Origin: a virus
Lineage: Duplodnaviria > Caudoviricetes
Strand: one strand, 5' to 3'
Virus record (IMG/VR): IMGVR_UViG_3300046724_000647
Span: 1-62,908 of that record
Length of the DNA: 62,908 nt
Shown piece by piece: positions 1 through 62,908 of the stretch. The position numbers and the translations under genes were made by a program. Under the pieces are notes generated by a model. The model saw only the letters and a program-made list of their open reading frames with translations, made no database searches and was not told the origin of the DNA. The first letter of the stretch is position 1; every line of letters starts with the position of its first letter.

Positions 1-127
1 CGTCCACTTCAGATACTCCCCGTGGAGAACCCACGTCGCGAACGCCGCAAACAGAATCCAGGTCCACCACGGCGTGGTTGCCAGGATATGCTTGCCGTCC
101 ATGATCGGCCGGATCCGTTGTGGTCGT
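1..127. repeat. 127-bp terminal overlap (copy 1) indicating a circular assembly
   Basis: Identical to 62782-62908; 127 is a common assembler k-mer length. Confidence 0.95.
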
Positions 128-138
128 TTCTCTTTCAT
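1..138 (-). CDS. 47-aa membrane peptide spanning the circular junction (stop at 62776-62778)
   Basis: ATG at 138 reads MKEKRPQRIRPIMDGKHILATTPWWTWILFAAFATWVLHGEYLKWTR*; ATGA overlap with the next gene at 62779. Confidence 0.7.
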   Translation of the reverse strand, partial: MKEKRPQRIRPIMDGKHILATTPWWTWILFAAFATWVLHGEYLKWT

Positions 139-146
139 ATTCTCAA

Positions 147-287
147 TTGCGCTGGCCGGACTCGAAACCGGCTAACCCTTGTACTTCGGGTTCCTGCGAC
201 CGGGGCAATATCTACCCGCATCTGGGTCCTGCCTACTTTATCGGCTCATCGACCGCAGAGAAATGTGTCCTTCCACACCGCAGCGCA
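147..287 (-). ncRNA. 141-nt tRNA-like RNA with an expanded, branched anticodon arm
   Basis: Acceptor TGCGCTG/CAGCGCA+A; D-arm GTGT-GGAAGG-ACAC; stem CTGCGGTCG/CGGTCGCAG; extra arm AACCC/GGGTT; T-arm GCCGG-TTTCGAGT-CCGGC; intergenic. Confidence 0.7.
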
Positions 288-294
288 AACTTTA

Positions 295-402
295 AAGGGT
301 CAGTCCGCTCCCCGGGCCCGTCTCCCGCCTCTCGCTGTTTTGGTGGCATCAATCCGTTGATTGCCAGAGGATGCTTCTTATTTAATGCAGCGATCGACCC
401 TT
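295..402 (-). ncRNA. putative structured RNA directly upstream of the tRNA-like element
   Basis: Nested helices AAGGGTC/GACCCTT, TCGCTG/CAGCGA and TGGCAATCAA-CGGA-TTGATGCCA in a non-coding gap. Confidence 0.4.
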
Positions 403-412
403 GTTTTCTGAC

Positions 413-655
413 TTATGCCGTCGGACAGAACGCGTCCAGTCCGGCCATGAGGGCTTTGATCGGCGCCACAATACGCGGACCAACCCCCGGGATAAAGGCG
501 AGGAATGGCAGCAGTCCTGCCAGCACCGGCTTCACCAGTTTGTAGGTTCCGCAGATGTCCACCGCGGCAGCCTTGGCGCCTTTCTTGGAAACGTGCTTCG
601 CCTCGAAGTTATCGAGTGCTTTCAGGAAGGACTTCGCATCTAACGGATTATTCAT
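413..655 (-). CDS. small amphipathic protein with two Cys
   Basis: RBS GAGGA before ATG 655; DIC...FCPTA flank a hydrophobic helical hairpin. Confidence 0.7.
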   Translation of the reverse strand: MNNPLDAKSFLKALDNFEAKHVSKKGAKAAAVDICGTYKLVKPVLAGLLPFLAFIPGVGPRIVAPIKALMAGLDAFCPTA

Positions 656-673
656 TGTTCCTCTTTTCAATTT

Positions 674-802
674 TCAACGTACGGGACCTGTATCGCGGCG
701 CATTCGGATTTCACGCACTGTCGGTGTAGGAGATTTCGCCCCTTTCGTTCCGTCAACGGCAGCGATACCGAAGCCGTCTATCGAGTGCGCCGCGAATTTC
801 AT
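674..802 (-). CDS. small hypothetical protein (42 aa)
   Basis: ATGA overlap with the stop of the ATPase gene; MKFAAHSIDG... Confidence 0.4.
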   Translation of the reverse strand: MKFAAHSIDGFGIAAVDGTKGAKSPTPTVREIRMRRDTGPVR

Positions 803-2121
803 TTCGTAATCGTCATTTCCGGATCTTCGGTCACGCGCGAGGCCAGCAACTGAGCCCCCTTCGCTTCCAACAGTTCCTGCAACTGGTCCAGACTGTCCTG
901 ATCCAGTGCTTCGGCGCCGTCCATCAGCAGCAACGGCAGCGGTCCGGCCTTCAGTAGCGCCAGGTCGACGGCAACCCGAAGCTTCTCTCGCGTGTTGACC
1001 GCATCGAACGGAATCGCTTTCCCGTCCGGAGTGTCCACGCATATATCCCCATCGTTCACCGTCACGCCTTCGATCGGAACCTGAGTCACCAGATCATTCC
1101 GGATATCCTTCAGGTCGACGTCCAGCGCCTGAGTCAGCGCCTTGCTCAAGTCGTCGGCTTCGTCGGCGTCCCGGTTCAGGTTCGCAATCAGCACACGCGT
1201 TTCGGTCGTGCGATCGAAGGATTTGATTTGCTCCTCGAGTTTCGCCACTTCGGCGCCAACCGTCAGGTTGGATTTCTGGTAGGCATCGGCCAGGTTCTGG
1301 GCCTGTTGCTTGCTGTCTGCAGCCAGCAGCGCCATTTTCGAATTGTAGTCACTGGTGAGTTCGTCCTTCGCGATGTTGAATTCCGCATTGTTGATTTCAA
1401 TTTCGGACTCGTACGTCCGCCGATTCGCATCCATCCGGGTTTTCAGGTCATTGAATCGCGTCTTGGCTTCGCTCACATCCTCGATATCGGTATTCAGTCC
1501 GGCCTTCAGTGTCGTCACCGTCTTGCGCTTCTCAGAGACGACTGCGTTCACGCCTTTGCGCTTGTCGCGAAGAATCTGATCAATCTCCGACAGTACCTTG
1601 AACGCGTGCCGGTTCAAATCGATCGCATTCTTATTCGGCAGCAGCGACAGCACGCCGGCCAGGTCTTCCTTATTCACCTTCAGCGGTACCGCGTCCAGGA
1701 ACAGCGCCAGGCGTTCGTTCTTATCCTTGGTGAGAAACTCCGTCGGGAACAAGGTGAAGTCGTTCCGGATGTTGGCCAACTGTTCCGCCGGCCGTGGCAG
1801 CGGCGCCTCCCCCGGGTAACCAATCTTGCGAGTGGTATTGTCGGCCGTCACCTTCGCCGACACCGTCAGGTACGGCGGGCCCGACCCGTCATCGAGCACG
1901 ACGACCACTTCGCCCTCCTCGGCGCCTTCCCGCAGCAATGTCGCCTTATGGCCCTTGCCCAGACACGCGCGGACGGCCTCAATCAGTGAAGTCTTTCCAA
2001 GTCCGTTCTTCCCCTTAATCAGAGTCAGCGCGCCCGGCTTGATTTCCACTTCGTCGCCTACGCCCATAATGTTGTGCACGGTCAGCAACCGGACTCGAAA
2101 CCGTTTCTTCTTCTCAGCCAT
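799..2121 (-). CDS. SMC/SbcC/RecN-like ABC ATPase with coiled coil
   Basis: Walker A GKNGLGKT, central coiled coil, Walker B LLLMDGAE; start MAEKKK after GAGGA. Confidence 0.85.
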   Translation of the reverse strand: MAEKKKRFRVRLLTVHNIMGVGDEVEIKPGALTLIKGKNGLGKTSLIEAVRACLGKGHKATLLREGAEEGEVVVVLDDGSGPPYLTVSAKVTADNTTRKIGYPGEAPLPRPAEQLANIRNDFTLFPTEFLTKDKNERLALFLDAVPLKVNKEDLAGVLSLLPNKNAIDLNRHAFKVLSEIDQILRDKRKGVNAVVSEKRKTVTTLKAGLNTDIEDVSEAKTRFNDLKTRMDANRRTYESEIEINNAEFNIAKDELTSDYNSKMALLAADSKQQAQNLADAYQKSNLTVGAEVAKLEEQIKSFDRTTETRVLIANLNRDADEADDLSKALTQALDVDLKDIRNDLVTQVPIEGVTVNDGDICVDTPDGKAIPFDAVNTREKLRVAVDLALLKAGPLPLLLMDGAEALDQDSLDQLQELLEAKGAQLLASRVTEDPEMTITK

Positions 2122-3331
2122 TGGATTCCTCCTTACCACCAGCGTCGGTCCAGGCCTTGGCGCGCGCAAAACTCTTCTGCGACAACTTGCTGGCCATCTT
2201 CACGTCGAACGTTTTTCTTGCCCAGGTGATCCAGATGTTCGGATCGATTTTCATCTCCTCACGCTTCCTGGTGAGATATTCCTTCTGGGCCTCGGTGTAC
2301 AGCGCCTCCGGATCGGTCATGTCCAGAGGATCATCGGAAGCCTTCTCGTCGTTCTTATCACCACCCAACTGAGTGGTAGTCGTCTCGGGTTTCGGTTCCT
2401 CTTTGACAGGTTCCGGCGCCTTCGTCTCAGTTTTCGCGGCTTTCGTTTCTTTCTTTGGCTCTGCCTTCGGCTTCCCCGTCGCGCCGGCCATATTCTCGTT
2501 ACCGTGGCCTCGGTTCTCTTCCTTCCCGGCCTTGATCGCGTTCATGTCGACGACGGCCTTTTCCACCACCACCGGCGGGAAGATGTCGTCCACCTTCTCG
2601 GATCCAGAATGGATCGCGGTACCGAAACCAATCAGCACGGCCAGTTCACCGACACCAATATCCTCGATCGCGGCCTTCCCAATACGGGACAGGATCCGAT
2701 CCGGCATGGCGCCCATCTTCACCAGCTTGTCGAACACTTCCGCCCGGCGTGCGGCCATGGTGGACGCCTCACCGACAGCCACCTTTTTGGCGGCCTCGTA
2801 GATCATGTTGACGTAGGTTCTGGGAATGATTCGGAACGCGGCATCCCGCAGCGCAATCGATGCGGCAGCATTGCCGGTCATCGTGATCATGTCATCGTTG
2901 AACCGATTACCCTTTTTATCGGTAATCTTCCGCCGTTTCTCGATCGTGATCCGGTTGTTTTTCTCCAGATCCCAGCAGACACCCTGCGAAATAACTTCCT
3001 TATCTTCGGCACCGACCACACGCGCGCCCACATGCAGATTCCCGTATGCGCTAATGCAGATTTCGGCCAGACGGATCGACGGACCCTCAATCACCTTGCC
3101 ACCACGTGGTAAGGCAAACATGCAACTGCCGGCAATTTCCTTGTTGAACGTCGCCAGGGTCATGGCGTCATTCATGAACTTCTTGATTTCACGCGGGTAC
3201 CGGTGTGCTGCGTCCAACTGGGCTTCCACTTCGCTCTTGGCCAACTGGCCGGCGACTCCACCGGCGACTATGACGGCAACTTTATCCGCCTGTTCTGAGG
3301 ATTGTTCGTCTTCGTACGGATTTGCGGACAT
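2114..3331 (-). CDS. putative recombination/single-strand annealing protein
   Basis: Lies between a nuclease and an SMC-like ATPase; globular core (AHRYPR...EGPSIRLAE) plus low-complexity linker; RBS AGGAG. Confidence 0.55.
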   Translation of the reverse strand: MSANPYEDEQSSEQADKVAVIVAGGVAGQLAKSEVEAQLDAAHRYPREIKKFMNDAMTLATFNKEIAGSCMFALPRGGKVIEGPSIRLAEICISAYGNLHVGARVVGAEDKEVISQGVCWDLEKNNRITIEKRRKITDKKGNRFNDDMITMTGNAAASIALRDAAFRIIPRTYVNMIYEAAKKVAVGEASTMAARRAEVFDKLVKMGAMPDRILSRIGKAAIEDIGVGELAVLIGFGTAIHSGSEKVDDIFPPVVVEKAVVDMNAIKAGKEENRGHGNENMAGATGKPKAEPKKETKAAKTETKAPEPVKEEPKPETTTTQLGGDKNDEKASDDPLDMTDPEALYTEAQKEYLTRKREEMKIDPNIWITWARKTFDVKMASKLSQKSFARAKAWTDAGGKEESNG

Positions 3332-3335
3332 GAAA

Positions 3336-4205
3336 CTATTCTCCTTCTGGCTCTGCCAGTGACATTCGGAAGTAAGGACAGGTTGGAGCAAATTCACAAT
3401 ACGTCGTCGAGCACCACCAGTCGCGACCTTGGTTGGCCGGCGCGAATGCGCCTTTCTCCAGTATCGTTTTCGCGTTCTCGATTCGACGCATCAACACTTC
3501 AAAGTCCGATTTGTTGCGGGTGGACGTGAGTCGATCGGCGACTCTCACTCCGCCCTTCAGGTCGACGATGTAGTCCAGGTGCACCTTCACCGGTAACGGC
3601 GTCTTGTCGATGATGGCTTTCGAAAAGGCGTACGTCGTCAACTGATCGCTCACGACGGCTGCGTTCTTATTCGGCGATCGCTTCGACGTCTTCAGGTCGG
3701 ACATGGAATCGTCGGTCTCGTCCAGGTCTCGGGTGCCGACCAGATCAAATGGCATCCCGGGAATCTCCAGCGACCACTTGGCCTGAACCCGCTTCGGTTT
3801 CAATCGGGGCGCCAGTACGGCCGCATGAGCCCGGGCCAGGCGGACAGTCTTGTCCACCACCTTGGCTTTGCTGGCCTTCTCGCCGATAAGCTTGTCTTCG
3901 GGCTGCAACTGGAGTCCCTCTTCCTCCATGCTGGCCACAGCGTTATCCCGGGCCTCGTCCACCACCTGATCCACCGGCAGGAGCACATCCTTGTCGATTT
4001 TATTCTGTAGGTTGATATTGGCGCCGTGGTCGACGGCCTTGCCGACGTGCACGTAGCTGGGCGCCACACCGCGGTCGTTGAGGATGTAGCGCCGTTCGAA
4101 CGCCACACCGCACGCCCAGAGTTTTTCTAAGGCGGAGAAATGCAACTGGGGTTTCTTGGCGGTAGGAGTTTGTTCGGTGTTGGATTGTGCGGCTTCATCG
4201 CTCAT
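3336..4205 (-). CDS. PD-(D/E)XK Cas4/RecB-like exonuclease
   Basis: N-terminal HFSALEKLWAC, GTRDL...DLKTS, C-terminal CxxxxCxxxxxC. Confidence 0.85.
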   Translation of the reverse strand: MSDEAAQSNTEQTPTAKKPQLHFSALEKLWACGVAFERRYILNDRGVAPSYVHVGKAVDHGANINLQNKIDKDVLLPVDQVVDEARDNAVASMEEEGLQLQPEDKLIGEKASKAKVVDKTVRLARAHAAVLAPRLKPKRVQAKWSLEIPGMPFDLVGTRDLDETDDSMSDLKTSKRSPNKNAAVVSDQLTTYAFSKAIIDKTPLPVKVHLDYIVDLKGGVRVADRLTSTRNKSDFEVLMRRIENAKTILEKGAFAPANQGRDWWCSTTYCEFAPTCPYFRMSLAEPEGE

Positions 4206-4351
4206 CGAAGCACCACCGTTCCGTCTTCCTTGTCGACGACGGACGCAATCTCTATGACGTTCTCATCGCCGTCCTCGTCGGTGACAATGAAGAAAACGTC
4301 GGACCTGTCGGGCATATGTTTCAGCAGTTTGATAAGGTCAATGACTTTCAA
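4202..4351 (-). CDS. small hypothetical protein (49 aa)
   Basis: TTG start overlapping the upstream stop; MKVIDLIKLLKHMPD...; ATGA overlap downstream. Confidence 0.65.
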   Translation of the reverse strand: MKVIDLIKLLKHMPDRSDVFFIVTDEDGDENVIEIASVVDKEDGTVVLR

Positions 4352-4599
4352 TTGGGCTCCTCGGTTCCTTCCTGTCTCTTCTGGTTCTGACGTCGCAAGG
4401 CTTCACGGATGTATTCATCCAGTTCTTTTCCCCACCGTTTGAAAGCCAGCCAGACGTCTGGATCCAGGGCGACTGTGTTCGTCGTCGAAATCCCATCCTC
4501 TGTCGTCAACAGAATGTAGTACCCGTCGAATTCCACGTAGGCACCATCGCCCAGATATCGCTTCTCCGGCGAAGAAATCGGTTTGTCGTACTCGCTCAT
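4348..4599 (-). CDS. hypothetical phage protein
   Basis: KRYLGDGAYVEFDG motif; first gene after a leftward promoter. Confidence 0.75.
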   Translation of the reverse strand: MSEYDKPISSPEKRYLGDGAYVEFDGYYILLTTEDGISTTNTVALDPDVWLAFKRWGKELDEYIREALRRQNQKRQEGTEEPN

Positions 4600-4607
4600 G
4601 GTGCACG

Positions 4608-4682
4608 AAAGGTACTCGGAACAGGAAAAAGCGTCAAGCACAAAGTTTGCGTGGACGCGAATGCACAATTTGTGTACCATGA
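4608..4682. promoter_or_regulatory. divergent sigma70-like promoters with imperfect palindromic operators
   Basis: Minus strand TTGACG-N17-TACCTT; plus strand -10 TACCAT at 4675-4680; palindromes GCACAAAGTTTGC and TGCACAATTTGTGTA. Confidence 0.55.
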
Positions 4683-4689
4683 CCGCGCG

Positions 4690-4890
4690 ATGGAACAACT
4701 ATCACCGATCGTCAAAACAATCAAAGCGGAGATGGGACGTCAGGAAGTCAGCGTCCAGCAGTTGGCCCATCACGTCAATATCTCCGCCTCCACCCTGTAC
4801 CGGGCTTTCAACGGCGAATTCAAACTGAACCTGGAAGTCATCGAAAACCTTCTGGCGGCCCTCGGACTCAAGATTGTGGTCAAGCGATGA
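4690..4890 (+). CDS. XRE-family HTH regulator (Cro/repressor-like)
   Basis: SVQQLAHHVNISASTLYRAFNG helix-turn-helix. Confidence 0.85.
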   Translation: MEQLSPIVKTIKAEMGRQEVSVQQLAHHVNISASTLYRAFNGEFKLNLEVIENLLAALGLKIVVKR

Positions 4891-4898
4891 AATCGTTA

Positions 4899-4927
4899 TT
4901 GACAGACTCAGGTGAGGGGTAGAGAAT
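4899..4927 (+). promoter_or_regulatory. sigma70-like promoter for the replication block
   Basis: TTGACA (4899-4904)-N17-GAGAAT (4922-4927). Confidence 0.55.
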
Positions 4928-5040
4928 CCGTCACGCTGGCGGGCTGCTTGCGGATTGGCCTCCGTGAGTAAAGTCCACCGTCACCCGGACATTCAGGTCC
5001 GCCAGCCTTTCCACTTTCGGGGTGTCGGAGGGGTGACAGG
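4928..5040 (+). ncRNA. C4/CI-like structured leader RNA before the initiator
   Basis: Stem GCTGGCGGGCTG/CAGGTCCGCCAGC; internal CCTCCG and GTCACCC complementary to CGGAGGGGTGAC over the initiator RBS. Confidence 0.55.
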
Positions 5041-5042
5041 CT

Positions 5043-5813
5043 TTGAACAGGGATATCGATTGGGCCATTAAGCAAGACGCGCCGGCTTCCTGTAAGCATG
5101 TCCTTCTCGTCCTGGCCAACCGCTCTGATAAAAACCATCAATGCTTCCCTTCCCTCACTAGTATTTCAGCCGATACGGGGCTTGACCGGTCCACAGTGAC
5201 TAGGTGCATCATGCAACTACTAGGACTGAAATTACTGGCTCGGACCAAACGTGGAATCGATTCAAATCTTTACACCTTACCGGTAGTTGCACCACGCCAC
5301 CAAAGGCAGGTGCAGGATGCAACCACCACCACTCCGGAGGTAGTTGCACCACACAACATAGGTAGTTGCACCACGCCACCACCGGTAGTTGCACCACGCG
5401 CCACGGAACCCCCAATTGAACCCAAAGTGAACCCAAAGGGGAAGGCAGTCGACCGAAAAACCAAAGCGCCGGAGTCTATCGAAATCACTCAGAATCATCG
5501 CACCTGGGCACGGGAGAATGACATCACTTCAGACCTATCCTTGGAGACTTCAAAAATGCTGGATCACTTCAAGGGAAACGGCGAAAAGAAAGTCGACTGG
5601 GAAGCTACATGGCGAAACTGGATGAGAAATTCCATGAAATTCAACCGGAACGGAGGAAACGGAAATGGCCACGGAGGAAACAGGCAAGATCAAAACGCAG
5701 AAGCAGCGAGAGCAGTTTGGGCTAATTTGCATCCTGAAGATAGCGTCAGCAATGAACGTGGTACTCCCCGCGTCGTCTCAGGCGACCTATTTGGAGCACC
5801 TAATAAGTCTTGA
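5043..5813 (+). CDS. replication initiator, N-terminal winged HTH
   Basis: CFPSLTSISADTGLDRSTVTRC; C-terminal DWEATWRNW; internal iterons; TTG start. Confidence 0.85.
   Translation: MNRDIDWAIKQDAPASCKHVLLVLANRSDKNHQCFPSLTSISADTGLDRSTVTRCIMQLLGLKLLARTKRGIDSNLYTLPVVAPRHQRQVQDATTTTPEVVAPHNIGSCTTPPPVVAPRATEPPIEPKVNPKGKAVDRKTKAPESIEITQNHRTWARENDITSDLSLETSKMLDHFKGNGEKKVDWEATWRNWMRNSMKFNRNGGNGNGHGGNRQDQNAEAARAVWANLHPEDSVSNERGTPRVVSGDLFGAPNKS
5212..5397. repeat. iterons, probable replication origin inside the initiator gene
   Basis: GGTAGTTGCACCAC at 5282, 5339, 5361 and 5384, plus inverted TGCAACTAC at 5212; lambda O-like arrangement. Confidence 0.8.
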
Positions 5814-6261
5814 ACCGGAGGCGCTGGAGAAGGCCACGAGGAAAACAATCTTGGAGTGGGACCGGCCGAGTATGATGCCGCCGATTGCGTTCATCATGGC
5901 CCGATCTGGAGCGAGTTCACAACTGGCAGCCGAGCAAGCCTGGGACTGGACGAAGAACTACATCCGCCGTCACTGGCATATCGACATTGGTCACTTTCAA
6001 GGCGCGCCGGCGATTCCCGCAGCAACGGATTATGCAATACGGCAAGTCGGGGGATTGGGACGAATTGCGTATCCAGGAGAACGGGATATTGATTTTATCC
6101 GCCGTGGTTTCCTGGAGGCCCATCAGCGTTTTGAGGCCGAAGGAGGAGAGCAGACTAGACTTAGTCACGCCGATGCGAAACGGATACTCGGATCGTTACG
6201 TGTCGCGCTGGATTCCGGACAGGACTTTTTGCCAGTACCGACCGAAAAAACAGGAGAGTAG
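5665..6261 (+). CDS. putative helicase loader/replication accessory protein
   Basis: Directly follows and overlaps the initiator; MMPPIAFI, AEQAW, AIRQVGG motifs; start uncertain. Confidence 0.55.
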   Translation: MATEETGKIKTQKQREQFGLICILKIASAMNVVLPASSQATYLEHLISLEPEALEKATRKTILEWDRPSMMPPIAFIMARSGASSQLAAEQAWDWTKNYIRRHWHIDIGHFQGAPAIPAATDYAIRQVGGLGRIAYPGERDIDFIRRGFLEAHQRFEAEGGEQTRLSHADAKRILGSLRVALDSGQDFLPVPTEKTGE

Positions 6262-6264
6262 ACC

Positions 6265-6702
6265 GTGAGTTTGTATCAGGAAAAACTGAAGGATCCGCGT
6301 TGGCTGGAGAAGCGAATCAGGATCCTGATTAGAGACGGATCCGTATGCCAATACTGCCTTGCCGTTGAACGGAACGGTCCGGACGGGTTGAACATGGAAG
6401 TCCATCATTTCGAGTATTCGACGTTCAGTATGAATCCTTGGGACGTTCCTGACTCGGACCTAATCACACTCTGTTCGGATTGCCATGATAGCGTGATGAA
6501 AGCAGGTCACCGAGACGCCAAAATAACAGGAGCCCGGGAACGCCTTCGTATGAAACGCCGCGGGGAATTGCGCGCCGAACCACATCCGGAAGTAGAAGCC
6601 TTTGATGCCCTTCAGGTGATACGCGAAAACGACCATGAACATCAGGTGTATTTAGCCGCTGGATGCAACTGCATCGATTGCCGAGAGGAAGCGAAACTAT
6701 GA
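6265..6702 (+). CDS. HNH endonuclease
   Basis: LKDPRW...RDGSVCQYC...EVHH...LITLCSDCH. Confidence 0.85.
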   Translation: MSLYQEKLKDPRWLEKRIRILIRDGSVCQYCLAVERNGPDGLNMEVHHFEYSTFSMNPWDVPDSDLITLCSDCHDSVMKAGHRDAKITGARERLRMKRRGELRAEPHPEVEAFDALQVIRENDHEHQVYLAAGCNCIDCREEAKL

Positions 6703-7325
6703 ACGTCCTCGGAATTGATTTGAGCATTCGCGCGACCGGACTGGCGATGCTCTGCTTTGACGACACCCGCGACAGTCTGGGCGGGTTCGAATTGCCCGGC
6801 CGGAAATACGACTGTCTGGACATGGACAAGTATCGCTATCACGGCGCCCTGGCCGTACGCCACTCCATCACGCAACTGGATCGCTGGGACGACATCCTAC
6901 TTCCGGTCCTGTACTGGGCTCAACACGCTCACCACGTCGTAATGGAATCGTATTCTCACGGCTCTGTGAGTTCGAGCATGGACGTCGTGCACGAACTGGG
7001 CGGCATTGTGAAATACAACCTGGCAAAAACCGGATTTCCGAAGATCACGCCGATCGCGCCGGCATCGGTTAAGAAATTTGTGACTGGCAATGGACGGGCG
7101 GATAAGTTCATGATGCTCACGGCCGTTCAGAAAATGGGTTTGCCGATCACGGATCACAACATGGCCGACGCGTTTGGCCTCGCGCTATTCGGTCATGCGC
7201 TGCAGCAGTGGGATCGCGACAACGAGCACTATCCCATCGCAATGCAAGACGCGATTTTTGCCGTGAAGTATCCGGAGACGAAGGCCCGGCCAGTGAAGGA
7301 AACGAAACTATGGGAAGCCGTATAG
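6699..7325 (+). CDS. RuvC-like Holliday junction resolvase
   Basis: VLGIDLSIRATG, VVMES, VKKFVTGNGRADK, HNMADA. Confidence 0.85.
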   Translation: MNVLGIDLSIRATGLAMLCFDDTRDSLGGFELPGRKYDCLDMDKYRYHGALAVRHSITQLDRWDDILLPVLYWAQHAHHVVMESYSHGSVSSSMDVVHELGGIVKYNLAKTGFPKITPIAPASVKKFVTGNGRADKFMMLTAVQKMGLPITDHNMADAFGLALFGHALQQWDRDNEHYPIAMQDAIFAVKYPETKARPVKETKLWEAV

Positions 7326-7328
7326 CCG

Positions 7329-7589
7329 ATGGGTCGGAAAGTAACCAGCATTCCGCATTTCACCACCACGCAGTGGAGGAACCTGGCCGACGAACTGGAC
7401 AAGGCCCAGGCGCAATATCCGAAGTTCCTGACGTTCCAGGCTGCATCGAGCATTTGCAAAATCCTGGCTGGCATGGAAGAAACCAAAGTCCTCGCAGCCC
7501 GGCTGAAGCTTGAAGTGGTACCACGGCAGATCACAAAATTCTACCGCAGAAAAGGTTTGGTCAATCGGAAGAGAAAGGGAAAGACATGA
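7329..7589 (+). CDS. hypothetical basic protein
   Basis: Operon-packed ORF with ATGA overlap downstream. Confidence 0.6.
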   Translation: MGRKVTSIPHFTTTQWRNLADELDKAQAQYPKFLTFQAASSICKILAGMEETKVLAARLKLEVVPRQITKFYRRKGLVNRKRKGKT

Positions 7590-8278
7590 TACGAAACTGG
7601 AAAAATTGGATGATCACCATGGGCCTGTTGCTGTTCATGGGACTGTTCGGCCGCTTTGCCATGGCCCAGACGACTGTAACCGGATCGGTCACACTCTCGG
7701 CTTCAGCAAGCGACGTCACGCCGGCCGCTGGCGATGTCGAGTGTGGTGTGGCCTACGTCCAGTTCGTATTGGACGGCAAGCCGATCGGGGCGCTGGTGTT
7801 CCCGAATGGAACAAATAATTTCACCATGGTCTGGGATTCCACCACCACCACCAACGGCGGCCATACGCTGACGGCGACGGCGGCCGATCGGGCAGGTTCG
7901 AACGTTCCCCCGCATACAGTCTGTGATGGGTCGATGCCCAATATCGGAACTTCGAATTCGGTGCTCATTACCGTTTTGAACAATCCACCGCTGGACACGA
8001 CTCCGCCCACGATCACGATCAATCCACCGGTTGCCGGGCTCCTGATTACAACCAAGACGCAACTGATCCAGGTTGCGGCCTTTGACCCTTCCGGCATTGG
8101 ACAAATCTCGATACGGATCAACGGAACACTGAAGGCCCAGATCAACAATCAGCAGCTTCTGAAATTCCAGTGGAACACGAGCCCATACAAGGGACAGACG
8201 GTCAAGATCGATGCCTACGCCAGTGACAAAGTTGGAAACGCCGGCGGAACTGGTTTGGTCGTCGCCGTTCAACGATAG
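7586..8278 (+). CDS. exported protein with two bacterial Ig-like (Big_7-type) domains
   Basis: Signal peptide ending AMA-Q; VQFVLDG...WDSTTTTNGGHTLTATAAD and WNTSPYKGQTVKIDAYASDKVGN. Confidence 0.8.
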   Translation: MIRNWKNWMITMGLLLFMGLFGRFAMAQTTVTGSVTLSASASDVTPAAGDVECGVAYVQFVLDGKPIGALVFPNGTNNFTMVWDSTTTTNGGHTLTATAADRAGSNVPPHTVCDGSMPNIGTSNSVLITVLNNPPLDTTPPTITINPPVAGLLITTKTQLIQVAAFDPSGIGQISIRINGTLKAQINNQQLLKFQWNTSPYKGQTVKIDAYASDKVGNAGGTGLVVAVQR

Positions 8279-8282
8279 CGTC

Positions 8283-8756
8283 ATGAAACTTTTCGATTTC
8301 CCTTTGAACCTGCGCGTTGAAGTTTCCTTGGAAAACCGTTGCTTTGTTTTCCGCGTATGTCATATTGAACGCGCTTCCAGACACGGTAAGGCAACACACA
8401 TTGACAGTTTTCCAGAAGAGGAGATCACCATGGATTTACAGGTTGGAGGGACACCGGGAACTATCCTGAATGTTCCAAAGAGTGCGGACGGAGTCGTTCG
8501 CCAGGTAGACGGGCCGATCGTTTGCACGGCATCGCCCGACGGCATTGTTGAACTTCGGCCCTCGGCTGACGGTTCGACGTGCGTCGTGGTTCCGCTGGCT
8601 GAAGGAGTCGCAACGTACAGTTGCTCGGCGGACGCGGACCTGTCGCCGGCAGTTGTGACGATCGACAGTAATCAAATCACAATCACCGTTGCCGCGGCAC
8701 CCGTTCCGCTGGCCGATCATATCGAATCGACCGAAGGACCTGTCGTCACGCCATAA
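8283..8756 (+). CDS. Ig-like beta protein, second in-frame start at 8430
   Basis: GAGGAG before ATG 8430; PSADGSTCVVVP...ADADL beta-rich pattern. Confidence 0.65.
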   Translation: MKLFDFPLNLRVEVSLENRCFVFRVCHIERASRHGKATHIDSFPEEEITMDLQVGGTPGTILNVPKSADGVVRQVDGPIVCTASPDGIVELRPSADGSTCVVVPLAEGVATYSCSADADLSPAVVTIDSNQITITVAAAPVPLADHIESTEGPVVTP

Positions 8757-8768
8757 GCGCGCACGCGA

Positions 8769-8802
8769 AAACGGCCGGCAGAGTTTCCCCTGTCGGCCGT
8801 TT
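8769..8802. terminator. bidirectional intrinsic terminator between convergent operons
   Basis: AAACGGCCGGCAG/CTGTCGGCCGTTT stem. Confidence 0.75.
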
Positions 8803-8822
8803 GGTTGGTGCCGTTGATTGGT

Positions 8823-9022
8823 TTACTTGTGCGGATCCGCTGATACCACGATCCAGAGCAGTGCTGCGATCACGAGCACGCCAACGATAATCAGGTAAGT
8901 CATGGTTTCCCCCTTCGCTGTGCTTCCTTCAATGCGCGCTTGGACGCGCTACCATCGAGGAAAACGGACAGGACCATTCCCAGAATCCAAACGACAACGA
9001 TCACTTCAATTGCTTCAAACAT
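8823..9022 (-). CDS. two tandem single-TM peptides (MFEAIEVIVVV..., MTYLIIVGVLV...)
   Basis: Short hydrophobic ORFs with purine-rich RBS and overlapping stop/start. Confidence 0.55.
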
Positions 9023-9307
9023 TTATTTCCCCTTCCATTTCGCTTCAAGTGCGTCGGCCTCTTTGTTGAACTTTCGCGTGCTCATTCCGCGGCTTGCCAG
9101 GTCGCGAAGTGTGACCGCGCGCATCAGGTCGCGTTCTCGTTCGGTAGGTTGTGGCAGTCGGGGCCGTTGCAATCCCCCAGGCCCGAACAGTTGGACGGCA
9201 AACCGTTTCATTGCTGCTTCTTTCGCGCGCCTCGACATTCGTCCGCTGGGAGACGACAGCGCGATCGCTTCAGACATGGTGTCAGCGGTTCGTTTCGGTA
9301 GTGCCAT
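9023..9307 (-). CDS. hypothetical early protein
   Basis: TAATG overlap with the upstream stop. Confidence 0.6.
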   Translation of the reverse strand: MALPKRTADTMSEAIALSSPSGRMSRRAKEAAMKRFAVQLFGPGGLQRPRLPQPTERERDLMRAVTLRDLASRGMSTRKFNKEADALEAKWKGK

Positions 9308-9693
9308 TAGTGCCACCGGCCTTTCGTTCGGCCTAATTCCCGATCCTGTCGTTCCTGCCATTCTTTATTTTCGCGCTTGGCTTTCGCGTATCCAGGCGTG
9401 GACTTGTTCGCTTGTATCAGGTCCGTCAATCGTTCGATCACTTTCGGATCGTTGGTGTCTATCTGGAACGCGTGGGAGTACGTGTAAAAGTTCCCCCAGA
9501 ATCGCAGCATGATCGGTGGACCTGGCAATTCCTCTGGAGTCGGCCAATAGCAGAAATCGCCATAGCGTTCAAAGCGTGGATCCAGTGTTTCCGTTTTCAA
9601 TCGGTCGTAAAGCTTTTCGATCGGATCCGGCGGATCCCCCGCCCACTTGCTTCCGTTGCTTGTGATGATAGTTTTATATTCGGTCGTGCTCAT
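9307..9693 (-). CDS. hypothetical early protein
   Basis: RBS AGAAAGGG; motifs TLDPRFE and FWGNFYTYSHAFQIDTND. Confidence 0.8.
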   Translation of the reverse strand: MSTTEYKTIITSNGSKWAGDPPDPIEKLYDRLKTETLDPRFERYGDFCYWPTPEELPGPPIMLRFWGNFYTYSHAFQIDTNDPKVIERLTDLIQANKSTPGYAKAKRENKEWQERQDRELGRTKGRWH

Positions 9694-9739
9694 GATTGTT
9701 CCCTTTCTTGTTTTGGTCGTTTCCGTTGGACGTCGGCGC

Positions 9740-9928
9740 CTAGATGAAAATGGGCGCCTCGCGTCTCTCAGTCTGTTTGTCGTTTCGTCCGCAAAAGTTC
9801 GTTGGGTCGTGCAGGTCCGTTTCGATTCTGCAATCGTTACAACGTACCGCTTCGTAGCCTAAGCATCCGTCGTAGTACTCGGTGTCTTTGCTTCCACAAT
9901 GCGGACAAACCAGTCCTTTGATCGTCAT
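9740..9928 (-). CDS. small Zn-ribbon protein
   Basis: CPHC...CNDC; RBS GAAAGGGG. Confidence 0.7.
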   Translation of the reverse strand: MTIKGLVCPHCGSKDTEYYDGCLGYEAVRCNDCRIETDLHDPTNFCGRNDKQTERREAPIFI

Positions 9929-10104
9929 GATTGATTCCCCTTTCCAGGTCCGAAACCGTTGCGTTCGAGAATGTCGGCCACTTCATCAATTTCGTCACTG
10001 CTCCACTCGTTTTCAGCATCGCCACCAGGCCAAAGTGTTTCCTGTATCGCGAGAATGACGCGCGCCATGTCGTTTTTGGTTTTGCTCGTTGGTTTGACTT
10101 TCAA
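9925..10104 (-). CDS. small acidic hypothetical protein
   Basis: Overlapping stop/start at both ends; EWSSDEIDEVADIL. Confidence 0.65.
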   Translation of the reverse strand: MKVKPTSKTKNDMARVILAIQETLWPGGDAENEWSSDEIDEVADILERNGFGPGKGNQS

Positions 10105-11045
10105 AATTGCACCGCCGAAACCCAAGCGTTACCGGCCGGCTTTACCTTCGTCGTTCTGTTCATTCGCTGAATTGTTTTGGTCATGACCGTTGACATGGAA
10201 ACGGCCGGCTGGCTGACAGGTTCGTCGGCCGGTATTTCGCGCGCGGATAAGTCCACACCTTTCCACTCGGCTTTCATCGGCATAACGACAAACCGGAAAC
10301 TTGCATCTTCGGACTCGAACATAACGGCCGTTTCATTGTCGGCAAACCACACCGACAAAGGCCAGCTACCGCATACGGACTCCAGAAAATCGCCATTGAT
10401 CGCAAAGTGGAATTGGTCCACTCCGTTTACAGGTATGGTTTCTTCGAAGCTTGCCAGGTTCACGGGATCCACACTTGTAAGCGTGATTTGTCCTGCATTC
10501 CCAATGACCAAAACGACAGGACAGCGTTCGTCTGAAGTAATCAGCGCGCGCTTGACTGCCAGATGAAACTCGGGATTGTCGATGGAACAAACAAGGCGTG
10601 CTTTTTCCTTGAAAGCGTCAAAGACAACAGTCCTTTCATGCTTCCGTAGTTGGTTTGGCGAATGGTCCAGCAGTGCCGTGTGTCCGTCTGTTGTGACAAT
10701 GGTCCAATTATCGAAGCACGGCCGGCCACCAAAGCGCGCGAAATTCTTGACGTGATCTTTTTCCGCGCGCTTGTGGATCGAGTCCGTCAAGCGTTCGAAG
10801 GTTTTGGCAGGTACTTCCATGCGCGGATTTAATGCGGGAAGTTTGAAAGGTTTCGATCCTGGCGGAGTGTACTTCAGACAGTTGGGATTCCGATATGTTA
10901 CGGATCCGTCCTTCTGAATTGTCAGGAATGAACCTGCCGACGTCTTGCGGCCGGTATCCCACTTGAAAGATCGATCGGTGTATCGAATCGGCCGGCCGTC
11001 TTCTGTCGTTGTTGGTTTTGTGGCGTGCTCCATTGTTGTGTTCAT
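10101..11045 (-). CDS. truncated DNA polymerase III beta-clamp-like protein
   Basis: VTTDGH, AVKRALI, FAINGDFLE and FVVMPMK resemble DnaN ATDGHRL, FNxxYL and LIMPMR motifs. Confidence 0.65.
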   Translation of the reverse strand: MNTTMEHATKPTTTEDGRPIRYTDRSFKWDTGRKTSAGSFLTIQKDGSVTYRNPNCLKYTPPGSKPFKLPALNPRMEVPAKTFERLTDSIHKRAEKDHVKNFARFGGRPCFDNWTIVTTDGHTALLDHSPNQLRKHERTVVFDAFKEKARLVCSIDNPEFHLAVKRALITSDERCPVVLVIGNAGQITLTSVDPVNLASFEETIPVNGVDQFHFAINGDFLESVCGSWPLSVWFADNETAVMFESEDASFRFVVMPMKAEWKGVDLSAREIPADEPVSQPAVSMSTVMTKTIQRMNRTTKVKPAGNAWVSAVQF

Positions 11046-11117
11046 GTTTTCCCTTTCTGTTCGTTCGTTAAATAGTGGGGGAGTCCAGCCGGGGGAAAGA
11101 CTCCCCCGGCCGGCTGG

Positions 11118-12263
11118 TTAGAATGCGACCTGCAACACCTTGCCAGATGCCCGGTCCAGTTCCGTGCGCTTGTCCGCGTTTTTCTCCGACTGGGAAATAC
11201 GCGTGATACCTTGTGCAAGGCCCCAAGCTGTAAATGCTGGTCCGTCCACGTCTTCGACCACGGCCGCTATCGCGCGTTTTGCGTCCGCGCGCGACAGGAT
11301 CCCCTTGTCGAAAACAAAATCGATGACGTCTTCGGCTTTGGTGGATTTCAGAACAAACTGTCTGGACTTCTCAATTTTTGCTTCCATCAAACTTCCGGAT
11401 CCGTCGGCATACTTGCGTAGTTCGAATTCGAGACCACGGAATGCTTTTTCGTCCGTCAAGCCCACATGACGCATGCGTAACTCTTTAACGTCTTCGGCGT
11501 CCCAGATGATGTGGTTTCCGCACACTCCACGGAAGTAAAACGACTGCATGCCGAAAGTGGATTTTCCTACTTCGGAATTCCAAACGATAATCCCCCGCAT
11601 GAGTCCGGACTTGCTTCCATCGTCAATCACCTTGTCCTTCTGTACCAGAAACACAAACATATCTTCGAAGGACGCATAGAGTCCGGCTGGAGCAATCGTC
11701 ATGCCTGGCTTAATCGTCAGCGACAATGCGGCATCCTCGGCCGTCGCGATGCGTGTATCAAACTCGGACGCGTCATGGCCCCATGGAACATAAGCAGGTG
11801 CGGGAGACCAGCCGGCATCCGCCAACCTGAGAAGCTTCTCAGAAATGGAGTAGTTCCAAAGACGTGAGTACTTGTCGGAAGTGATGGCCCGGGCAAAGTA
11901 TCCACCATTTTTGTGGAGCAACAATTTCGCTGGGCCATGCTCGGCCTTGTTCTTCAATCCATGGTTGATGTTCTGGACTGCCAGGGTTGCGGGCAAGCTG
12001 CGAAGGTAGGCAGCAGGTGCGTCCGCACGTGCTGCCAATTGCCCGAAAGCAAAGTGAGTCACTTCGGCATGTGTACCAGCCCGGCCGGAAATCTCAATGC
12101 GGCCGTCAATTGCTTCCACACGCATATCCACCATATCGAGTGAAGCTTCTGCGGCCGATTCCCGATGTGCCGTGACAGCATTGTGGAGGGACTGTAGATC
12201 CCAGAAACGTTGATCGGCAGGACGCGAAGACCACTGTTCATGTGCGGAATAAATCATTGTCAT
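11118..12263 (-). CDS. DUF932/DUF945-like phage/plasmid protein
   Basis: RAITSDKYSR, WNSEVG, FRGVCGNHIIW, RMRHVG, TAWGLAQGITR. Confidence 0.75.
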   Translation of the reverse strand: MTMIYSAHEQWSSRPADQRFWDLQSLHNAVTAHRESAAEASLDMVDMRVEAIDGRIEISGRAGTHAEVTHFAFGQLAARADAPAAYLRSLPATLAVQNINHGLKNKAEHGPAKLLLHKNGGYFARAITSDKYSRLWNYSISEKLLRLADAGWSPAPAYVPWGHDASEFDTRIATAEDAALSLTIKPGMTIAPAGLYASFEDMFVFLVQKDKVIDDGSKSGLMRGIIVWNSEVGKSTFGMQSFYFRGVCGNHIIWDAEDVKELRMRHVGLTDEKAFRGLEFELRKYADGSGSLMEAKIEKSRQFVLKSTKAEDVIDFVFDKGILSRADAKRAIAAVVEDVDGPAFTAWGLAQGITRISQSEKNADKRTELDRASGKVLQVAF

Positions 12264-12306
12264 TTCGTATCTCCCTTTTTCCCTACCATGCCTTGGCTAG
12301 CCATTG

Positions 12307-12363
12307 TGGGAATGCTGCGTGCAGGAATCGAACCTGCACAAAGTAGCGACCTGCTACGCAGTA
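12307..12363 (-). ncRNA. anticodon-less mini tRNA-like fold overlapping a stop codon
   Basis: TACTGCG/CGCAGCA acceptor-like stem, TAGC-AGGTC-GCTA, canonical GCAGG-TTCGATT-CCTGC T-arm. Confidence 0.5.
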
Positions 12364-12518
12364 ACGTCTTCAGTCTCAGTGTCCAGCGTGATGCAAAACA
12401 CCCTACCAGTCACGTGAGTCTCGGTCGCACGCTTGGCTACTTCTTTATTGGTCTCGGTCGTGAGGATGGCTAACGCTCGGACAGCATCAGGCAATTGATT
12501 GAAGTTCATGTTATTCAT
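12354..12518 (-). CDS. 54-aa first early protein (absent from the ORF track)
   Basis: AGGAGG RBS; MNNMNFNQLPDAVRALAILTTETNKEVAKRATETHVTGRVFCITLDTETEDVTA*. Confidence 0.75.
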   Translation of the reverse strand: MNNMNFNQLPDAVRALAILTTETNKEVAKRATETHVTGRVFCITLDTETEDVTA

Positions 12519-12545
12519 TGTTTCGTTCCTCCTGCACTCTGTTAA

Positions 12546-12562
12546 AGCAACCTGCCTACCAA
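12546..12562 (-). promoter_or_regulatory. putative sigma54 (-24/-12) promoter
   Basis: TTGGTAGGCAGGTTGCT with GG-N10-GC spacing, about 12 nt before the RBS-bearing leader. Confidence 0.45.
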
Positions 12563-12716
12563 ACGATGAATGGTTATAAGTCAGTGTCTTAGCGTTTCAG
12601 ACTATCTCAATTGTGCCGTGTTTTGTCATAAGGAATGACGTATTCTGTCAGAACGATATTTGAGCGTGGACGGAGTTATGTCAATACATTTCTTGTAACT
12701 CGTGACGTAAAATGTT

Positions 12717-13127
12717 ATGGTCCGATCCATGATTAGAATCACCTTGGATTTAATAGAGGGAATCGATCCTAAGGCGGTCGCCGATAGTGCGGTTATCGCA
12801 TGGCTGAAAGCCTGTCAGGTTCCTGGCGAAAGTGAGGCGGCCATGGCGAAACGCTTAAAAGTGAGTTATCGCATTCTGCGTTACTGGCGCGACAAACAGA
12901 TTCCACCTACCGCCACGCTGGCCGGTATCTCCGATGAAACCGACATTCCCCAACCTTGCGAATTCTGCGGAAAACCCGATGGAACCCACCAACATCATGT
13001 GGTCAATCGGCACGATTCGCCCGTCACTGTTACCCTATGTAGCACATGCCATCGTAAGTTCCATTTCCTGAATCGCTTGTATGCCGCACCTACCAAAAAG
13101 GCCAGCAAAACCGCCATAGTGGAATAA
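12717..13127 (+). CDS. HTH-HNH fusion protein
   Basis: EAAMAKRLKVSYRILRYW; CEFC...HQHHV...VTLCSTCH. Confidence 0.75.
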   Translation: MVRSMIRITLDLIEGIDPKAVADSAVIAWLKACQVPGESEAAMAKRLKVSYRILRYWRDKQIPPTATLAGISDETDIPQPCEFCGKPDGTHQHHVVNRHDSPVTVTLCSTCHRKFHFLNRLYAAPTKKASKTAIVE

Positions 13128-13129
13128 CG

Positions 13130-13860
13130 GTATTCCTGGAAACCGTCAATCCCTTTATTCCCTTTCCCCTCAACGTTCTCCACCCTTTCTCCCTTTTCCT
13201 CATGATAGATATCTCTTTCCCCTTCCACACTGCCGTAGGCCGAAGCGAAGCGCGACAGCGCGAAGTGAATCCCTTCCACATTCCCCGTGCTCACCTGCGA
13301 CAGCGTGAGCACACGCCGAAGGCTTCCCCTTCCCTTCCCGTCAGTGTGTTCGAAGTTCCCTTGGAACTTGCGAACGCGCTGACTGCCTTTCCCCTTGGGA
13401 CACCACACCACACGACAGCGTTTCTCCCTTCACGCTTCGGACAGCACATGGAAGGATGAACGCCTTCTGAGAAGCTTCACTTGAATGAGAAAGGGAAGGC
13501 CAGGAAATCGCGTTTTGCTGTCGCGACAGTCACTTACGGGGGAATGTCTCCCGCCACCATAACGGTACTTATGCGACATTGAATTGTAAGTGTTTCATTC
13601 CCCTGTAGTTGCGCGCGCGGTTTCGGATTATGGAGCAGTCCCCCGCCGACATTGGCAGTCAGGTCCAGTAGGCTGGCGCGATCGGCTGGCGCGCGAGTTG
13701 TCCGGAAAACGCGGCCGCGCGTAGGCATGGACGCCTTTGCCCCACCTGGTAACAAAAAAATCCCAAAGCTTTCGAAAAAAAAAGTGACCGGACAAAAGGA
13801 ATGGAAAACAAAAGGCAAATAAAAATCGCGCAAAATAATTCATTTTTCTGGTAGAGTGCG
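13130..13860. other. non-coding divergence region, probable genome end/packaging region
   Basis: TTCCC pyrimidine runs, CGACAGCG x3, IHF-like TAAGTGTTTCATT (13587), phased A-tracts 13754-13835, TGnTAGAGT at 13849. Confidence 0.5.
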
Positions 13861-13866
13861 GAAACT

Positions 13867-14118
13867 ATGGCAAATTCGATACACATATCGGCGAGAGAGA
13901 TGGAGTCTATCTCGCGTCGATTGAAGGCGATACGGAAGGAATTACTGGTGACTCAGTATGAGTTGGCGGAATTGATGGGGTTGACGCAGCCGACGATCTG
14001 CACATTGGAGACGAAGAAGGCGGTGGGAATCAGTCAGGGGACGTTGAAAAAGATTCGGAATTTCGAGCAGAAGTTGTTGTTGACGGGAACAGCGGCGACG
14101 ATGAGGGTACCGCGGTGA
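13867..14118 (+). CDS. XRE-family HTH regulator
   Basis: TQYELAELMGLTQPTICTLE. Confidence 0.85.
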   Translation: MANSIHISAREMESISRRLKAIRKELLVTQYELAELMGLTQPTICTLETKKAVGISQGTLKKIRNFEQKLLLTGTAATMRVPR

Positions 14119-15054
14119 GATTCGACGGGAGGGTGAGGGGGGATGCAAGGGCGATACCGTTGGGGGGGGGAATCGGTGCAGTGCGTGGTGACGAGTCCGC
14201 CGTATTTTGGGTTGAGGGACTATGGCAATGCTGGACAGATAGGACTCGAGAAGACGCCGGATGAATACGTGTCCGCGCTTTGCGCTGTATTCGACGAGGT
14301 CTGGCGGGTGCTGAAGAAGGATGGGACGTTGTGGCTGAATCTGGGGGATACGTATGCGACGGGGGCTGGTGCGGTGGGAAGGGCTCCTGGTGGTGGGGAT
14401 CAGGGGGAGCGATTCATTCGGGCGGGGATGATCAATACGCAGCCGAACCGGATGAAGTTGCCGGGGTTGAAATCTAAGGATTTGATTGGGATCCCGTGGA
14501 GGGTGGCGTTCGCGCTCCAGGCGGCGGGGTGGTATCTCCGCTCGGATATTATTTGGGCGAAGCCGAATCCGATGCCGGAAAGTGTTCAGGATCGGCCGAC
14601 GCGGTCGCATGAGTACATCTTCCTGCTGACGAAACAGGAGAGGTACTACTACGACGCGAAAGCCATCGCAGAAAAGTCAGTTACGCCCGGAGATCGGCGA
14701 TTTGAACGTACTGATACCACTCAACTGAGCGGTAGAGGCGGTGACGAATCTCGCAAGTCAACTGGAAACCCGACAGGCGACACCCGGAATAAGCGGGACG
14801 TCTGGACCATCGGGACACAGCCGTTTGCCGAGGCGCACTATGCGACGTTTCCGCCGGAGTTGATTGAGCCGTGCATTCTGGCAGGATCGAGGCCTGGGGA
14901 CTTCGTTCTGGATCCGTTTGCCGGCAGTGGCACGACGGCGATGGTTGCCGAACAGTGGGGACGGCGGGGGATTTCGATCGATCTGGGATATCACCAGTTG
15001 CAGGGAAAACGCATGCGTAACCTGCAGCCGCGGCTGATGGAGGCCAGCCAGTGA
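14115..15054 (+). CDS. beta-class N4-C/N6-A DNA methyltransferase, frameshifted at G9 (14162-14170)
   Basis: [22 protein letters not shown]; the natural N-terminus GDARAIPL from GTG 14115 is one base out of frame. Confidence 0.85.
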
Positions 15055-16224
15055 GTCTTAGCGATTTTCAGGATTGGCGGGCGCGGTGTGAGGAGTTGGA
15101 CAGGGAGCGGAGAAAGTTGGCGGACCACTGTGTGGTGGTGGTGAGCCAAGGGACGTTTAAGGATGTGTGGTGCACGTTGTGTGGGGCGCGTCGGGTTTTG
15201 GCAAAGCACGCGGCTTTAAAGGACTTCCATCGGTTGGATTGCCTGGTGAAGAAGGTGAAGGGGGAAGGGTGATGGGGAGCGACGAAGAGGAGAAGGCGAT
15301 CGCGGAGCAGGTGGGGAAGTCGTTGGCGCAATGGGCAGAAGACAAAGAGCACCTGGAGCGGGAGACGGCGTTGTACCACGTATTGAGGCGGGAGCGGAAC
15401 TATCAGATTCTGCAGGCGGCGTCGAGGATGGTCGGGCAGGAGAATGGATATGGGGATGTCATGAGCAGTTCCGCGGCATTGGCTGAAGCGATTGCGTTGC
15501 TCGAGGAGATAGAGGGGCGAAACCCATGACGGAGCGGGAGTTGATCGAGAGGGTGATGACGGAGCACTGGGATTTTGGAGCGTGCCCGTGCGCGTTTTGT
15601 GAGAAGGCGCGGGAGATGGGATACGGCCCGAAGAGTCGGTATCCGACCAACCCGAAGGTGAGCATCCTGAACGACGGGGATCATAAGCTGGGGATCCGGC
15701 CGACGTACGACTGGGAGGCGAAGTCGTGAAAGTGGTGATCCTGGGGAGAGGAGTTCATCATGACGTGCTGGCACTGCCAAGACACCGGTGTCTGTAATTG
15801 TGCCCATTGTTCCCCAGGGTATGAGATTTTCGAAGACCAGATGCGGGTGGCGTGGGGGGATTGCATCGCGCCGTTTCACGGGAAGCCGGTGAAGGAGAAG
15901 AAGTGAGGATGATCGCTCGATTCTGGTGTTGGGTGTTCTTCCATGACCTGGTGGTGGATCACTGGTGTTCGGGAGATTCGGCGAAGCTGCGATGCCGGCG
16001 GTGCTGCCGATTCTTCGGGATGAATACGGCCGTTCGGTCGTTTGTGGCCTGGAGCCACGATTTGGAGTTTTGCGAGTGGCGGAGGGAGTGGGAGAGGAAT
16101 CGGCGGGAGAACTGGCGGAGGGGGATTCATGGTTAGCGGACATCCGGAGCATGTGCATTGTTTCTGCCAGCCAGGCGTGGGAACCGGGGATCGGGTGTGC
16201 TGCAAGTGTGGAGCGAAGCGATGA
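15051..16224 (+). CDS. run of small hypothetical genes, several Cys/Zn-binding (15051-15272, 15272-15529, 15526-15729, about 15759-15906, 15909-16136, 16129-16224)
   Basis: Tightly overlapping starts/stops and CxxC motifs. Confidence 0.6.
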
Positions 16225-16257
16225 CAATCGACGACGCAAGGAAGGCGCTGGCGGAGA

Positions 16258-16734
16258 ATGATTATGCCGAGTAAGAAGCTACCCCAATTTCCACGCCCAG
16301 TCCGGGAGGCGGCAGTTCTCTCGTATTCGAGGGAATACATGCAGCGTCGCTTCTATTCAAAGGCCGTTCGTGCTCAGTCTGGCTGTCTGCTCTGGATTGG
16401 GACTCGCAATCATGGCGGCTATGGTGTTTTCTGGATGGGGAAAGATTGCGGATTTAATCAGGAACTTGCTCACCGCGCCGCATGGATTCATGAAAAAGGC
16501 CCCATACCGGAAGGTAAAATACCGGACCATCTTTGTCGTCAGCGGGCTTGTGTGGATACATCTCACATGGAACTCGTAGATAACCAGACCAATGTTCTTC
16601 GCGGGGTTGGCCTAACAGCGATCAATGCGCGAAAAACGCACTGCAACAAAGGCCATGAATTCACAGAAGAAAATACCTATTTGGCGCGAAATCGGCGCTA
16701 TTGCCGAACGTGCGCGAAAGCGAGAAAACGATGA
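16258..16734 (+). CDS. HNH endonuclease with C-terminal Zn finger
   Basis: CLLWIG...GYG...AHR...DHLCRQRACV...N; KTHCNKGHEF. Confidence 0.9.
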   Translation: MIMPSKKLPQFPRPVREAAVLSYSREYMQRRFYSKAVRAQSGCLLWIGTRNHGGYGVFWMGKDCGFNQELAHRAAWIHEKGPIPEGKIPDHLCRQRACVDTSHMELVDNQTNVLRGVGLTAINARKTHCNKGHEFTEENTYLARNRRYCRTCAKARKR

Positions 16735-17054
16735 CTGTCGAACAGGCTATGGTTTCCTTAGCCAGTGCACTGGAGCCGATGCAGCCACGCAGAGACAGCG
16801 CATTTTGGAAATGGGATGGCGACTCGGAGGACTTTGAGGCAATGGATTTTATCCACTCCGAAGACGCATCGGCGAGGCTGCTGGATGCGATGCCATGCGC
16901 ACGCGTTGAGAATGTTGGCATTTGCTGGACGGTAACATATGACCTTACGAAGAATTTTGGACTACACGGGGATGCTGAACACGCCGATCGCAAAACAGCA
17001 GTATTCCTTGCGGCACTCGCTTGGAAACAGATTCCGAAACCGGAGGGGCTGTGA
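16731..17054 (+). CDS. hypothetical protein
   Basis: ATGA overlap; ends ALAWKQIPKPEGL. Confidence 0.65.
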   Translation: MTVEQAMVSLASALEPMQPRRDSAFWKWDGDSEDFEAMDFIHSEDASARLLDAMPCARVENVGICWTVTYDLTKNFGLHGDAEHADRKTAVFLAALAWKQIPKPEGL

Positions 17055-17430
17055 AATTCCAGCAGCACGAGTCACCCCTTGCTTGCCCGAAGGCCCATCG
17101 AATGTTGTGGCTCGGTTCGGTCTATTGGCTGTGTTCGAAGTGCAAGACGATCTTCGTGGAGGAATGGAAATGACCTCGATGAGCCCAATGCAGAAAATGA
17201 TTGAGGAGATGGAGGATAAAGCCGTTGAGCATTTGAATGTTCAGCGGCTTTTGGATTTGGAGGAAATGGCCCTGAATCAACTGAGGAAGTCGGCGAATAA
17301 CGGATATGTCCGGCTGCACAAACTGGAGTTTTCGGCGCTGATTAATGCAGTAAGGGGATTGCAACGGAAGCGGCAACAACTGGAATCAGCACTCGCTTGG
17401 AAGGGCATCGAAAGGCCGGAGGGGCTATGA
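17013..17430 (+). repeat. imperfect 42-bp direct repeat at two gene 3' ends (17013-17054 and 17389-17430)
   Basis: GCACTCGCTTGGAA...CCGGAGGGGCTRTGA in both copies. Confidence 0.85.
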
Positions 17431-20204
17431 GATTTTATCAATGCAAGTGTGGTCAAGCAACAAGCTGGTCGAGTATGGGCCAGCCAATCTGCCGTCGTTG
17501 TTCTAAGTGCGGAAGCAGTCTTGCCGAAGGCCCATCAAGCCATCACGAACCGAATCCACATAAAATCTATCGTGGAACCGTCTCTACTGATGAAGGTGAG
17601 GTCCCGGGCGTGTCTCGCTGTTACTTCTGTAATGACACGCTGAAGGAAATTCAAGAACGGCGGGAACCATTTGAAGCGTGGGAGAACTGAATGACCGAAC
17701 CCAAGACCGTGGATGAATTGTCTGAGGAGTGGTGGTCGGAAGATGGCAAGTATATTGATCCCGACACGAGCGATGTGGGCTGGTTTGACAAGCGTGGCGA
17801 GTTGGCGATGTTGGCCTTTATTAAAGGGTATCGAATCGGGCGAGATTCACTTACCAAGCAGATCACGTCCCTTGCCGCCGAGAGGGATCAGGCGGTGCAG
17901 GAGCGCGACAAGATTCTTGCGGTCATAAATGAAGAGACTCAACTGCTCGATGGCTGCGGAGTCATACTTTGCCGCAATCAGGTTAATCACGAGATGTTTG
18001 AGGGATGTTTGTATTGTGAGCGCGACGCCCTGAAGGCGCAACTGAAGGAATCCCAGGAGTTCGTCAAAACCCTCCGGGCTGATGTGCAACGGCTGAATTC
18101 CGAGGATGTGAGTTTTTAAAAGAGGGAACAGAAATGAAAACAGAACCGAAAACCGCGGCTGAAGTCTGGCGAATGGTCAACGAGTACGGGCAGGAGATGT
18201 GCAGCATCGGTGAGCCGCCATCCCCGGATCTGTCGATTCGACAGGTGCAGGCGCTGAGAGATCCACTGGAACACGTCCTGATTCCCATTCTGGCCGAGTA
18301 TGAAGCGCCGCGGATCTGGGAGTTGGTTGACGAATATGGCCGCGCCAGTTTCAATCGGGATGTGGATGGTGGAGAACGCGCGTGGATCCGATTGGGTGAA
18401 GCACTCGGTCCGATTCTGGTGGAGTGGGAACGCCGGCTGAACCGAGCCCTCTACGTCGCACGCATGGAGGACACCGGCCTTCGCGGCCAGATGAACGCGC
18501 TGGACGTCAGCGACGACCGATATGTCTGAGGAGAAGCCATGAACCTGTTGCAGATTGTCCTCGTTCCGGAACCGCCAACCTGGCTGACCTTTGGACTGGG
18601 CTTGATCGCCCTGGCGATCCTGTCGCGGAAGCACTTGAGGAAGAAACCGTGAGCGATCCGAGGGTGGCCGCCGCGGTGAAGGCGGTCTGCCCAAAGTGTA
18701 GCGGACACTTCTGGATGGACCAGATGGTGAAGGAACTGTCGGCGGCGAAGGTGGCGAAATGAGTCCCGCCGGACACTTCGATAACATCCGGCAGGTTCTT
18801 GGCAGCCTGATCGGCAAGACCGTGGTCGACATCACCCAGCACGACGCCGACGAGTGGGAAGAGACACGGGCAAGCTACATCCAGTTCCATTTCGACAACG
18901 GCGACTACGTGAGGATTTACGTCGGGAGCGAAGGCTTTACTCATAGTTGCGTGGAGGAAATCGATGACACTCAAACTGGCTGACCTGTTGGAAATAGCGG
19001 ATAAGCTTCCGGAAGTTCCGTCCGAACTCCGTGTGTCGATGAAGATTTGGGAGCAGATCACCTACGGTGGCGTTTTCGACCGAGTTGCTTTGAACGCGCT
19101 GGCGTTTACCGGAGTGCCGGTGATTCTCGAGCCCCACTATCGCCCGGACTGGTGGAGTGAGCACTATGCGGAGAAGACCATTCTTCACAGGGAAGATGGA
19201 GTCGTGACGTTTCCCGCCATTTCGACCCACAACCTGTTACGACCGATACCGAAGAAGTTCAAAATTAAAAAGGAGCCCGAATGAAAGAAAAGACCCTCGG
19301 AAACATTGGCTACGACGCTTACTGTAAGTTCACCGACCACAAGAGTTTGATTTCCGGCGCCGAACTGCCGGCGTTTGAGAATCTGAAGACGCCGATCCAG
19401 GAAGCGTGGGAGAAAGCCGGCCAGGCGGTGGCCGCCAGCGTCGGCCGCGCCGATGTCATCACCGGAGCCGTTGCACCAGGGGAACCGGAAGCCGGACCGG
19501 TCGTCAAGTAATGCCAGCGTTAAAAGTTATTTTGGAAGGTGACGGCTGCTGGCCCGACGTCGCGCCCATCGTCGCCGATCCCAGTAAGACCGGATTCGTC
19601 ACGGAGGCTGCCTACCTTGCGGGAGGCATGACTAGCGGGGCACCGTCCGTGATGCTCCGTTGCGAAATGAAGGACGGTACTGTCATTTTGGCGGAGACCT
19701 CCGCGAAACTATTCATCACCGCTGCCGCGGCGGTCAAAGGGAAGTGCCTTCGCGATGGAGTGGATATCTAATGGCCACCATCTCCACCTGCGACCGGTGT
19801 CTTCGTCGACTGGGCGACATGACAAAGTGGGTCAAGGTCAAACCGACGACCGTGATCACCAGCGTTCCTGCAGAGCACGCCACCGCGGCAAGGGATCCGG
19901 AGATTGACTTGTGCGGCGACTGCTACGAGTCCGTCGTTTCGGAAATCAAACATTTCGCGGAATCCACAAGAGGCACGCCTTGAATGAGGAGTTAGCGAAA
20001 TGGCAAAGACCGCGCACACGAAACGACCTGATCGAACGCCTGATGAAGTTCGACTGGGGAACGCAACTGAACATCCTCGATTACATGAGGAAGTTTCAGA
20101 CATGGGACGCGCTTTACGAGGACTTGAGGAAGAGGGAGACTGGGGATTCTTCGGATATTCGCAACGTTTCGCCTATCGTCCCAAAGCAGATCGAAGGAAA
20201 GTGA
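17051..20204 (+). CDS. run of small hypothetical genes (17051-17173, 17170-17430, 17427-17690, 17691-18119, 18134-18529, 18759-18983, 18964-19284, 19281-19511, 19511-19771, 19771-19983, 19980-20204)
   Basis: Consecutive overlapping ORFs with RBS; several Zn ribbons. Confidence 0.65.
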
Positions 20205-20223
20205 AATAACGATATACCCGAAA

Positions 20224-20292
20224 GGCCGGCGCGCTGGGGACACTAACCAAGCAATTGAAGGGAATCTCCCCGGTCCGTCCGGCCGTGCTTTT
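20224..20292 (+). promoter_or_regulatory. long intergenic hairpin at the probable middle/late boundary
   Basis: GGCCGG...CTGGGGA / TCCCCGG...CCGGCC followed by GTGCTTTT. Confidence 0.4.
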
Positions 20293-20301
20293 GGAGGCAT
20301 C

Positions 20302-20457
20302 ATGCCATTCAAAAAGACCGGACCCGATGAGTATCAAGGACCCAGCGGAAAGAAGTTTGATTTGAAGCAGGTCAAACTGGCCTACGCGACCGACAACTTT
20401 ACCCACATGGGGAAAGCCAAAAAACTAAACCACAAAAAAGTGAGCCTGAAAAAATGA
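20302..20457 (+). CDS. 51-aa basic protein (absent from the ORF track)
   Basis: GGAGG RBS; MPFKKTGPDEYQGPSGKKF...KVSLKK*. Confidence 0.75.
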   Translation: MPFKKTGPDEYQGPSGKKFDLKQVKLAYATDNFTHMGKAKKLNHKKVSLKK

Positions 20458-20702
20458 TTTGCCCACACTGCGAAATCGACTGTGACTTCGATGACTGCGT
20501 AACTGATCCAGGGAGGAAGCCCGCCGAAGGGGACGCGGGTATGTGTGTGCAATGTTTCGGTTGGTGGACAATAAAGGACGGCAAGGTCATCGAGTACTTG
20601 CCAACTGATGACGAATTGTTATTCGTAGCCTCTCAATTTGAAGCATCGGACATACGATTTGAAAAGTTTCTAAAACAAAAAGGAGAAAAGTTCAATGAGT
20701 GA
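20454..20702 (+). CDS. Zn-binding hypothetical protein
   Basis: CPHC...CVQC; ATGA overlap. Confidence 0.7.
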   Translation: MICPHCEIDCDFDDCVTDPGRKPAEGDAGMCVQCFGWWTIKDGKVIEYLPTDDELLFVASQFEASDIRFEKFLKQKGEKFNE

Positions 20703-21153
20703 GAATGTTGTAGCCGAGCCACTGTCCGGATCTGAAATCATCGAAGCGGTTTGCTTCAAACTGAAAGAGCAGTTGGCGCGCGACTGCTTCCTGAGTCCGA
20801 ATTCCGCGTACGAATATTTCAGCGCGAAGATCGAAGTCAAGATCACCGCAGTCGATTGCGGCCGTGTCGCAAATGCCGGCGCCACTGTCCGACACACTGT
20901 CGGCGATGCCGATGCGGTGGTACTGGGTGGAAACGACGGATACGACGTCACGTCCACCGAAGACATCCCGCGCATGGCACCCAACGTCCTGCGTCGTGAA
21001 ACCGAACAGCCGGTGCCGGTCACCGTGGCCGACACATCCGGAAAAACGGAACGCAAAAACGTGAAGTATCAGCGCCAGGAAAAACCCGCTGCCGCCAGCA
21101 AGGGCGTGAAGACTCCGGTCGATCTGTCGAAGGTGGAAACACCGACCACATGA
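20695..21153 (+). CDS. hypothetical protein
   Basis: AAGGAG RBS; regular codon usage. Confidence 0.8.
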   Translation: MSENVVAEPLSGSEIIEAVCFKLKEQLARDCFLSPNSAYEYFSAKIEVKITAVDCGRVANAGATVRHTVGDADAVVLGGNDGYDVTSTEDIPRMAPNVLRRETEQPVPVTVADTSGKTERKNVKYQRQEKPAAASKGVKTPVDLSKVETPTT

Positions 21154-22222
21154 TCACTGTCCCGCATATTCTCCTGTTGGCCATCGGCTTTTTCGCCGGC
21201 GTCGGGTTCACGCTGTGCGCGCTGAACGTGATGGCCAAATGGGTGCGATGGTGAACGACGATCAACGTTACTCGAAACTCGACAAGCGTCATCACCACTT
21301 CGCCCAGATTCCCGACCCTTGGCACTACCGGGCTCTATCGAAGATCCCGGCGGTGCTTGAGGCGTACAAAGAGGGACGCGTGTTCCAAGGTACGGGCGAT
21401 TCCGCGCTTCACGGCGGGGATCAATACCTGGTCTGGTTTTCCTACAGCGCGGAAGGCCAGCCGCTTCAGGAGTGGGGATTCGATCCACCACCGATGGTGT
21501 CATGAGCGAATCAATCGATTTCCAAGCATTGAAGAAACTTTGGGAGGACTGCGCGAAGACGCAAGATACCGGTCCGTCTTCTGGCATGGCAACCATGGGA
21601 ACATTCCGTTGGCTTGTCGCCAAAAACCCAGACGCAACCGTGAATCCGACATGGAAACCGTTTCTCGATGATCCCGCTATATCGGATTCAACGTGGGTCG
21701 AATTCTACGGTGAAAGTTTGTTTGTGAGGGGCGAATGAGCGAAGAAAGAAATCCAGACGACATGCGACTCACCGTCAGCGACTACTTCGTGGCCGACTTT
21801 CTGTGTCGCACGTACAAGGAACTGGAACGTCTCCGACTGCTCCACGTTCCATTAGTGAAACTACATGTGGATCCAGTTGCGCTATACCTGGATTCACCGG
21901 AGGACTGATGACACCGGAACAGGAGGAACGCCTTGTCGCCGCATTCGAACGCTTCGCAGAGGCGCTTGATTTTCTGGCCGGATCCGTCGAGACGATTGCG
22001 AAAACAGCGGAGAAAACCTACGCGAAGCAGTATCCTGCCAAACAACGAAATGTGAAGGCCACCGTCACTCACGTCAAAACCGACGAAGAACGATTGAAAG
22101 AGGAACAGGGTCAATCCGATGAAAATCTCCGAGACTGGACTACCCTTGAAGAAAAAGAAGAACCGGGTCCGCGCGAAAAGGCGTGGCTCGAAAGTCATCC
22201 TGAATCCGAAAAGAAAGTTTAG
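21150..22222 (+). CDS. run of small hypothetical genes ending with 21908-22222
   Basis: Overlapping ORFs at about 21150, 21250, 21502, 21735 and 21908. Confidence 0.6.
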
Positions 22223-22832
22223 CGCCGATTACATTCTTGCGACTCTGATCAAACTCGAGATCGACGACCAGGAAGTGGCTCGTGCGGCGCCGATTACGCC
22301 GATCCTCAAAGAAGCCGAGGGCGGATTGCCGGCGGTGCTCGACGCGATGCGATTCAGTCAAGATCCCATCATCGTAAAATTCCTCAAAGCCTACGACCTC
22401 GGAAACGAAATCGATCATCACATCCTGGGATGGGAAGCGTGGGCGGTGAAAGCGCGCGTGGATATCCCGTCGCTGCTCGGATCCATCCTGATTGCGCTAC
22501 GACTACAAGCCGTCAACACGATCAAGATCGTTTCCATCACCACGCACCCGGACGTTGTGCGCGCGACGGTGAAAAATGCGATGACTCCGAAAGGATTCCG
22601 CGATCGAGAAACACTTCACCAGGCGCTGGGCTTCCTGCCGCGGGCGAAGGGTGCGACGTTCATCGATAAGTACTTCGCTGGAACCGTCGGTGGTTCCATG
22701 CCGGAAGACGACGAAACTCCAACACCGGACAAGCCGGCCGATGTGCTTCCCGCGCGACCCGATGAGATCGACATTGACGACTTGTTTCCGAATGTCGAAG
22801 ATACTCAACTGATGCTGGGTGACGGAAACTGA
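22119..22832 (+). CDS. putative terminase small subunit
   Basis: Helical ORF immediately upstream of the large terminase; positional call, start uncertain. Confidence 0.4.
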   Translation: MKISETGLPLKKKKNRVRAKRRGSKVILNPKRKFSADYILATLIKLEIDDQEVARAAPITPILKEAEGGLPAVLDAMRFSQDPIIVKFLKAYDLGNEIDHHILGWEAWAVKARVDIPSLLGSILIALRLQAVNTIKIVSITTHPDVVRATVKNAMTPKGFRDRETLHQALGFLPRAKGATFIDKYFAGTVGGSMPEDDETPTPDKPADVLPARPDEIDIDDLFPNVEDTQLMLGDGN

Positions 22833-22849
22833 GAACAGGCTTGCAAAAG

Positions 22850-23228
22850 AGAAACCCCTTGGAGCATTCTCAATTTGCGAAAGAAAGACTCCCCAAGGGG
22901 TCGAAGAAATACAATCTGCAACCAAGCGTATTTGAAGTTTGAGTTTTCGCCTACAATTTTCTTCAGCTTGGCGCCGAAAAAACAAAAGGCTGTTCTTTTC
23001 GCACCGAAGTTCAAATGCGATTCTGCCGCGAAAGCGGACGCTTCCGGGCAACGGGTTACTGGTTGATGTAACGAACCGCCATACGCCCCGGTCTCCACTG
23101 TGCAGGTTTGAAGTGGATCGCAGTACTAAGATTTCAGGTGCAACGCAAATACGCAGTGCCTTTGGTTGACGCAGGAAGAGCACAGATGGGAATGGCGGTG
23201 CATACTCAGCAGGAAATAGGAACCTACT
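22850..23228 (+). ncRNA. highly structured leader/ncRNA before the large terminase
   Basis: ACCCCTTGG/CCAAGGGGT, CAACCA/TGGTTG, CGTATTTGAA/TTCAAATGCG, CCGC-GAAA-GCGG, ACCGCCAT/ATGGCGGT, CTGTGC/GCACAG. Confidence 0.5.
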
Positions 23229-25349
23229 ATCTACGCGAAGCGGATCATTGACAGGAAGTTAGACGCCTTCGAAGCGCGTCACCACTGGCGTCCCGTCTAT
23301 CACACCGTCGAACAAATCGAAGAATTCAAGGCGTACGTCAACAAAATCGTCACCATCCGGAGTAATACGCGAAACTCCTACGCCGCGGTGACGGCGATGC
23401 TCACCGACAAACAGAAAAAACGCCTGAATCTGTGGGTGAAGAACGAGCAGATCCTCTGCACGGTCGATCAACATTACTGGGCCACGCGATACGCGTTCAT
23501 CACCGACGAAAAAGGCGACATTTTCCAGTTCAAAACCCGCATGTCGCAGGAAATCTTCTTTGAAATGTGCGCGTACTTCGAGGATTTGGAAGTCGCGATC
23601 GAAATTTTCGTCTTAAAGGCCCGACAAGTCGGCATCTCCACGATGACCGCGCTGATGTTCCTTCACCGGATGCTGTTCATCTCGAATACGCAGGCCGTTA
23701 TGGCCTCGGTGAAGCAGGAAAAATCGGACCTGATCGCTCGCATCATCACGACCTGCTACGATCGCTGTCCATGGTGGCTGGTTCCGCGGCAAACCGTCAA
23801 TAAATCCGGAACCATGGGTTGGCGCAACGGATCGATTCTCTCTGTCCAGTCGGGAATGCAGTCGACCGGCATCGCGCAAGGGTGGACGCCGACCGCAGTT
23901 CACGTTTCCGAACTTGCCGACATCCCCAATCCTAAAAAAACCATCGAAGAAGGGTTGCTGCGCGCCACACACTCTTCCAGAAAACTATTTCAAGTCCTCG
24001 AAGGAACCGGAGGCGGATCCACCGGCTGGCAAGCCGATTTTTGGCGCGCGGCAAAGGAAGGTTTTCCGCTTGGTGAGTCTCGATTCTGTCCATTGTTCAT
24101 CCCCTGGCCGCTGGCCACCGATCTATATCCGGAAGCGGACTTCATGAAGAAATTTCCGATCAAATCCGGATGGATCCCGATGAAGGAAACAATCAAGCAC
24201 GTCACGCGTTGCGAATTGTACGTCAACAACGATCGATTCCTGTCGGTTGTTACCGGACCGAACTGGAAAGTCACGCGCGAACAGGCATGGTTCTGGGAAT
24301 TCAACTATCGCCAGGCGGTAAAAGGCCATACCGAACGCACATGGGCCTCGCAGATGCCGGCCGACGACTTGGAAGCACTCACCGGAAAAAACGACATCAT
24401 CTTCGAACCGGAAGTGATCGACGTTCAAAGCGAAAATCGAAATCGCGGTTACACCTGCTATGCCGTGATCGGCAAATCCATCGACGACGGCTTCGAACCC
24501 GACCCACACCTGATCGATTACGACGCCGAACGCATCGAGATTCATCATGAGTCGCACCGCGGCATCGAATACGACTGGATACTGGTTCCATTGCTGCCGA
24601 TCGCCGAAAAAGACGAGTCTGCTTTTTACGACAAAGTGATGATCTTCGAACATCCGAAAGCAGGCCACGATTACTCGGTCGGCATCGACACCGCCGACGG
24701 ATTAGGCAAGCCCGACGAAGACCGGACTGTTATAAATGTAACGGACAGTGCCAAAGGTAATCATCCAGACGTACAGGTGGCCGAGTTCGCCAGTATTCGA
24801 GTGAACCCCCCACAGGCCGTGGGCTTCGCTGCCGCACTGGGCGCTTACTATGGACAGAAATGCCGTGACGAACGTGGATGCAAGTTCATTATTGAGCAAC
24901 GGGAGCGGCCCGGAGACGACTGCCAGTTACAACTGAAGTTGATGGGATTCCTGTTCCATCATCAGATGATTCGATACGACAACAAGAAAGTCAAAGAGAA
25001 CGCGTCGATCAAAGACGGCTGGTATTCCGGCGCCTGGAGCGTTCCATTCCTGATGAATCGTTTTATCGATGCAGTGCGAAACGGATGGTACATCGCGAAT
25101 TCAAAGTGGCTGATTCTGGAAATGGAAAACCTTGAGAAGAAAGTTTCTGCCGCTGGAAAAACCAAAATCGAACACAAGGCCGGAAAGAAAGACGATCGTG
25201 TGCGCGCTGCCGCGATGAGTTACTTTACCCGGCATCATCTCGACGTTCTCGCATCACGATCGGAGAAGGTCTATGCAGTTCGGCGTGGAAATCTTCCGGA
25301 TTTTAACGCAGAATACGCCAACGTCAGTTCAGTCAATGTAGGAGACTAA
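23229..25349 (+). CDS. terL: terminase large subunit, probable ATC start
   Basis: LKARQVGIST, VHVSE, EGTGGG, GIDTADG, KKDDRV; frame is open 53 codons upstream of GTG 23388. Confidence 0.9.
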   Translation: MYAKRIIDRKLDAFEARHHWRPVYHTVEQIEEFKAYVNKIVTIRSNTRNSYAAVTAMLTDKQKKRLNLWVKNEQILCTVDQHYWATRYAFITDEKGDIFQFKTRMSQEIFFEMCAYFEDLEVAIEIFVLKARQVGISTMTALMFLHRMLFISNTQAVMASVKQEKSDLIARIITTCYDRCPWWLVPRQTVNKSGTMGWRNGSILSVQSGMQSTGIAQGWTPTAVHVSELADIPNPKKTIEEGLLRATHSSRKLFQVLEGTGGGSTGWQADFWRAAKEGFPLGESRFCPLFIPWPLATDLYPEADFMKKFPIKSGWIPMKETIKHVTRCELYVNNDRFLSVVTGPNWKVTREQAWFWEFNYRQAVKGHTERTWASQMPADDLEALTGKNDIIFEPEVIDVQSENRNRGYTCYAVIGKSIDDGFEPDPHLIDYDAERIEIHHESHRGIEYDWILVPLLPIAEKDESAFYDKVMIFEHPKAGHDYSVGIDTADGLGKPDEDRTVINVTDSAKGNHPDVQVAEFASIRVNPPQAVGFAAALGAYYGQKCRDERGCKFIIEQRERPGDDCQLQLKLMGFLFHHQMIRYDNKKVKENASIKDGWYSGAWSVPFLMNRFIDAVRNGWYIANSKWLILEMENLEKKVSAAGKTKIEHKAGKKDDRVRAAAMSYFTRHHLDVLASRSEKVYAVRRGNLPDFNAEYANVSSVNVGD

Positions 25350-25351
25350 CA

Positions 25352-25675
25352 ATGGAATCCGAATTGGACAACGAAGTCAGCGCGACAAATAAGAACAAAA
25401 CTCTCCAGAAAAAGCTTGAGCGTAAGCCAGCGCCGGAGCCCGAAAAGTCAGTCGGGGATCCTGCCGAACAGGACAGTCTATTGAAGACTGGTCTTAAACG
25501 GATGCAAACCGTTTCGGATGCCGTGAAGACAAAGGCCAATATGGCTGAGAAAGACAAGATCAACGACGTGGTCGCGTCTCGCAAGCAGGTCTCCAGTGGA
25601 GTTCCGGACCGCACGGTTGCGAAAACTCCCTCCACCAAGAAAGTGACGGAGAAGGCCATTTCACTGAAGAAATAA
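25352..25675 (+). CDS. Lys-rich hypothetical protein
   Basis: AGGAG RBS; ends ISLKK*. Confidence 0.75.
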   Translation: MESELDNEVSATNKNKTLQKKLERKPAPEPEKSVGDPAEQDSLLKTGLKRMQTVSDAVKTKANMAEKDKINDVVASRKQVSSGVPDRTVAKTPSTKKVTEKAISLKK

Positions 25676-26158
25676 ATGCCAAAACTTTTCCTGCCCGATA
25701 GTGTCGCACCGAGGCAACGCACCGCCTCGAACCTGTGGGTACCGAAGCATCTTCGCCCAGCGGTGAAGCGTATCGCCGTTGTCTTCTACTTCAATCCTAC
25801 CGACAAGCGAATCATCGTTGGCTTCCCCGATAACTTCCCGGTACCCCCAAGTTTTGCAAAGGCTGGATATCAAAAGATCGTCTGCACGTCCGCCCATGAA
25901 CTGGAAATCTGGTCGCAGAAATTGCGCGACCAGGAACGACGCGACGAGGAAATGACCGACGAACAGCGCGAAGCGTTCGAGGGTCCAATACGCGCGTGGG
26001 CCAGACAGGAACTAGTGACGGCGTTCATGAATGCGCGTAACGCCATCAACAAAGACTTCTGTCGTCACGCTCTCGAGAAAATGGACGAGGACGAACGCCG
26101 TCGGAAAATGAAGAAGATTTCGTACATGCACCAGGAGGCATTCGAAGATGGCAAATAG
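25676..26158 (+). CDS. hypothetical protein between terminase and portal
   Basis: Abuts the upstream stop; regular codon usage. Confidence 0.75.
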   Translation: MPKLFLPDSVAPRQRTASNLWVPKHLRPAVKRIAVVFYFNPTDKRIIVGFPDNFPVPPSFAKAGYQKIVCTSAHELEIWSQKLRDQERRDEEMTDEQREAFEGPIRAWARQELVTAFMNARNAINKDFCRHALEKMDEDERRRKMKKISYMHQEAFEDGK

Positions 26159-26738
26159 GCTATCGAATGGCGCTTCACAGGAAGTTCTCGAGAGAATGCG
26201 TGACCGGCGCGTCGAAAGCCATAATCGAAAGCGCGAACTCCAGAATTCTAAATGGATCACTGACGGAAATGGAATCGTTCATATCCCGCTTCGCGATGGC
26301 CACGAAGCTTTGATTGATTCAGTTGATTCGGTGGAAGCGAAGAAATATTCGTGGCGTCCCATGATCGGCAGGCACTCAAAGACAGTTTATGTTGTGGCGC
26401 ATATCCCCGGAGTTTCGCCTCGGAAAGAAATCTTTCTCCATAATTTAGTATTCATGGCGTCCGAGGGAAAGACGGTAGATCATCGTGATCGGAATGGCCT
26501 GAATTGCACGAGATCAAATCTGAGAGAAGCTAGCGGAAGCCAGAACGCGACCAACAGGAAGCGTCGCCTAGGTAAAAATCCTCATACTGGCGTTTACATG
26601 GTTCGCGAAAACCGATGGACTGCGTGTATTCAGATCAATGGGAAATGGAAATCACTAGGAAGATTCCAAGATCTGACTGAGGCCATAAGTGCTCGTGAAA
26701 ATGCAGCCAAGAGGATCTATGGAGAATTCGCAATATGA
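26148..26738 (+). CDS. HNH-AP2 homing endonuclease
   Basis: VDHRDRNGLNCTRSNLR; RWTACIQING...LGRF...A. Confidence 0.9.
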   Translation: MANRLSNGASQEVLERMRDRRVESHNRKRELQNSKWITDGNGIVHIPLRDGHEALIDSVDSVEAKKYSWRPMIGRHSKTVYVVAHIPGVSPRKEIFLHNLVFMASEGKTVDHRDRNGLNCTRSNLREASGSQNATNRKRRLGKNPHTGVYMVRENRWTACIQINGKWKSLGRFQDLTEAISARENAAKRIYGEFAI

Positions 26739-28879
26739 GTGGAGTGTTGTTGCTGGAGTCTCAGAAAGCCGAACTTTCGTGGCAAGTTCCAGTTTTCGAA
26801 TTATCTGCTACACATTGCTGTGGTTGGGTCGAGGAAGCGATCAGTGAAGGAGAGGGGTATCTTTCCGGCCAGAAGTCCTACATGAACCTGGCGAAGAACA
26901 TGAAACTGTTCGACGGCATCTTCGTCGACAAAGTTCGATCGACCATGTTCAGCAACTTCCTGAAGTACAACATCCGAAAATTCGTCGAAACCATCGCCGA
27001 CGTCCGCGAAATCGGAGTACTGGGATCGGACGCGCCGCAATACAAGTCCTACGCCGAAATCGAAAACAACGTGATGAAGGCGATCTATCAGGAATCGTTT
27101 TACCCGCGGCAGTTGCGTAAAACGCTTCAGTGGGCAGGTGTCACCGGTATCGGATATCTCTGGCCGAAATGCAAAACCACCGAGTACGGATTTGGTGAAC
27201 GCCGAATTGTGTTCGAGCCCCTTGGCATTCTCGACGTGCTTCCCGTGCAGGTGCCATCGTCGAATGACACTCAGGACGCCTACATCAACACGATCTACGA
27301 GTACATGCCCATCGCCGAGGCGCACGCGAAGTTTCCTCTGTTCCAGTCCGAACTGGTTCCCGTCAATCAATGCACGTTTCCGACGCGATTGACGGCGAAG
27401 CGAATCGACTGGGCCGAGAAGTTTCGGTACGGGGATACCAACAGCCGCAACTGGGGAAACCTGTACTGTGAAATCCGCTACACGTTCATTCGCGACATGC
27501 GAATCAACAACACGGGATTTGAATTGCCGATGGGCGATCCCAGTACCAGTTGGTTCTACAAAGTTCCATCGATCGGCCAGGATATTTTCGGCGGGATTCG
27601 AAACAACCAGCCATTCATGCGGCCGGCGACGATCATGGATTGTCGCGTGTATCCCAATCTCCGATTGATCATCACGTCCCCATCGATCAAACGGCCGATG
27701 TACGACGGACCGGCCTTTGACTGGCACGGACAGATGCCGGCGGTTCCCTACACGGTGGACGACTGGCCATGGGAAGCACTCGGCGGCTCTCTGGTAGATT
27801 CGGTCGGATCACTCGAACTCACCAAACGCAAGCACGAACGCGGGATGGACCAGGTCATCACCGCCCGCATGGATCCACCTATCGGATACGACCGGACTTC
27901 CGTCGGTGGAACGAAGGTGGAGAATTTCGACCTGTTCGAATCGAAAGTTCGCATGGGTGGAGACGGTGTGCCGCGGCAAACATTCCAGTCCTTGCTTCCC
28001 GATGAAGTCCAGATCACCGACACCAATTACAAATTCCTCGAGTACCTGATCAACGCGCAAAAGCAGCAACTGGGCCTCGACGATTTGGGCAATATCCAGA
28101 ATGTTCGAATGAACATGGATTCCGATAGCTTCGACAAGATGATCGAATCCATCGGTCCGATCGCGAAAGGAATCGCGGCTTCGATGGAATCTGGAAATGC
28201 GAAAGTCGCCTACCAGATGAAGTTCATGATCCCGCAGTGGATGGACATGAAGCGGATTGTCGAATACATCGGACCCGACAAAGTCACCGCGGAAGTGCTC
28301 GACTACGATCCGGATTCGCTGGTTCCGTCTCACCTTGTCGACGAGATGGAAAACGGCCTGAATCCATTCGACATCGTCGAGGGCGTCGTTGTCGATCGCG
28401 CTTCACGATACGATCGCATGACGCGCGCTCGAGCGTTTGCGGCAAACCTGCGATTGATATCGGTTCCATCGACGCTGCTCAAGATCACTCAGGCGCAAGA
28501 GCAGTTGAAGTACCTGCAGTTGTACCGTGACCAGTTCCCCATCAGTCCCCACACGGTGGCGAAGAAACTCGGCATTGAAAACTTCGGTGAGATTCCCGGC
28601 GCCGATGAATTCGAGAAGTGGGTCAACTGGAAAAAGATCCAGATTGCCCTGATGGCCCAGGAACAGCAGTTAGCTGGACAACTCGGTGTCGGTGGCGGAC
28701 CCGCTGGCGGCGATCAATCCGGCGGAGGCGATCAATCCGGGGGTGGACAACAGGGCAGCGACAAACAAAGTACCGGTAAACGCGAGGGACGACCATCGTC
28801 TGGTAAAGTCCCACCGAAGATCGTTCAAAAGGGGAAGCATGATGGAAAACCACGTACGACCATCGTCGAATCCAAATGA
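26735..28879 (+). CDS. portal protein (P22-like size)
   Basis: 714 aa after terL; GVTGIGYL, PAVPYTVDDWPWEALGGSLV; Gly/Gln-rich tail. Confidence 0.75.
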   Translation: MSGVLLLESQKAELSWQVPVFELSATHCCGWVEEAISEGEGYLSGQKSYMNLAKNMKLFDGIFVDKVRSTMFSNFLKYNIRKFVETIADVREIGVLGSDAPQYKSYAEIENNVMKAIYQESFYPRQLRKTLQWAGVTGIGYLWPKCKTTEYGFGERRIVFEPLGILDVLPVQVPSSNDTQDAYINTIYEYMPIAEAHAKFPLFQSELVPVNQCTFPTRLTAKRIDWAEKFRYGDTNSRNWGNLYCEIRYTFIRDMRINNTGFELPMGDPSTSWFYKVPSIGQDIFGGIRNNQPFMRPATIMDCRVYPNLRLIITSPSIKRPMYDGPAFDWHGQMPAVPYTVDDWPWEALGGSLVDSVGSLELTKRKHERGMDQVITARMDPPIGYDRTSVGGTKVENFDLFESKVRMGGDGVPRQTFQSLLPDEVQITDTNYKFLEYLINAQKQQLGLDDLGNIQNVRMNMDSDSFDKMIESIGPIAKGIAASMESGNAKVAYQMKFMIPQWMDMKRIVEYIGPDKVTAEVLDYDPDSLVPSHLVDEMENGLNPFDIVEGVVVDRASRYDRMTRARAFAANLRLISVPSTLLKITQAQEQLKYLQLYRDQFPISPHTVAKKLGIENFGEIPGADEFEKWVNWKKIQIALMAQEQQLAGQLGVGGGPAGGDQSGGGDQSGGGQQGSDKQSTGKREGRPSSGKVPPKIVQKGKHDGKPRTTIVESK

Positions 28880-29109
28880 AAGCTGAAGGATTTGTCCTCA
28901 ACAATAACGAAATCGTTCTCACCGAAACGCAACTTCGCTCGACGGTTCCGGCGAATCGGATCGTGGACGCGTTACGCGAGAATCGAGTCACCGGGCAACT
29001 GACATTTCACATGATTCAGGGCGGTGTTCGCAGCGTCATGCTGACCTCCAGGCAGACTTCCACCGAAAACACTGCCGAAAAAATCGTCGAAATTCTGCGT
29101 CGATTGTGA
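28876..29109 (+). CDS. small protein, possible late regulator
   Basis: VTGQLTFHMIQGGVRSV beta-hairpin; directly precedes a promoter-terminator unit. Confidence 0.65.
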   Translation: MKAEGFVLNNNEIVLTETQLRSTVPANRIVDALRENRVTGQLTFHMIQGGVRSVMLTSRQTSTENTAEKIVEILRRL

Positions 29110-29116
29110 AAACTTG

Positions 29117-29146
29117 TTGACAAGGTATTGCGTGACAGCGTAATCC
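29117..29146 (+). promoter_or_regulatory. sigma70-like promoter
   Basis: TTGACA at 29117; CGTAATCC 16-18 nt downstream. Confidence 0.6.
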
Positions 29147-29149
29147 TTG

Positions 29150-29242
29150 TGCGTCGTTCGAATAGATTCCGTCGTGCCCCTTTCTCCTTTAAGGGATTCA
29201 CCAACGGCCTTTAGAAACAATTTCTAGGGGCCGTTTTCTTTT
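29150..29242 (+). ncRNA. about 90-nt attenuator/sRNA with an anti-SD loop
   Basis: CCCTT-TCTCCTTT-AAGGG hairpin followed by an intrinsic terminator. Confidence 0.5.
29203..29242 (+). terminator. intrinsic terminator upstream of scaffold/capsid genes
   Basis: AACGGCCTTTAGAAA-CAA-TTTCTAGGGGCCGTT then TTCTTTT. Confidence 0.75.
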
Positions 29243-29260
29243 GGCCCAAGGAGAATCTGA

Positions 29261-29374
29261 ATGGGAGCCACGAAAGTTATTTCCGGTAAAGCAACCAACA
29301 TGGGTAAGTTCGGAAAGCCAAAGGCCGCCAAAGCCGCCGCCGCCGGCAAAACCGGAGTCTTCACCAAAAAGTAA
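29261..29374 (+). CDS. 37-aa Lys/Ala-rich peptide (absent from the ORF track)
   Basis: AAGGAG RBS; MGATKVISGKATNMGKFGKPKAAKAAAAGKTGVFTKK*; TAATG overlap. Confidence 0.75.
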   Translation: MGATKVISGKATNMGKFGKPKAAKAAAAGKTGVFTKK

Positions 29375-29634
29375 TGTCCTCGATGACACCACCGCCGCAA
29401 GGAGGAGGAGCCCCAGCGCCGCAAGCTGGTGGCGCGCCGCCTCCATCTGCAGCACCCGCAAATCCTCAACAGCAAGTCCTGGCCCAGATGTACGAAGTGG
29501 CCAAAAAACTCGCTCAAGAGAATCCTGTGATTTCTTCAGGGATGGCGAAGGTGGCCGAGGGAATTCAAGAAGCCCAGACGGCGATGTTGACCAACGCGCC
29601 GCAAGCCACACCGGATCAAAACCCACCCTATTAA
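29374..29634 (+). CDS. Pro/Gln/Ala-rich head-associated protein
   Basis: Coupled ORF between portal and scaffold. Confidence 0.75.
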   Translation: MSSMTPPPQGGGAPAPQAGGAPPPSAAPANPQQQVLAQMYEVAKKLAQENPVISSGMAKVAEGIQEAQTAMLTNAPQATPDQNPPY

Positions 29635-29646
29635 CAGGAGAAAATC

Positions 29647-30501
29647 ATGGCACCCACAGTGGCAGAAATCTTGAAACAGTCCGGAATGTCCGACGCAGAA
29701 ATCGCCGCACTCGACGCGCGCGTACTGACCGCCGCGACCACCGTCATTTCCACGGCCGCACAATTGGAAGCCCAGGCGAAGATCGATCGCGATGCCGCTG
29801 AACTGGCCGATCGCAATCAGCGCGCGCTGTACTCGGAGAAAATCGCGCCGGCGCTCAATGAATGGGGTGCCGATAAGGCAAACCTGGAAGCCGAGCGGGA
29901 CTTCTACAGAACTCAGGCCCAGTCGGCCAAGACCAATGGCTTCATTGCCAAGGATGCTCCGGGCTATGTGGCTCCGGCAAATGGCGATGCCAACCGCGGC
30001 AGCGACGGGAAGTATGTTCCCAACGCCGGCGGCGTCCCCGGTTCCCCGGCCTTCATGACACGCGCGGAAGGTTTGTCCGCCGTCAACCTTGCAACCTGGG
30101 CGGTTACCGAACACCAGCGATTGCACGGTGCTCCACTTCCCGACGACGTGGAAACACTCGACCGTGAAGCGACAGCACAGCGTATGCCCTTCCGCGATTA
30201 CGTTTCCAAGAAGTACGGTTTCGATGCCAAAAAGCAGGAAATCGCAACTGCCCGCGAAAACGCCAAGATCGAATCCGTTGTTGCTGAACGCCTCAAAGAA
30301 AACGACCGCAAGTGGGCGGAAAAAGTGGGAAGCAACCCCAATGTCGCCGCCGGAACGCCGTCCCAGTTCACGCAACTGAAGGCTGGCGTCGATTCGAAGC
30401 AAATTAAGGACCCGTTGATGATGAACAAGCAGGAACGCCATGCCCAGACATCACAACTGATTAACCGTGAGATTGCCGACAACGCCGCGGCAGTGCACTA
30501 A
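29647..30501 (+). CDS. capsid scaffolding protein
   Basis: Helical coiled-coil ORF directly before the capsid gene; AGGAG RBS. Confidence 0.7.
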   Translation: MAPTVAEILKQSGMSDAEIAALDARVLTAATTVISTAAQLEAQAKIDRDAAELADRNQRALYSEKIAPALNEWGADKANLEAERDFYRTQAQSAKTNGFIAKDAPGYVAPANGDANRGSDGKYVPNAGGVPGSPAFMTRAEGLSAVNLATWAVTEHQRLHGAPLPDDVETLDREATAQRMPFRDYVSKKYGFDAKKQEIATARENAKIESVVAERLKENDRKWAEKVGSNPNVAAGTPSQFTQLKAGVDSKQIKDPLMMNKQERHAQTSQLINREIADNAAAVH

Positions 30502-30526
30502 CTGAACGCGCTGAAGGAGATACCCG

Positions 30527-31753
30527 ATGGCCGATCCGCTGTATAACGAAATTGACGCCACAAATCTGGAAAGCGTCCGAAAGAACGTCGTTTTTCAGAA
30601 CCTGTTCGTCGACACGCCCTTTCAAGCCAAGCTTCGCCGTGCCGGCGTCTGGGATCCGTTCCTGGGTGGATCGGGCATGATGGAGGGCTTCATTTACGGA
30701 CGTCCGCAGGGCGCCGCGGTCTCTCCTGGCCAGACGGTCACCGTCACACGCCAGCAGCAGAACACCGGCATGAAGTTCGTGCCCAAGGCGTACGTATCCT
30801 GGAATCCACTCGATGACTGGGAATTGGATGACGGTTCAGGAACCGGCGGCGTGATCAATTCCGGCCCGGCGATGATCGCCAACCAGTACCAGATCCTGAT
30901 GGAAAACATGGTGGAGATGATCAACACCATGATCGAGATGGACTCGTTCCGTCACGGTCAGGCTACCGCGACAGGAGTCGCCGACAACCGGATTCTGGAT
31001 TCCAACGGATTGTCCGAGGCGCTCAACAACGGTATCGATCCATCGTGGGACGGGAATTACTTCACGACATACGGTGGAGCAACCCGAAACACGACCATCG
31101 GCAAGGCGCTCAACAGCACGCCGCTGTATCTGGGAACGCTGACCGGCGCCACCGGCCAGATTGACTTCAACGCTCTCATGCGAATGTGGGCTCAGTGTAC
31201 GGTGGCCGGCGGAAAACCCGACCTCGGCATCACCAACGTTCTCGGATTTGTCGCCATCGCCAATGCGCTCGATGCTCAACGGCGCGACGTGTCCAACAAA
31301 AACCACGACATTCAGTGGGATGGCTTGAATTTCAACTCGGTTGATATTTACGCCGATCCGCTGGCGCCTTCCGCGCTGGCTGGAAACTTCCTGTCCCTAG
31401 CTCCGGCGGGTGGAACCGCCCTGAACAACAACTTGGTGGACGGCGCCGGTAACTCCACTCAGACCGGGACGTTCACCACGCCGACATTCACCGGAATTGC
31501 GACTGGTGCGGCCAACACGACCGGTTCCAACCTTCCATCGAATACCCTGGTCACCGTCGGTGAAGTCCTGTTCTTCCTCGAGGCGGCATCTTTCAAGATT
31601 CGGCCGACGAACAAGAAGGGCTGGAACTACGGCTTGCGTCGTTCACCGATGCCGAACAACGTCAGCATGGATGCCCTGTTCATGCGACTTGGCACGAATC
31701 TTTACAACGTGATGCCGCGCCACAACTGCCAGGCGTATGGCTTCAGCGCATAA
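30527..31753 (+). CDS. major capsid protein
   Basis: 408 aa after the scaffold; AAGGAG RBS; strongly biased codons; SNGLSEAL and PDLGITN fit HK97-fold positions. Confidence 0.85.
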   Translation: MADPLYNEIDATNLESVRKNVVFQNLFVDTPFQAKLRRAGVWDPFLGGSGMMEGFIYGRPQGAAVSPGQTVTVTRQQQNTGMKFVPKAYVSWNPLDDWELDDGSGTGGVINSGPAMIANQYQILMENMVEMINTMIEMDSFRHGQATATGVADNRILDSNGLSEALNNGIDPSWDGNYFTTYGGATRNTTIGKALNSTPLYLGTLTGATGQIDFNALMRMWAQCTVAGGKPDLGITNVLGFVAIANALDAQRRDVSNKNHDIQWDGLNFNSVDIYADPLAPSALAGNFLSLAPAGGTALNNNLVDGAGNSTQTGTFTTPTFTGIATGAANTTGSNLPSNTLVTVGEVLFFLEAASFKIRPTNKKGWNYGLRRSPMPNNVSMDALFMRLGTNLYNVMPRHNCQAYGFSA

Positions 31754-31765
31754 AGGAGAACGACA

Positions 31766-32371
31766 TTGCCTTTTCAACCGATAACACCAACTTGGTTTGC
31801 TCTCAACGCCTGCAATGATCTGTCTCCGACAGGGCTGGTCGATTCTCGTACCGGCGCAGCGTACTTTGCAGGCGGCCTGAACCTTGGGGACTTTTTCGAC
31901 CTCACGGAATCAGAAGCCAACGCTCTGTCGTACGTACCGGCTGCGGGGACGTCGGTTCAGCTTCACGCTGGACGATATCGCCGAGTTCAGGTCGACTCCG
32001 GCGCCACGGCTTCGAATGTGAAAGTCGGAACGGTCGGACTGATGGGCGCAGGCCAACAGCCTCAATTGAACCGCGTCACCAGCTACGACAAGGGGATTGT
32101 GGCCGCGCATGTGGTCATCTTCCTGAACACGGTCACTCCTGGAAACTTCTGCTTCGTGCAGGAATTGGGAGTCGCCAGCGTGTTGATGGGTTCGACCTTG
32201 CAAAAGGCCACGCCGGTCACTGGGGACATCATCGTGTCGACGACACTGGGCGTCGGCCAGGATACGACAGCACAGACGGTCGACATCGCAACCCTGGGTA
32301 TCGCTCTGACCGCACCGTCCCCGAATACGCTGGGTCTGGTCCTTCTGGATCGACCAACAATTCAGGGATAA
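31766..32371 (+). CDS. capsid cement/decoration protein
   Basis: Follows the MCP; GRYRRVQ, VTPGNFCFVQELG; TTG start with AAGGAG. Confidence 0.6.
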   Translation: MPFQPITPTWFALNACNDLSPTGLVDSRTGAAYFAGGLNLGDFFDLTESEANALSYVPAAGTSVQLHAGRYRRVQVDSGATASNVKVGTVGLMGAGQQPQLNRVTSYDKGIVAAHVVIFLNTVTPGNFCFVQELGVASVLMGSTLQKATPVTGDIIVSTTLGVGQDTTAQTVDIATLGIALTAPSPNTLGLVLLDRPTIQG

Positions 32372-32381
32372 AAGGAGTCGC

Positions 32382-32705
32382 ATGGTTATAAGTCTTTTCA
32401 AGGGTTATCCGGACCGGATGGGAAAGCGATTTGCCTTCGCTGGCTCTGGAGTAGGACCGACATCCTATGACGCCACCGGAAAGGATCCGGTTTCTGTTCC
32501 GGTCTTCAACACCTACATCGACGTCCTGCATGGCGGTACAACCGTGAGCGGAACCTACATCCTCAGAGCGGTTCCATCTTTAGGTGGCGTTCGGGCCACA
32601 TGGAAGTTGATCTGGGTCACGGCGTCGACAGGAACCGAAGTGGTGGGCGGCACCAACCTTTCCGCAGAGAAGGTGATTCTTGGCGGATTCGGCGGAATGT
32701 ACTAG
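32382..32705 (+). CDS. small structural protein
   Basis: GPTSYDATG...EVVGGTNLS beta-rich; AAGGAG RBS. Confidence 0.6.
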   Translation: MVISLFKGYPDRMGKRFAFAGSGVGPTSYDATGKDPVSVPVFNTYIDVLHGGTTVSGTYILRAVPSLGGVRATWKLIWVTASTGTEVVGGTNLSAEKVILGGFGGMY

Positions 32706-32730
32706 AGACCAATTACAAACGCGGTGAAAT

Positions 32731-32768
32731 GGCGTCCGTCCGGCGGTTTTCGGACGGGCGCCTTTTTC
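32731..32768 (+). terminator. intrinsic terminator after the head genes
   Basis: GGCGTCCGTCCG/CGGACGGGCGCC then TTTTT. Confidence 0.8.
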
Positions 32769-32783
32769 GTTTGAGGAGGAATC

Positions 32784-32966
32784 ATGGCAAATTGGATCCA
32801 GGGTGCAACGGATAAGATGAAAGCGAAAGGAACACTGGGTTCCTTCGGTAAGGCCACTCCAAAGAAGATCGCGCACGCGAAGAAAGAAGGCGGCGCCATG
32901 GAAAAGAAGGCCGTCTTCGCCGAAAACATGAAAAAGATTTCCCAGAAACGGCACGGAGGCAAATAA
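32784..32966 (+). CDS. 60-aa basic protein
   Basis: GAGGAGG RBS; MANWIQGA...KKAVFAENMKK. Confidence 0.8.
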   Translation: MANWIQGATDKMKAKGTLGSFGKATPKKIAHAKKEGGAMEKKAVFAENMKKISQKRHGGK

Positions 32967-33986
32967 GTGTCTTTCGCGAAGATGGCATTCAGTCTGACCG
33001 GCCAGATTCCCGGGATGGAAATGCCGCTGGCACAGTCGACGCTGAACGAAGCCCTGGGCCGGATCTACGACGAGCAGGTCTGGAGTTTCCAGTTCAAGGA
33101 AAATGGCTGGTTCACGCCCGGGCTCAAGTTTGCGTCCACGTCATCGACGGCATCTTCGGGAACAATCACCGCAACCCGGTTCAGCACATCGGTTGTGGGG
33201 GATGCGACGGCGGCGGCGCTCTGGGTGGCCTACAACATTGCCGGAACGCTGCCGTTGTTGACGCAATTCCAGATTCGGAGTCCGCGCTATTCGCTCTACA
33301 ACATCATCGCGTTCGATGGGGTGAATACTTTTACGCTCGATCGGCCGTGGATGGATCCCGACGGAGCCCAATTGGCGTACATGATCTATCAGGCGTACTT
33401 CCCGGTACCGGGCGTGGCCAGGGATTTCAAGCGTTTCCTCGAGATTCGCGATACCACCAACGCGGCGCCGATCGATTTCTGGACGCTCAGTCGCATTGAT
33501 TTGTCGATCAAGGACCCGCAGCGCCAGGGATTCAATCAGCCGGCGTTTGCGGTCCCCTACGAACCGGATTCTCGCGCCGGCAGTGCGACTCTGGGGAATA
33601 TGCTCTGGGAACTATGGGGGCATCCCCTGAGTCAGCTGCCGTATACGTTCAGTTATTTGCGCCGCGGCGATTTGCTGACCTTTCCGTCCGACGATGTTCC
33701 CTATCCGCTGACCGAAGAACTGGTCATGTGGAGGGCCAAAGAAGTCGGATGCTTGTGGAAGGAAGCCCAGAAAGGCGACGGGGTCCAGCGCGGTGCTGGT
33801 GCCGACTGGCAGTTTCTGGCTTCGGCGGCCAACAAGGAATACATGCGGGAACTGAAGATCATTTCCGACCGCGATCGCGATTTGGTGAATTTCTATTTCA
33901 ATCGGTACGTCCGCAATTCGTCGATCGGCCAGTGGGGTGATGGTTACGCCAACATTCAAGGAAATTTAAATGTTGGAAGGTTCTAA
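32967..33986 (+). CDS. putative head-tail adaptor protein
   Basis: LNEALGRIYDEQVWSF helical N-terminus; DVPYPLTEELV. Confidence 0.6.
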   Translation: MSFAKMAFSLTGQIPGMEMPLAQSTLNEALGRIYDEQVWSFQFKENGWFTPGLKFASTSSTASSGTITATRFSTSVVGDATAAALWVAYNIAGTLPLLTQFQIRSPRYSLYNIIAFDGVNTFTLDRPWMDPDGAQLAYMIYQAYFPVPGVARDFKRFLEIRDTTNAAPIDFWTLSRIDLSIKDPQRQGFNQPAFAVPYEPDSRAGSATLGNMLWELWGHPLSQLPYTFSYLRRGDLLTFPSDDVPYPLTEELVMWRAKEVGCLWKEAQKGDGVQRGAGADWQFLASAANKEYMRELKIISDRDRDLVNFYFNRYVRNSSIGQWGDGYANIQGNLNVGRF

Positions 33987-34499
33987 ACGATGCGAATAAG
34001 AAAACTCTCCGAACGTCTCCTGAGCTGCCTTCGCTCTTGCGGCGATTGCATCCGATATTTCATGAAACGAGCCAAGGTATCTGTTTCTTCCTTTTACGCC
34101 GATTTGCGCTGTCCATTTGCCTTTGGCTGGATTCCACGCAATTCCGGTATGTCCAGATTTCGAATCGACCCTAACTTTTCTATTTTGTGCATTCTGGGCC
34201 GAAGTGGCGAACCGAAGATTGCGCCTCCGGTTGTCGAGAGTGGTGCCATTCCTGTGATCCAGAAGGTCTCCGGATTTAGCTTTCATGATTATTCGGTGCA
34301 TCGACGGTCCGCCTTTGTTTCGTCTTGCGTAAAAGCTTTTGGTTCGAGGATGCCAATAGGCGGTCCAGCACCATTGCATCAGCCAGTCGTAGTCCGACGC
34401 GTCAACGATCGCGGTTTGCCCCTTGGTAAGAGCGATGTATTTGATAGATTGATCCAGCGGCTGAATAACTTCGTGTCTGATAACACGCGGTGTGCCCAT
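33966..34499 (-). CDS. HNH-AP2 homing endonuclease antisense to the late operon
   Basis: LTKGQTAIVD, DHRNGTTLDNRRRNLR, KWTAQIG...YLGSF. Confidence 0.9.
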   Translation of the reverse strand: MGTPRVIRHEVIQPLDQSIKYIALTKGQTAIVDASDYDWLMQWCWTAYWHPRTKSFYARRNKGGPSMHRIIMKAKSGDLLDHRNGTTLDNRRRNLRFATSAQNAQNRKVRVDSKSGHTGIAWNPAKGKWTAQIGVKGRNRYLGSFHEISDAIAARAKAAQETFGEFSYSHRLEPSNI

Positions 34500-34551
34500 G
34501 AGGAAACTCCATTCCTTGTGCGGCGTTCAGCCGCTTTCGTATTTTAACAGG
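34500..34551 (-). promoter_or_regulatory. dedicated extended -10 promoter and leader hairpin for the antisense HNH
   Basis: TGT-TAAAAT then GCGGC-TGAAC-GCCGC. Confidence 0.6.
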
Positions 34552-34560
34552 AGACCAAAA

Positions 34561-34965
34561 ATGTCAGGTCAAATTCTAACCGTCAACGCCGGGATTTATC
34601 CGGGGACCGCAAAGGCGGAATTGCTCCACGTCAACCAGCAAGCGTATTTGCTGAAGGCCACACGGATTTTCAGCGGACAGGCCAGTGTTGCAGTCCAAAT
34701 CGAGCGAGGCAACCGTGGTTTTTACCCATGGGGGCTTGCCGCTCAAGTGGAGTTTTCGGGTGTTCCGGGGACCTTCGATATTGAGATTGCAGGATCGGAA
34801 GATGATCGGGATGCCAGTTACGTGAACCTGGTCAAGATCAGCGCCGTCAACTCAAGCAACATCGGTCGAGCCGACCTGGGCGTTAGCCTCTGGCCGAAGT
34901 TTGTACGTGCGAACGTCGTGACGCTGACCAATGACGTGCTGACAACGTTCCTGCTCACTCGCTAA
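34561..34965 (+). CDS. small beta-rich virion protein
   Basis: AGGAG RBS; jelly-roll-like pattern ending KFVRANV. Confidence 0.6.
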   Translation: MSGQILTVNAGIYPGTAKAELLHVNQQAYLLKATRIFSGQASVAVQIERGNRGFYPWGLAAQVEFSGVPGTFDIEIAGSEDDRDASYVNLVKISAVNSSNIGRADLGVSLWPKFVRANVVTLTNDVLTTFLLTR

Positions 34966-34988
34966 GTAATTTCAAAACAGGGAGCAAG

Positions 34989-35333
34989 ATGCACTTTAAG
35001 GTTGGAGTTCTAATTACTGGGATGTTGGCGAGTATGCCAATGGCATTCGCTGTCGATTTTTCGCATCCCCCCGCCGCGCTGACCGGTTGGATGGGGTTTG
35101 TCATTGCATTGTTTGGCGTGCTGGGGCTTCTGCAACTGGGCCTGGTGAAATATATCCTCAAGCCGGCCATTATGGACGAAATGAAAGGGATGGTGTCGGG
35201 TGTGGACTTCAAGGCCCATACCAGTGACGACAAGCGATTCCAGGACGATGTGAACGAATTCATGGGGGAAGTTCGTGACGAATTGGGGATTGAACGTCGA
35301 AAAATGGCCCGCCGCAAGGGGGATCCCCGGTAA
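34989..35333 (+). CDS. membrane protein, putative holin
   Basis: Two hydrophobic segments and a charged tail, directly before the endolysin. Confidence 0.55.
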   Translation: MHFKVGVLITGMLASMPMAFAVDFSHPPAALTGWMGFVIALFGVLGLLQLGLVKYILKPAIMDEMKGMVSGVDFKAHTSDDKRFQDDVNEFMGEVRDELGIERRKMARRKGDPR

Positions 35334-35722
35334 TGGACTGGAGTAGCATCAAGCATTTCAAGCCGAAGGAATTCGATAGTCCGGACCTGCCGGGTTCTGG
35401 CGACAGCATGGACTTTGGATTCGTCAAGAAACTTGACGTTCTCCGGGATCTTTGCGGCTTTCCACTGATCGTCGCTTCCGGCTACCGAACCCCGGCGCAC
35501 AACACAGCGGTTGGAGGATTGGCCGCTTCGGCGCATCTGACCGGAGAGGCGGTCGACATCCGATGCCTGACGACTCAGGCGCGGTTCCTGATTCTGGGAA
35601 ACGCGTTCAGTCTCGGTTTCAGGCGGGTTGGAGTCGGCGACGCATTTATTCATCTCGACGATTCGGCAACGCTGGATCAACGGGTGTTTTGGTTGTATCC
35701 ACCGAAGACGGCCATCACTTAA
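35333..35722 (+). CDS. endolysin, peptidase M15 family
   Basis: SGYRTPAHNTAVGG...SAHLTGEAVDI...FIHLD. Confidence 0.9.
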   Translation: MDWSSIKHFKPKEFDSPDLPGSGDSMDFGFVKKLDVLRDLCGFPLIVASGYRTPAHNTAVGGLAASAHLTGEAVDIRCLTTQARFLILGNAFSLGFRRVGVGDAFIHLDDSATLDQRVFWLYPPKTAIT

Positions 35723-35734
35723 AAGGGGGTTTCC

Positions 35735-35929
35735 ATGCCACTGATTTACGTCGTCATCGTCCTGCTCGTGGTTGGAGTTCTGCTATACCTGGTCAACACG
35801 CTGCCGTACGTCGATGCGAAGATCAAAACGATCATCAATGCAGTCGTCCTGATTGTGGTCGTTCTCTGGGTGTTGCAGTTGTTTGGAATTCTCGACTACC
35901 TGACCACCATCAGGGTTCCGCGCCGCTGA
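35735..35929 (+). CDS. two-TM membrane protein (Thivi_2564-like)
   Basis: VVGVLLYLVN...DAKIKTIINAVVLIVVVLWVLQLFG. Confidence 0.75.
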   Translation: MPLIYVVIVLLVVGVLLYLVNTLPYVDAKIKTIINAVVLIVVVLWVLQLFGILDYLTTIRVPRR

Positions 35930-35931
35930 GA

Positions 35932-35994
35932 CAAAAAAAGAGGCCGGGACACCGATCCCGGCCCGCAAACAAGAAAGGTTTAATACATGAACAG
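35932..35994 (-). ncRNA. about 60-nt sRNA complementary to early-gene translation starts
   Basis: TGC-TAGAGT promoter (36000-36008), single-stranded UGUUCAUGUAUUAAACCUUUCUUGUUUG, terminator GGCCGGGA/TCCCGGCC + T7. Confidence 0.65.
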
Positions 35995-36012
35995 GAGGCA
36001 CTCTAGCACGCG

Positions 36013-37356
36013 ATGGCGTATTCGTACATAAGTTTTGGGCAAATGAAGACGGCTCTGGCGCAGCGCCTGACCGATCTGACCAAGCAGTTCTGGTCGGATG
36101 CGGAACTGGGCGCCATTGTGCTGGAATCCCTTCAGTCGTTCAATGCGATGGCGAATTTCTATCGTGAAGAGTTCACGTTCAACACTCAGGCCAATATCAC
36201 ATGGTACGACCTGACCAACAATACGCAGATTCCGTCGACGTTGCGCGTCATGTCTCAAACCGATCTTTCGGTACTGAACATGATGCAGTACCACCTGCTC
36301 GAGCCATTGACGTCGACCTATCCACTGGCATGGACGGGCTCTTTGCAGTTCAGCATTACCGATCTTCTCAACGCCTTGCAGCAGACCCGCGACGAGGTCC
36401 TGTCCGATAGCCTCTGCACGATCACCGAAAGCCTGATCAACGCGCCGATCGGGCGAACGTTCCTCCTGCAGACCGTCATCGGCCTCCGCCGCGTGGTCTG
36501 GATTCCCGCTTCATCTGGATTTTCGCTCAACACCCTGGTTCCATCGGATCTCTGGGCTCAACAGTCCTTTGAGTCCGACTTCGCGCAGTCGCCAAACGGA
36601 ACCCCGGCCACCTATCGGTTGTCGACCGAACCCCCTCTGGGATTCGATGTGGATATTCAGCCTGGCGTTCCGGGCCAATACGACATCCTGACGGTGAATG
36701 CGGGCGGGGATTTGACGATCGCGAATTCCACGATCCTGCCGATTCCCAACGACTGGTGCTGGGTGACCAAATGGGGCGCGCTGGCTCAATTGCTGGGACG
36801 CGACAGCGTGGCTGCGGATCCATTCCGCGCGAAGTACTGCGAAATGCGCTATCTGGAAGGAATCACCGCCATGAAATCGGCGCCGGCGCTTCTGGGCGCG
36901 CGCATCAACAACGTTCCGGTGACGATCACTCCGGTTACGGCCGGAGATTTCTACGATGCCAACTGGCAGGGACAGGCAGCCGGAGTGCCGGCGGCGATTT
37001 ACTATGCCGGGTTGAATTTGATCGGCCTGGCGCCGACGCCGCTGACGGCGTTGAACTCCGTGACGGCCAGCGTCGTTCGAAACATGGTACTTCCCACACT
37101 CGATGCGGACTTCGTCCAGATTGCCCGGGATGATCTCTCGGCGGTGCTCGACGAGGGCCAGCACATCGCCATGTTTAAGTGCGGCGGTGCTGAATTCGCG
37201 TCCACATTCCCACTGCATGGGAACTTCCTGCGACGGTGCGCCGTCCGGAATTCCAAACTGATGGCCATGTCGCTGTTCCTCGAGTTCATGGATGGACAGG
37301 GACAGGGCGATGAACGCCTCCATCCGTCGTTCCAGGGAGAACTGGCTAAATCGTGA
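36013..37356 (+). CDS. putative adaptor/tail tubular protein A-like
   Basis: LAQRLTD...FWSDAEL N-terminus with internally repeated adaptor-like modules. Confidence 0.6.
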   Translation: MAYSYISFGQMKTALAQRLTDLTKQFWSDAELGAIVLESLQSFNAMANFYREEFTFNTQANITWYDLTNNTQIPSTLRVMSQTDLSVLNMMQYHLLEPLTSTYPLAWTGSLQFSITDLLNALQQTRDEVLSDSLCTITESLINAPIGRTFLLQTVIGLRRVVWIPASSGFSLNTLVPSDLWAQQSFESDFAQSPNGTPATYRLSTEPPLGFDVDIQPGVPGQYDILTVNAGGDLTIANSTILPIPNDWCWVTKWGALAQLLGRDSVAADPFRAKYCEMRYLEGITAMKSAPALLGARINNVPVTITPVTAGDFYDANWQGQAAGVPAAIYYAGLNLIGLAPTPLTALNSVTASVVRNMVLPTLDADFVQIARDDLSAVLDEGQHIAMFKCGGAEFASTFPLHGNFLRRCAVRNSKLMAMSLFLEFMDGQGQGDERLHPSFQGELAKS

Positions 37357-37371
37357 AGGTGAAATCGAACC

Positions 37372-38934
37372 ATGTTTAAGATTCAAGGCTGGGTTGAAAA
37401 GGGAAATACCGTCATTCAGACGTCAGGGTTGCCGTCCTCCAACAAGGCACAGGGATCATTTCCAAGCGCGCTGGTGACCGTGATCATTCACGGGACAGCC
37501 ACCCTGGCAACGCTCTACTCCGATGACAATCTTTCGCCGACGCCGCTGGCGAATCCATTCACGTCCAATTCGGACGGATCGTTTGGCTTCTACGCGGTCA
37601 GCGGTCGATATGACATCACGTTCTCCGGCGGCACGCTGACCGCACCGTTCACCTTGTCGGATGTGACCAATGGCGCCGGCGGAGGCAGCGGTAACGTGAT
37701 CGGGCCATTATCGGCGGTCAACAACGACGTTGCCGTGTTCGATGGAGTCACGGGAAGTTTGATTAAGGACAGCGGCCAGACGATCGCGCAGATCATCGCT
37801 TTGGCCGGCGTGACTCTTCCGAGTGTCAACGACGGTCGATTGACGCTGGCATCGGGATTCCCAGTGTTCGCGCCGGTTCCGGCGACACCATCATCGACGA
37901 ACACTGGAACCGAAATCGTCACCTTCGCCACCGATCCGGGATGGCCAACGGGAACCATCGTCACTCCGGCCAGCACCTTGGCAGGACTGACAGCCGGAAC
38001 ACGTTATTATTTCGGGCGTCTCTCGAGTTTAACCGGAGCGTTTTATACGTCGCTGGCAAATGCGAATGCGAACACGAGCAAGGTCGACCTGACGGCCAGC
38101 GTGACGCAGCAGATCATTCCCAGTGGAATCACGCAAACGTCGATCATCTTTACTCCCTATAAGGGCGACAAACTTAGCCTGTTTGACGGAGTGTCCACAT
38201 GGACGACGATCAGCTTCATTGAGACCTCTCTAGCCTTGGGAACACTGACGTCTGGGCTTCCTTACGATGTGTTCGCGTTCAACAACAGCGGAACCATGGC
38301 ACTGGAACTTCTGGCCTGGTCCAGCGCAACAGTCCGCGCAACGGCCATCGTCAAGCAGAATGGCGTGTGGGTCAAAAGCGGGGCGACGACACGGCGATTG
38401 CTGGGGAGCATCTACACCGATTCCACATTGACGACGATCGACGATGCTGGCGGAATTGCATCGGCCGTAGGGGCTCAACGCTACGTTTCCAACCTTGAAA
38501 ATCGAGTGTCGGCGCCGGTCTACGTTTGGATGAGTGGTTCCTGGAACTACTCCAGCGCGACAGTCGAGCAAGCCAATGCGACTGCCGGCGCGAAGGTCAG
38601 TCTGATGGATACGATTGGCGATGCCAAGATTGATCTCAGTCTTCTCGTACGGCTCAACAATACGATCATCGCAAACGGCGGATCGGCTGGATTCGGAACC
38701 GACAGCGTGACCGTATTTGATAATTTTCACGGCAGCGTTTGTAATCCGGTGTCGAATGCCGCCAACAACCCCGCGACCGGCAGCGCGAATTATCGGAATC
38801 GGTTGCTGGGAAAGCACGATATCAATTGGCTGGAAAATGGTACAGGTTCCGGCGTGTCGACGTGGTGGGGCCAGAATGCCTTGACTGCCGGTAATGCGAT
38901 ACAGGACGGAATCGTCGGAGATTTTTTGTGTTGA
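37372..38934 (+). CDS. tail fibre/spike protein
   Basis: ATLYSD...PLANPFTSNSDG...FYA N-terminal anchor pattern; Thr/Ser/Gly-rich beta domains. Confidence 0.75.
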   Translation: MFKIQGWVEKGNTVIQTSGLPSSNKAQGSFPSALVTVIIHGTATLATLYSDDNLSPTPLANPFTSNSDGSFGFYAVSGRYDITFSGGTLTAPFTLSDVTNGAGGGSGNVIGPLSAVNNDVAVFDGVTGSLIKDSGQTIAQIIALAGVTLPSVNDGRLTLASGFPVFAPVPATPSSTNTGTEIVTFATDPGWPTGTIVTPASTLAGLTAGTRYYFGRLSSLTGAFYTSLANANANTSKVDLTASVTQQIIPSGITQTSIIFTPYKGDKLSLFDGVSTWTTISFIETSLALGTLTSGLPYDVFAFNNSGTMALELLAWSSATVRATAIVKQNGVWVKSGATTRRLLGSIYTDSTLTTIDDAGGIASAVGAQRYVSNLENRVSAPVYVWMSGSWNYSSATVEQANATAGAKVSLMDTIGDAKIDLSLLVRLNNTIIANGGSAGFGTDSVTVFDNFHGSVCNPVSNAANNPATGSANYRNRLLGKHDINWLENGTGSGVSTWWGQNALTAGNAIQDGIVGDFLC

Positions 38935-38952
38935 TTCAGATGAGGAGGACCC

Positions 38953-39321
38953 ATGGCAGATAAGAAGATGACGCCGGAAGAGGCGAAGAAAAACGCGCTG
39001 CAGAGCAAGGCGACCGATCCGGAGGAAGAGAAGATCGAGAACAAGCGCCTCGCGTTGAAGACGCCGAGCCCGGACGACTACAAGACCGCGGCATCTCGCC
39101 AGGCGCTGTATCGTCTGAACGCGAAGGAAGCCACCAAGAATGATACCGCCGAGGATACGGCCAAGAAGTACTCCGCGGAAACCAAAGCGAAGCCGTTCGT
39201 CTACAAGAAGGGCGGCAAGGTCCAAAAGGGCGGCATGGCCATGGTTCACACCGGGGAGAAGGTTTTGACGAAGGCCCAGCAGCATTCAGGCAACAGCAAA
39301 CGCATCGCGTGTAAGCGGTAA
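38953..39321 (+). CDS. basic hypothetical protein
   Basis: GAGGAGG RBS; YKKGGKVQKGGMAMVHTGEKVL. Confidence 0.75.
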   Translation: MADKKMTPEEAKKNALQSKATDPEEEKIENKRLALKTPSPDDYKTAASRQALYRLNAKEATKNDTAEDTAKKYSAETKAKPFVYKKGGKVQKGGMAMVHTGEKVLTKAQQHSGNSKRIACKR

Positions 39322-39330
39322 GGAGACACC

Positions 39331-39483
39331 ATGAAAAATGGCGGAATGACATCACTCACTGGCGGTGTGAGCCAATTCGGAAGCCTGAAGGCAAAGCCGA
39401 TCAAATCCACCACCACCAACCGCGGCATCACCCGGCAAAAAGGGATCGCCAAACGGTCAATGAGCTTCAGTTACAAAAAGTAA
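39331..39483 (+). CDS. 50-aa basic peptide (absent from the ORF track)
   Basis: AAGGAG RBS; MKNGGMTSLTGG...SFSYKK*. Confidence 0.7.
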   Translation: MKNGGMTSLTGGVSQFGSLKAKPIKSTTTNRGITRQKGIAKRSMSFSYKK

Positions 39484-39486
39484 TCG

Positions 39487-40779
39487 ATGGGATTTCAACG
39501 TGTAGAGGGCGGCTGGAGATACATCTTCGGCGGAATGAAGACCAACACGGCGGCAGACGAGATGACGCCGGTGAAGTACCCCTATGCGAAGAACGTCCGA
39601 ATGGTGAAGTCGCTGCAGACCCGACCGGGATACAGTTTCCATTTTGCCACAGCTCTCCTGATTGATACCACATGCCCACTTCCGGAGGGTGAAGTGGGCG
39701 TTCCTTATTCCGACACCTTGGCCGCCTCCGGAGGATTGCCTCCATACGTTTGGTCGATTCCTACCGGAGTGCTTCCAGGCGGCCTGTCGCTGGTGGGTGC
39801 CACCGGCGTTATCAGCGGGACTCCAACGACTAACGAAACTCAGAACTTCACTTTGCGCGTCACCGATAGTTCCGCAAAGGTTGCCAACAAATCCTGTTCA
39901 ATGCACATCTTCGCAGCTATCGCGATCACGACAGCCTGCCCTCTGCCTAACGGGCAAGCAGGCACGGCGTACGATCAACAGTTTGTCGCCTCCGGAGGCT
40001 CGGGAACTCAGGTCTGGACCATCACGGCTGGAACACTTCCCGCCGGTCTGACCATGGATGGTTCCGGACACATCACTGGGATGCCAACGACAAACGCGGT
40101 GTCGACCTTCACCGTGCACGTTCAGGATTCCTTGGGTGGCGTCGACAGCAAGTCCTGTCAGATCACGATCACTCCGGCCTGCTTCGATTTTGCCGATGAC
40201 TTCAACCGGGCTAATGGTGCTCTGGGCTCACCATGGTCATGGATCTCAGAAACCACCGGACATCAGGCCGACATCGTCAGCGGTCAGTTTGCGGCTTCCG
40301 CCCTGGGTACTGCGGAAATCACCACCGCCCCGGACACCAACACTACCGGATACGCAGAAGTCACATGGACCGGCTACACCAGTATTGCGTGGGGCGGTCC
40401 TATGGTTTTAAGGAAAACCAGCGGGATCAACAATGATCGGTACGTGTTAGCTGGGCAGGATCTCGGAGGACCAGAGCCAAGGGGGAAATTGGTGCTTTAC
40501 CGTGAGTCTGGCGCATCGCTTGTGGCCCTGATACAAGTGAGTCCCATCCTGTTGTCTGGATTAATGGGTGTTCCTATCCGGTTGGCCTTTGAAGTTCAAC
40601 CGACCCTGGTTCGACTGACGGGCTACGTGAATGGAGTCCAAATCCTAACATTCGACGACACATCATCACCGGGTGGCACCGGCAGAATCACATCTGGCCG
40701 ACCTGGGATCTCGCTCGTGGTTACTACCGGACTGACCGCGAATACTTGGGATAACTTCTCATGCCACACTTGTCCATAA
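39487..40779 (+). CDS. nozzle-like N-terminus fused to two putative Ig (He_PIG-type) domains and a beta-sandwich domain
   Basis: FGGMKTN...AKNVR...TRPG; ASGGLPPYVWSI...GVLPGGLSL...GVISGTPT twice; DDFNRANG...WDNF. Confidence 0.75.
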   Translation: MGFQRVEGGWRYIFGGMKTNTAADEMTPVKYPYAKNVRMVKSLQTRPGYSFHFATALLIDTTCPLPEGEVGVPYSDTLAASGGLPPYVWSIPTGVLPGGLSLVGATGVISGTPTTNETQNFTLRVTDSSAKVANKSCSMHIFAAIAITTACPLPNGQAGTAYDQQFVASGGSGTQVWTITAGTLPAGLTMDGSGHITGMPTTNAVSTFTVHVQDSLGGVDSKSCQITITPACFDFADDFNRANGALGSPWSWISETTGHQADIVSGQFAASALGTAEITTAPDTNTTGYAEVTWTGYTSIAWGGPMVLRKTSGINNDRYVLAGQDLGGPEPRGKLVLYRESGASLVALIQVSPILLSGLMGVPIRLAFEVQPTLVRLTGYVNGVQILTFDDTSSPGGTGRITSGRPGISLVVTTGLTANTWDNFSCHTCP

Positions 40780-40787
40780 ATTGAACT

Positions 40788-43700
40788 ATGGCTCCAATCA
40801 CTGACATTCGCGCCTACGCTACACTCGAGACGGACAACCTTCCGCGCATCATCGTCCGAGACTCGGGCAACCGAATCTGGATTGATAGTGGACAGCAGGT
40901 GGGAACGTTGTCGGGCACGTCTCAGGGCGCGTGCATGATTCCCTACCGGCCGAACGCGTCTCCCCAGGCGTGGATGTATATTGCCGCGGCCCAGGACTAT
41001 AAGAAGTACTCCGCGCCCGACCTGATCACCCAAGCGGTTCTCGAACAGAACGTCGGGATTGAGGAACAGCACGACGCGCCTGGCGCCTGTGCCAACGATT
41101 TTCAGTACACCGATTATCAGGCGTTCGCCGGCGCCTACGCTCATGGAGGAACGGCCGGCCCTTTAACCGATACCAACCGTTTTACAGGAACTGCGGGAAC
41201 CATCATCCGGGATCCGGCGTGTAAAGCTGGCGGTTCTGGACAGGACGTCAAGTCCAGCATTCAACTCACGACACTCAGTGGGATTGTAATCGGAATGCCG
41301 TTGCATTTCAGCACTGGAGTCGACGCCACCGTGCTTGAAATCTTTCCGCAAATCAACTCCGGGGTAGCACTCGCCATCAAATCGATCTTCTATACTTCGG
41401 GGGGAACCACCGGAAACTGCGTCATCGTTCCCACGCAGAGTCCGGTATCGGAAGCCTTTCAGATTACCGGACCGTCACCGTCACCATATTCGACCGATCC
41501 CCTTGGAACATTAACTCGAGGATCACTGGTCCTGCTCACCGGCGCGGCCGGTACCGAGTACGTATTCGTACTGAGTGTGGCGATTGGACCAAATGGAACG
41601 ATCTGCTTTGAAGCCTCCACGGTCAAGCATTTCGCGGCAGGGGAAACCATCACCGGAGTACCGGCCATCAGTTGTACCAGCATCGATACCAACAGCATTG
41701 GTGCGACCATCACCTGTCGGGATCTGACTTATTTTCAGACCGGGGCTGGAATCGGAACCGTCGAGCAATTGCTACTGGGAAGCCCATTCAACTTCATTTC
41801 TTCCGACGGAACTTCCGTCACACAGCAATTCGATTATCTGGGACTCTCCATCAACATCAGCGACCTGGAAAGGCTCGTCGCCGCCACCTTCATCTGGAAC
41901 GTCAACCCGACGGTGGACTTCGCGCAGGACGGCTTTTATTACCAAGTGGACGCCTCACAACTGGTCGCGCATCCTCCAATTCAGACTCAGGTCGAAGCCC
42001 TGTTTGCCCAGTTCAACGCCGGACTCATCAACCTGGCTCAGTTGACAACGCAGGTCAACGCGATATCGATCATGCCGTCCAGCCAGTACACGACGCTTCT
42101 GGTACCGATCACATCGCTGAAACGGTTTGGAAGCAATATCGGGCTCACGTTATCCGATTGCAACGGTTTCCGCGTCCAGATTGAAACGACAGGAAGTGTC
42201 GGCGTTCGGTTGGGACCTCAAACCATTGGCATCGGCCATCAACCCGATATCGGCCCGACGGGATCTCAGTACTTCTACCGAGTCCGTACCCGAAGCAGTT
42301 TGACTGGGGCGACATCGAATCCATCCCCATCCACACGGTACGGCGTCACGGCCCGACGCCAGTCGGTCCACATCACCATGCAGGACACGGTGTTGGATTC
42401 ACAGGCGGACACTTGGGATATCTTCCGCATGGGTGGGGCCGTCACCACATTCCGCTATATCGGAAGCACGCACAATACTGGAGGGGCGGACGCCTTCGAA
42501 GACAACTATTTCGACACGGCCGCGCTGGGTGGATCGGTTCTCGATTTCGACAATTTTCAGCCGTGGCCAACGATCGATGTTCCGTTCAACGTGACCGCCG
42601 GCGGAGGCGGTGGCGTTACCATTGATATCACCGTCGTCGGAACAGTGGTGATGCTGCGGTACTATTCGGGTTCTGCGTTCGCGGATCCAACTCCGGCAAC
42701 AATCCTTCGGTGGTTGCCAGGAACACTGATCACGTTCGACGATCTCAACGCATACACGCTCTGGGATCGACCGACCCGACTGACATTGGCGTCACCGCCG
42801 GCCGCGCATTATTACGCGTACGTCTTCCGACTTGTGGAGAATGCGGGCACGGCCGGCCCATTCACCCTGTCGGTGAAGGAACCGCTGGTCGCGAATCAGG
42901 ATCTTCCCTACCTGTGGGGACCCGACGCGTATGGAACCGTGTTCGGTGCGGGCGACGTCTACCGTCCGGGCAACGTGTACTTCTGTAAGCCATTCACTCC
43001 CGATTCGGCGCCGGACACCTTCAATCAGGAAATCACCAATCCATCAGAACCACTGATGGGCGGTGAGATTCTCAACGGACTGGCGCTGGTGGCCAGCACC
43101 ATGCGCTGGTGGGCGCTTTATCCAAACTTCGGATCCGGAAATCGTTATCAGGCCGTGGAGGCACCCGTTCAGCGGGGATTGATTGCGCCCTACGCGCACG
43201 CGACTGATGGCCGTGTCGTTTACTTCTGGGCCAAGGATGGAATCTGGACAACACTGGGACAGAATCTGACCGGCGCGGATCTGCACAACATTTTCCCACA
43301 TGAAGGTGTCGCTGGCGCCGATTACATCTATGCTGGCCACACCGTCTATGCTCCGGATTACAGGTACGCATCGGCCTTTCGACTCTGCTATCACAATGGG
43401 TACCTGTATGCAGACTACCGTGATTCGGAACGGCGCGCACGAACGCTGGTCTGCGACCTTCGCGATCCCTCCAATCCGGCATGGTGCGTGGATGAGTATG
43501 CCGATGCCATCGGGGTTCACTACGCCATCGAGCAACAGTCCGGAACCGTGTTGACCACAGCGACAACCTACCTGGCACTGATTACGGGGGATGACCTCGG
43601 AAAAGTTTATTTTCAGGAAGATTTGGACAACGACAATGGAGTACCGATCAATGGCGCCGTGGCGACATTCGAATGGAACGGTGGCGACGTGCGCTCCAAT

Positions 43701-44315
43701 GAACTCTACAATGACCAGTTCATCGACCTGATTCCGGCCGCGATCGCTGGCGTGAACGCCACCATATTAGAAGGTGGAATCGCCGCCCAACCGGTCTTCG
43801 TCATTCCACCCGCGACCACCCGACAGCACACCAATGTTCCTATAGGTCTCGAACTGAGTTACATGGGCGTACTTCTGGAATGGACCGACGATTTTGACAT
43901 CCAGGACCAGCCGACGCTCTTGCGATCGTGGCAGCCGATGTTCCAGTCTGTTCCGGTCTCGGTGAATCTCTGGAAGAATCAGGGCACGTCGTTCGGGCTT
44001 CCCGGGTACAAACACATCCCGTATTTATTGCTGGCGTACAAGTCCACCATGCCGGTCACGCTGACGATCACGGTTTACGATGGAACCGCGCCAGCGGTGG
44101 TGACCCTGCCCTCCACCAGTGGCGCCTATCGAAAAACGTTGTTCTGGCTGACGTTCAACAAGGGTTTGCTGTACTTCATCATGGCCCGGTGCGATGACGC
44201 CGAATTCCAGATGTATCTCAGTGATTGCGAAATTCCCGTGGGCGCCTGGCAGCGTGAGGAACCGTACCTTCGCGTGCGCGATATCGCGGCGGCAATCGGC
44301 ATTGGTGAAGGATGA
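40788..44315 (+). CDS. tail nozzle/tubular protein B-like (beta-propeller)
   Basis: 1175 aa; VYFCKP..PD, VYFWAKDGIW; located before fibre and ejection genes. Confidence 0.65.
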   Translation: MAPITDIRAYATLETDNLPRIIVRDSGNRIWIDSGQQVGTLSGTSQGACMIPYRPNASPQAWMYIAAAQDYKKYSAPDLITQAVLEQNVGIEEQHDAPGACANDFQYTDYQAFAGAYAHGGTAGPLTDTNRFTGTAGTIIRDPACKAGGSGQDVKSSIQLTTLSGIVIGMPLHFSTGVDATVLEIFPQINSGVALAIKSIFYTSGGTTGNCVIVPTQSPVSEAFQITGPSPSPYSTDPLGTLTRGSLVLLTGAAGTEYVFVLSVAIGPNGTICFEASTVKHFAAGETITGVPAISCTSIDTNSIGATITCRDLTYFQTGAGIGTVEQLLLGSPFNFISSDGTSVTQQFDYLGLSINISDLERLVAATFIWNVNPTVDFAQDGFYYQVDASQLVAHPPIQTQVEALFAQFNAGLINLAQLTTQVNAISIMPSSQYTTLLVPITSLKRFGSNIGLTLSDCNGFRVQIETTGSVGVRLGPQTIGIGHQPDIGPTGSQYFYRVRTRSSLTGATSNPSPSTRYGVTARRQSVHITMQDTVLDSQADTWDIFRMGGAVTTFRYIGSTHNTGGADAFEDNYFDTAALGGSVLDFDNFQPWPTIDVPFNVTAGGGGGVTIDITVVGTVVMLRYYSGSAFADPTPATILRWLPGTLITFDDLNAYTLWDRPTRLTLASPPAAHYYAYVFRLVENAGTAGPFTLSVKEPLVANQDLPYLWGPDAYGTVFGAGDVYRPGNVYFCKPFTPDSAPDTFNQEITNPSEPLMGGEILNGLALVASTMRWWALYPNFGSGNRYQAVEAPVQRGLIAPYAHATDGRVVYFWAKDGIWTTLGQNLTGADLHNIFPHEGVAGADYIYAGHTVYAPDYRYASAFRLCYHNGYLYADYRDSERRARTLVCDLRDPSNPAWCVDEYADAIGVHYAIEQQSGTVLTTATTYLALITGDDLGKVYFQEDLDNDNGVPINGAVATFEWNGGDVRSNELYNDQFIDLIPAAIAGVNATILEGGIAAQPVFVIPPATTRQHTNVPIGLELSYMGVLLEWTDDFDIQDQPTLLRSWQPMFQSVPVSVNLWKNQGTSFGLPGYKHIPYLLLAYKSTMPVTLTITVYDGTAPAVVTLPSTSGAYRKTLFWLTFNKGLLYFIMARCDDAEFQMYLSDCEIPVGAWQREEPYLRVRDIAAAIGIGEG

Positions 44316-45748
44316 GTAAGAATCTGACGTTCGGAAGGCCCGGACTTCAATATCCCACGGATATTCACAAGGAATCCGTTCCGGTGCAGAAGGCGACGAA
44401 GATGATCGTCGACAATCTGTTCTTTCTTCACAAAGGAATCGATGAACTGGCGTCACTGACTGGAATCGGCGGCGAATCGCTCCAGCAGATGATTACACAG
44501 GTCATCACGAATAAATTTTCCGGTGGCGGTGGCGGCGGTGGTGGTGGCGGCGGAACGTCGATCGTCATCCATGTGAGTACGCATTCGATCCGATTAAGCA
44601 CTTACGGTACGGCCTCTGATCCAGTCGGCACCCTCTTCATCGAAACAGACCGCACGGCCATCTATTACGTTTCCGATGCGCTGGGTCCGCCAGCATGGGT
44701 CTTCGGCGCCGGAATGATGAGCGGAGCAATCTCTTTGCTTCCAACGGACCTTGGTGTGAACGATGCAGGTTTCTCATTTGTAGCCACCGACGCGACCGAA
44801 CTAACACATTATCTATGGACCGGTACAGTCTTCATCACCACGGGCGGGTTGCGCGAAATCATCACCGACGCCATCACGAACTCAACGTCGAACGTCTTTC
44901 GGATGGCTCACCGTTCGAGCGGAGTGCCGGCCGCAAACTTCGGCGGCAATGTCCTGACGGAACTGGATAGTTCCACCAATGTTCTCCGTGCAGCATCTGG
45001 GCTCAATACCATCTGGTCCAGCGCGACCGATACTGCAGAGACCTCGGTGTGGTCCGTACAGTTAAGAGTTCTGGGCGCCGCACTGTCGGATTTCTTCCAA
45101 GTTCTCTCAACGGGTATTCGACTGAAGGTCGGAAGCTTTTTCGGGAAGTTCACCCACGCCAACAGCGCCGATCGTACGTACACGTTGGCCGATGCTGATG
45201 GCAATCTCGTCTACGAGACCTCCGCCCTGACAGACCATGCCATCGTTCTGGGAAACGCTGGGGCGAAGGTGAAGCCTGGTACTTTAGGAACGACGGTGAC
45301 GGTTCTACACGGAAATGCTTCGGGCGATCCGACATATTCTGCAGTCGTTCTAACTACGGACGTGTCTGGAGTTCTTCCCGTCGCCAACGGCGGCGGCCTC
45401 TCTGGGACCTATGTGCCGACCTGTACGGCGGGAACAAACGTAACAACGATGACTCCAGGTACGTTCACGTATTTGCGCGTCGGAAGTGCAGTCGTGGTTT
45501 CCGGCCGAATCGATTACGTGCCTACAGCGCCTGGCAGTTTCAACTTTAGAGTTTCTCTTCCAATCCCATCCAATATCGGCAGTTCATCCGATTGCGCTGG
45601 CACGTATGGAGTCGACAATCCGGCGGCAACACTCGTCCGCTATATTCTCGGAGATGCGGCAAATGACTCCGCCAGTCTGGCCGGATCCAGCGTGGCCGGT
45701 GCTGGAGATGCGCTGATTCTGATCTTCATGTACACGATTATTCCTTAG
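44312..45748 (+). CDS. tail fibre/needle-like protein
   Basis: Poly-Gly hinge; DVSGVLPVANGG; YLRVGSAVVV tip domain. Confidence 0.7.
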   Translation: MSKNLTFGRPGLQYPTDIHKESVPVQKATKMIVDNLFFLHKGIDELASLTGIGGESLQQMITQVITNKFSGGGGGGGGGGGTSIVIHVSTHSIRLSTYGTASDPVGTLFIETDRTAIYYVSDALGPPAWVFGAGMMSGAISLLPTDLGVNDAGFSFVATDATELTHYLWTGTVFITTGGLREIITDAITNSTSNVFRMAHRSSGVPAANFGGNVLTELDSSTNVLRAASGLNTIWSSATDTAETSVWSVQLRVLGAALSDFFQVLSTGIRLKVGSFFGKFTHANSADRTYTLADADGNLVYETSALTDHAIVLGNAGAKVKPGTLGTTVTVLHGNASGDPTYSAVVLTTDVSGVLPVANGGGLSGTYVPTCTAGTNVTTMTPGTFTYLRVGSAVVVSGRIDYVPTAPGSFNFRVSLPIPSNIGSSSDCAGTYGVDNPAATLVRYILGDAANDSASLAGSSVAGAGDALILIFMYTIIP

Positions 45749-45766
45749 AGATTTAGAGGAAAGCAG

Positions 45767-45964
45767 ATGAGTCAAATTGACCCAACAATTCAACAGGAAG
45801 CGACGGACTTTGCCAATGGACTTCCAGAGGATCAACTGGTTCCTCAGTTGCACCAGTTGAAACTGGATTACCAGGCACTACTCCCTCCAGATCCGAATAA
45901 GGACGCGAGGGATTTGGTTGCGCTCAAAATGCAGGCGATTCATTTTCGACTGGAGCGGATCTAA
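45767..45964 (+). CDS. small hypothetical protein
   Basis: GAGGA RBS; helical 65 aa. Confidence 0.65.
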   Translation: MSQIDPTIQQEATDFANGLPEDQLVPQLHQLKLDYQALLPPDPNKDARDLVALKMQAIHFRLERI

Positions 45965-46005
45965 CGGGCGCTATAATGCGCCATTGACAGACGTGGAGGA
46001 AGATC

Positions 46006-46629
46006 ATGGGTTTCTTCAGTTTATTTGCCGGTGCACCAAAAGACGAGCGAAACCAGCAGAAGGATACCTGGTCCAGTCTCGGTAACATTTCCAAGACGGC
46101 CACTGGCAACGCGTCTGACCTCACTGGTCGCGGTAAAGAAGCCACGGGCACGGCATCCAATCTATTTACCAGCATTGCCAAGGGCGATCGAACCGCGCTG
46201 GCACCTGCGGTGAATGCCGCGGTCGAAGGTGCCGATGCTGCAAAACGCGAACAGGCCCAGGTGGGAACCGCGCGCGGTGGTGGCGCCTCTTCTGGAAATC
46301 AACAGATTGAAGATCACACGCGTCAACTGGTCTCGTCACTTCTTGGAGAAGCACAGGTCGGTGCTGCCGATAAACTTGCCGCGATCGGCAGTGGGGAAAC
46401 CAATCAGGCTATGACCGCGCTGGGAATCGGAAGCGAAACGGAATCGAACCTGAGTAGTCTCCTGCACAAAGATATCGCGGAGAAGGATGCCACGGCCGCG
46501 AAGATGTGGGGATCGCTGATCAAGGGTGGACTGAGTCTGGCGACCGCTGGCGTGTCCCCAGGTGGATTGTTTAGCGGTGGTGGCGATAACTCCGCGGCTG
46601 CACTCAGTAAGGTTGCATGGCCGCAATAA
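46006..46629 (+). CDS. internal virion/ejection protein 1
   Basis: MGFFSLF start, Gly/Ala/Ser-rich; GGAGG RBS. Confidence 0.6.
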   Translation: MGFFSLFAGAPKDERNQQKDTWSSLGNISKTATGNASDLTGRGKEATGTASNLFTSIAKGDRTALAPAVNAAVEGADAAKREQAQVGTARGGGASSGNQQIEDHTRQLVSSLLGEAQVGAADKLAAIGSGETNQAMTALGIGSETESNLSSLLHKDIAEKDATAAKMWGSLIKGGLSLATAGVSPGGLFSGGGDNSAAALSKVAWPQ

Positions 46630-46641
46630 GGACCTAAAGAA

Positions 46642-48195
46642 ATGGACCAAGGCGTAGGAGCAGGAATCGCGGAAGGACTCGGGGAAGGCTTAGGCGACCT
46701 CGGCAATCAGTTGCGTCAGAACAACTTCATGAAGATGAAGTTGAGGGACCAGCAGGCCGACGACCTGACCACGCAAATCAAATCCATCGCGGACAACATT
46801 GCGAAAGTCGGCGGCAAAGATGCGCCTGAAGCCGCGCCGCTGATCGAGCAACTGAACTCCACCATCCAGCGACACAACGCGTTGTATCCTCCGCATGAAA
46901 CCCCGGCGTTGCTGGCACGATTGAAAACGATGATGGGCCACAAGCCTGGAGCAGCACAGCCGGACGTGCGTTCCCAGATGACTCCGGAAGGTATGATGGC
47001 CGCGGCACCGATCCCCACCAACAACATCCTGCAGGAAGTGAACAATCTCACTCAGGTCCACGTTAAAGGCGGAACTCCACTCGAGGACGCAAGGAAGCTT
47101 GCGATCCAGGAAGTTACCGAGAAATACAAGGTCAACGACTGGACTCCGGCGACGGGTGATGCTGGAAACGTCTATCCGGGACCTGAACCAGCACCGGATA
47201 GCGGTGAGGCTCAAAAATACTTCCGACTCGAATTAAATAGGGAAGGCAAGCAACGAGAAGTCGAAGTCCCCGCCGGAACATATGAGGCTGGATGGAAGGC
47301 GCTGGAAGGTGTGGCCGGAGTCCCACACGAAGGACCAGATGGGAGGGTCTATCAGACTCAAGTCAATAAAGCCGGCACAAATCGGGAAGCGTTGATGCCG
47401 GGTGTAACCCCGGACATGATCAAAGCAAAACAACTGAGGCCGAATATCAACAATGCCACCGGTGGACTGGATTCGATCACTGATCCCAACAGGAACAAAG
47501 TTTGGACGGCCAGCATGATTGCCGACGCTCCCGCAGATGTTCAAACCATGTGGAACGACATCACCAAGCAGGTCCAGGGCGAAACTCAGCGTAAAGCGGA
47601 CGTCGAGAAAGAAAAGGTCGCCGAGTCCGAGAGAATGCTTGCCAAGCGCGAGGCGCAGCAATTCGAAATCCAGAACCGGTCGTTTCAGAACATGATTGCA
47701 GGACACGATTACACCGCGGCGAGAAAAGAAGTCGACAAGGTTGGCGAAAACTATCACGACGCGCTGGATCGCATGTCGACGATGGACCAGAACCAACGTG
47801 ATGCCTTGAAGGGCGACCAACAGGCAATGCTGTCGCTGGTCTCCAACCATATCGGTATGACCATCGGCGCTCAGAAGGGTGCCCGTATCACACGCGCGGC
47901 ATTCGAGGAAGCCCAGAACTCCGCGCCATGGCTGGCACGGATGGGCGCACGGTGGAGTTCCGACGGATATCTCTCCGGCGTTACGCTGACGCCAGACCAG
48001 ATGGAGCAGATGGTTCGATTGGCGCGGGAAAAGGTGGAGACTTGGAAGAAACGCAAAACGGACGTCGAAAACGAATATCACGACGCCCTGAATCCTCGTC
48101 CGGCGGGAAGTTCGGCGCCGGCCGCGGCGCCGGCTGGCGGTAAGCCGGATCCGGTCGACGAACAGATCCTGAAACTCCTTCAAGGTAAGAAGTAA
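46642..48195 (+). CDS. internal virion/ejection protein 2
   Basis: GAGIAEGLGEGL N-terminus, long helical body. Confidence 0.6.
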   Translation: MDQGVGAGIAEGLGEGLGDLGNQLRQNNFMKMKLRDQQADDLTTQIKSIADNIAKVGGKDAPEAAPLIEQLNSTIQRHNALYPPHETPALLARLKTMMGHKPGAAQPDVRSQMTPEGMMAAAPIPTNNILQEVNNLTQVHVKGGTPLEDARKLAIQEVTEKYKVNDWTPATGDAGNVYPGPEPAPDSGEAQKYFRLELNREGKQREVEVPAGTYEAGWKALEGVAGVPHEGPDGRVYQTQVNKAGTNREALMPGVTPDMIKAKQLRPNINNATGGLDSITDPNRNKVWTASMIADAPADVQTMWNDITKQVQGETQRKADVEKEKVAESERMLAKREAQQFEIQNRSFQNMIAGHDYTAARKEVDKVGENYHDALDRMSTMDQNQRDALKGDQQAMLSLVSNHIGMTIGAQKGARITRAAFEEAQNSAPWLARMGARWSSDGYLSGVTLTPDQMEQMVRLAREKVETWKKRKTDVENEYHDALNPRPAGSSAPAAAPAGGKPDPVDEQILKLLQGKK

Positions 48196-50423
48196 TGGCT
48201 GAGACCGATGACGTCACTCAGGCGATCAATATGTTCAAGGGTCTGCCGCAAGACCGGCAGGCCGCACTCCTGCAGCGCATGACGCCGGACCAGAAAGCGA
48301 AAATCCTGGCCGGGCTCCAAGCACGCCAAGGCCCGGCGCCATCCTACGTCCAGAGCCAGAAGCAAGCCATCGACTCCGAGATGGAGAAAGCCGATCCTGG
48401 CCGTCAGGTCACCCGCGATCCGCAAACCGGTGAAGTGACAATGACGCAACCCGGCACGCTGGGCAGCCGGGCACGAGAGGCCGCGATCGACGCGCTGTCG
48501 CCATTGACCGGACAGGCATTGCTGGGAGCAGTCCAGCAGGGTGGACAGGCACTCTGGGACATGCTGTCGGGACGTGGAAGCGGCAGGGCACAGGAAGTCG
48601 TGAAGGGTGCGGTGACAGCACCAGTGCAACCCGTCATAAAAATCGCACACGGCCTGAAGACCGGCAACTACGAAGAGGCCGCCGGTGGCGCCGGCGGATT
48701 CGCCACGCAGACCGCACCGGCAATCCTTGGCGCCGTAGATGCTGGCACTGGAGCCATTGACGCTTCGTCGAACGCCGCCCGTGAGTTCGCTCAGAACCGA
48801 CTTGGTGTCAACGCGCTGAGAACGACGGAACCGATCGTGCGCCGATACAACGCCGCAGCCGAAGCCGTTCCCGAACGTCAGGCCGCCGCCGACGCCGCAG
48901 CTGCAGAAAAGAACACTCAGGCGGCACAGACCGCCGCGGAGAAACACGCGGCAGATACCGCCAAGCTGACCGCAAAGAACGAAGCGGCGATGCACGAGGC
49001 CGATATCAAAACGGAAGGCAGTTCCGCCGATACGCTGGCTAAGAACAACGCCGATCGAATCGCCCACGAACAGGCCGTCAAGGACGTCACCGAGCACAAC
49101 GCCAACGTGGACGCACAGACCAACCGGGCCGCCAGTCTCGACAGCCAGCTTCGCGAGGGAAGCGAAGACCTCGGTAATCAGATCGTCGATCTCGACAAGA
49201 AGCTTCGCGAGGAAGGGAATCAGAAATACGACACCGTTACCGCGAAGGTTGCCGGTGACAAAGGCGTTCCCACCGATACGATAGTTCAGGCCGCGAAAAA
49301 AGCACGATCGATGCTCAAGGGTGCTCCGGAGAGTATTCGACAGTTCACCGACCTGATGAAAAAAGAAGCCGACACCGAGGCTCCGGTTGCCAATGGTGTG
49401 GCGCCTGAACCCGGTACCGGACTCTACAAACTCATGCAGGAACAGGGACTGATTCCGGAAGCCGAAACGATGCCCTTCGATCAACTCAAAGGGTATTCCT
49501 CGGAACTGGGCCGGAAACTGGCGGAAGGTGGATTGCCGGGCGACGTCTACCAGGCGATCAAATATCTCAAACAGCAGATCGATGCTGCAAAAGTCGCAAT
49601 CGCGGAACGGCATGGTGCCACCGCAGACCTAGCGGCCGCTGATAAGTTCTGGCAACAGTTTCAGGACACCATGTACGACAAGGACAGCGCCGTGGCCAAG
49701 GTCCGCGAGAATGTCGGTGTCGTGGATCCGGAATTCTACTCCGAGCCTTTCACGAAAGGAAAGTCGGCCGGCGTCGGCGCCTCAAAGCTTCGTGGACTCC
49801 CGACGCAGTATTCCGATATCGCCAACGGAATTGCCGATATGACCGAGCGTCTTCGCAAGGCGTATCAGGAACGCGGAGAAGTGAACATCCCGAAAAAGAA
49901 GGAAGTTCCGGCGCCTCCGACCACGCAGCCCCAAGGACCGCGCGCGATGGCCACACTGGAACCGGCGCCCACGCCCGTCCAGCCGAAGGTGGTCACGCCG
50001 GAGACGGTCCAGCCTCCAAAGCCGCCGACCGCCGAACAGATCCTGCAACGGAAGAAGGATCAGGCTTTGGGGCGGGCTCAGTCCCTCGGTGAAATGCGCC
50101 ATGCCACAGCATTTGAAAATCTTTCGCTTCCGATCAAGTCGATCACTTCCAATTTGCTGAAACGGCCGGCGGTGGTGGAATGGATTTCTCGACCGACCGC
50201 CTCGGATTTCGCGGCGATCGAGGCATTGCCAGATCCGATCCGGACTCAGATTCGCACCAAACTCCAGCAGGTTGTTGCCGAAGAAACCAAAGCCGGAAAG
50301 CCGCCACGGATTGATCCGCGCGTAGGTGCGTTCATCGGCGCCGCGGCTCCTGCCACGAACACGACCGGTGGCGTTCAGAATCGACGCCAAGCTATGGATG
50401 CCATGGGTCATCCGGTTCCGTGA
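48195..50423 (+). CDS. internal virion/ejection protein 3
   Basis: 742 aa Ala-rich helical with glycine-zipper-like segments. Confidence 0.6.
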   Translation: MAETDDVTQAINMFKGLPQDRQAALLQRMTPDQKAKILAGLQARQGPAPSYVQSQKQAIDSEMEKADPGRQVTRDPQTGEVTMTQPGTLGSRAREAAIDALSPLTGQALLGAVQQGGQALWDMLSGRGSGRAQEVVKGAVTAPVQPVIKIAHGLKTGNYEEAAGGAGGFATQTAPAILGAVDAGTGAIDASSNAAREFAQNRLGVNALRTTEPIVRRYNAAAEAVPERQAAADAAAAEKNTQAAQTAAEKHAADTAKLTAKNEAAMHEADIKTEGSSADTLAKNNADRIAHEQAVKDVTEHNANVDAQTNRAASLDSQLREGSEDLGNQIVDLDKKLREEGNQKYDTVTAKVAGDKGVPTDTIVQAAKKARSMLKGAPESIRQFTDLMKKEADTEAPVANGVAPEPGTGLYKLMQEQGLIPEAETMPFDQLKGYSSELGRKLAEGGLPGDVYQAIKYLKQQIDAAKVAIAERHGATADLAAADKFWQQFQDTMYDKDSAVAKVRENVGVVDPEFYSEPFTKGKSAGVGASKLRGLPTQYSDIANGIADMTERLRKAYQERGEVNIPKKKEVPAPPTTQPQGPRAMATLEPAPTPVQPKVVTPETVQPPKPPTAEQILQRKKDQALGRAQSLGEMRHATAFENLSLPIKSITSNLLKRPAVVEWISRPTASDFAAIEALPDPIRTQIRTKLQQVVAEETKAGKPPRIDPRVGAFIGAAAPATNTTGGVQNRRQAMDAMGHPVP

Positions 50424-51424
50424 ATTCTGCCGACACCATCACCGCCTTCGAACTCTGCCAACGCAAAGCCTACTTATCCCAACGCTGGGAACGACACAAG
50501 CTTCTACCGAGCGAAATGTTACGCATGGGAGTGCTGGCCGGGCTCACCATCAAGGACCACACCGACTACGGCGAATTCGCTGGTGAGGAAGTGGTGACGC
50601 TGGCTTCCGAACGTGGAATGGACATCGATCGCGACAAACACAACGTGTACCGCGCGGTGATGAATCACGCCGGTATCGCCGACATTGTCACGACCGCGAT
50701 CCGCAAAGAAGGTCAATCGGCCTGGCTGCCGATCGGAAAGTCACGAGACATTAACTGGAATAGTTCCTGTCTAATCGATCCGACCGGAAACTTCCTCCGG
50801 CGATTTGTTCCCGCCGGAAGTTGGAATCAGGAACGTCAGGAACACGAGATTCGTTCGTGGTACGGACTGGCCGAAGTCTGTATGGCGAAGCTTCCGATGC
50901 AGATGGTGGTGGCGCAACTGGGGAATATGAACGGCGGCCGACGCCACGGCCATTGGTCGAAAGCGTTACTTCACCCGCGGAATGCTGGCATCCGATTCAA
51001 GCTTCGCAGCCGTATGACGATCGATGGCTTTAAGGAAACATGGATTCCGGTCTGGCGCGAGGAACACGATGACATCGGCCGGCAACGGTGGCTCGACGCC
51101 ATGCACGAAGACCGTGTCCTCGAGGAAGTCTTATTCGTCGTCGACATCCCACTTCCTGGCGAACTCGAGGCCCAGCGGATCCGTGACATGGCCAGCCGGA
51201 AACTTGATGAGATTTCTAAACTAACGGCACTTCCGGAGAAACAGCTTTCAACGTGCGATGGGCCTCTGGCGCCATGCCCATTCCGGGGATGTTGCTGGGG
51301 AGAACCAGAAATGGCTCCGTCGTCCCCACTGTTTGATGCTGTCGACGGAACCACGGCTCCCACTCTGCAGACCAGAGATTCTTCCAATCCAGACGCGGTG
51401 GCAGCAAGGTTTTTCGCAAGGTAA
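50420..51424 (+). CDS. degenerate Cas4/PD-(D/E)XK-like protein
   Basis: FELCQRK plus C-terminal CDGPLAPCPFRGCC; no clear D-x-K motif. Confidence 0.55.
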   Translation: MNSADTITAFELCQRKAYLSQRWERHKLLPSEMLRMGVLAGLTIKDHTDYGEFAGEEVVTLASERGMDIDRDKHNVYRAVMNHAGIADIVTTAIRKEGQSAWLPIGKSRDINWNSSCLIDPTGNFLRRFVPAGSWNQERQEHEIRSWYGLAEVCMAKLPMQMVVAQLGNMNGGRRHGHWSKALLHPRNAGIRFKLRSRMTIDGFKETWIPVWREEHDDIGRQRWLDAMHEDRVLEEVLFVVDIPLPGELEAQRIRDMASRKLDEISKLTALPEKQLSTCDGPLAPCPFRGCCWGEPEMAPSSPLFDAVDGTTAPTLQTRDSSNPDAVAARFFAR

Positions 51425-52547
51425 ACCGGTCCTTATTCTCGGATCGTTTCAATTCCTTCTTGATCTTCCATGCCCATTTCTTCGGATCGTAGACCGGCCG
51501 TACCGAATTGAAGATCCCTTCGACTCGGAACATTCCCGGCTCGATCATCATCTCCGCGTCCATGTGTTCGGCGTGGCCGCCGTAGTTGCCGGCGATAACC
51601 GGCGTGCCGCACGCGAGGCTTTCAAAGATCGGAAAACCGAAACCTTCCGGACCGATCCCCAGGGTCAGGTCACAAGCGGAGTAGAGTTTCGCCATGGTCT
51701 CGTCGCTGACCAGACCGTTGTTGATGATCGCCCGGTGCATCAGGTTGTAGTCCTCCAGCAGTTTCATGATCGCCCAGTGCCGTTCGTTGGTATCGATTTG
51801 GATGAAGATTCGAATCGGGATCTCTTTTGCGACCTCCTCCAACGCCTCCATGGCCAGGCCGTAGTCCTTCCTCATCTGGTTCGTCGCCACGATCCCGATC
51901 AACTTCTCATTGTCCTCAAAAACGATTTCCTGCCCGAAGTCGGTACGGAAGACCGCGCGCTTGTTCATCCCCTGATGGGGATGGAAGATCGTGGAATGGA
52001 TCCCGTGTGGAATGGCTACCAGTTCCCGCTTTCGGCAGTCCTGTTCGGAGAAGGTGTTTTCGATGACCTTCTTCGCCCATTCACTGTAGGCAATGATCCG
52101 ATCGAACCCGTAGAGACATTGTGCGTTTGCGTTGCAGAGCATGTTCTTGGGACCGGCAGCGTCCATCGGCGCGTAGATCCATTTTTGGAACGGCCGCGAC
52201 AGCAGCCACTTCCGCATTTCACGATCGTTCAACCATTCTGGATTGTCCGGCCGGCCGAACCAGAGCATTCGACTGGCATCCCAGATCGTCAGCACGGCGC
52301 CCTTTCGACCTTCGGAGAAGTTTTGCCAGACGTCCTTCACGGCGGGAATGAAGAAATCGTTCAGTCCCTCGATTGCGTACTGAGGGAATGGAAGCCGGCG
52401 ATCGCCCGGGCCACCGTAGCCTAGAGTTCCAACGTCATAAAGATCGTTCAGGTGATGGTGGATGCCCAGCGCCAGGTCTTTGCAAATCCGGCCCAGTCCG
52501 CTGGAAGAGGATGGCGCGTCACTGATAATCAGAAGCGGCACTTTCAT
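51216..52547 (-). CDS. glycosyltransferase, GT-B fold (GT4-like)
   Basis: IPHGI, VATNQMRKDY, LYSACD, EGFGFPIFESLACGTPVI. Confidence 0.9.
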   Translation of the reverse strand: MKVPLLIISDAPSSSSGLGRICKDLALGIHHHLNDLYDVGTLGYGGPGDRRLPFPQYAIEGLNDFFIPAVKDVWQNFSEGRKGAVLTIWDASRMLWFGRPDNPEWLNDREMRKWLLSRPFQKWIYAPMDAAGPKNMLCNANAQCLYGFDRIIAYSEWAKKVIENTFSEQDCRKRELVAIPHGIHSTIFHPHQGMNKRAVFRTDFGQEIVFEDNEKLIGIVATNQMRKDYGLAMEALEEVAKEIPIRIFIQIDTNERHWAIMKLLEDYNLMHRAIINNGLVSDETMAKLYSACDLTLGIGPEGFGFPIFESLACGTPVIAGNYGGHAEHMDAEMMIEPGMFRVEGIFNSVRPVYDPKKWAWKIKKELKRSENKDRFTLRKTLLPPRLDWKNLWSAEWEPWFRRQHQTVGTTEPFLVLPSNIPGMGMAPEAHRTLKAVSPEVPLV

Positions 52548-52575
52548 TCTTGGTTCAAGTCCTTTCGGTGCTGAA

Positions 52576-53133
52576 TTATTCGCCGGGGATGATCACCGGG
52601 TGGTCCGGAATCAGGTCCTGGCCCGATCCCAGATCCGGAAGCATGTCATCAGGATCGTTGGAGGACAACTGGACGTGCATGGCGCCGCCCTGGACCTTGG
52701 CGCCCTTTTCCACCAGCGGGTGCGGTTTGATCATGTGGGCGAGATGTGCGGGAACCTGAACTCCGCCAACCAATGAACCGGTGGCCACGCGCGGAGGAAG
52801 CGGTTGCCGGAGAACGTTCCGGGCCTCCATGGCCTCGGATTCAATCGGCGGCATCTTGTCTGCCGCCAGCAGATTCGGCATCGGACCGGAGTGTCCTTTC
52901 TGCAGATAATCCTCGAGGACCTGTTTCACCTGTTCCAGTCGTGGAATCTCTTCCTCGAGTGCCATCTTCTGATGGAGGATCCGTTGATAGTCCAGACACG
53001 CTTTCTCGTATCGGCGTGTGGCCTGATCCAGCGCGCGCGCATACGGACTGCGGCTGACCTTCCGCTTCACCTTGACCTTCGGTATCCTGACGAGTCGAGC
53101 CTTCGGTTTGATTTTACGCATCCGGCGCCCCAT
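52576..53133 (-). CDS. hypothetical coiled-coil protein
   Basis: ORF within the glycan cluster; start uncertain. Confidence 0.6.
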   Translation of the reverse strand: MGRRMRKIKPKARLVRIPKVKVKRKVSRSPYARALDQATRRYEKACLDYQRILHQKMALEEEIPRLEQVKQVLEDYLQKGHSGPMPNLLAADKMPPIESEAMEARNVLRQPLPPRVATGSLVGGVQVPAHLAHMIKPHPLVEKGAKVQGGAMHVQLSSNDPDDMLPDLGSGQDLIPDHPVIIPGE

Positions 53134-53836
53134 GTCCGAACAGGGCGTAGTACGGTGGTGTCCCCACCTGAACTCCCCACTTCTGTTCAAACGTGCGACG
53201 GTCTTTCTCCGCCTGGGCTTCGATCATCGCCTTCTCGCCCGGACTCGCGGATTTCAAGGTTCCGCTGGCGTAGTGGTAGAACGGAATGCCGATCGTGTAC
53301 GCCTCGATCCCGGCCTTGTGCATTCGCAGGTGGTAATCCCCGTCGGACGCGTAGAGCCACATCGACTCGTCGAATCCCCCGACTTTGTCCCAGACGTGCT
53401 TGCGAATCAGGAAGCAACTGAAGTCCGGATGTGGCCGCGGTGCCTTCCGCCATTCGCCTCGGATCCCTTCCATGTTGTCGACGCTGACGGCAGTGACGAA
53501 GTCCCCGCCGTCCTCGAGAAGTGATCGGTAGGTATCGGGACGAAGGACCACGTCGTTGTTCACGACCAGCGCGTGATTGCAACGTCGGAAGATAGTGGTC
53601 AGCGCGTAGTTCCATCCGGAGGACACGCCTTGCGCCGGCCGGAACGTCGTCGTGTTCGGACAGAAGCTTTCCAGCCATTCGGTGGTTCCGTCCTGACTGT
53701 TGTTGTCCACCACATGCAACTGGACGGGAATGTCCTGTTCCAGTACGGACTGAACGGCCTGTTTCGTCAGCGCCAAGGAATTCCTGCAAAGCATCACAAC
53801 CGGGTTCACACCGGTATAGTTGAGTTCTCGTTTCAT
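53114..53836 (-). CDS. glycosyltransferase family 2
   Basis: VVDNNSQDGT, VVNNDV, VGGFDE...SDGDYHLR. Confidence 0.9.
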   Translation of the reverse strand: MKRELNYTGVNPVVMLCRNSLALTKQAVQSVLEQDIPVQLHVVDNNSQDGTTEWLESFCPNTTTFRPAQGVSSGWNYALTTIFRRCNHALVVNNDVVLRPDTYRSLLEDGGDFVTAVSVDNMEGIRGEWRKAPRPHPDFSCFLIRKHVWDKVGGFDESMWLYASDGDYHLRMHKAGIEAYTIGIPFYHYASGTLKSASPGEKAMIEAQAEKDRRTFEQKWGVQVGTPPYYALFGHGAPDA

Positions 53837-54363
53837 TGATTCTCCAAATTGTTTAATTGGGCAAAGTCACCAAAATGTTTGATAGCGGCTTCGTTGTAGG
53901 CACAGGCGGCTTCTTCCTGAGTACTGAACCAGCCAATATTGATTAAGATTCCGCTCACGCGAATCCGGCAGCGCCAAGGCTTCGTCAGGGTGTCTCGCTT
54001 GTGGACGAGAGAATAACTGACCCCTTTAAATCTCGAGGCTTTTTGCCTTGTGCGCTCACTGACTCGAAGGGTCCTTTGATTTTGCATGTTCTGGGTTTGT
54101 GTGGCGCGCCTCAGATTCTCGCGTTGATTGTTCAGCCCGTCTCCGTCCCGATGGTCGATCCGGATTTTGCTACTCACGTCGTATATTTCGTGGTGCATGA
54201 GTCGCCGCCGATACTTCTTTGGTGCGGTCCTGATGTACCGAAACGCGTAAGATCCATGACCGTCGCTCCGCTTTTTCTCGCACCAGACAAACTGAGAAAG
54301 GTGCGGGAAATCTTCATCGTCGACCGACGCCAGTCGGCCATTACTCAGCCTTATGAATTTCAT
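53833..54363 (-). CDS. HNH-AP2 homing endonuclease
   Basis: IDHRDGDGLNNQRENLR; AACAYNEAAIKHFGDFA. Confidence 0.9.
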   Translation of the reverse strand: MKFIRLSNGRLASVDDEDFPHLSQFVWCEKKRSDGHGSYAFRYIRTAPKKYRRRLMHHEIYDVSSKIRIDHRDGDGLNNQRENLRRATQTQNMQNQRTLRVSERTRQKASRFKGVSYSLVHKRDTLTKPWRCRIRVSGILINIGWFSTQEEAACAYNEAAIKHFGDFAQLNNLENQ

Positions 54364-54878
54364 TTGACGCAGCACACTCCGAGGATCCACCAGTCACGTG
54401 CTATGTCAGCACCAGGGATTGTTTCCCAATCAAAGAGAGAAACGTCTCTCCATTCGGCCGCCCGACTCAGATCGTTAATAAGGTAATCGCGACTGTATCC
54501 GAATTTGTGGCGATCGCCTGGCTCTCCCTGATAGGCGCCGTACACGTTGACCATGTAGAGATAGTCTTCAAGTTCTCCGGCCAGCCATCGCCTCGCCAAT
54601 GCTTCCATGTCCGGAACCGTGATGATCAAACTACCGCCCGGCGCCAGCACGCGGTGACATTCCTTCACCAGCGCGTGGCCTTCACCCAATCCGAAATGTT
54701 CGTAAACTTGGTGCAGGACAACGTAATCGATCGTTTCGTCTTCGTAGGGAAGCGGATCATTACCGACGTCCAGAAGCAGATCCGGAACCTGGCCCGGCCG
54801 GCTGACGGCATCGATGTTCACCCATCCCTCACTGACGTCGAAGCGGCGCTGACCCGAACCAATGTTCAAAGCCCTCAT
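54360..54878 (-). CDS. class I SAM-dependent methyltransferase
   Basis: LNIGSG, VYEHF, RVLAPGG.LIITVPD. Confidence 0.85.
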   Translation of the reverse strand: MRALNIGSGQRRFDVSEGWVNIDAVSRPGQVPDLLLDVGNDPLPYEDETIDYVVLHQVYEHFGLGEGHALVKECHRVLAPGGSLIITVPDMEALARRWLAGELEDYLYMVNVYGAYQGEPGDRHKFGYSRDYLINDLSRAAEWRDVSLFDWETIPGADIARDWWILGVCCVK

Positions 54879-55627
54879 CGCGGTACTCCATGGGGAAGAA
54901 CATCCTTGAACTCGTCGTAGATGTACCGGTGCGAGTCGATGTATTGTTGCCAGTGTTTGGGATCGTCGCCTTTCCCCATCTTCACGAATGTCTGGCCGCC
55001 CAGATGATCACACGCCACGCCTACCAGTCGGATCCTCGATCCCAGCCGACGCGTCATGCAGGACAGCCAGTAGTCGTAGCAAACGTATCCGATCGGCGTG
55101 TTCAGCGGCCAGCCACCGGCATCCTCCAGGACCTTGCGCCGGACGATCAACGCGAATCCGTCCAGCACGGCCACATCACGACTGCCAGTGAATCGTTCTC
55201 CGTGGTTCTCCGCGTCTCGCATGTTGGACGCGAACCCGTGCCGCCCCAGTTGCCTGTAGTCGTAAGGGTCACGGTAGATCCCACCGGTTCCGTGTGCGGT
55301 GGCGCCACCGAATCCGACAAGGCCGACGTTGGGATCCTCGAACTCGGCCAGAACGCGCGCGACCCAATCCGGATCGCAGATGATCGTGTCGTCGTGCAGG
55401 TAGGCGATAATCTCCGCGTGCGACGTTTCGAGTCCATTGGCGTAGGCCGGAAGCATTCCGTCTCGGCCGTCCATGACGAAAATCTGTGGATAGCAGTCCG
55501 TCAATACGAATCCAAGGTTGTCGGCCATCGGGATCTTCCGGCTATCCATGGCATCGCCGCCCCAGCTTGCGATTGCTTTCCTCAGACTCTCGGCGCCGGC
55601 GTGAGCAGTCACAATGCACATCTTCAT
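54875..55627 (-). CDS. glycosyltransferase, GT-A fold (GT2-like)
   Basis: IAYLHDDT, VGLVGFGG, AVLDGFAL, CYDYWLS. Confidence 0.85.
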   Translation of the reverse strand: MKMCIVTAHAGAESLRKAIASWGGDAMDSRKIPMADNLGFVLTDCYPQIFVMDGRDGMLPAYANGLETSHAEIIAYLHDDTIICDPDWVARVLAEFEDPNVGLVGFGGATAHGTGGIYRDPYDYRQLGRHGFASNMRDAENHGERFTGSRDVAVLDGFALIVRRKVLEDAGGWPLNTPIGYVCYDYWLSCMTRRLGSRIRLVGVACDHLGGQTFVKMGKGDDPKHWQQYIDSHRYIYDEFKDVLPHGVPR

Positions 55628-56235
55628 AGAGGAATCTTGCCTCCGTAGAATGCTGTGTTGTCGTTCCACCGGGTGAACCGACTGGTGAAAAGTCCGTGCT
55701 CTGCAAACAGAGCGATCCATTCCTTGTCGGTCTTCGTCTGTTCGTTTGGTTGGTCGAAATGAGCCCAGAGTTCGTTCGGGCAGTAGAAGTAGAACCTTCC
55801 GTCGTACTTCAGAAGCGCATGGATGTTATCGAGCGCGGAGGGGAGATCGACGATGTGTTCCAGCGACCCGATGCTGACGACGAAGTCGAACTTGCCAACG
55901 TGAAAAGAGTCCGTGTTTGTAAGGGTGAAGCCGTCGCCAATATCCGCCAGTATCAGCGTTGCTTCTGGAGCACGTAGAGTGGCGTGAGCGATCCCGATGC
56001 GACTCAGTTCAATTCCGACGCAACTGACGCGCTTAACCGCTTCCTGTAGAAAGTGTCCGGCGCCGCAACCGACGTCGAGCAACCACTTCTCTTTGTCGTA
56101 GGGCACCATCATGTCGTTCAGGTGGCGGTTGACCTCTTCGGGAGGGGTGTGCCAGCCGTCGCCCATCTCGACGTATTTCCTGTTGTACCAATCACCGAGT
56201 TCCTTCGAATTGTCGAACTGTTTCCTATCTGTCAT
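55624..56235 (-). CDS. class I SAM-dependent methyltransferase
   Basis: LLDVGCGAG, GIELS, SLEHI. Confidence 0.9.
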   Translation of the reverse strand: MTDRKQFDNSKELGDWYNRKYVEMGDGWHTPPEEVNRHLNDMMVPYDKEKWLLDVGCGAGHFLQEAVKRVSCVGIELSRIGIAHATLRAPEATLILADIGDGFTLTNTDSFHVGKFDFVVSIGSLEHIVDLPSALDNIHALLKYDGRFYFYCPNELWAHFDQPNEQTKTDKEWIALFAEHGLFTSRFTRWNDNTAFYGGKIPL

Positions 56236-56237
56236 TT

Positions 56238-56441
56238 TCAGTCTCCAAATTCAGGATTAGGATTCTTTCGAATCCATTCCTTCAAATCTTCGAAATCAAT
56301 CTCAATAAAGTTGTATCCAGCTTCATTGAAGGCGACAACAACAAGACGGCCAGTTCCGGACTCGCGTCTCAGTTCAACATCCATTTCTTCGGCATATTCG
56401 CGGACACCTTCCATTACGAGAGATTTGGCGCTTATGCTCAT
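56238..56441 (-). CDS. small hypothetical protein
   Basis: ATGA overlap; RLVVVAFNEAGYN. Confidence 0.7.
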   Translation of the reverse strand: MSISAKSLVMEGVREYAEEMDVELRRESGTGRLVVVAFNEAGYNFIEIDFEDLKEWIRKNPNPEFGD

Positions 56442-56992
56442 CGTTTCCTCCAGACGCCCAACGTGCCTTCGGTGCAGATGTATTCCCATTCCTGATGGGC
56501 CAGCATGTATCGGTTCACGGCCGCCCAGACTCCGGGCAAGCTTTCCCGGCCGTAATCGTGGAACATCGCATATCCACCAACCGAGACGTGCGGTAGAAAA
56601 TGATCGCAATCCCGGTAAACCTGATCTTCCTCATGGTCGCCGTCGATCAAAATGGCGTCGATCGGTGGTGTGACCGTGAATGCGTCACTGATAATCCGGT
56701 GAATCGCGTACAGGGCTCCGGACTCGTCGGCCATCTTCGCCCACGCATCGAAAGCCTCTTGACCATCGGCTTCGTTGAACGGATCCACGCCGGCGTAACT
56801 CAAGCCGTGTTCCCGTGTGACCTGCAGCGCGATCGAACTCGATCGTCCCCACTGTAGCCCCACTTCGATCACCCTGGATCCCGGTGGCAATGACGACAGG
56901 ATGTGGAAGTAAAGCCGGGCCTCGGGTTCTTCGAACGCCGCGCTGGAACTGAAGCGGGATGTGAATAGGTACGCCTCTTCAAATGTCAGCAT
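56438..56992 (-). CDS. SAM methyltransferase (Methyltransf_24-like)
   Basis: IEVGLQWGRS, ILIDGDH, MFHDY. Confidence 0.85.
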   Translation of the reverse strand: MLTFEEAYLFTSRFSSSAAFEEPEARLYFHILSSLPPGSRVIEVGLQWGRSSSIALQVTREHGLSYAGVDPFNEADGQEAFDAWAKMADESGALYAIHRIISDAFTVTPPIDAILIDGDHEEDQVYRDCDHFLPHVSVGGYAMFHDYGRESLPGVWAAVNRYMLAHQEWEYICTEGTLGVWRKR

Positions 56993-57227
56993 CTTTGTTC
57001 CTCTTCCATTGACCAACGTGAACGATCGGGACCGCGATAATGGCGTAGGTGATTTCGTCGAGCCCTTGAATGTATTTCGACATTCGCTCCGCGCTGGCCA
57101 ATTCGAAATTGACCTTCGATAACGCGTCTTTGTACTCCGGATGGATCGATTTGAAATCCAGTGCGTGGGCTCCGGCGCTATGGAAGACGGCATACCAGGT
57201 TTCCAACGGTTTGGGATTATTGCTCAA
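56979..57227 (-). CDS. small hypothetical protein
   Basis: TTG start overlapping the upstream stop. Confidence 0.55.
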   Translation of the reverse strand: MSNNPKPLETWYAVFHSAGAHALDFKSIHPEYKDALSKVNFELASAERMSKYIQGLDEITYAIIAVPIVHVGQWKRNKDADI

Positions 57228-57775
57228 GGTTTCCTCCGAATCGCCAGTCCGTCCCACACACCCAGGTCTTCCCAGCCGGCCGTGAACTTATCCACGGCGA
57301 TGTTCACATCCGGAAAGCAACTGTTGTAATCGTGGAAGCACGCCACGCCGCCGGACTTCACCTTCGGCAGCCAGAGTTCGCAGTCCAGTGAGGGACCGCC
57401 GTCGGGAATGTTGTCGAAGTGGTACGCGTCGATGTGAATCAGGTCCAGCGGTTTGTCGACCAGTGTGGCTCCCTCGGTAGACTTCACTCGAGCGAGGAAA
57501 TAGTCTGCATTAAAGGACTCCATGAGCCCTTGCACCTTCGGTTGGTTTTCAATCAGCACACTTTCCCAACTGTCGACGAGAACGAACGAAACTTTGCGCC
57601 CGACTGTACCCTGAAGCATGACGCTCAGACTCCGCCCCTGATCGACGCCCACTTCGGCAATCGTTCCACCCTTGGGAACATTCAACGCCAGTGCGTAGAG
57701 TTTCTCCGCGCTCAACTGCGTGAACGAACCGGGAATCTTATCGGTGAATGCCCAGACCTCTTCGAATGATTTCAT
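57224..57775 (-). CDS. SAM methyltransferase (Methyltransf_24-like)
   Basis: AEVGVDQGRS, IHIDAYH, CFHDY. Confidence 0.85.
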   Translation of the reverse strand: MKSFEEVWAFTDKIPGSFTQLSAEKLYALALNVPKGGTIAEVGVDQGRSLSVMLQGTVGRKVSFVLVDSWESVLIENQPKVQGLMESFNADYFLARVKSTEGATLVDKPLDLIHIDAYHFDNIPDGGPSLDCELWLPKVKSGGVACFHDYNSCFPDVNIAVDKFTAGWEDLGVWDGLAIRRKP

Positions 57776-57981
57776 CTTCCAGCCCCCTGTTGATTTCCAA
57801 CTTCGACGCCTTCGTTATAGGCTTCGTTCATCCGTTCGCAGATGTATTCAGCCTGTTCTTTGTCTCCGAAGTCAGTGCTGATATGGGTGTCTTTATCGGT
57901 ATCGAGTACAGTCCAAAATCCGCCTTCGTTACAGGTCGGACATGGCTTCTTGGTTTCCTCTACGATGTAGCGTTCGTTCAT
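57772..57981 (-). CDS. small hypothetical protein
   Basis: ATGA overlap; CPTC. Confidence 0.65.
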   Translation of the reverse strand: MNERYIVEETKKPCPTCNEGGFWTVLDTDKDTHISTDFGDKEQAEYICERMNEAYNEGVEVGNQQGAGR

Positions 57982-58718
57982 AGGATTTGTAATGCCCTCG
58001 CCCACGGAATCATGGCCGCGTCTTTTCCCGTTTCCGGATCGGTGTATCCCCCCGACAGGTGCAGGATGCAGGGCCACCTTCCCGTGACCCGGTTGTAGAG
58101 CCGCGGTGTGGGCTCGGTCATTTTCTCTGGCCCGACGGTATCCATGATTTTTGCGTTCACATCCGACACTTGGAAGATGTCGCACCCGCTGTCCAGTTTC
58201 GGACGGAACCAGCCTTGCCGCCAGCCCCTGTAGTATTCGAAACAATCATCACCGGTGAGCCCATCCTGCGACAGCATCCGTTCGAAAGCTTCGATCATCG
58301 CCGGAATCTCGGCAATCATCCCACCGCGGTTTGGATATCGATATGGAATGGATTCGTCAAAGCAGCCGACGTACTTCGACATGTCCGATTCGTTGCCAAG
58401 GCCGATGTATGCAGACATCAGGATCGGTGGTGCTCCCAGTTTCTGGTACTTCTCGACTATTTCCGTCCATGGAGCACAAAGGAAGGCATCCCAGGAATCG
58501 CTAAAACAGTAATGGGAGTAATCGTTGACGATGGTTTTCAGGAAATCCAACTGCATATCCATCATCATTCGTCGGTAACCTTGAAACGCCTGTGTTCCGA
58601 CGCCATACAGTAGTGGTTCGACTCCAAACTTCTCGCACGAACGAAGAAAAATCCATAACTTGCGCCGCGCCTCTTCTTCGGTCGGCCACACTCCGGCGGT
58701 GACAAGGGCCATCTTCAT
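57978..58718 (-). CDS. PLOD/lysyl-hydroxylase-type glycosyltransferase domain protein
   Basis: FSDSWD, YRYPNRGGMIA, DDC, KLDSGCDIFQ, PCILHLSG align by eye to the PLOD GT motifs FTDxYD, YLNSG, DDQ, LDxxxxIFQ, HGNG. Confidence 0.7.
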   Translation of the reverse strand: MKMALVTAGVWPTEEEARRKLWIFLRSCEKFGVEPLLYGVGTQAFQGYRRMMMDMQLDFLKTIVNDYSHYCFSDSWDAFLCAPWTEIVEKYQKLGAPPILMSAYIGLGNESDMSKYVGCFDESIPYRYPNRGGMIAEIPAMIEAFERMLSQDGLTGDDCFEYYRGWRQGWFRPKLDSGCDIFQVSDVNAKIMDTVGPEKMTEPTPRLYNRVTGRWPCILHLSGGYTDPETGKDAAMIPWARALQIL

Positions 58719-59227
58719 GAAGCCTTCTTTCGTTTATTGAGGCGCTGTTCTTCCCACGTTGCCCATTTGCAATTCCCCGGTTCGTAGTTGCCGTTTACCA
58801 GAACGCGTTCGATCGTCCAGTTAGATTCCGGTTTTGGTCCGATGTCCGAAATGAAGTTCTGAAACGAATGTAGCCATCTTTCGCACACTGTAATTCCACG
58901 GCCACCGTAATATTTGTAAGCTTTGTTTTTGGGATTCGTGCATCGAGCGATCATTCCGGCCCACGAATAGTACTCGGTACTCATGACGCCATCAGAGCAG
59001 TGTCCATGCTTCCGCTTGCCCTTTTTGATTAAAGCGATCTTCTGACAACCGCAGCTTTTGACATTCCCAGACTGTAAGTCACCGCCCCGATGGATCATTT
59101 CGCTTCCACAGACGCAACGGCATCTCCATACCGTTCCAGTGAATTTCATTTCTGGCGTGCGGGGTAACTGTGAAACCACAAACAGTGAACCGAATGTCTG
59201 TCCTTTTAACTGAAGGGCTCTATTCAT
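58715..59227 (-). CDS. HNH-type homing endonuclease
   Basis: WRCRCVCG, SCGC, YGGRGITVCERW, NGNYEPGNCKWAT. Confidence 0.9.
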   Translation of the reverse strand: MNRALQLKGQTFGSLFVVSQLPRTPEMKFTGTVWRCRCVCGSEMIHRGGDLQSGNVKSCGCQKIALIKKGKRKHGHCSDGVMSTEYYSWAGMIARCTNPKNKAYKYYGGRGITVCERWLHSFQNFISDIGPKPESNWTIERVLVNGNYEPGNCKWATWEEQRLNKRKKAS

Positions 59228-59906
59228 TGAACACGACCTTCCCTTGCAATCCGTTGGCTTCTATCAGCCTGTCGTTTTGCTCCTTTAATTGGTCGTAACC
59301 GACGATCCTTTCGCCTCGACTGTTTACCAGTCCCGTATGAATGACCATGTGTGGGTTCGAAACCGCAAAGTCGTAACCGAGATTTCTGGCGCGAGAACAG
59401 AATTCGAAATCTTCGCTTCCCGATGGTCCCCCAGGTTCCTGCCAGTAGCCAATCTCATCGAATGAGGTCCAGCGCATAACCATTGCAACCGAACTGATTA
59501 GTAGTGGAAACCTAGCAAAATCGACTGCCTCCCGGGGCTCTTCTATGTTGAATGGATGGCCATACGGACTCATGATTGTTCGATCCAGGCGATCCGCAAT
59601 TTCCTGAATGACGCGGTCCCAGTGCTTGAGAAAAAAGCAATCATCGTCAGCGAACATTACCAAATCCTGTCGGCGGTACTTCGGAATGGATCCGGCGCCG
59701 ATGTTGCGCGCGGCCGAAGCGCCCTGTGCCTTGGTGTTGTGGATGACCGTCGATCCAATCGTGAACATTTCTGGATACAGCGGATCTCCATCGCCGACCA
59801 GAGTGAGCGTATGGTTTTCCCAGACGTCGGCATTATCAACAAGGCTTGAAATTGTTTGCCAAAGCAGGTCTTTCCGTTTGCCAGTACTGATTATTACGAT
59901 GTTCAT
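59220..59906 (-). CDS. glycosyltransferase family 2
   Basis: GASAARNIGA, MFADDD, SEDFEFCSR. Confidence 0.85.
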   Translation of the reverse strand: MNIVIISTGKRKDLLWQTISSLVDNADVWENHTLTLVGDGDPLYPEMFTIGSTVIHNTKAQGASAARNIGAGSIPKYRRQDLVMFADDDCFFLKHWDRVIQEIADRLDRTIMSPYGHPFNIEEPREAVDFARFPLLISSVAMVMRWTSFDEIGYWQEPGGPSGSEDFEFCSRARNLGYDFAVSNPHMVIHTGLVNSRGERIVGYDQLKEQNDRLIEANGLQGKVVFNE

Positions 59907-60124
59907 TCTTCCCAAAAACTTTCTACTTTAGATTCGGTGGCTCCGCGGTGAACCTTCAGCCAGTCGATGAATGTCAGGTAGTCCTCTTTGTCTCTGTCCA
60001 GTTGTCTGTACCACGACCGATAGTCGAGATAAGCGGCATCCATACTCAGATCGTCCGGAACGTCCACCATGTCCGCGCTGGCATCGGTCCAATCGCCACC
60101 GCCCTTTATCAACACACTTTTCAT
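59903..60124 (-). CDS. small hypothetical protein
   Basis: ATGA overlaps at both ends. Confidence 0.7.
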   Translation of the reverse strand: MKSVLIKGGGDWTDASADMVDVPDDLSMDAAYLDYRSWYRQLDRDKEDYLTFIDWLKVHRGATESKVESFWEE

Positions 60125-60678
60125 TTCCGGATGATGACCAACCCGTCATCCCTCCCCTTTTCGCCCTGCCAGAATTCGCCGCCAAACTCATTGACCAGCA
60201 AGGCGCCGTACTGCGGCCAGACGTCCTCGATGACATACAGCGTTCCCACGGGCATGTAGGGAACAAAGAAGTCCGCCGTGGTTCTCTGGTGTTCGTATTC
60301 GTGGGAACCGTCGTCGATGATCACGTCCGGAAATCGCTTGCACATGTAAGCCACCCGCAACAGGTCGATCTCTACGGTCTGGTCGCAAACGATCGACTGG
60401 ATCCGCCCTTCGTTGACCAGCGTGTCTTCTCGAATGTCGCACGCGAAAATCTTGGCGTCGGGAAAGTACTCCTCCCACATGTGGAGACTTGACCCGTGGA
60501 CATACGCCAGACTCCCTAGGAACGGCTGCATCAGGTCTTTGTAGCCGATGCCGAACTCGAGCAACGTTTCCACCTTGCGGTCCTTGAACAACTCCTCGTA
60601 TTTCGGCAAATAGGAGTGCCAATACAGTTTGTCGCTGTGGTACTTCTGGCCCAATTCCATCAGTGTCGGCTTCATCAT
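60121..60678 (-). CDS. MycE/TylE-like sugar O-methyltransferase
   Basis: SDK..HSY, LLEFGIG, GSSLHMWEEYFP, CDQT, IIDDGSH, YVIED. Confidence 0.8.
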   Translation of the reverse strand: MMKPTLMELGQKYHSDKLYWHSYLPKYEELFKDRKVETLLEFGIGYKDLMQPFLGSLAYVHGSSLHMWEEYFPDAKIFACDIREDTLVNEGRIQSIVCDQTVEIDLLRVAYMCKRFPDVIIDDGSHEYEHQRTTADFFVPYMPVGTLYVIEDVWPQYGALLVNEFGGEFWQGEKGRDDGLVIIRK

Positions 60679-61062
60679 TTCCTCTTGAAACTCTTTCTCC
60701 CTGGGCAGGTTCCCCAGTGGTTTTCGAATTCGCCCTTCTCATCCGGCATGTCGAACGGCATCCAGGATCCGTTCGGCGTCACGTACCACTGAATCTGTGC
60801 CGGGCATCCACGGCACTTTCCCTGAGTGCTGTACCTGTACTTCGCGGCCTCGAGCCCCTCTCTAGTCTTTGGTAGTGCTGCCATCTGGACTCTCAATCCG
60901 CCGGCCGTAGAGCCCGTTGGGACGTTCGTCGTATTCCACGTCGTCCTCAGTCGGCCCGATGCACGGACATTCCGCGAAGTCGGTTTTGCAGACAGGACAG
61001 TTGCCGTCCTCGTCGCATTCGAAACTGAATACGACTTTTTCCCATTCGGGTTCTTTGGCCAT
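60675..61062 (-). CDS. two small Cys-rich proteins (60675-60884 and 60862-61062)
   Basis: CRGC...HWGTCP; CPVC...CPCIGPT. Confidence 0.7.
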
Positions 61063-61742
61063 TACTTTCCTCCGCGTCGTCCACCTTTAGGCTTGTTGAT
61101 GTGACTGGCGTCGTCGTTCTCGTCGGGCGCCGCAGCTTCGGCCGGCGTCTTCAGTTTCGCGATATACGCCACTTCGCCGACCGCGCCACCGCGGTCTTTC
61201 TCGCAGAAGTAGTTCTCATGTTCGTCCATGCAGATCGCGACGTCGTCGCACACCGAACAGATCGCCTGTTCCCCGGTGGGCAACTTCATTTGCATGTCCT
61301 CGAACGTGAGGAACAGTTTCTCCTGGTAGAACTTCTCGATCATGTCCATGGAAAGGCTGTTCATGGGAACTTCGGCGCGGAACTCCAGTGTGAAGTTCGG
61401 ATCGTCCGGGTAAATCTTGCGCGCAATCAGGTTCGATATCTGAACCCGCTCCATCATCGTGGCGTACTTCTCCATGGCCGGATCGTCGCTGGGCCGCATC
61501 TCCATCAGTTGCAGGGGGATCTTGCCGATGTTGAAATGCGGCAGATCCATTTCCTGAATCGGGTGTGGCGCGCCGGCTGTATCGAAGGTGAACAGTAGGT
61601 CGGCAATCACCGGCGACAACTCCGCAGCCAGAGCATGTCGGAATGGCGTGATGTAGAAGGTGAAGCGGACTCTTTTGTCTTCTCCCCGTCCTTCGACGGA
61701 AGCTTTCTGCATGAACACGGGCACGTTTGGCGTGCGGAACAT
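61062..61742 (-). CDS. hypothetical protein with C-terminal Zn finger
   Basis: AAGGAG RBS; CSVC...C...FCE. Confidence 0.75.
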   Translation of the reverse strand: MFRTPNVPVFMQKASVEGRGEDKRVRFTFYITPFRHALAAELSPVIADLLFTFDTAGAPHPIQEMDLPHFNIGKIPLQLMEMRPSDDPAMEKYATMMERVQISNLIARKIYPDDPNFTLEFRAEVPMNSLSMDMIEKFYQEKLFLTFEDMQMKLPTGEQAICSVCDDVAICMDEHENYFCEKDRGGAVGEVAYIAKLKTPAEAAAPDENDDASHINKPKGGRRGGK

Positions 61743-61753
61743 AGGTACTCTCC

Positions 61754-62191
61754 TTAAATGTGTTTCGATTGCGCGACTTCAGTGCGCCTCTTAGCTGCGG
61801 ACTTTGCTCCGGCTGGCTGGACGATGTGTATCAAATCGATCAATGCTTTCAGTCGTCCGTCTTCGAGCATGTGACAGCGGCGGCATAAAAATTCGACATT
61901 CGTAGCGTCATTATTCCCAGTGTTTCCGTCTTTGTGATGTCGATCCATTGCCGGCTTATCGCATCGTTGGCATTGGCCGAGATTCTTGAACCTGTACTGC
62001 GCTCGATTTCGACCTGTGGCCGCGGTAATCGAACCAGTTTTCCACATCGGATTACTTGCCCCGAACTTCGAACAAGCGCGTGAGCAGAAACGCTGATACC
62101 GCTTTCCAGTTCGTTTTGCGTCGGCAGAGTTCAACTGAAATGGCAATTCACACCAAATGCAGACGCGGACAACGTTTGGGAGTTTCCTCAT
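61754..62191 (-). CDS. HNH endonuclease
   Basis: FCSRAC; CQRC...HHKDGNTGNN...LCRRCH. Confidence 0.85.
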   Translation of the reverse strand: MRKLPNVVRVCIWCELPFQLNSADAKRTGKRYQRFCSRACSKFGASNPMWKTGSITAATGRNRAQYRFKNLGQCQRCDKPAMDRHHKDGNTGNNDATNVEFLCRRCHMLEDGRLKALIDLIHIVQPAGAKSAAKRRTEVAQSKHI

Positions 62192-62779
62192 TCTGCTCTC
62201 GTCTTTTTTGCGTTTATAGCCTGAACGCACTGACCATATGGGACCAGAGTCGCCTTATGTCTCGGATTTCGACCACCCGGCTGAAGAGACTGGAGGGTAA
62301 GTAAACAAAAACTACACATCCCCGTGTCTTCGTACTTCGAAGCGGCATCCCCGCTCAACCCCAGAGCCATCTTTTTCTTCATTACAACTTCTTCCCCTTG
62401 CGTAGTCCCTTTTCGTTGATATCCGCCAACCACTTCAATTGGCCGCGGGAAACATAGGTACGTTCGTACCGTCGACTGAATCTTGCAATTTGACCAGAGA
62501 AGAAATGTGCGGACGATGCAGCTTTAAAGGTGGCGCCGGCATCCAACTTCTTTCGGATCGACAGGTAATGTTCGTACCCTTTCGCGGATCGTTCGTCGTC
62601 AGTCATAAGGCTTTACTGGACGGCCATCCCTTCGCAACCGATTCCTCAGTTAGATAACCGCCCAGCGCAACCTGAAGGATCGGCCAGCGTTCCTGCCAAT
62701 AATAGTCCCGCTGGCCTCTCCCACGCGAAACACCGGAGACATCCCCCGGCGATTCCCCCTTAGAAGAAGGGAATGTCAT
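62188..62779 (-). CDS. three small hypothetical genes (62188-62382, 62382-62606, 62603-62779)
   Basis: Overlapping stop/start junctions. Confidence 0.6.
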
Positions 62780-62781
62780 CT

Positions 62782-62908
62782 CGTCCACTTCAGATACTCC
62801 CCGTGGAGAACCCACGTCGCGAACGCCGCAAACAGAATCCAGGTCCACCACGGCGTGGTTGCCAGGATATGCTTGCCGTCCATGATCGGCCGGATCCGTT
62901 GTGGTCGT
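62782..62908. repeat. 127-bp terminal overlap (copy 2)
   Basis: Identical to 1-127. Confidence 0.95.

Follow-up and report, generated by a model that had tools for sequence, protein, structure and literature searches.

The Intergenic Locus and Its Surroundings

In the late region of an uncultured soil phage, a small unit is located on the minus strand between the gene of a Thivi_2564-family membrane protein and the gene of a conserved 447-aa late protein. The phage is represented by an IMG/VR virus record of 62,908 bp with direct terminal repeats, and this entire stretch is referred to as the window. Read on the minus strand, the unit consists of the box TGcTAGAGT, a 28-nt unstructured stretch, a GC hairpin and finally a C followed by U7. 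All sequence elements that a preliminary description of the unit (35932-36008) had named were found at their positions. The locus comprises the following features:

35333-35722, plus strand: Peptidase_M15_3 endolysin-like gene (PF08291, 9.2e-14; phrog_894), two genes upstream
35735-35929, plus strand: gene of the 64-aa Thivi_2564-family membrane protein (NF041949, E 1.3e-13)
35933-35940, minus strand: C plus U7 tract (A7 on the plus strand), directly after the hairpin
35941-35964, minus strand: GC-rich terminator hairpin, core GGCCGGGA / TCCCGGCC (fold and terminator scan)
35965-35992, minus strand: predicted single-stranded 5' portion of the RNA, GUUCAUGUAUUAAACCUUUCUUGUUUGC, free of pairs in the MFE and centroid folds
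35972-35978, plus strand: SD-like motif AGAAAGG, 8 nt ahead of the ATG at 35987; complement of the CCUUUCU seed of the preliminary description
35987-36031, plus strand: upstream ORF (uORF) of 14 codons, overlapping the start of the 447-aa gene in a different frame
35993-35998, plus strand: AGGAGG, 14 nt ahead of the ATG at 36013 and just outside the predicted antisense overlap
36000-36008, minus strand: extended -10-like box TG-c-TAGAGT, covering -13 to -5 of the 447-aa gene start region
36013-37356, plus strand: gene of the conserved 447-aa late-region protein, with the conserved start MAYSY

A codon-usage gene model yielded 98 genes in the window, which are arranged as follows:

413-4698, 8900-12518 and 50519-62883, minus strand: gene blocks of the gene model
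12717-50423, plus strand: late block of the gene model, containing the unit (35932-36012)
23388, plus strand: terminase-like gene of the late block
30527, plus strand: major-head-like gene of the late block
8900-12518, minus strand: early operon, the block called early in the preliminary description
9740-9928, minus strand: Lar-like zinc-ribbon gene of the early operon
10101-11045, minus strand: clamp-like gene of the early operon (weakly DNA-polymerase-III-beta-like)
11118-12263, minus strand: DUF932 gene of the early operon

For the 447-aa protein no match was obtained in Pfam, PHROG, NCBIfam or PDB, and a PDB profile search with the whole family returned nothing meaningful. The Thivi_2564 family (NF041949) scored 50.8 bits in the window and 78.6 bits in the related viral record G001 (cut-off 33); a literature search for 'Thivi_2564' found no paper. 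Among the phage proteins scanned, no integrase or lysogeny module was present.

A Predicted Terminator Opposing the Late Operon

The RNA predicted from 35992 to 35933 folds with -19.4 kcal/mol and a fold z-score of -3.07. Its hairpin (35964-35941) has 10 pairs with 7 GC by one scoring and 8 pairs by another. On the minus strand the sequence has all parts of an intrinsic terminator, namely a GC-rich stem, a short loop and a U-run; on the plus strand no T-run lies behind the hairpin, which does not qualify as an intrinsic terminator in that direction. Under strict criteria (at least 8 pairs, at least 7 GC and at least 7 T of 8), 35964-35933 was the only match on either strand of the 62.9-kb window, and none of 40 dinucleotide shuffles of the window contained one. 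The terminator is oriented against the late operon around it. With looser criteria, other strong intergenic terminators were detected only at 29203 and 32731, both on the plus strand and both with T-runs. This indicates that the phage uses canonical terminators and that a hairpin without a U-run is not the local style.

No minus-strand gene was found that would account for the terminator; both flanking genes are on the plus strand and have good coding scores. A search for tRNAs and tmRNAs found none, and at gathering thresholds Rfam gave no match in the window, the best sub-threshold scores for the unit being 12-21 bits. A minus-strand shadow ORF of 72 aa (36001-35783), which has 74 aa in the homologous locus of G001, was rejected as a gene, since it is the codon-aligned antisense of the Thivi_2564 gene, crosses the terminator and was not chosen by the coding-potential model.

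A Promoter-Like Box Ahead of the Hairpin

The box at 36000-36008 is built like an extended -10 element, in which TGn directly precedes TAnnnT, and the aligned site of G001 has the same build (TG-c-TATGGT). TAGAGT agrees with the consensus TATAAT at 4 of 6 positions and no -35 element was found, which counts against an antisense RNA. The preliminary description had pointed to a second copy of the hexamer near 13852, and this copy was confirmed: TGNTAGAGTGC occurs exactly twice in the window, at the unit (minus strand) and at 13849-13859 on the plus strand. With up to one mismatch, 1.7 occurrences of TGNTAGAGTGC are expected by chance, which was likewise counted against an antisense RNA. The second copy (TGgTAGAGTGC) lies in an AT-rich control region, 9 nt ahead of the ATG of a regulator gene:

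13867-14118, plus strand: HTH_3 (Cro/CI-type) regulator gene (Pfam) of the control region

This location is suggestive, being the one where the promoter of a nearly leaderless mRNA would be expected. Since the 11-mer TGnTAGAGTGC is shared between the unit and this site, it fits a real promoter type, although the extended -10 motif class was picked post hoc. A homologue of the HTH gene at 13867 was not found in G001. A further intergenic site is TGtTATGGT at 12713, whose hexamer is that of the G001 unit.

Conservation in a Related Phage

Homologues of the 447-aa protein were collected in three scans, which yielded 3 viral loci, 54 metagenome loci and 42 viral loci. Upstream sequence was sufficient in 51 loci, and among these a terminator-like element precedes the gene only in L003, where it is on the minus strand; L003 belongs to the record G001. 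Among the 42 viral loci a minus-strand terminator was present only in this same contig, with L148 showing a weak one on the plus strand, and the exact hairpin pattern matched solely the G001 contig when viral contigs were searched. In L002, whose neighbouring gene shares 77% identity, the stop codon of the endolysin gene (67% identical to that of the window) abuts the ATG of the 447-aa homologue (TAAATG), and the Thivi_2564 gene, the hairpin and the spacer are absent. As L002 and, apart from L003, all loci of these two sets are devoid of the unit, it is dispensable for the 447-aa gene family, which counts against an antisense RNA.

In G001 the flanking proteins are 69% (447-aa protein) and 59% (Thivi_2564 protein) identical to those of the window. 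Here, the Thivi_2564 gene is followed by A6, the hairpin TCGGCCGGG/CCCGGCCGA, a spacer and the ATG, and on the minus strand T6 comes directly after the stem. An alignment of the two phages reveals three conserved blocks, namely the A-run, GGCCGGG...GATCCCGGCC and AC..TAGCAC.C.ATGG. The third of these contains, when read on the minus strand, GTGCTAnnGT and hence TG-n-TA...T, the five critical bases of an extended -10 element; the two positions that vary are its least critical ones. In an ungapped reading, 35 nt separate the end of the -10 box from the stem and 48 nt the stem from the ATG in both phages; in the same reading the first 33 spacer positions are identical at 7 and the last 15 at 11 positions. 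The predicted RNAs have a length of 60 nt in the window and 62 nt in G001. The claim of a self-contained minus-strand unit resembling a small RNA gene is thereby upheld, as the terminator, the U-run, the critical -10 bases and the spacings are kept, with the comparative support coming from two phages plus close strains.

On the plus strand less is shared. Neither AGAAAGG nor the AGGAGG of 35993-35998 is present in G001, and its uORF has 9 codons of unrelated sequence with a stop 6 nt before the ATG, so that frame and length are not conserved. Between the Thivi_2564 stop and the A-run of G001 (L003 2896-2919), AGGAGGGG is followed after 4 nt by a minimal start-stop ORF, ATG-TAG, which is not found in the window.

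A single-sequence scan of viral contigs with the 64-aa protein gave no confirmed relatives; viral Thivi_2564 loci were found when a two-sequence alignment served as the query. Of 63 such loci outside the window, only four have strong downstream terminators:

G001 contig
L074 and L083: minus-strand tRNA-Ala
L101: convergent 113-aa ORF

In two unrelated viral contigs (L074 1775-1850 and L083 1779-1856) a tRNA-Ala(CGC) gene with its own terminator lies downstream of the Thivi_2564 gene and converges with it. Since backward terminators elsewhere end real minus-strand genes and none is visible here or in G001, a small non-coding unit, or a relic retained for another reason, is left.

Variation Among Close Strains

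A megablast search with 35000-37500 against phage sequences found no near-identical phage records. Contigs from four DNA runs of four studies (X3, X4, X5 and X7) were compared over 35300-36500. X3 and X4 have 183 unalignable letters in place of the Thivi_2564 gene body (35731-35914), with flanks that are 95-99% identical; 35731-35914 is a mosaic or allele-swap hot spot. Both contigs rejoin at 35915, so that the terminator goes together with the sequence to its right, independently of the Thivi allele.

Neither X3 nor X7 differs inside the unit (35933-36008), the sole difference of X3 within 35915-36175 being at 36053, and X5, whose contig begins at 35964, has no difference in the part of the unit that it covers. 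X4 (~95% identical) has 24 differences in 510 nt, of which six fall within 35964-35981 (35964, 35965, A>T at 35968/9, a deletion at 35971, and 35981) and none within 35982-36041. Throughout X3, X4 and X7 the hairpin at 35941-35964 is unchanged except for 35964 in X4. As read from the alignment, X4 lacks the letter at 35940, so that eight A abut the stem and U8 follows it on the minus strand. AGAAAGG is retained in X4 despite the changes that flank it, and the ATG is intact as well.

Complementarity to Start Regions of the Early Operon

The preliminary description had proposed that the RNA acts in trans and masks SD and AUG of the early genes 9693, 11045, 12518 and 9928, which would lead to early shut-off or immunity. 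The pairing with gene 9693 is literally right, AAACAAGAAAGG-N7-CAUGA matching over 12+5 nt with equal spacing. For gene 11045, AGAAAGG and ACAUGAACA do match, but the spacing is unequal, with a gap of 4 nt in contrast to 6 nt in the seed. The match ACAUGAAC at 12511-12504 is present to the letter and lies inside the first early ORF. These pairings mean only that the plus strand of the unit, AAACAAGAAAGG-N7-CATGA, looks like an SD followed by an ATG.

To score the duplexes, 97 start regions (-30 to +20) were called and combined with the 28-nt seed. The two best duplexes are both early (gene 9693 with -26.4 and gene 11045 with -24.1 kcal/mol), and only 4 of 300 dinucleotide shuffles of the seed reached the best energy. 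Such shuffles are the wrong null, since the SD...AUG arrangement is destroyed by shuffling. Control seeds were therefore derived from the real start regions (n = 97), by taking their antisense in the register of the seed. These controls were equal or better in 50 of 97 cases for the best energy, in 58 of 97 for the second-best and in 66 of 97 for the mean of the top five, which makes the energies ordinary for the antisense of a start region. The pairing of the seed thus surpasses that of dinucleotide shuffles, but not that of antisense start regions. Two of the outcomes that the preliminary description had named as refuting its model therefore largely apply: the matches do not exceed those of SD regions at large, and the plus-strand ORF at 35987, with its AGAAAGG and ATG, accounts for the sequence.

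With respect to exact matches, the 12 nt shared with gene 9693 are slightly unusual, since none of the 97 control pairs reaches 12 and their maximum is 11. In contrast, the second and third exact matches have 8 nt each, and a longest match of at least 8 nt was found in 89 of the 97 controls; the 19 of 28 ungapped identities of the seed were reached by 9 of 97. Early starts make up four of the top nine matches compared to eight early genes among 97, a bias that only one control seed out of 97 reproduced, the start region of gene 7586. As this control shares the GAAAGG-type SD of many early genes, the bias reflects the SD flavour and not necessarily regulation. SDs of the GAAAGG(G) type occur at many start regions of the early operon (8900-12518).

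A trans-acting RNA would further be expected to conserve its seed, and this is not the case between the window and G001, nor in X4 with its six changes in 35964-35981, where the 12-mer to gene 9693 is broken. When the pairing analysis was repeated for G001 with 96 called start regions, its equivalent seed of 28 nt (GUCGGAUGGUUUCUC...) was found to have no anti-SD, and 74-76 of the 96 control seeds paired better. The ten starts of the early block of G001, the minus-strand block with the homologues of the clamp-like and 380-aa proteins, ranked at 38-92 of 96. A homologue of gene 9693 was not detectable in G001 or G002, nor one of the clamp-like gene in G002. The conserved seed with conserved targets that the trans model needs is therefore absent. 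Considering the controls, the unconserved seed and the broken 12-mer, the multi-target anti-initiation RNA directed against the early operon is not borne out, and we regard it as very unlikely. The anatomy of the unit is real and conserved; long-range silencing of early genes is not supported.

In general, complementarity of a small RNA to SD plus AUG is uninformative where the opposite strand is itself SD- and AUG-like. The proper control for such pairing is the antisense of real start regions and not shuffled sequences.

A Candidate Cis-Antisense RNA

The observations at the locus comprise the signature of a terminator and the direction in which it points, as well as the fact that terminator, U-run, promoter-critical bases and spacings are conserved. 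Since G001 keeps the hairpin core, the U-run, TGcTAnnGT and the spacings, and the strains keep hairpin and U-run, a minus-strand RNA of ~60 nt is plausible. We tentatively favor, with a probability of roughly 0.4, a terminator-ended RNA of ~59-60 nt that would be cis-antisense over the leader and the uORF start of the 447-aa gene.

This RNA would come from a small transcription unit that lies within the late operon and converges with it. An extended -10 promoter without a -35 element (36008-36000, minus strand) may start it near 35992, a 5' end placed according to the -10 position, and the orphan intrinsic terminator (35964-35941 plus U7) may end it near 35934, which would give ~59 nt. Provided that late transcription extends across 35930-36012, the RNA would be complementary without mismatch to the late mRNA, covering the hairpin of the plus strand as well as the SD motif AGAAAGG and the start codon of the leader ORF of 14 codons. 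Because this complementarity concerns the late mRNA between the Thivi_2564 and 447-aa genes, an action in cis is proposed. Either the start of the leader ORF would be masked and, by coupling, the 447-aa gene would be less translated, or the duplex would be cleaved and the lysis-side and structural-side mRNA thus uncoupled. Promoter firing, 5' end and mode of action are what we infer from the sequence. Two further points speak against an antisense RNA. The 5' end near 35992 would leave the AGGAGG of the 447-aa gene uncovered, and the conserved GTGCTA occupies -9 to -4 of the 447-aa start region, where a role on the plus strand, or a location at the border of a recombination block, could account for its conservation.

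The locus may also be explained without any RNA gene. The hairpin would then be a 3' stabiliser or processing site of the plus-strand mRNA after Thivi_2564, or an insulator or relic of a convergent terminator, and the 'seed' would be the RBS and start of a leader ORF from which ribosomes pass on to the 447-aa gene. We consider this quite possible, if short of even odds. It fits that AGAAAGG-N8-ATG on the plus strand resembles many start regions of the phage and is retained in X4 while neighbouring bases vary, that a short uORF ends at or near the 447-aa start in both phages, and that the antisense of any start region pairs equally well with other starts. Furthermore, the block of Thivi_2564 gene, hairpin and spacer is an insertion relative to L002, and in L101 an A-run with a GGCCGG hairpin after the Thivi_2564 gene serves a convergent ORF. 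However, a plus-strand hairpin needs no A-run, and the A-run is kept in G001 and even tightened in X4. The uORFs of the two phages have neither frame nor length nor sequence in common, and that of G001 has no SD. Given how far the two phages have diverged, a relic would be expected to have decayed like the 33 nt next to it. The terminator persists even through the exchange of the Thivi allele.

A combination of both directions can be imagined as well, in which the RNA, transcribed from a promoter of the late region, would act in cis on the 447-aa leader, while in this phage lineage its CCUUUCU...CAU tail would mask the GAAAGG-type starts of 9693, 11045 and other early genes in trans; we rate this as highly improbable. 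If true, a single small RNA would exert a late-to-early shut-off in a phage whose uncultured host is probably acidobacterial.

Comparison to Known Phage RNAs

The sar RNA of phage P22 originates from an intercistronic promoter directed against the operon. In the sections of PMC12197685 on these RNAs, it is described as 68/69 nt long, antisense to ant and base-pairing with its start region, thereby blocking initiation (PMC12197685). On this description the candidate RNA is similar, as a small phage RNA of comparable size that is predicted to pair with a start region. In contrast, sar controls an antirepressor in the immunity region of a temperate phage, while here the leader of a late structural/lysis region would be concerned, and the two have no sequence relation.

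The OOP RNA of phage lambda is presented in the same sections as a terminator-ended antisense RNA of 77 nt, convergent with a long transcript and acting via duplex formation and RNase III (PMC12197685). So described, it shares with the predicted RNA the short length, the terminator and the convergence with a long phage transcript. OOP differs in overlapping the 3' end of cII and in serving the choice between lysis and lysogeny; here, a 3'UTR and a leader between late genes are overlapped. Further antisense RNAs mentioned there are STnc6030 of prophage BTP1, which has 786 nt and faces the tailspike gene, and PAK_P4as15, located at an endolysin gene (PMC12197685). According to these entries they likewise belong to late or lysis regions of phages, but are much longer or overlap coding sequences, whereas the RNA predicted here has ~60 nt and is purely intergenic.

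Trans-acting sRNAs of the enterobacterial Hfq type (MicC, SroB, SorX) resemble the unit in the unstructured 5' seed, the terminator hairpin and the U-tail. However, the Rfam scores are far below threshold (20.6 vs. 90 bits for MicC and 17 vs. 46.6 bits for SorX) and the seed is unconserved. If the unit is real, P22 sar, lambda OOP, STnc6030 and PAK_P4as15 would be its closest known counterparts, with no Rfam family matched.

Should the RNA exist, it would represent a compact sar/OOP-like antisense regulator in the late lysis/structural region of a soil phage with relatives in Acidobacteria MAGs. We know of no RNA regulation in the acidobacterial host group. It would also provide a search signature for metagenomic phages, namely an orphan terminator opposing the operon together with an extended -10 box 35 nt upstream.

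Further Observations on the Phage

A scan of genome contigs detected distant homologues of the 447-aa protein at six loci (30-36% identity). The MAGs that contain them are labelled Acidobacteria, Terriglobales and once Acidimicrobiaceae, which gives a weak hint at an acidobacterial host.

The two plus-strand terminators (29203-29235 and 32731-32762) lie inside the late block, ahead of the genes 29261 and 32784. Their position suggests that late transcription involves read-through or antitermination.

In the divergent control region, TGtTATGGT (12713-12731, plus strand) overlaps the first ATGs of the ORF 12717-13127. Judged by sequence, this site and 13849-13869 resemble extended -10 promoters of mRNAs that would have little or no leader. 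The divergent operons are separated by a large non-coding region, in which 13181-13525 contains short direct repeats rich in C/T (in G/A when read on the minus strand) as well as an imperfect inverted repeat of 24 nt.

On the minus strand, 51216-59906 harbors a cluster of at least six glycosyltransferase-like genes, one of them a sub-threshold GT_PLOD match, together with four methyltransferase-like genes (Pfam). Such a cluster is uncommon cargo for a phage of 63 kb.
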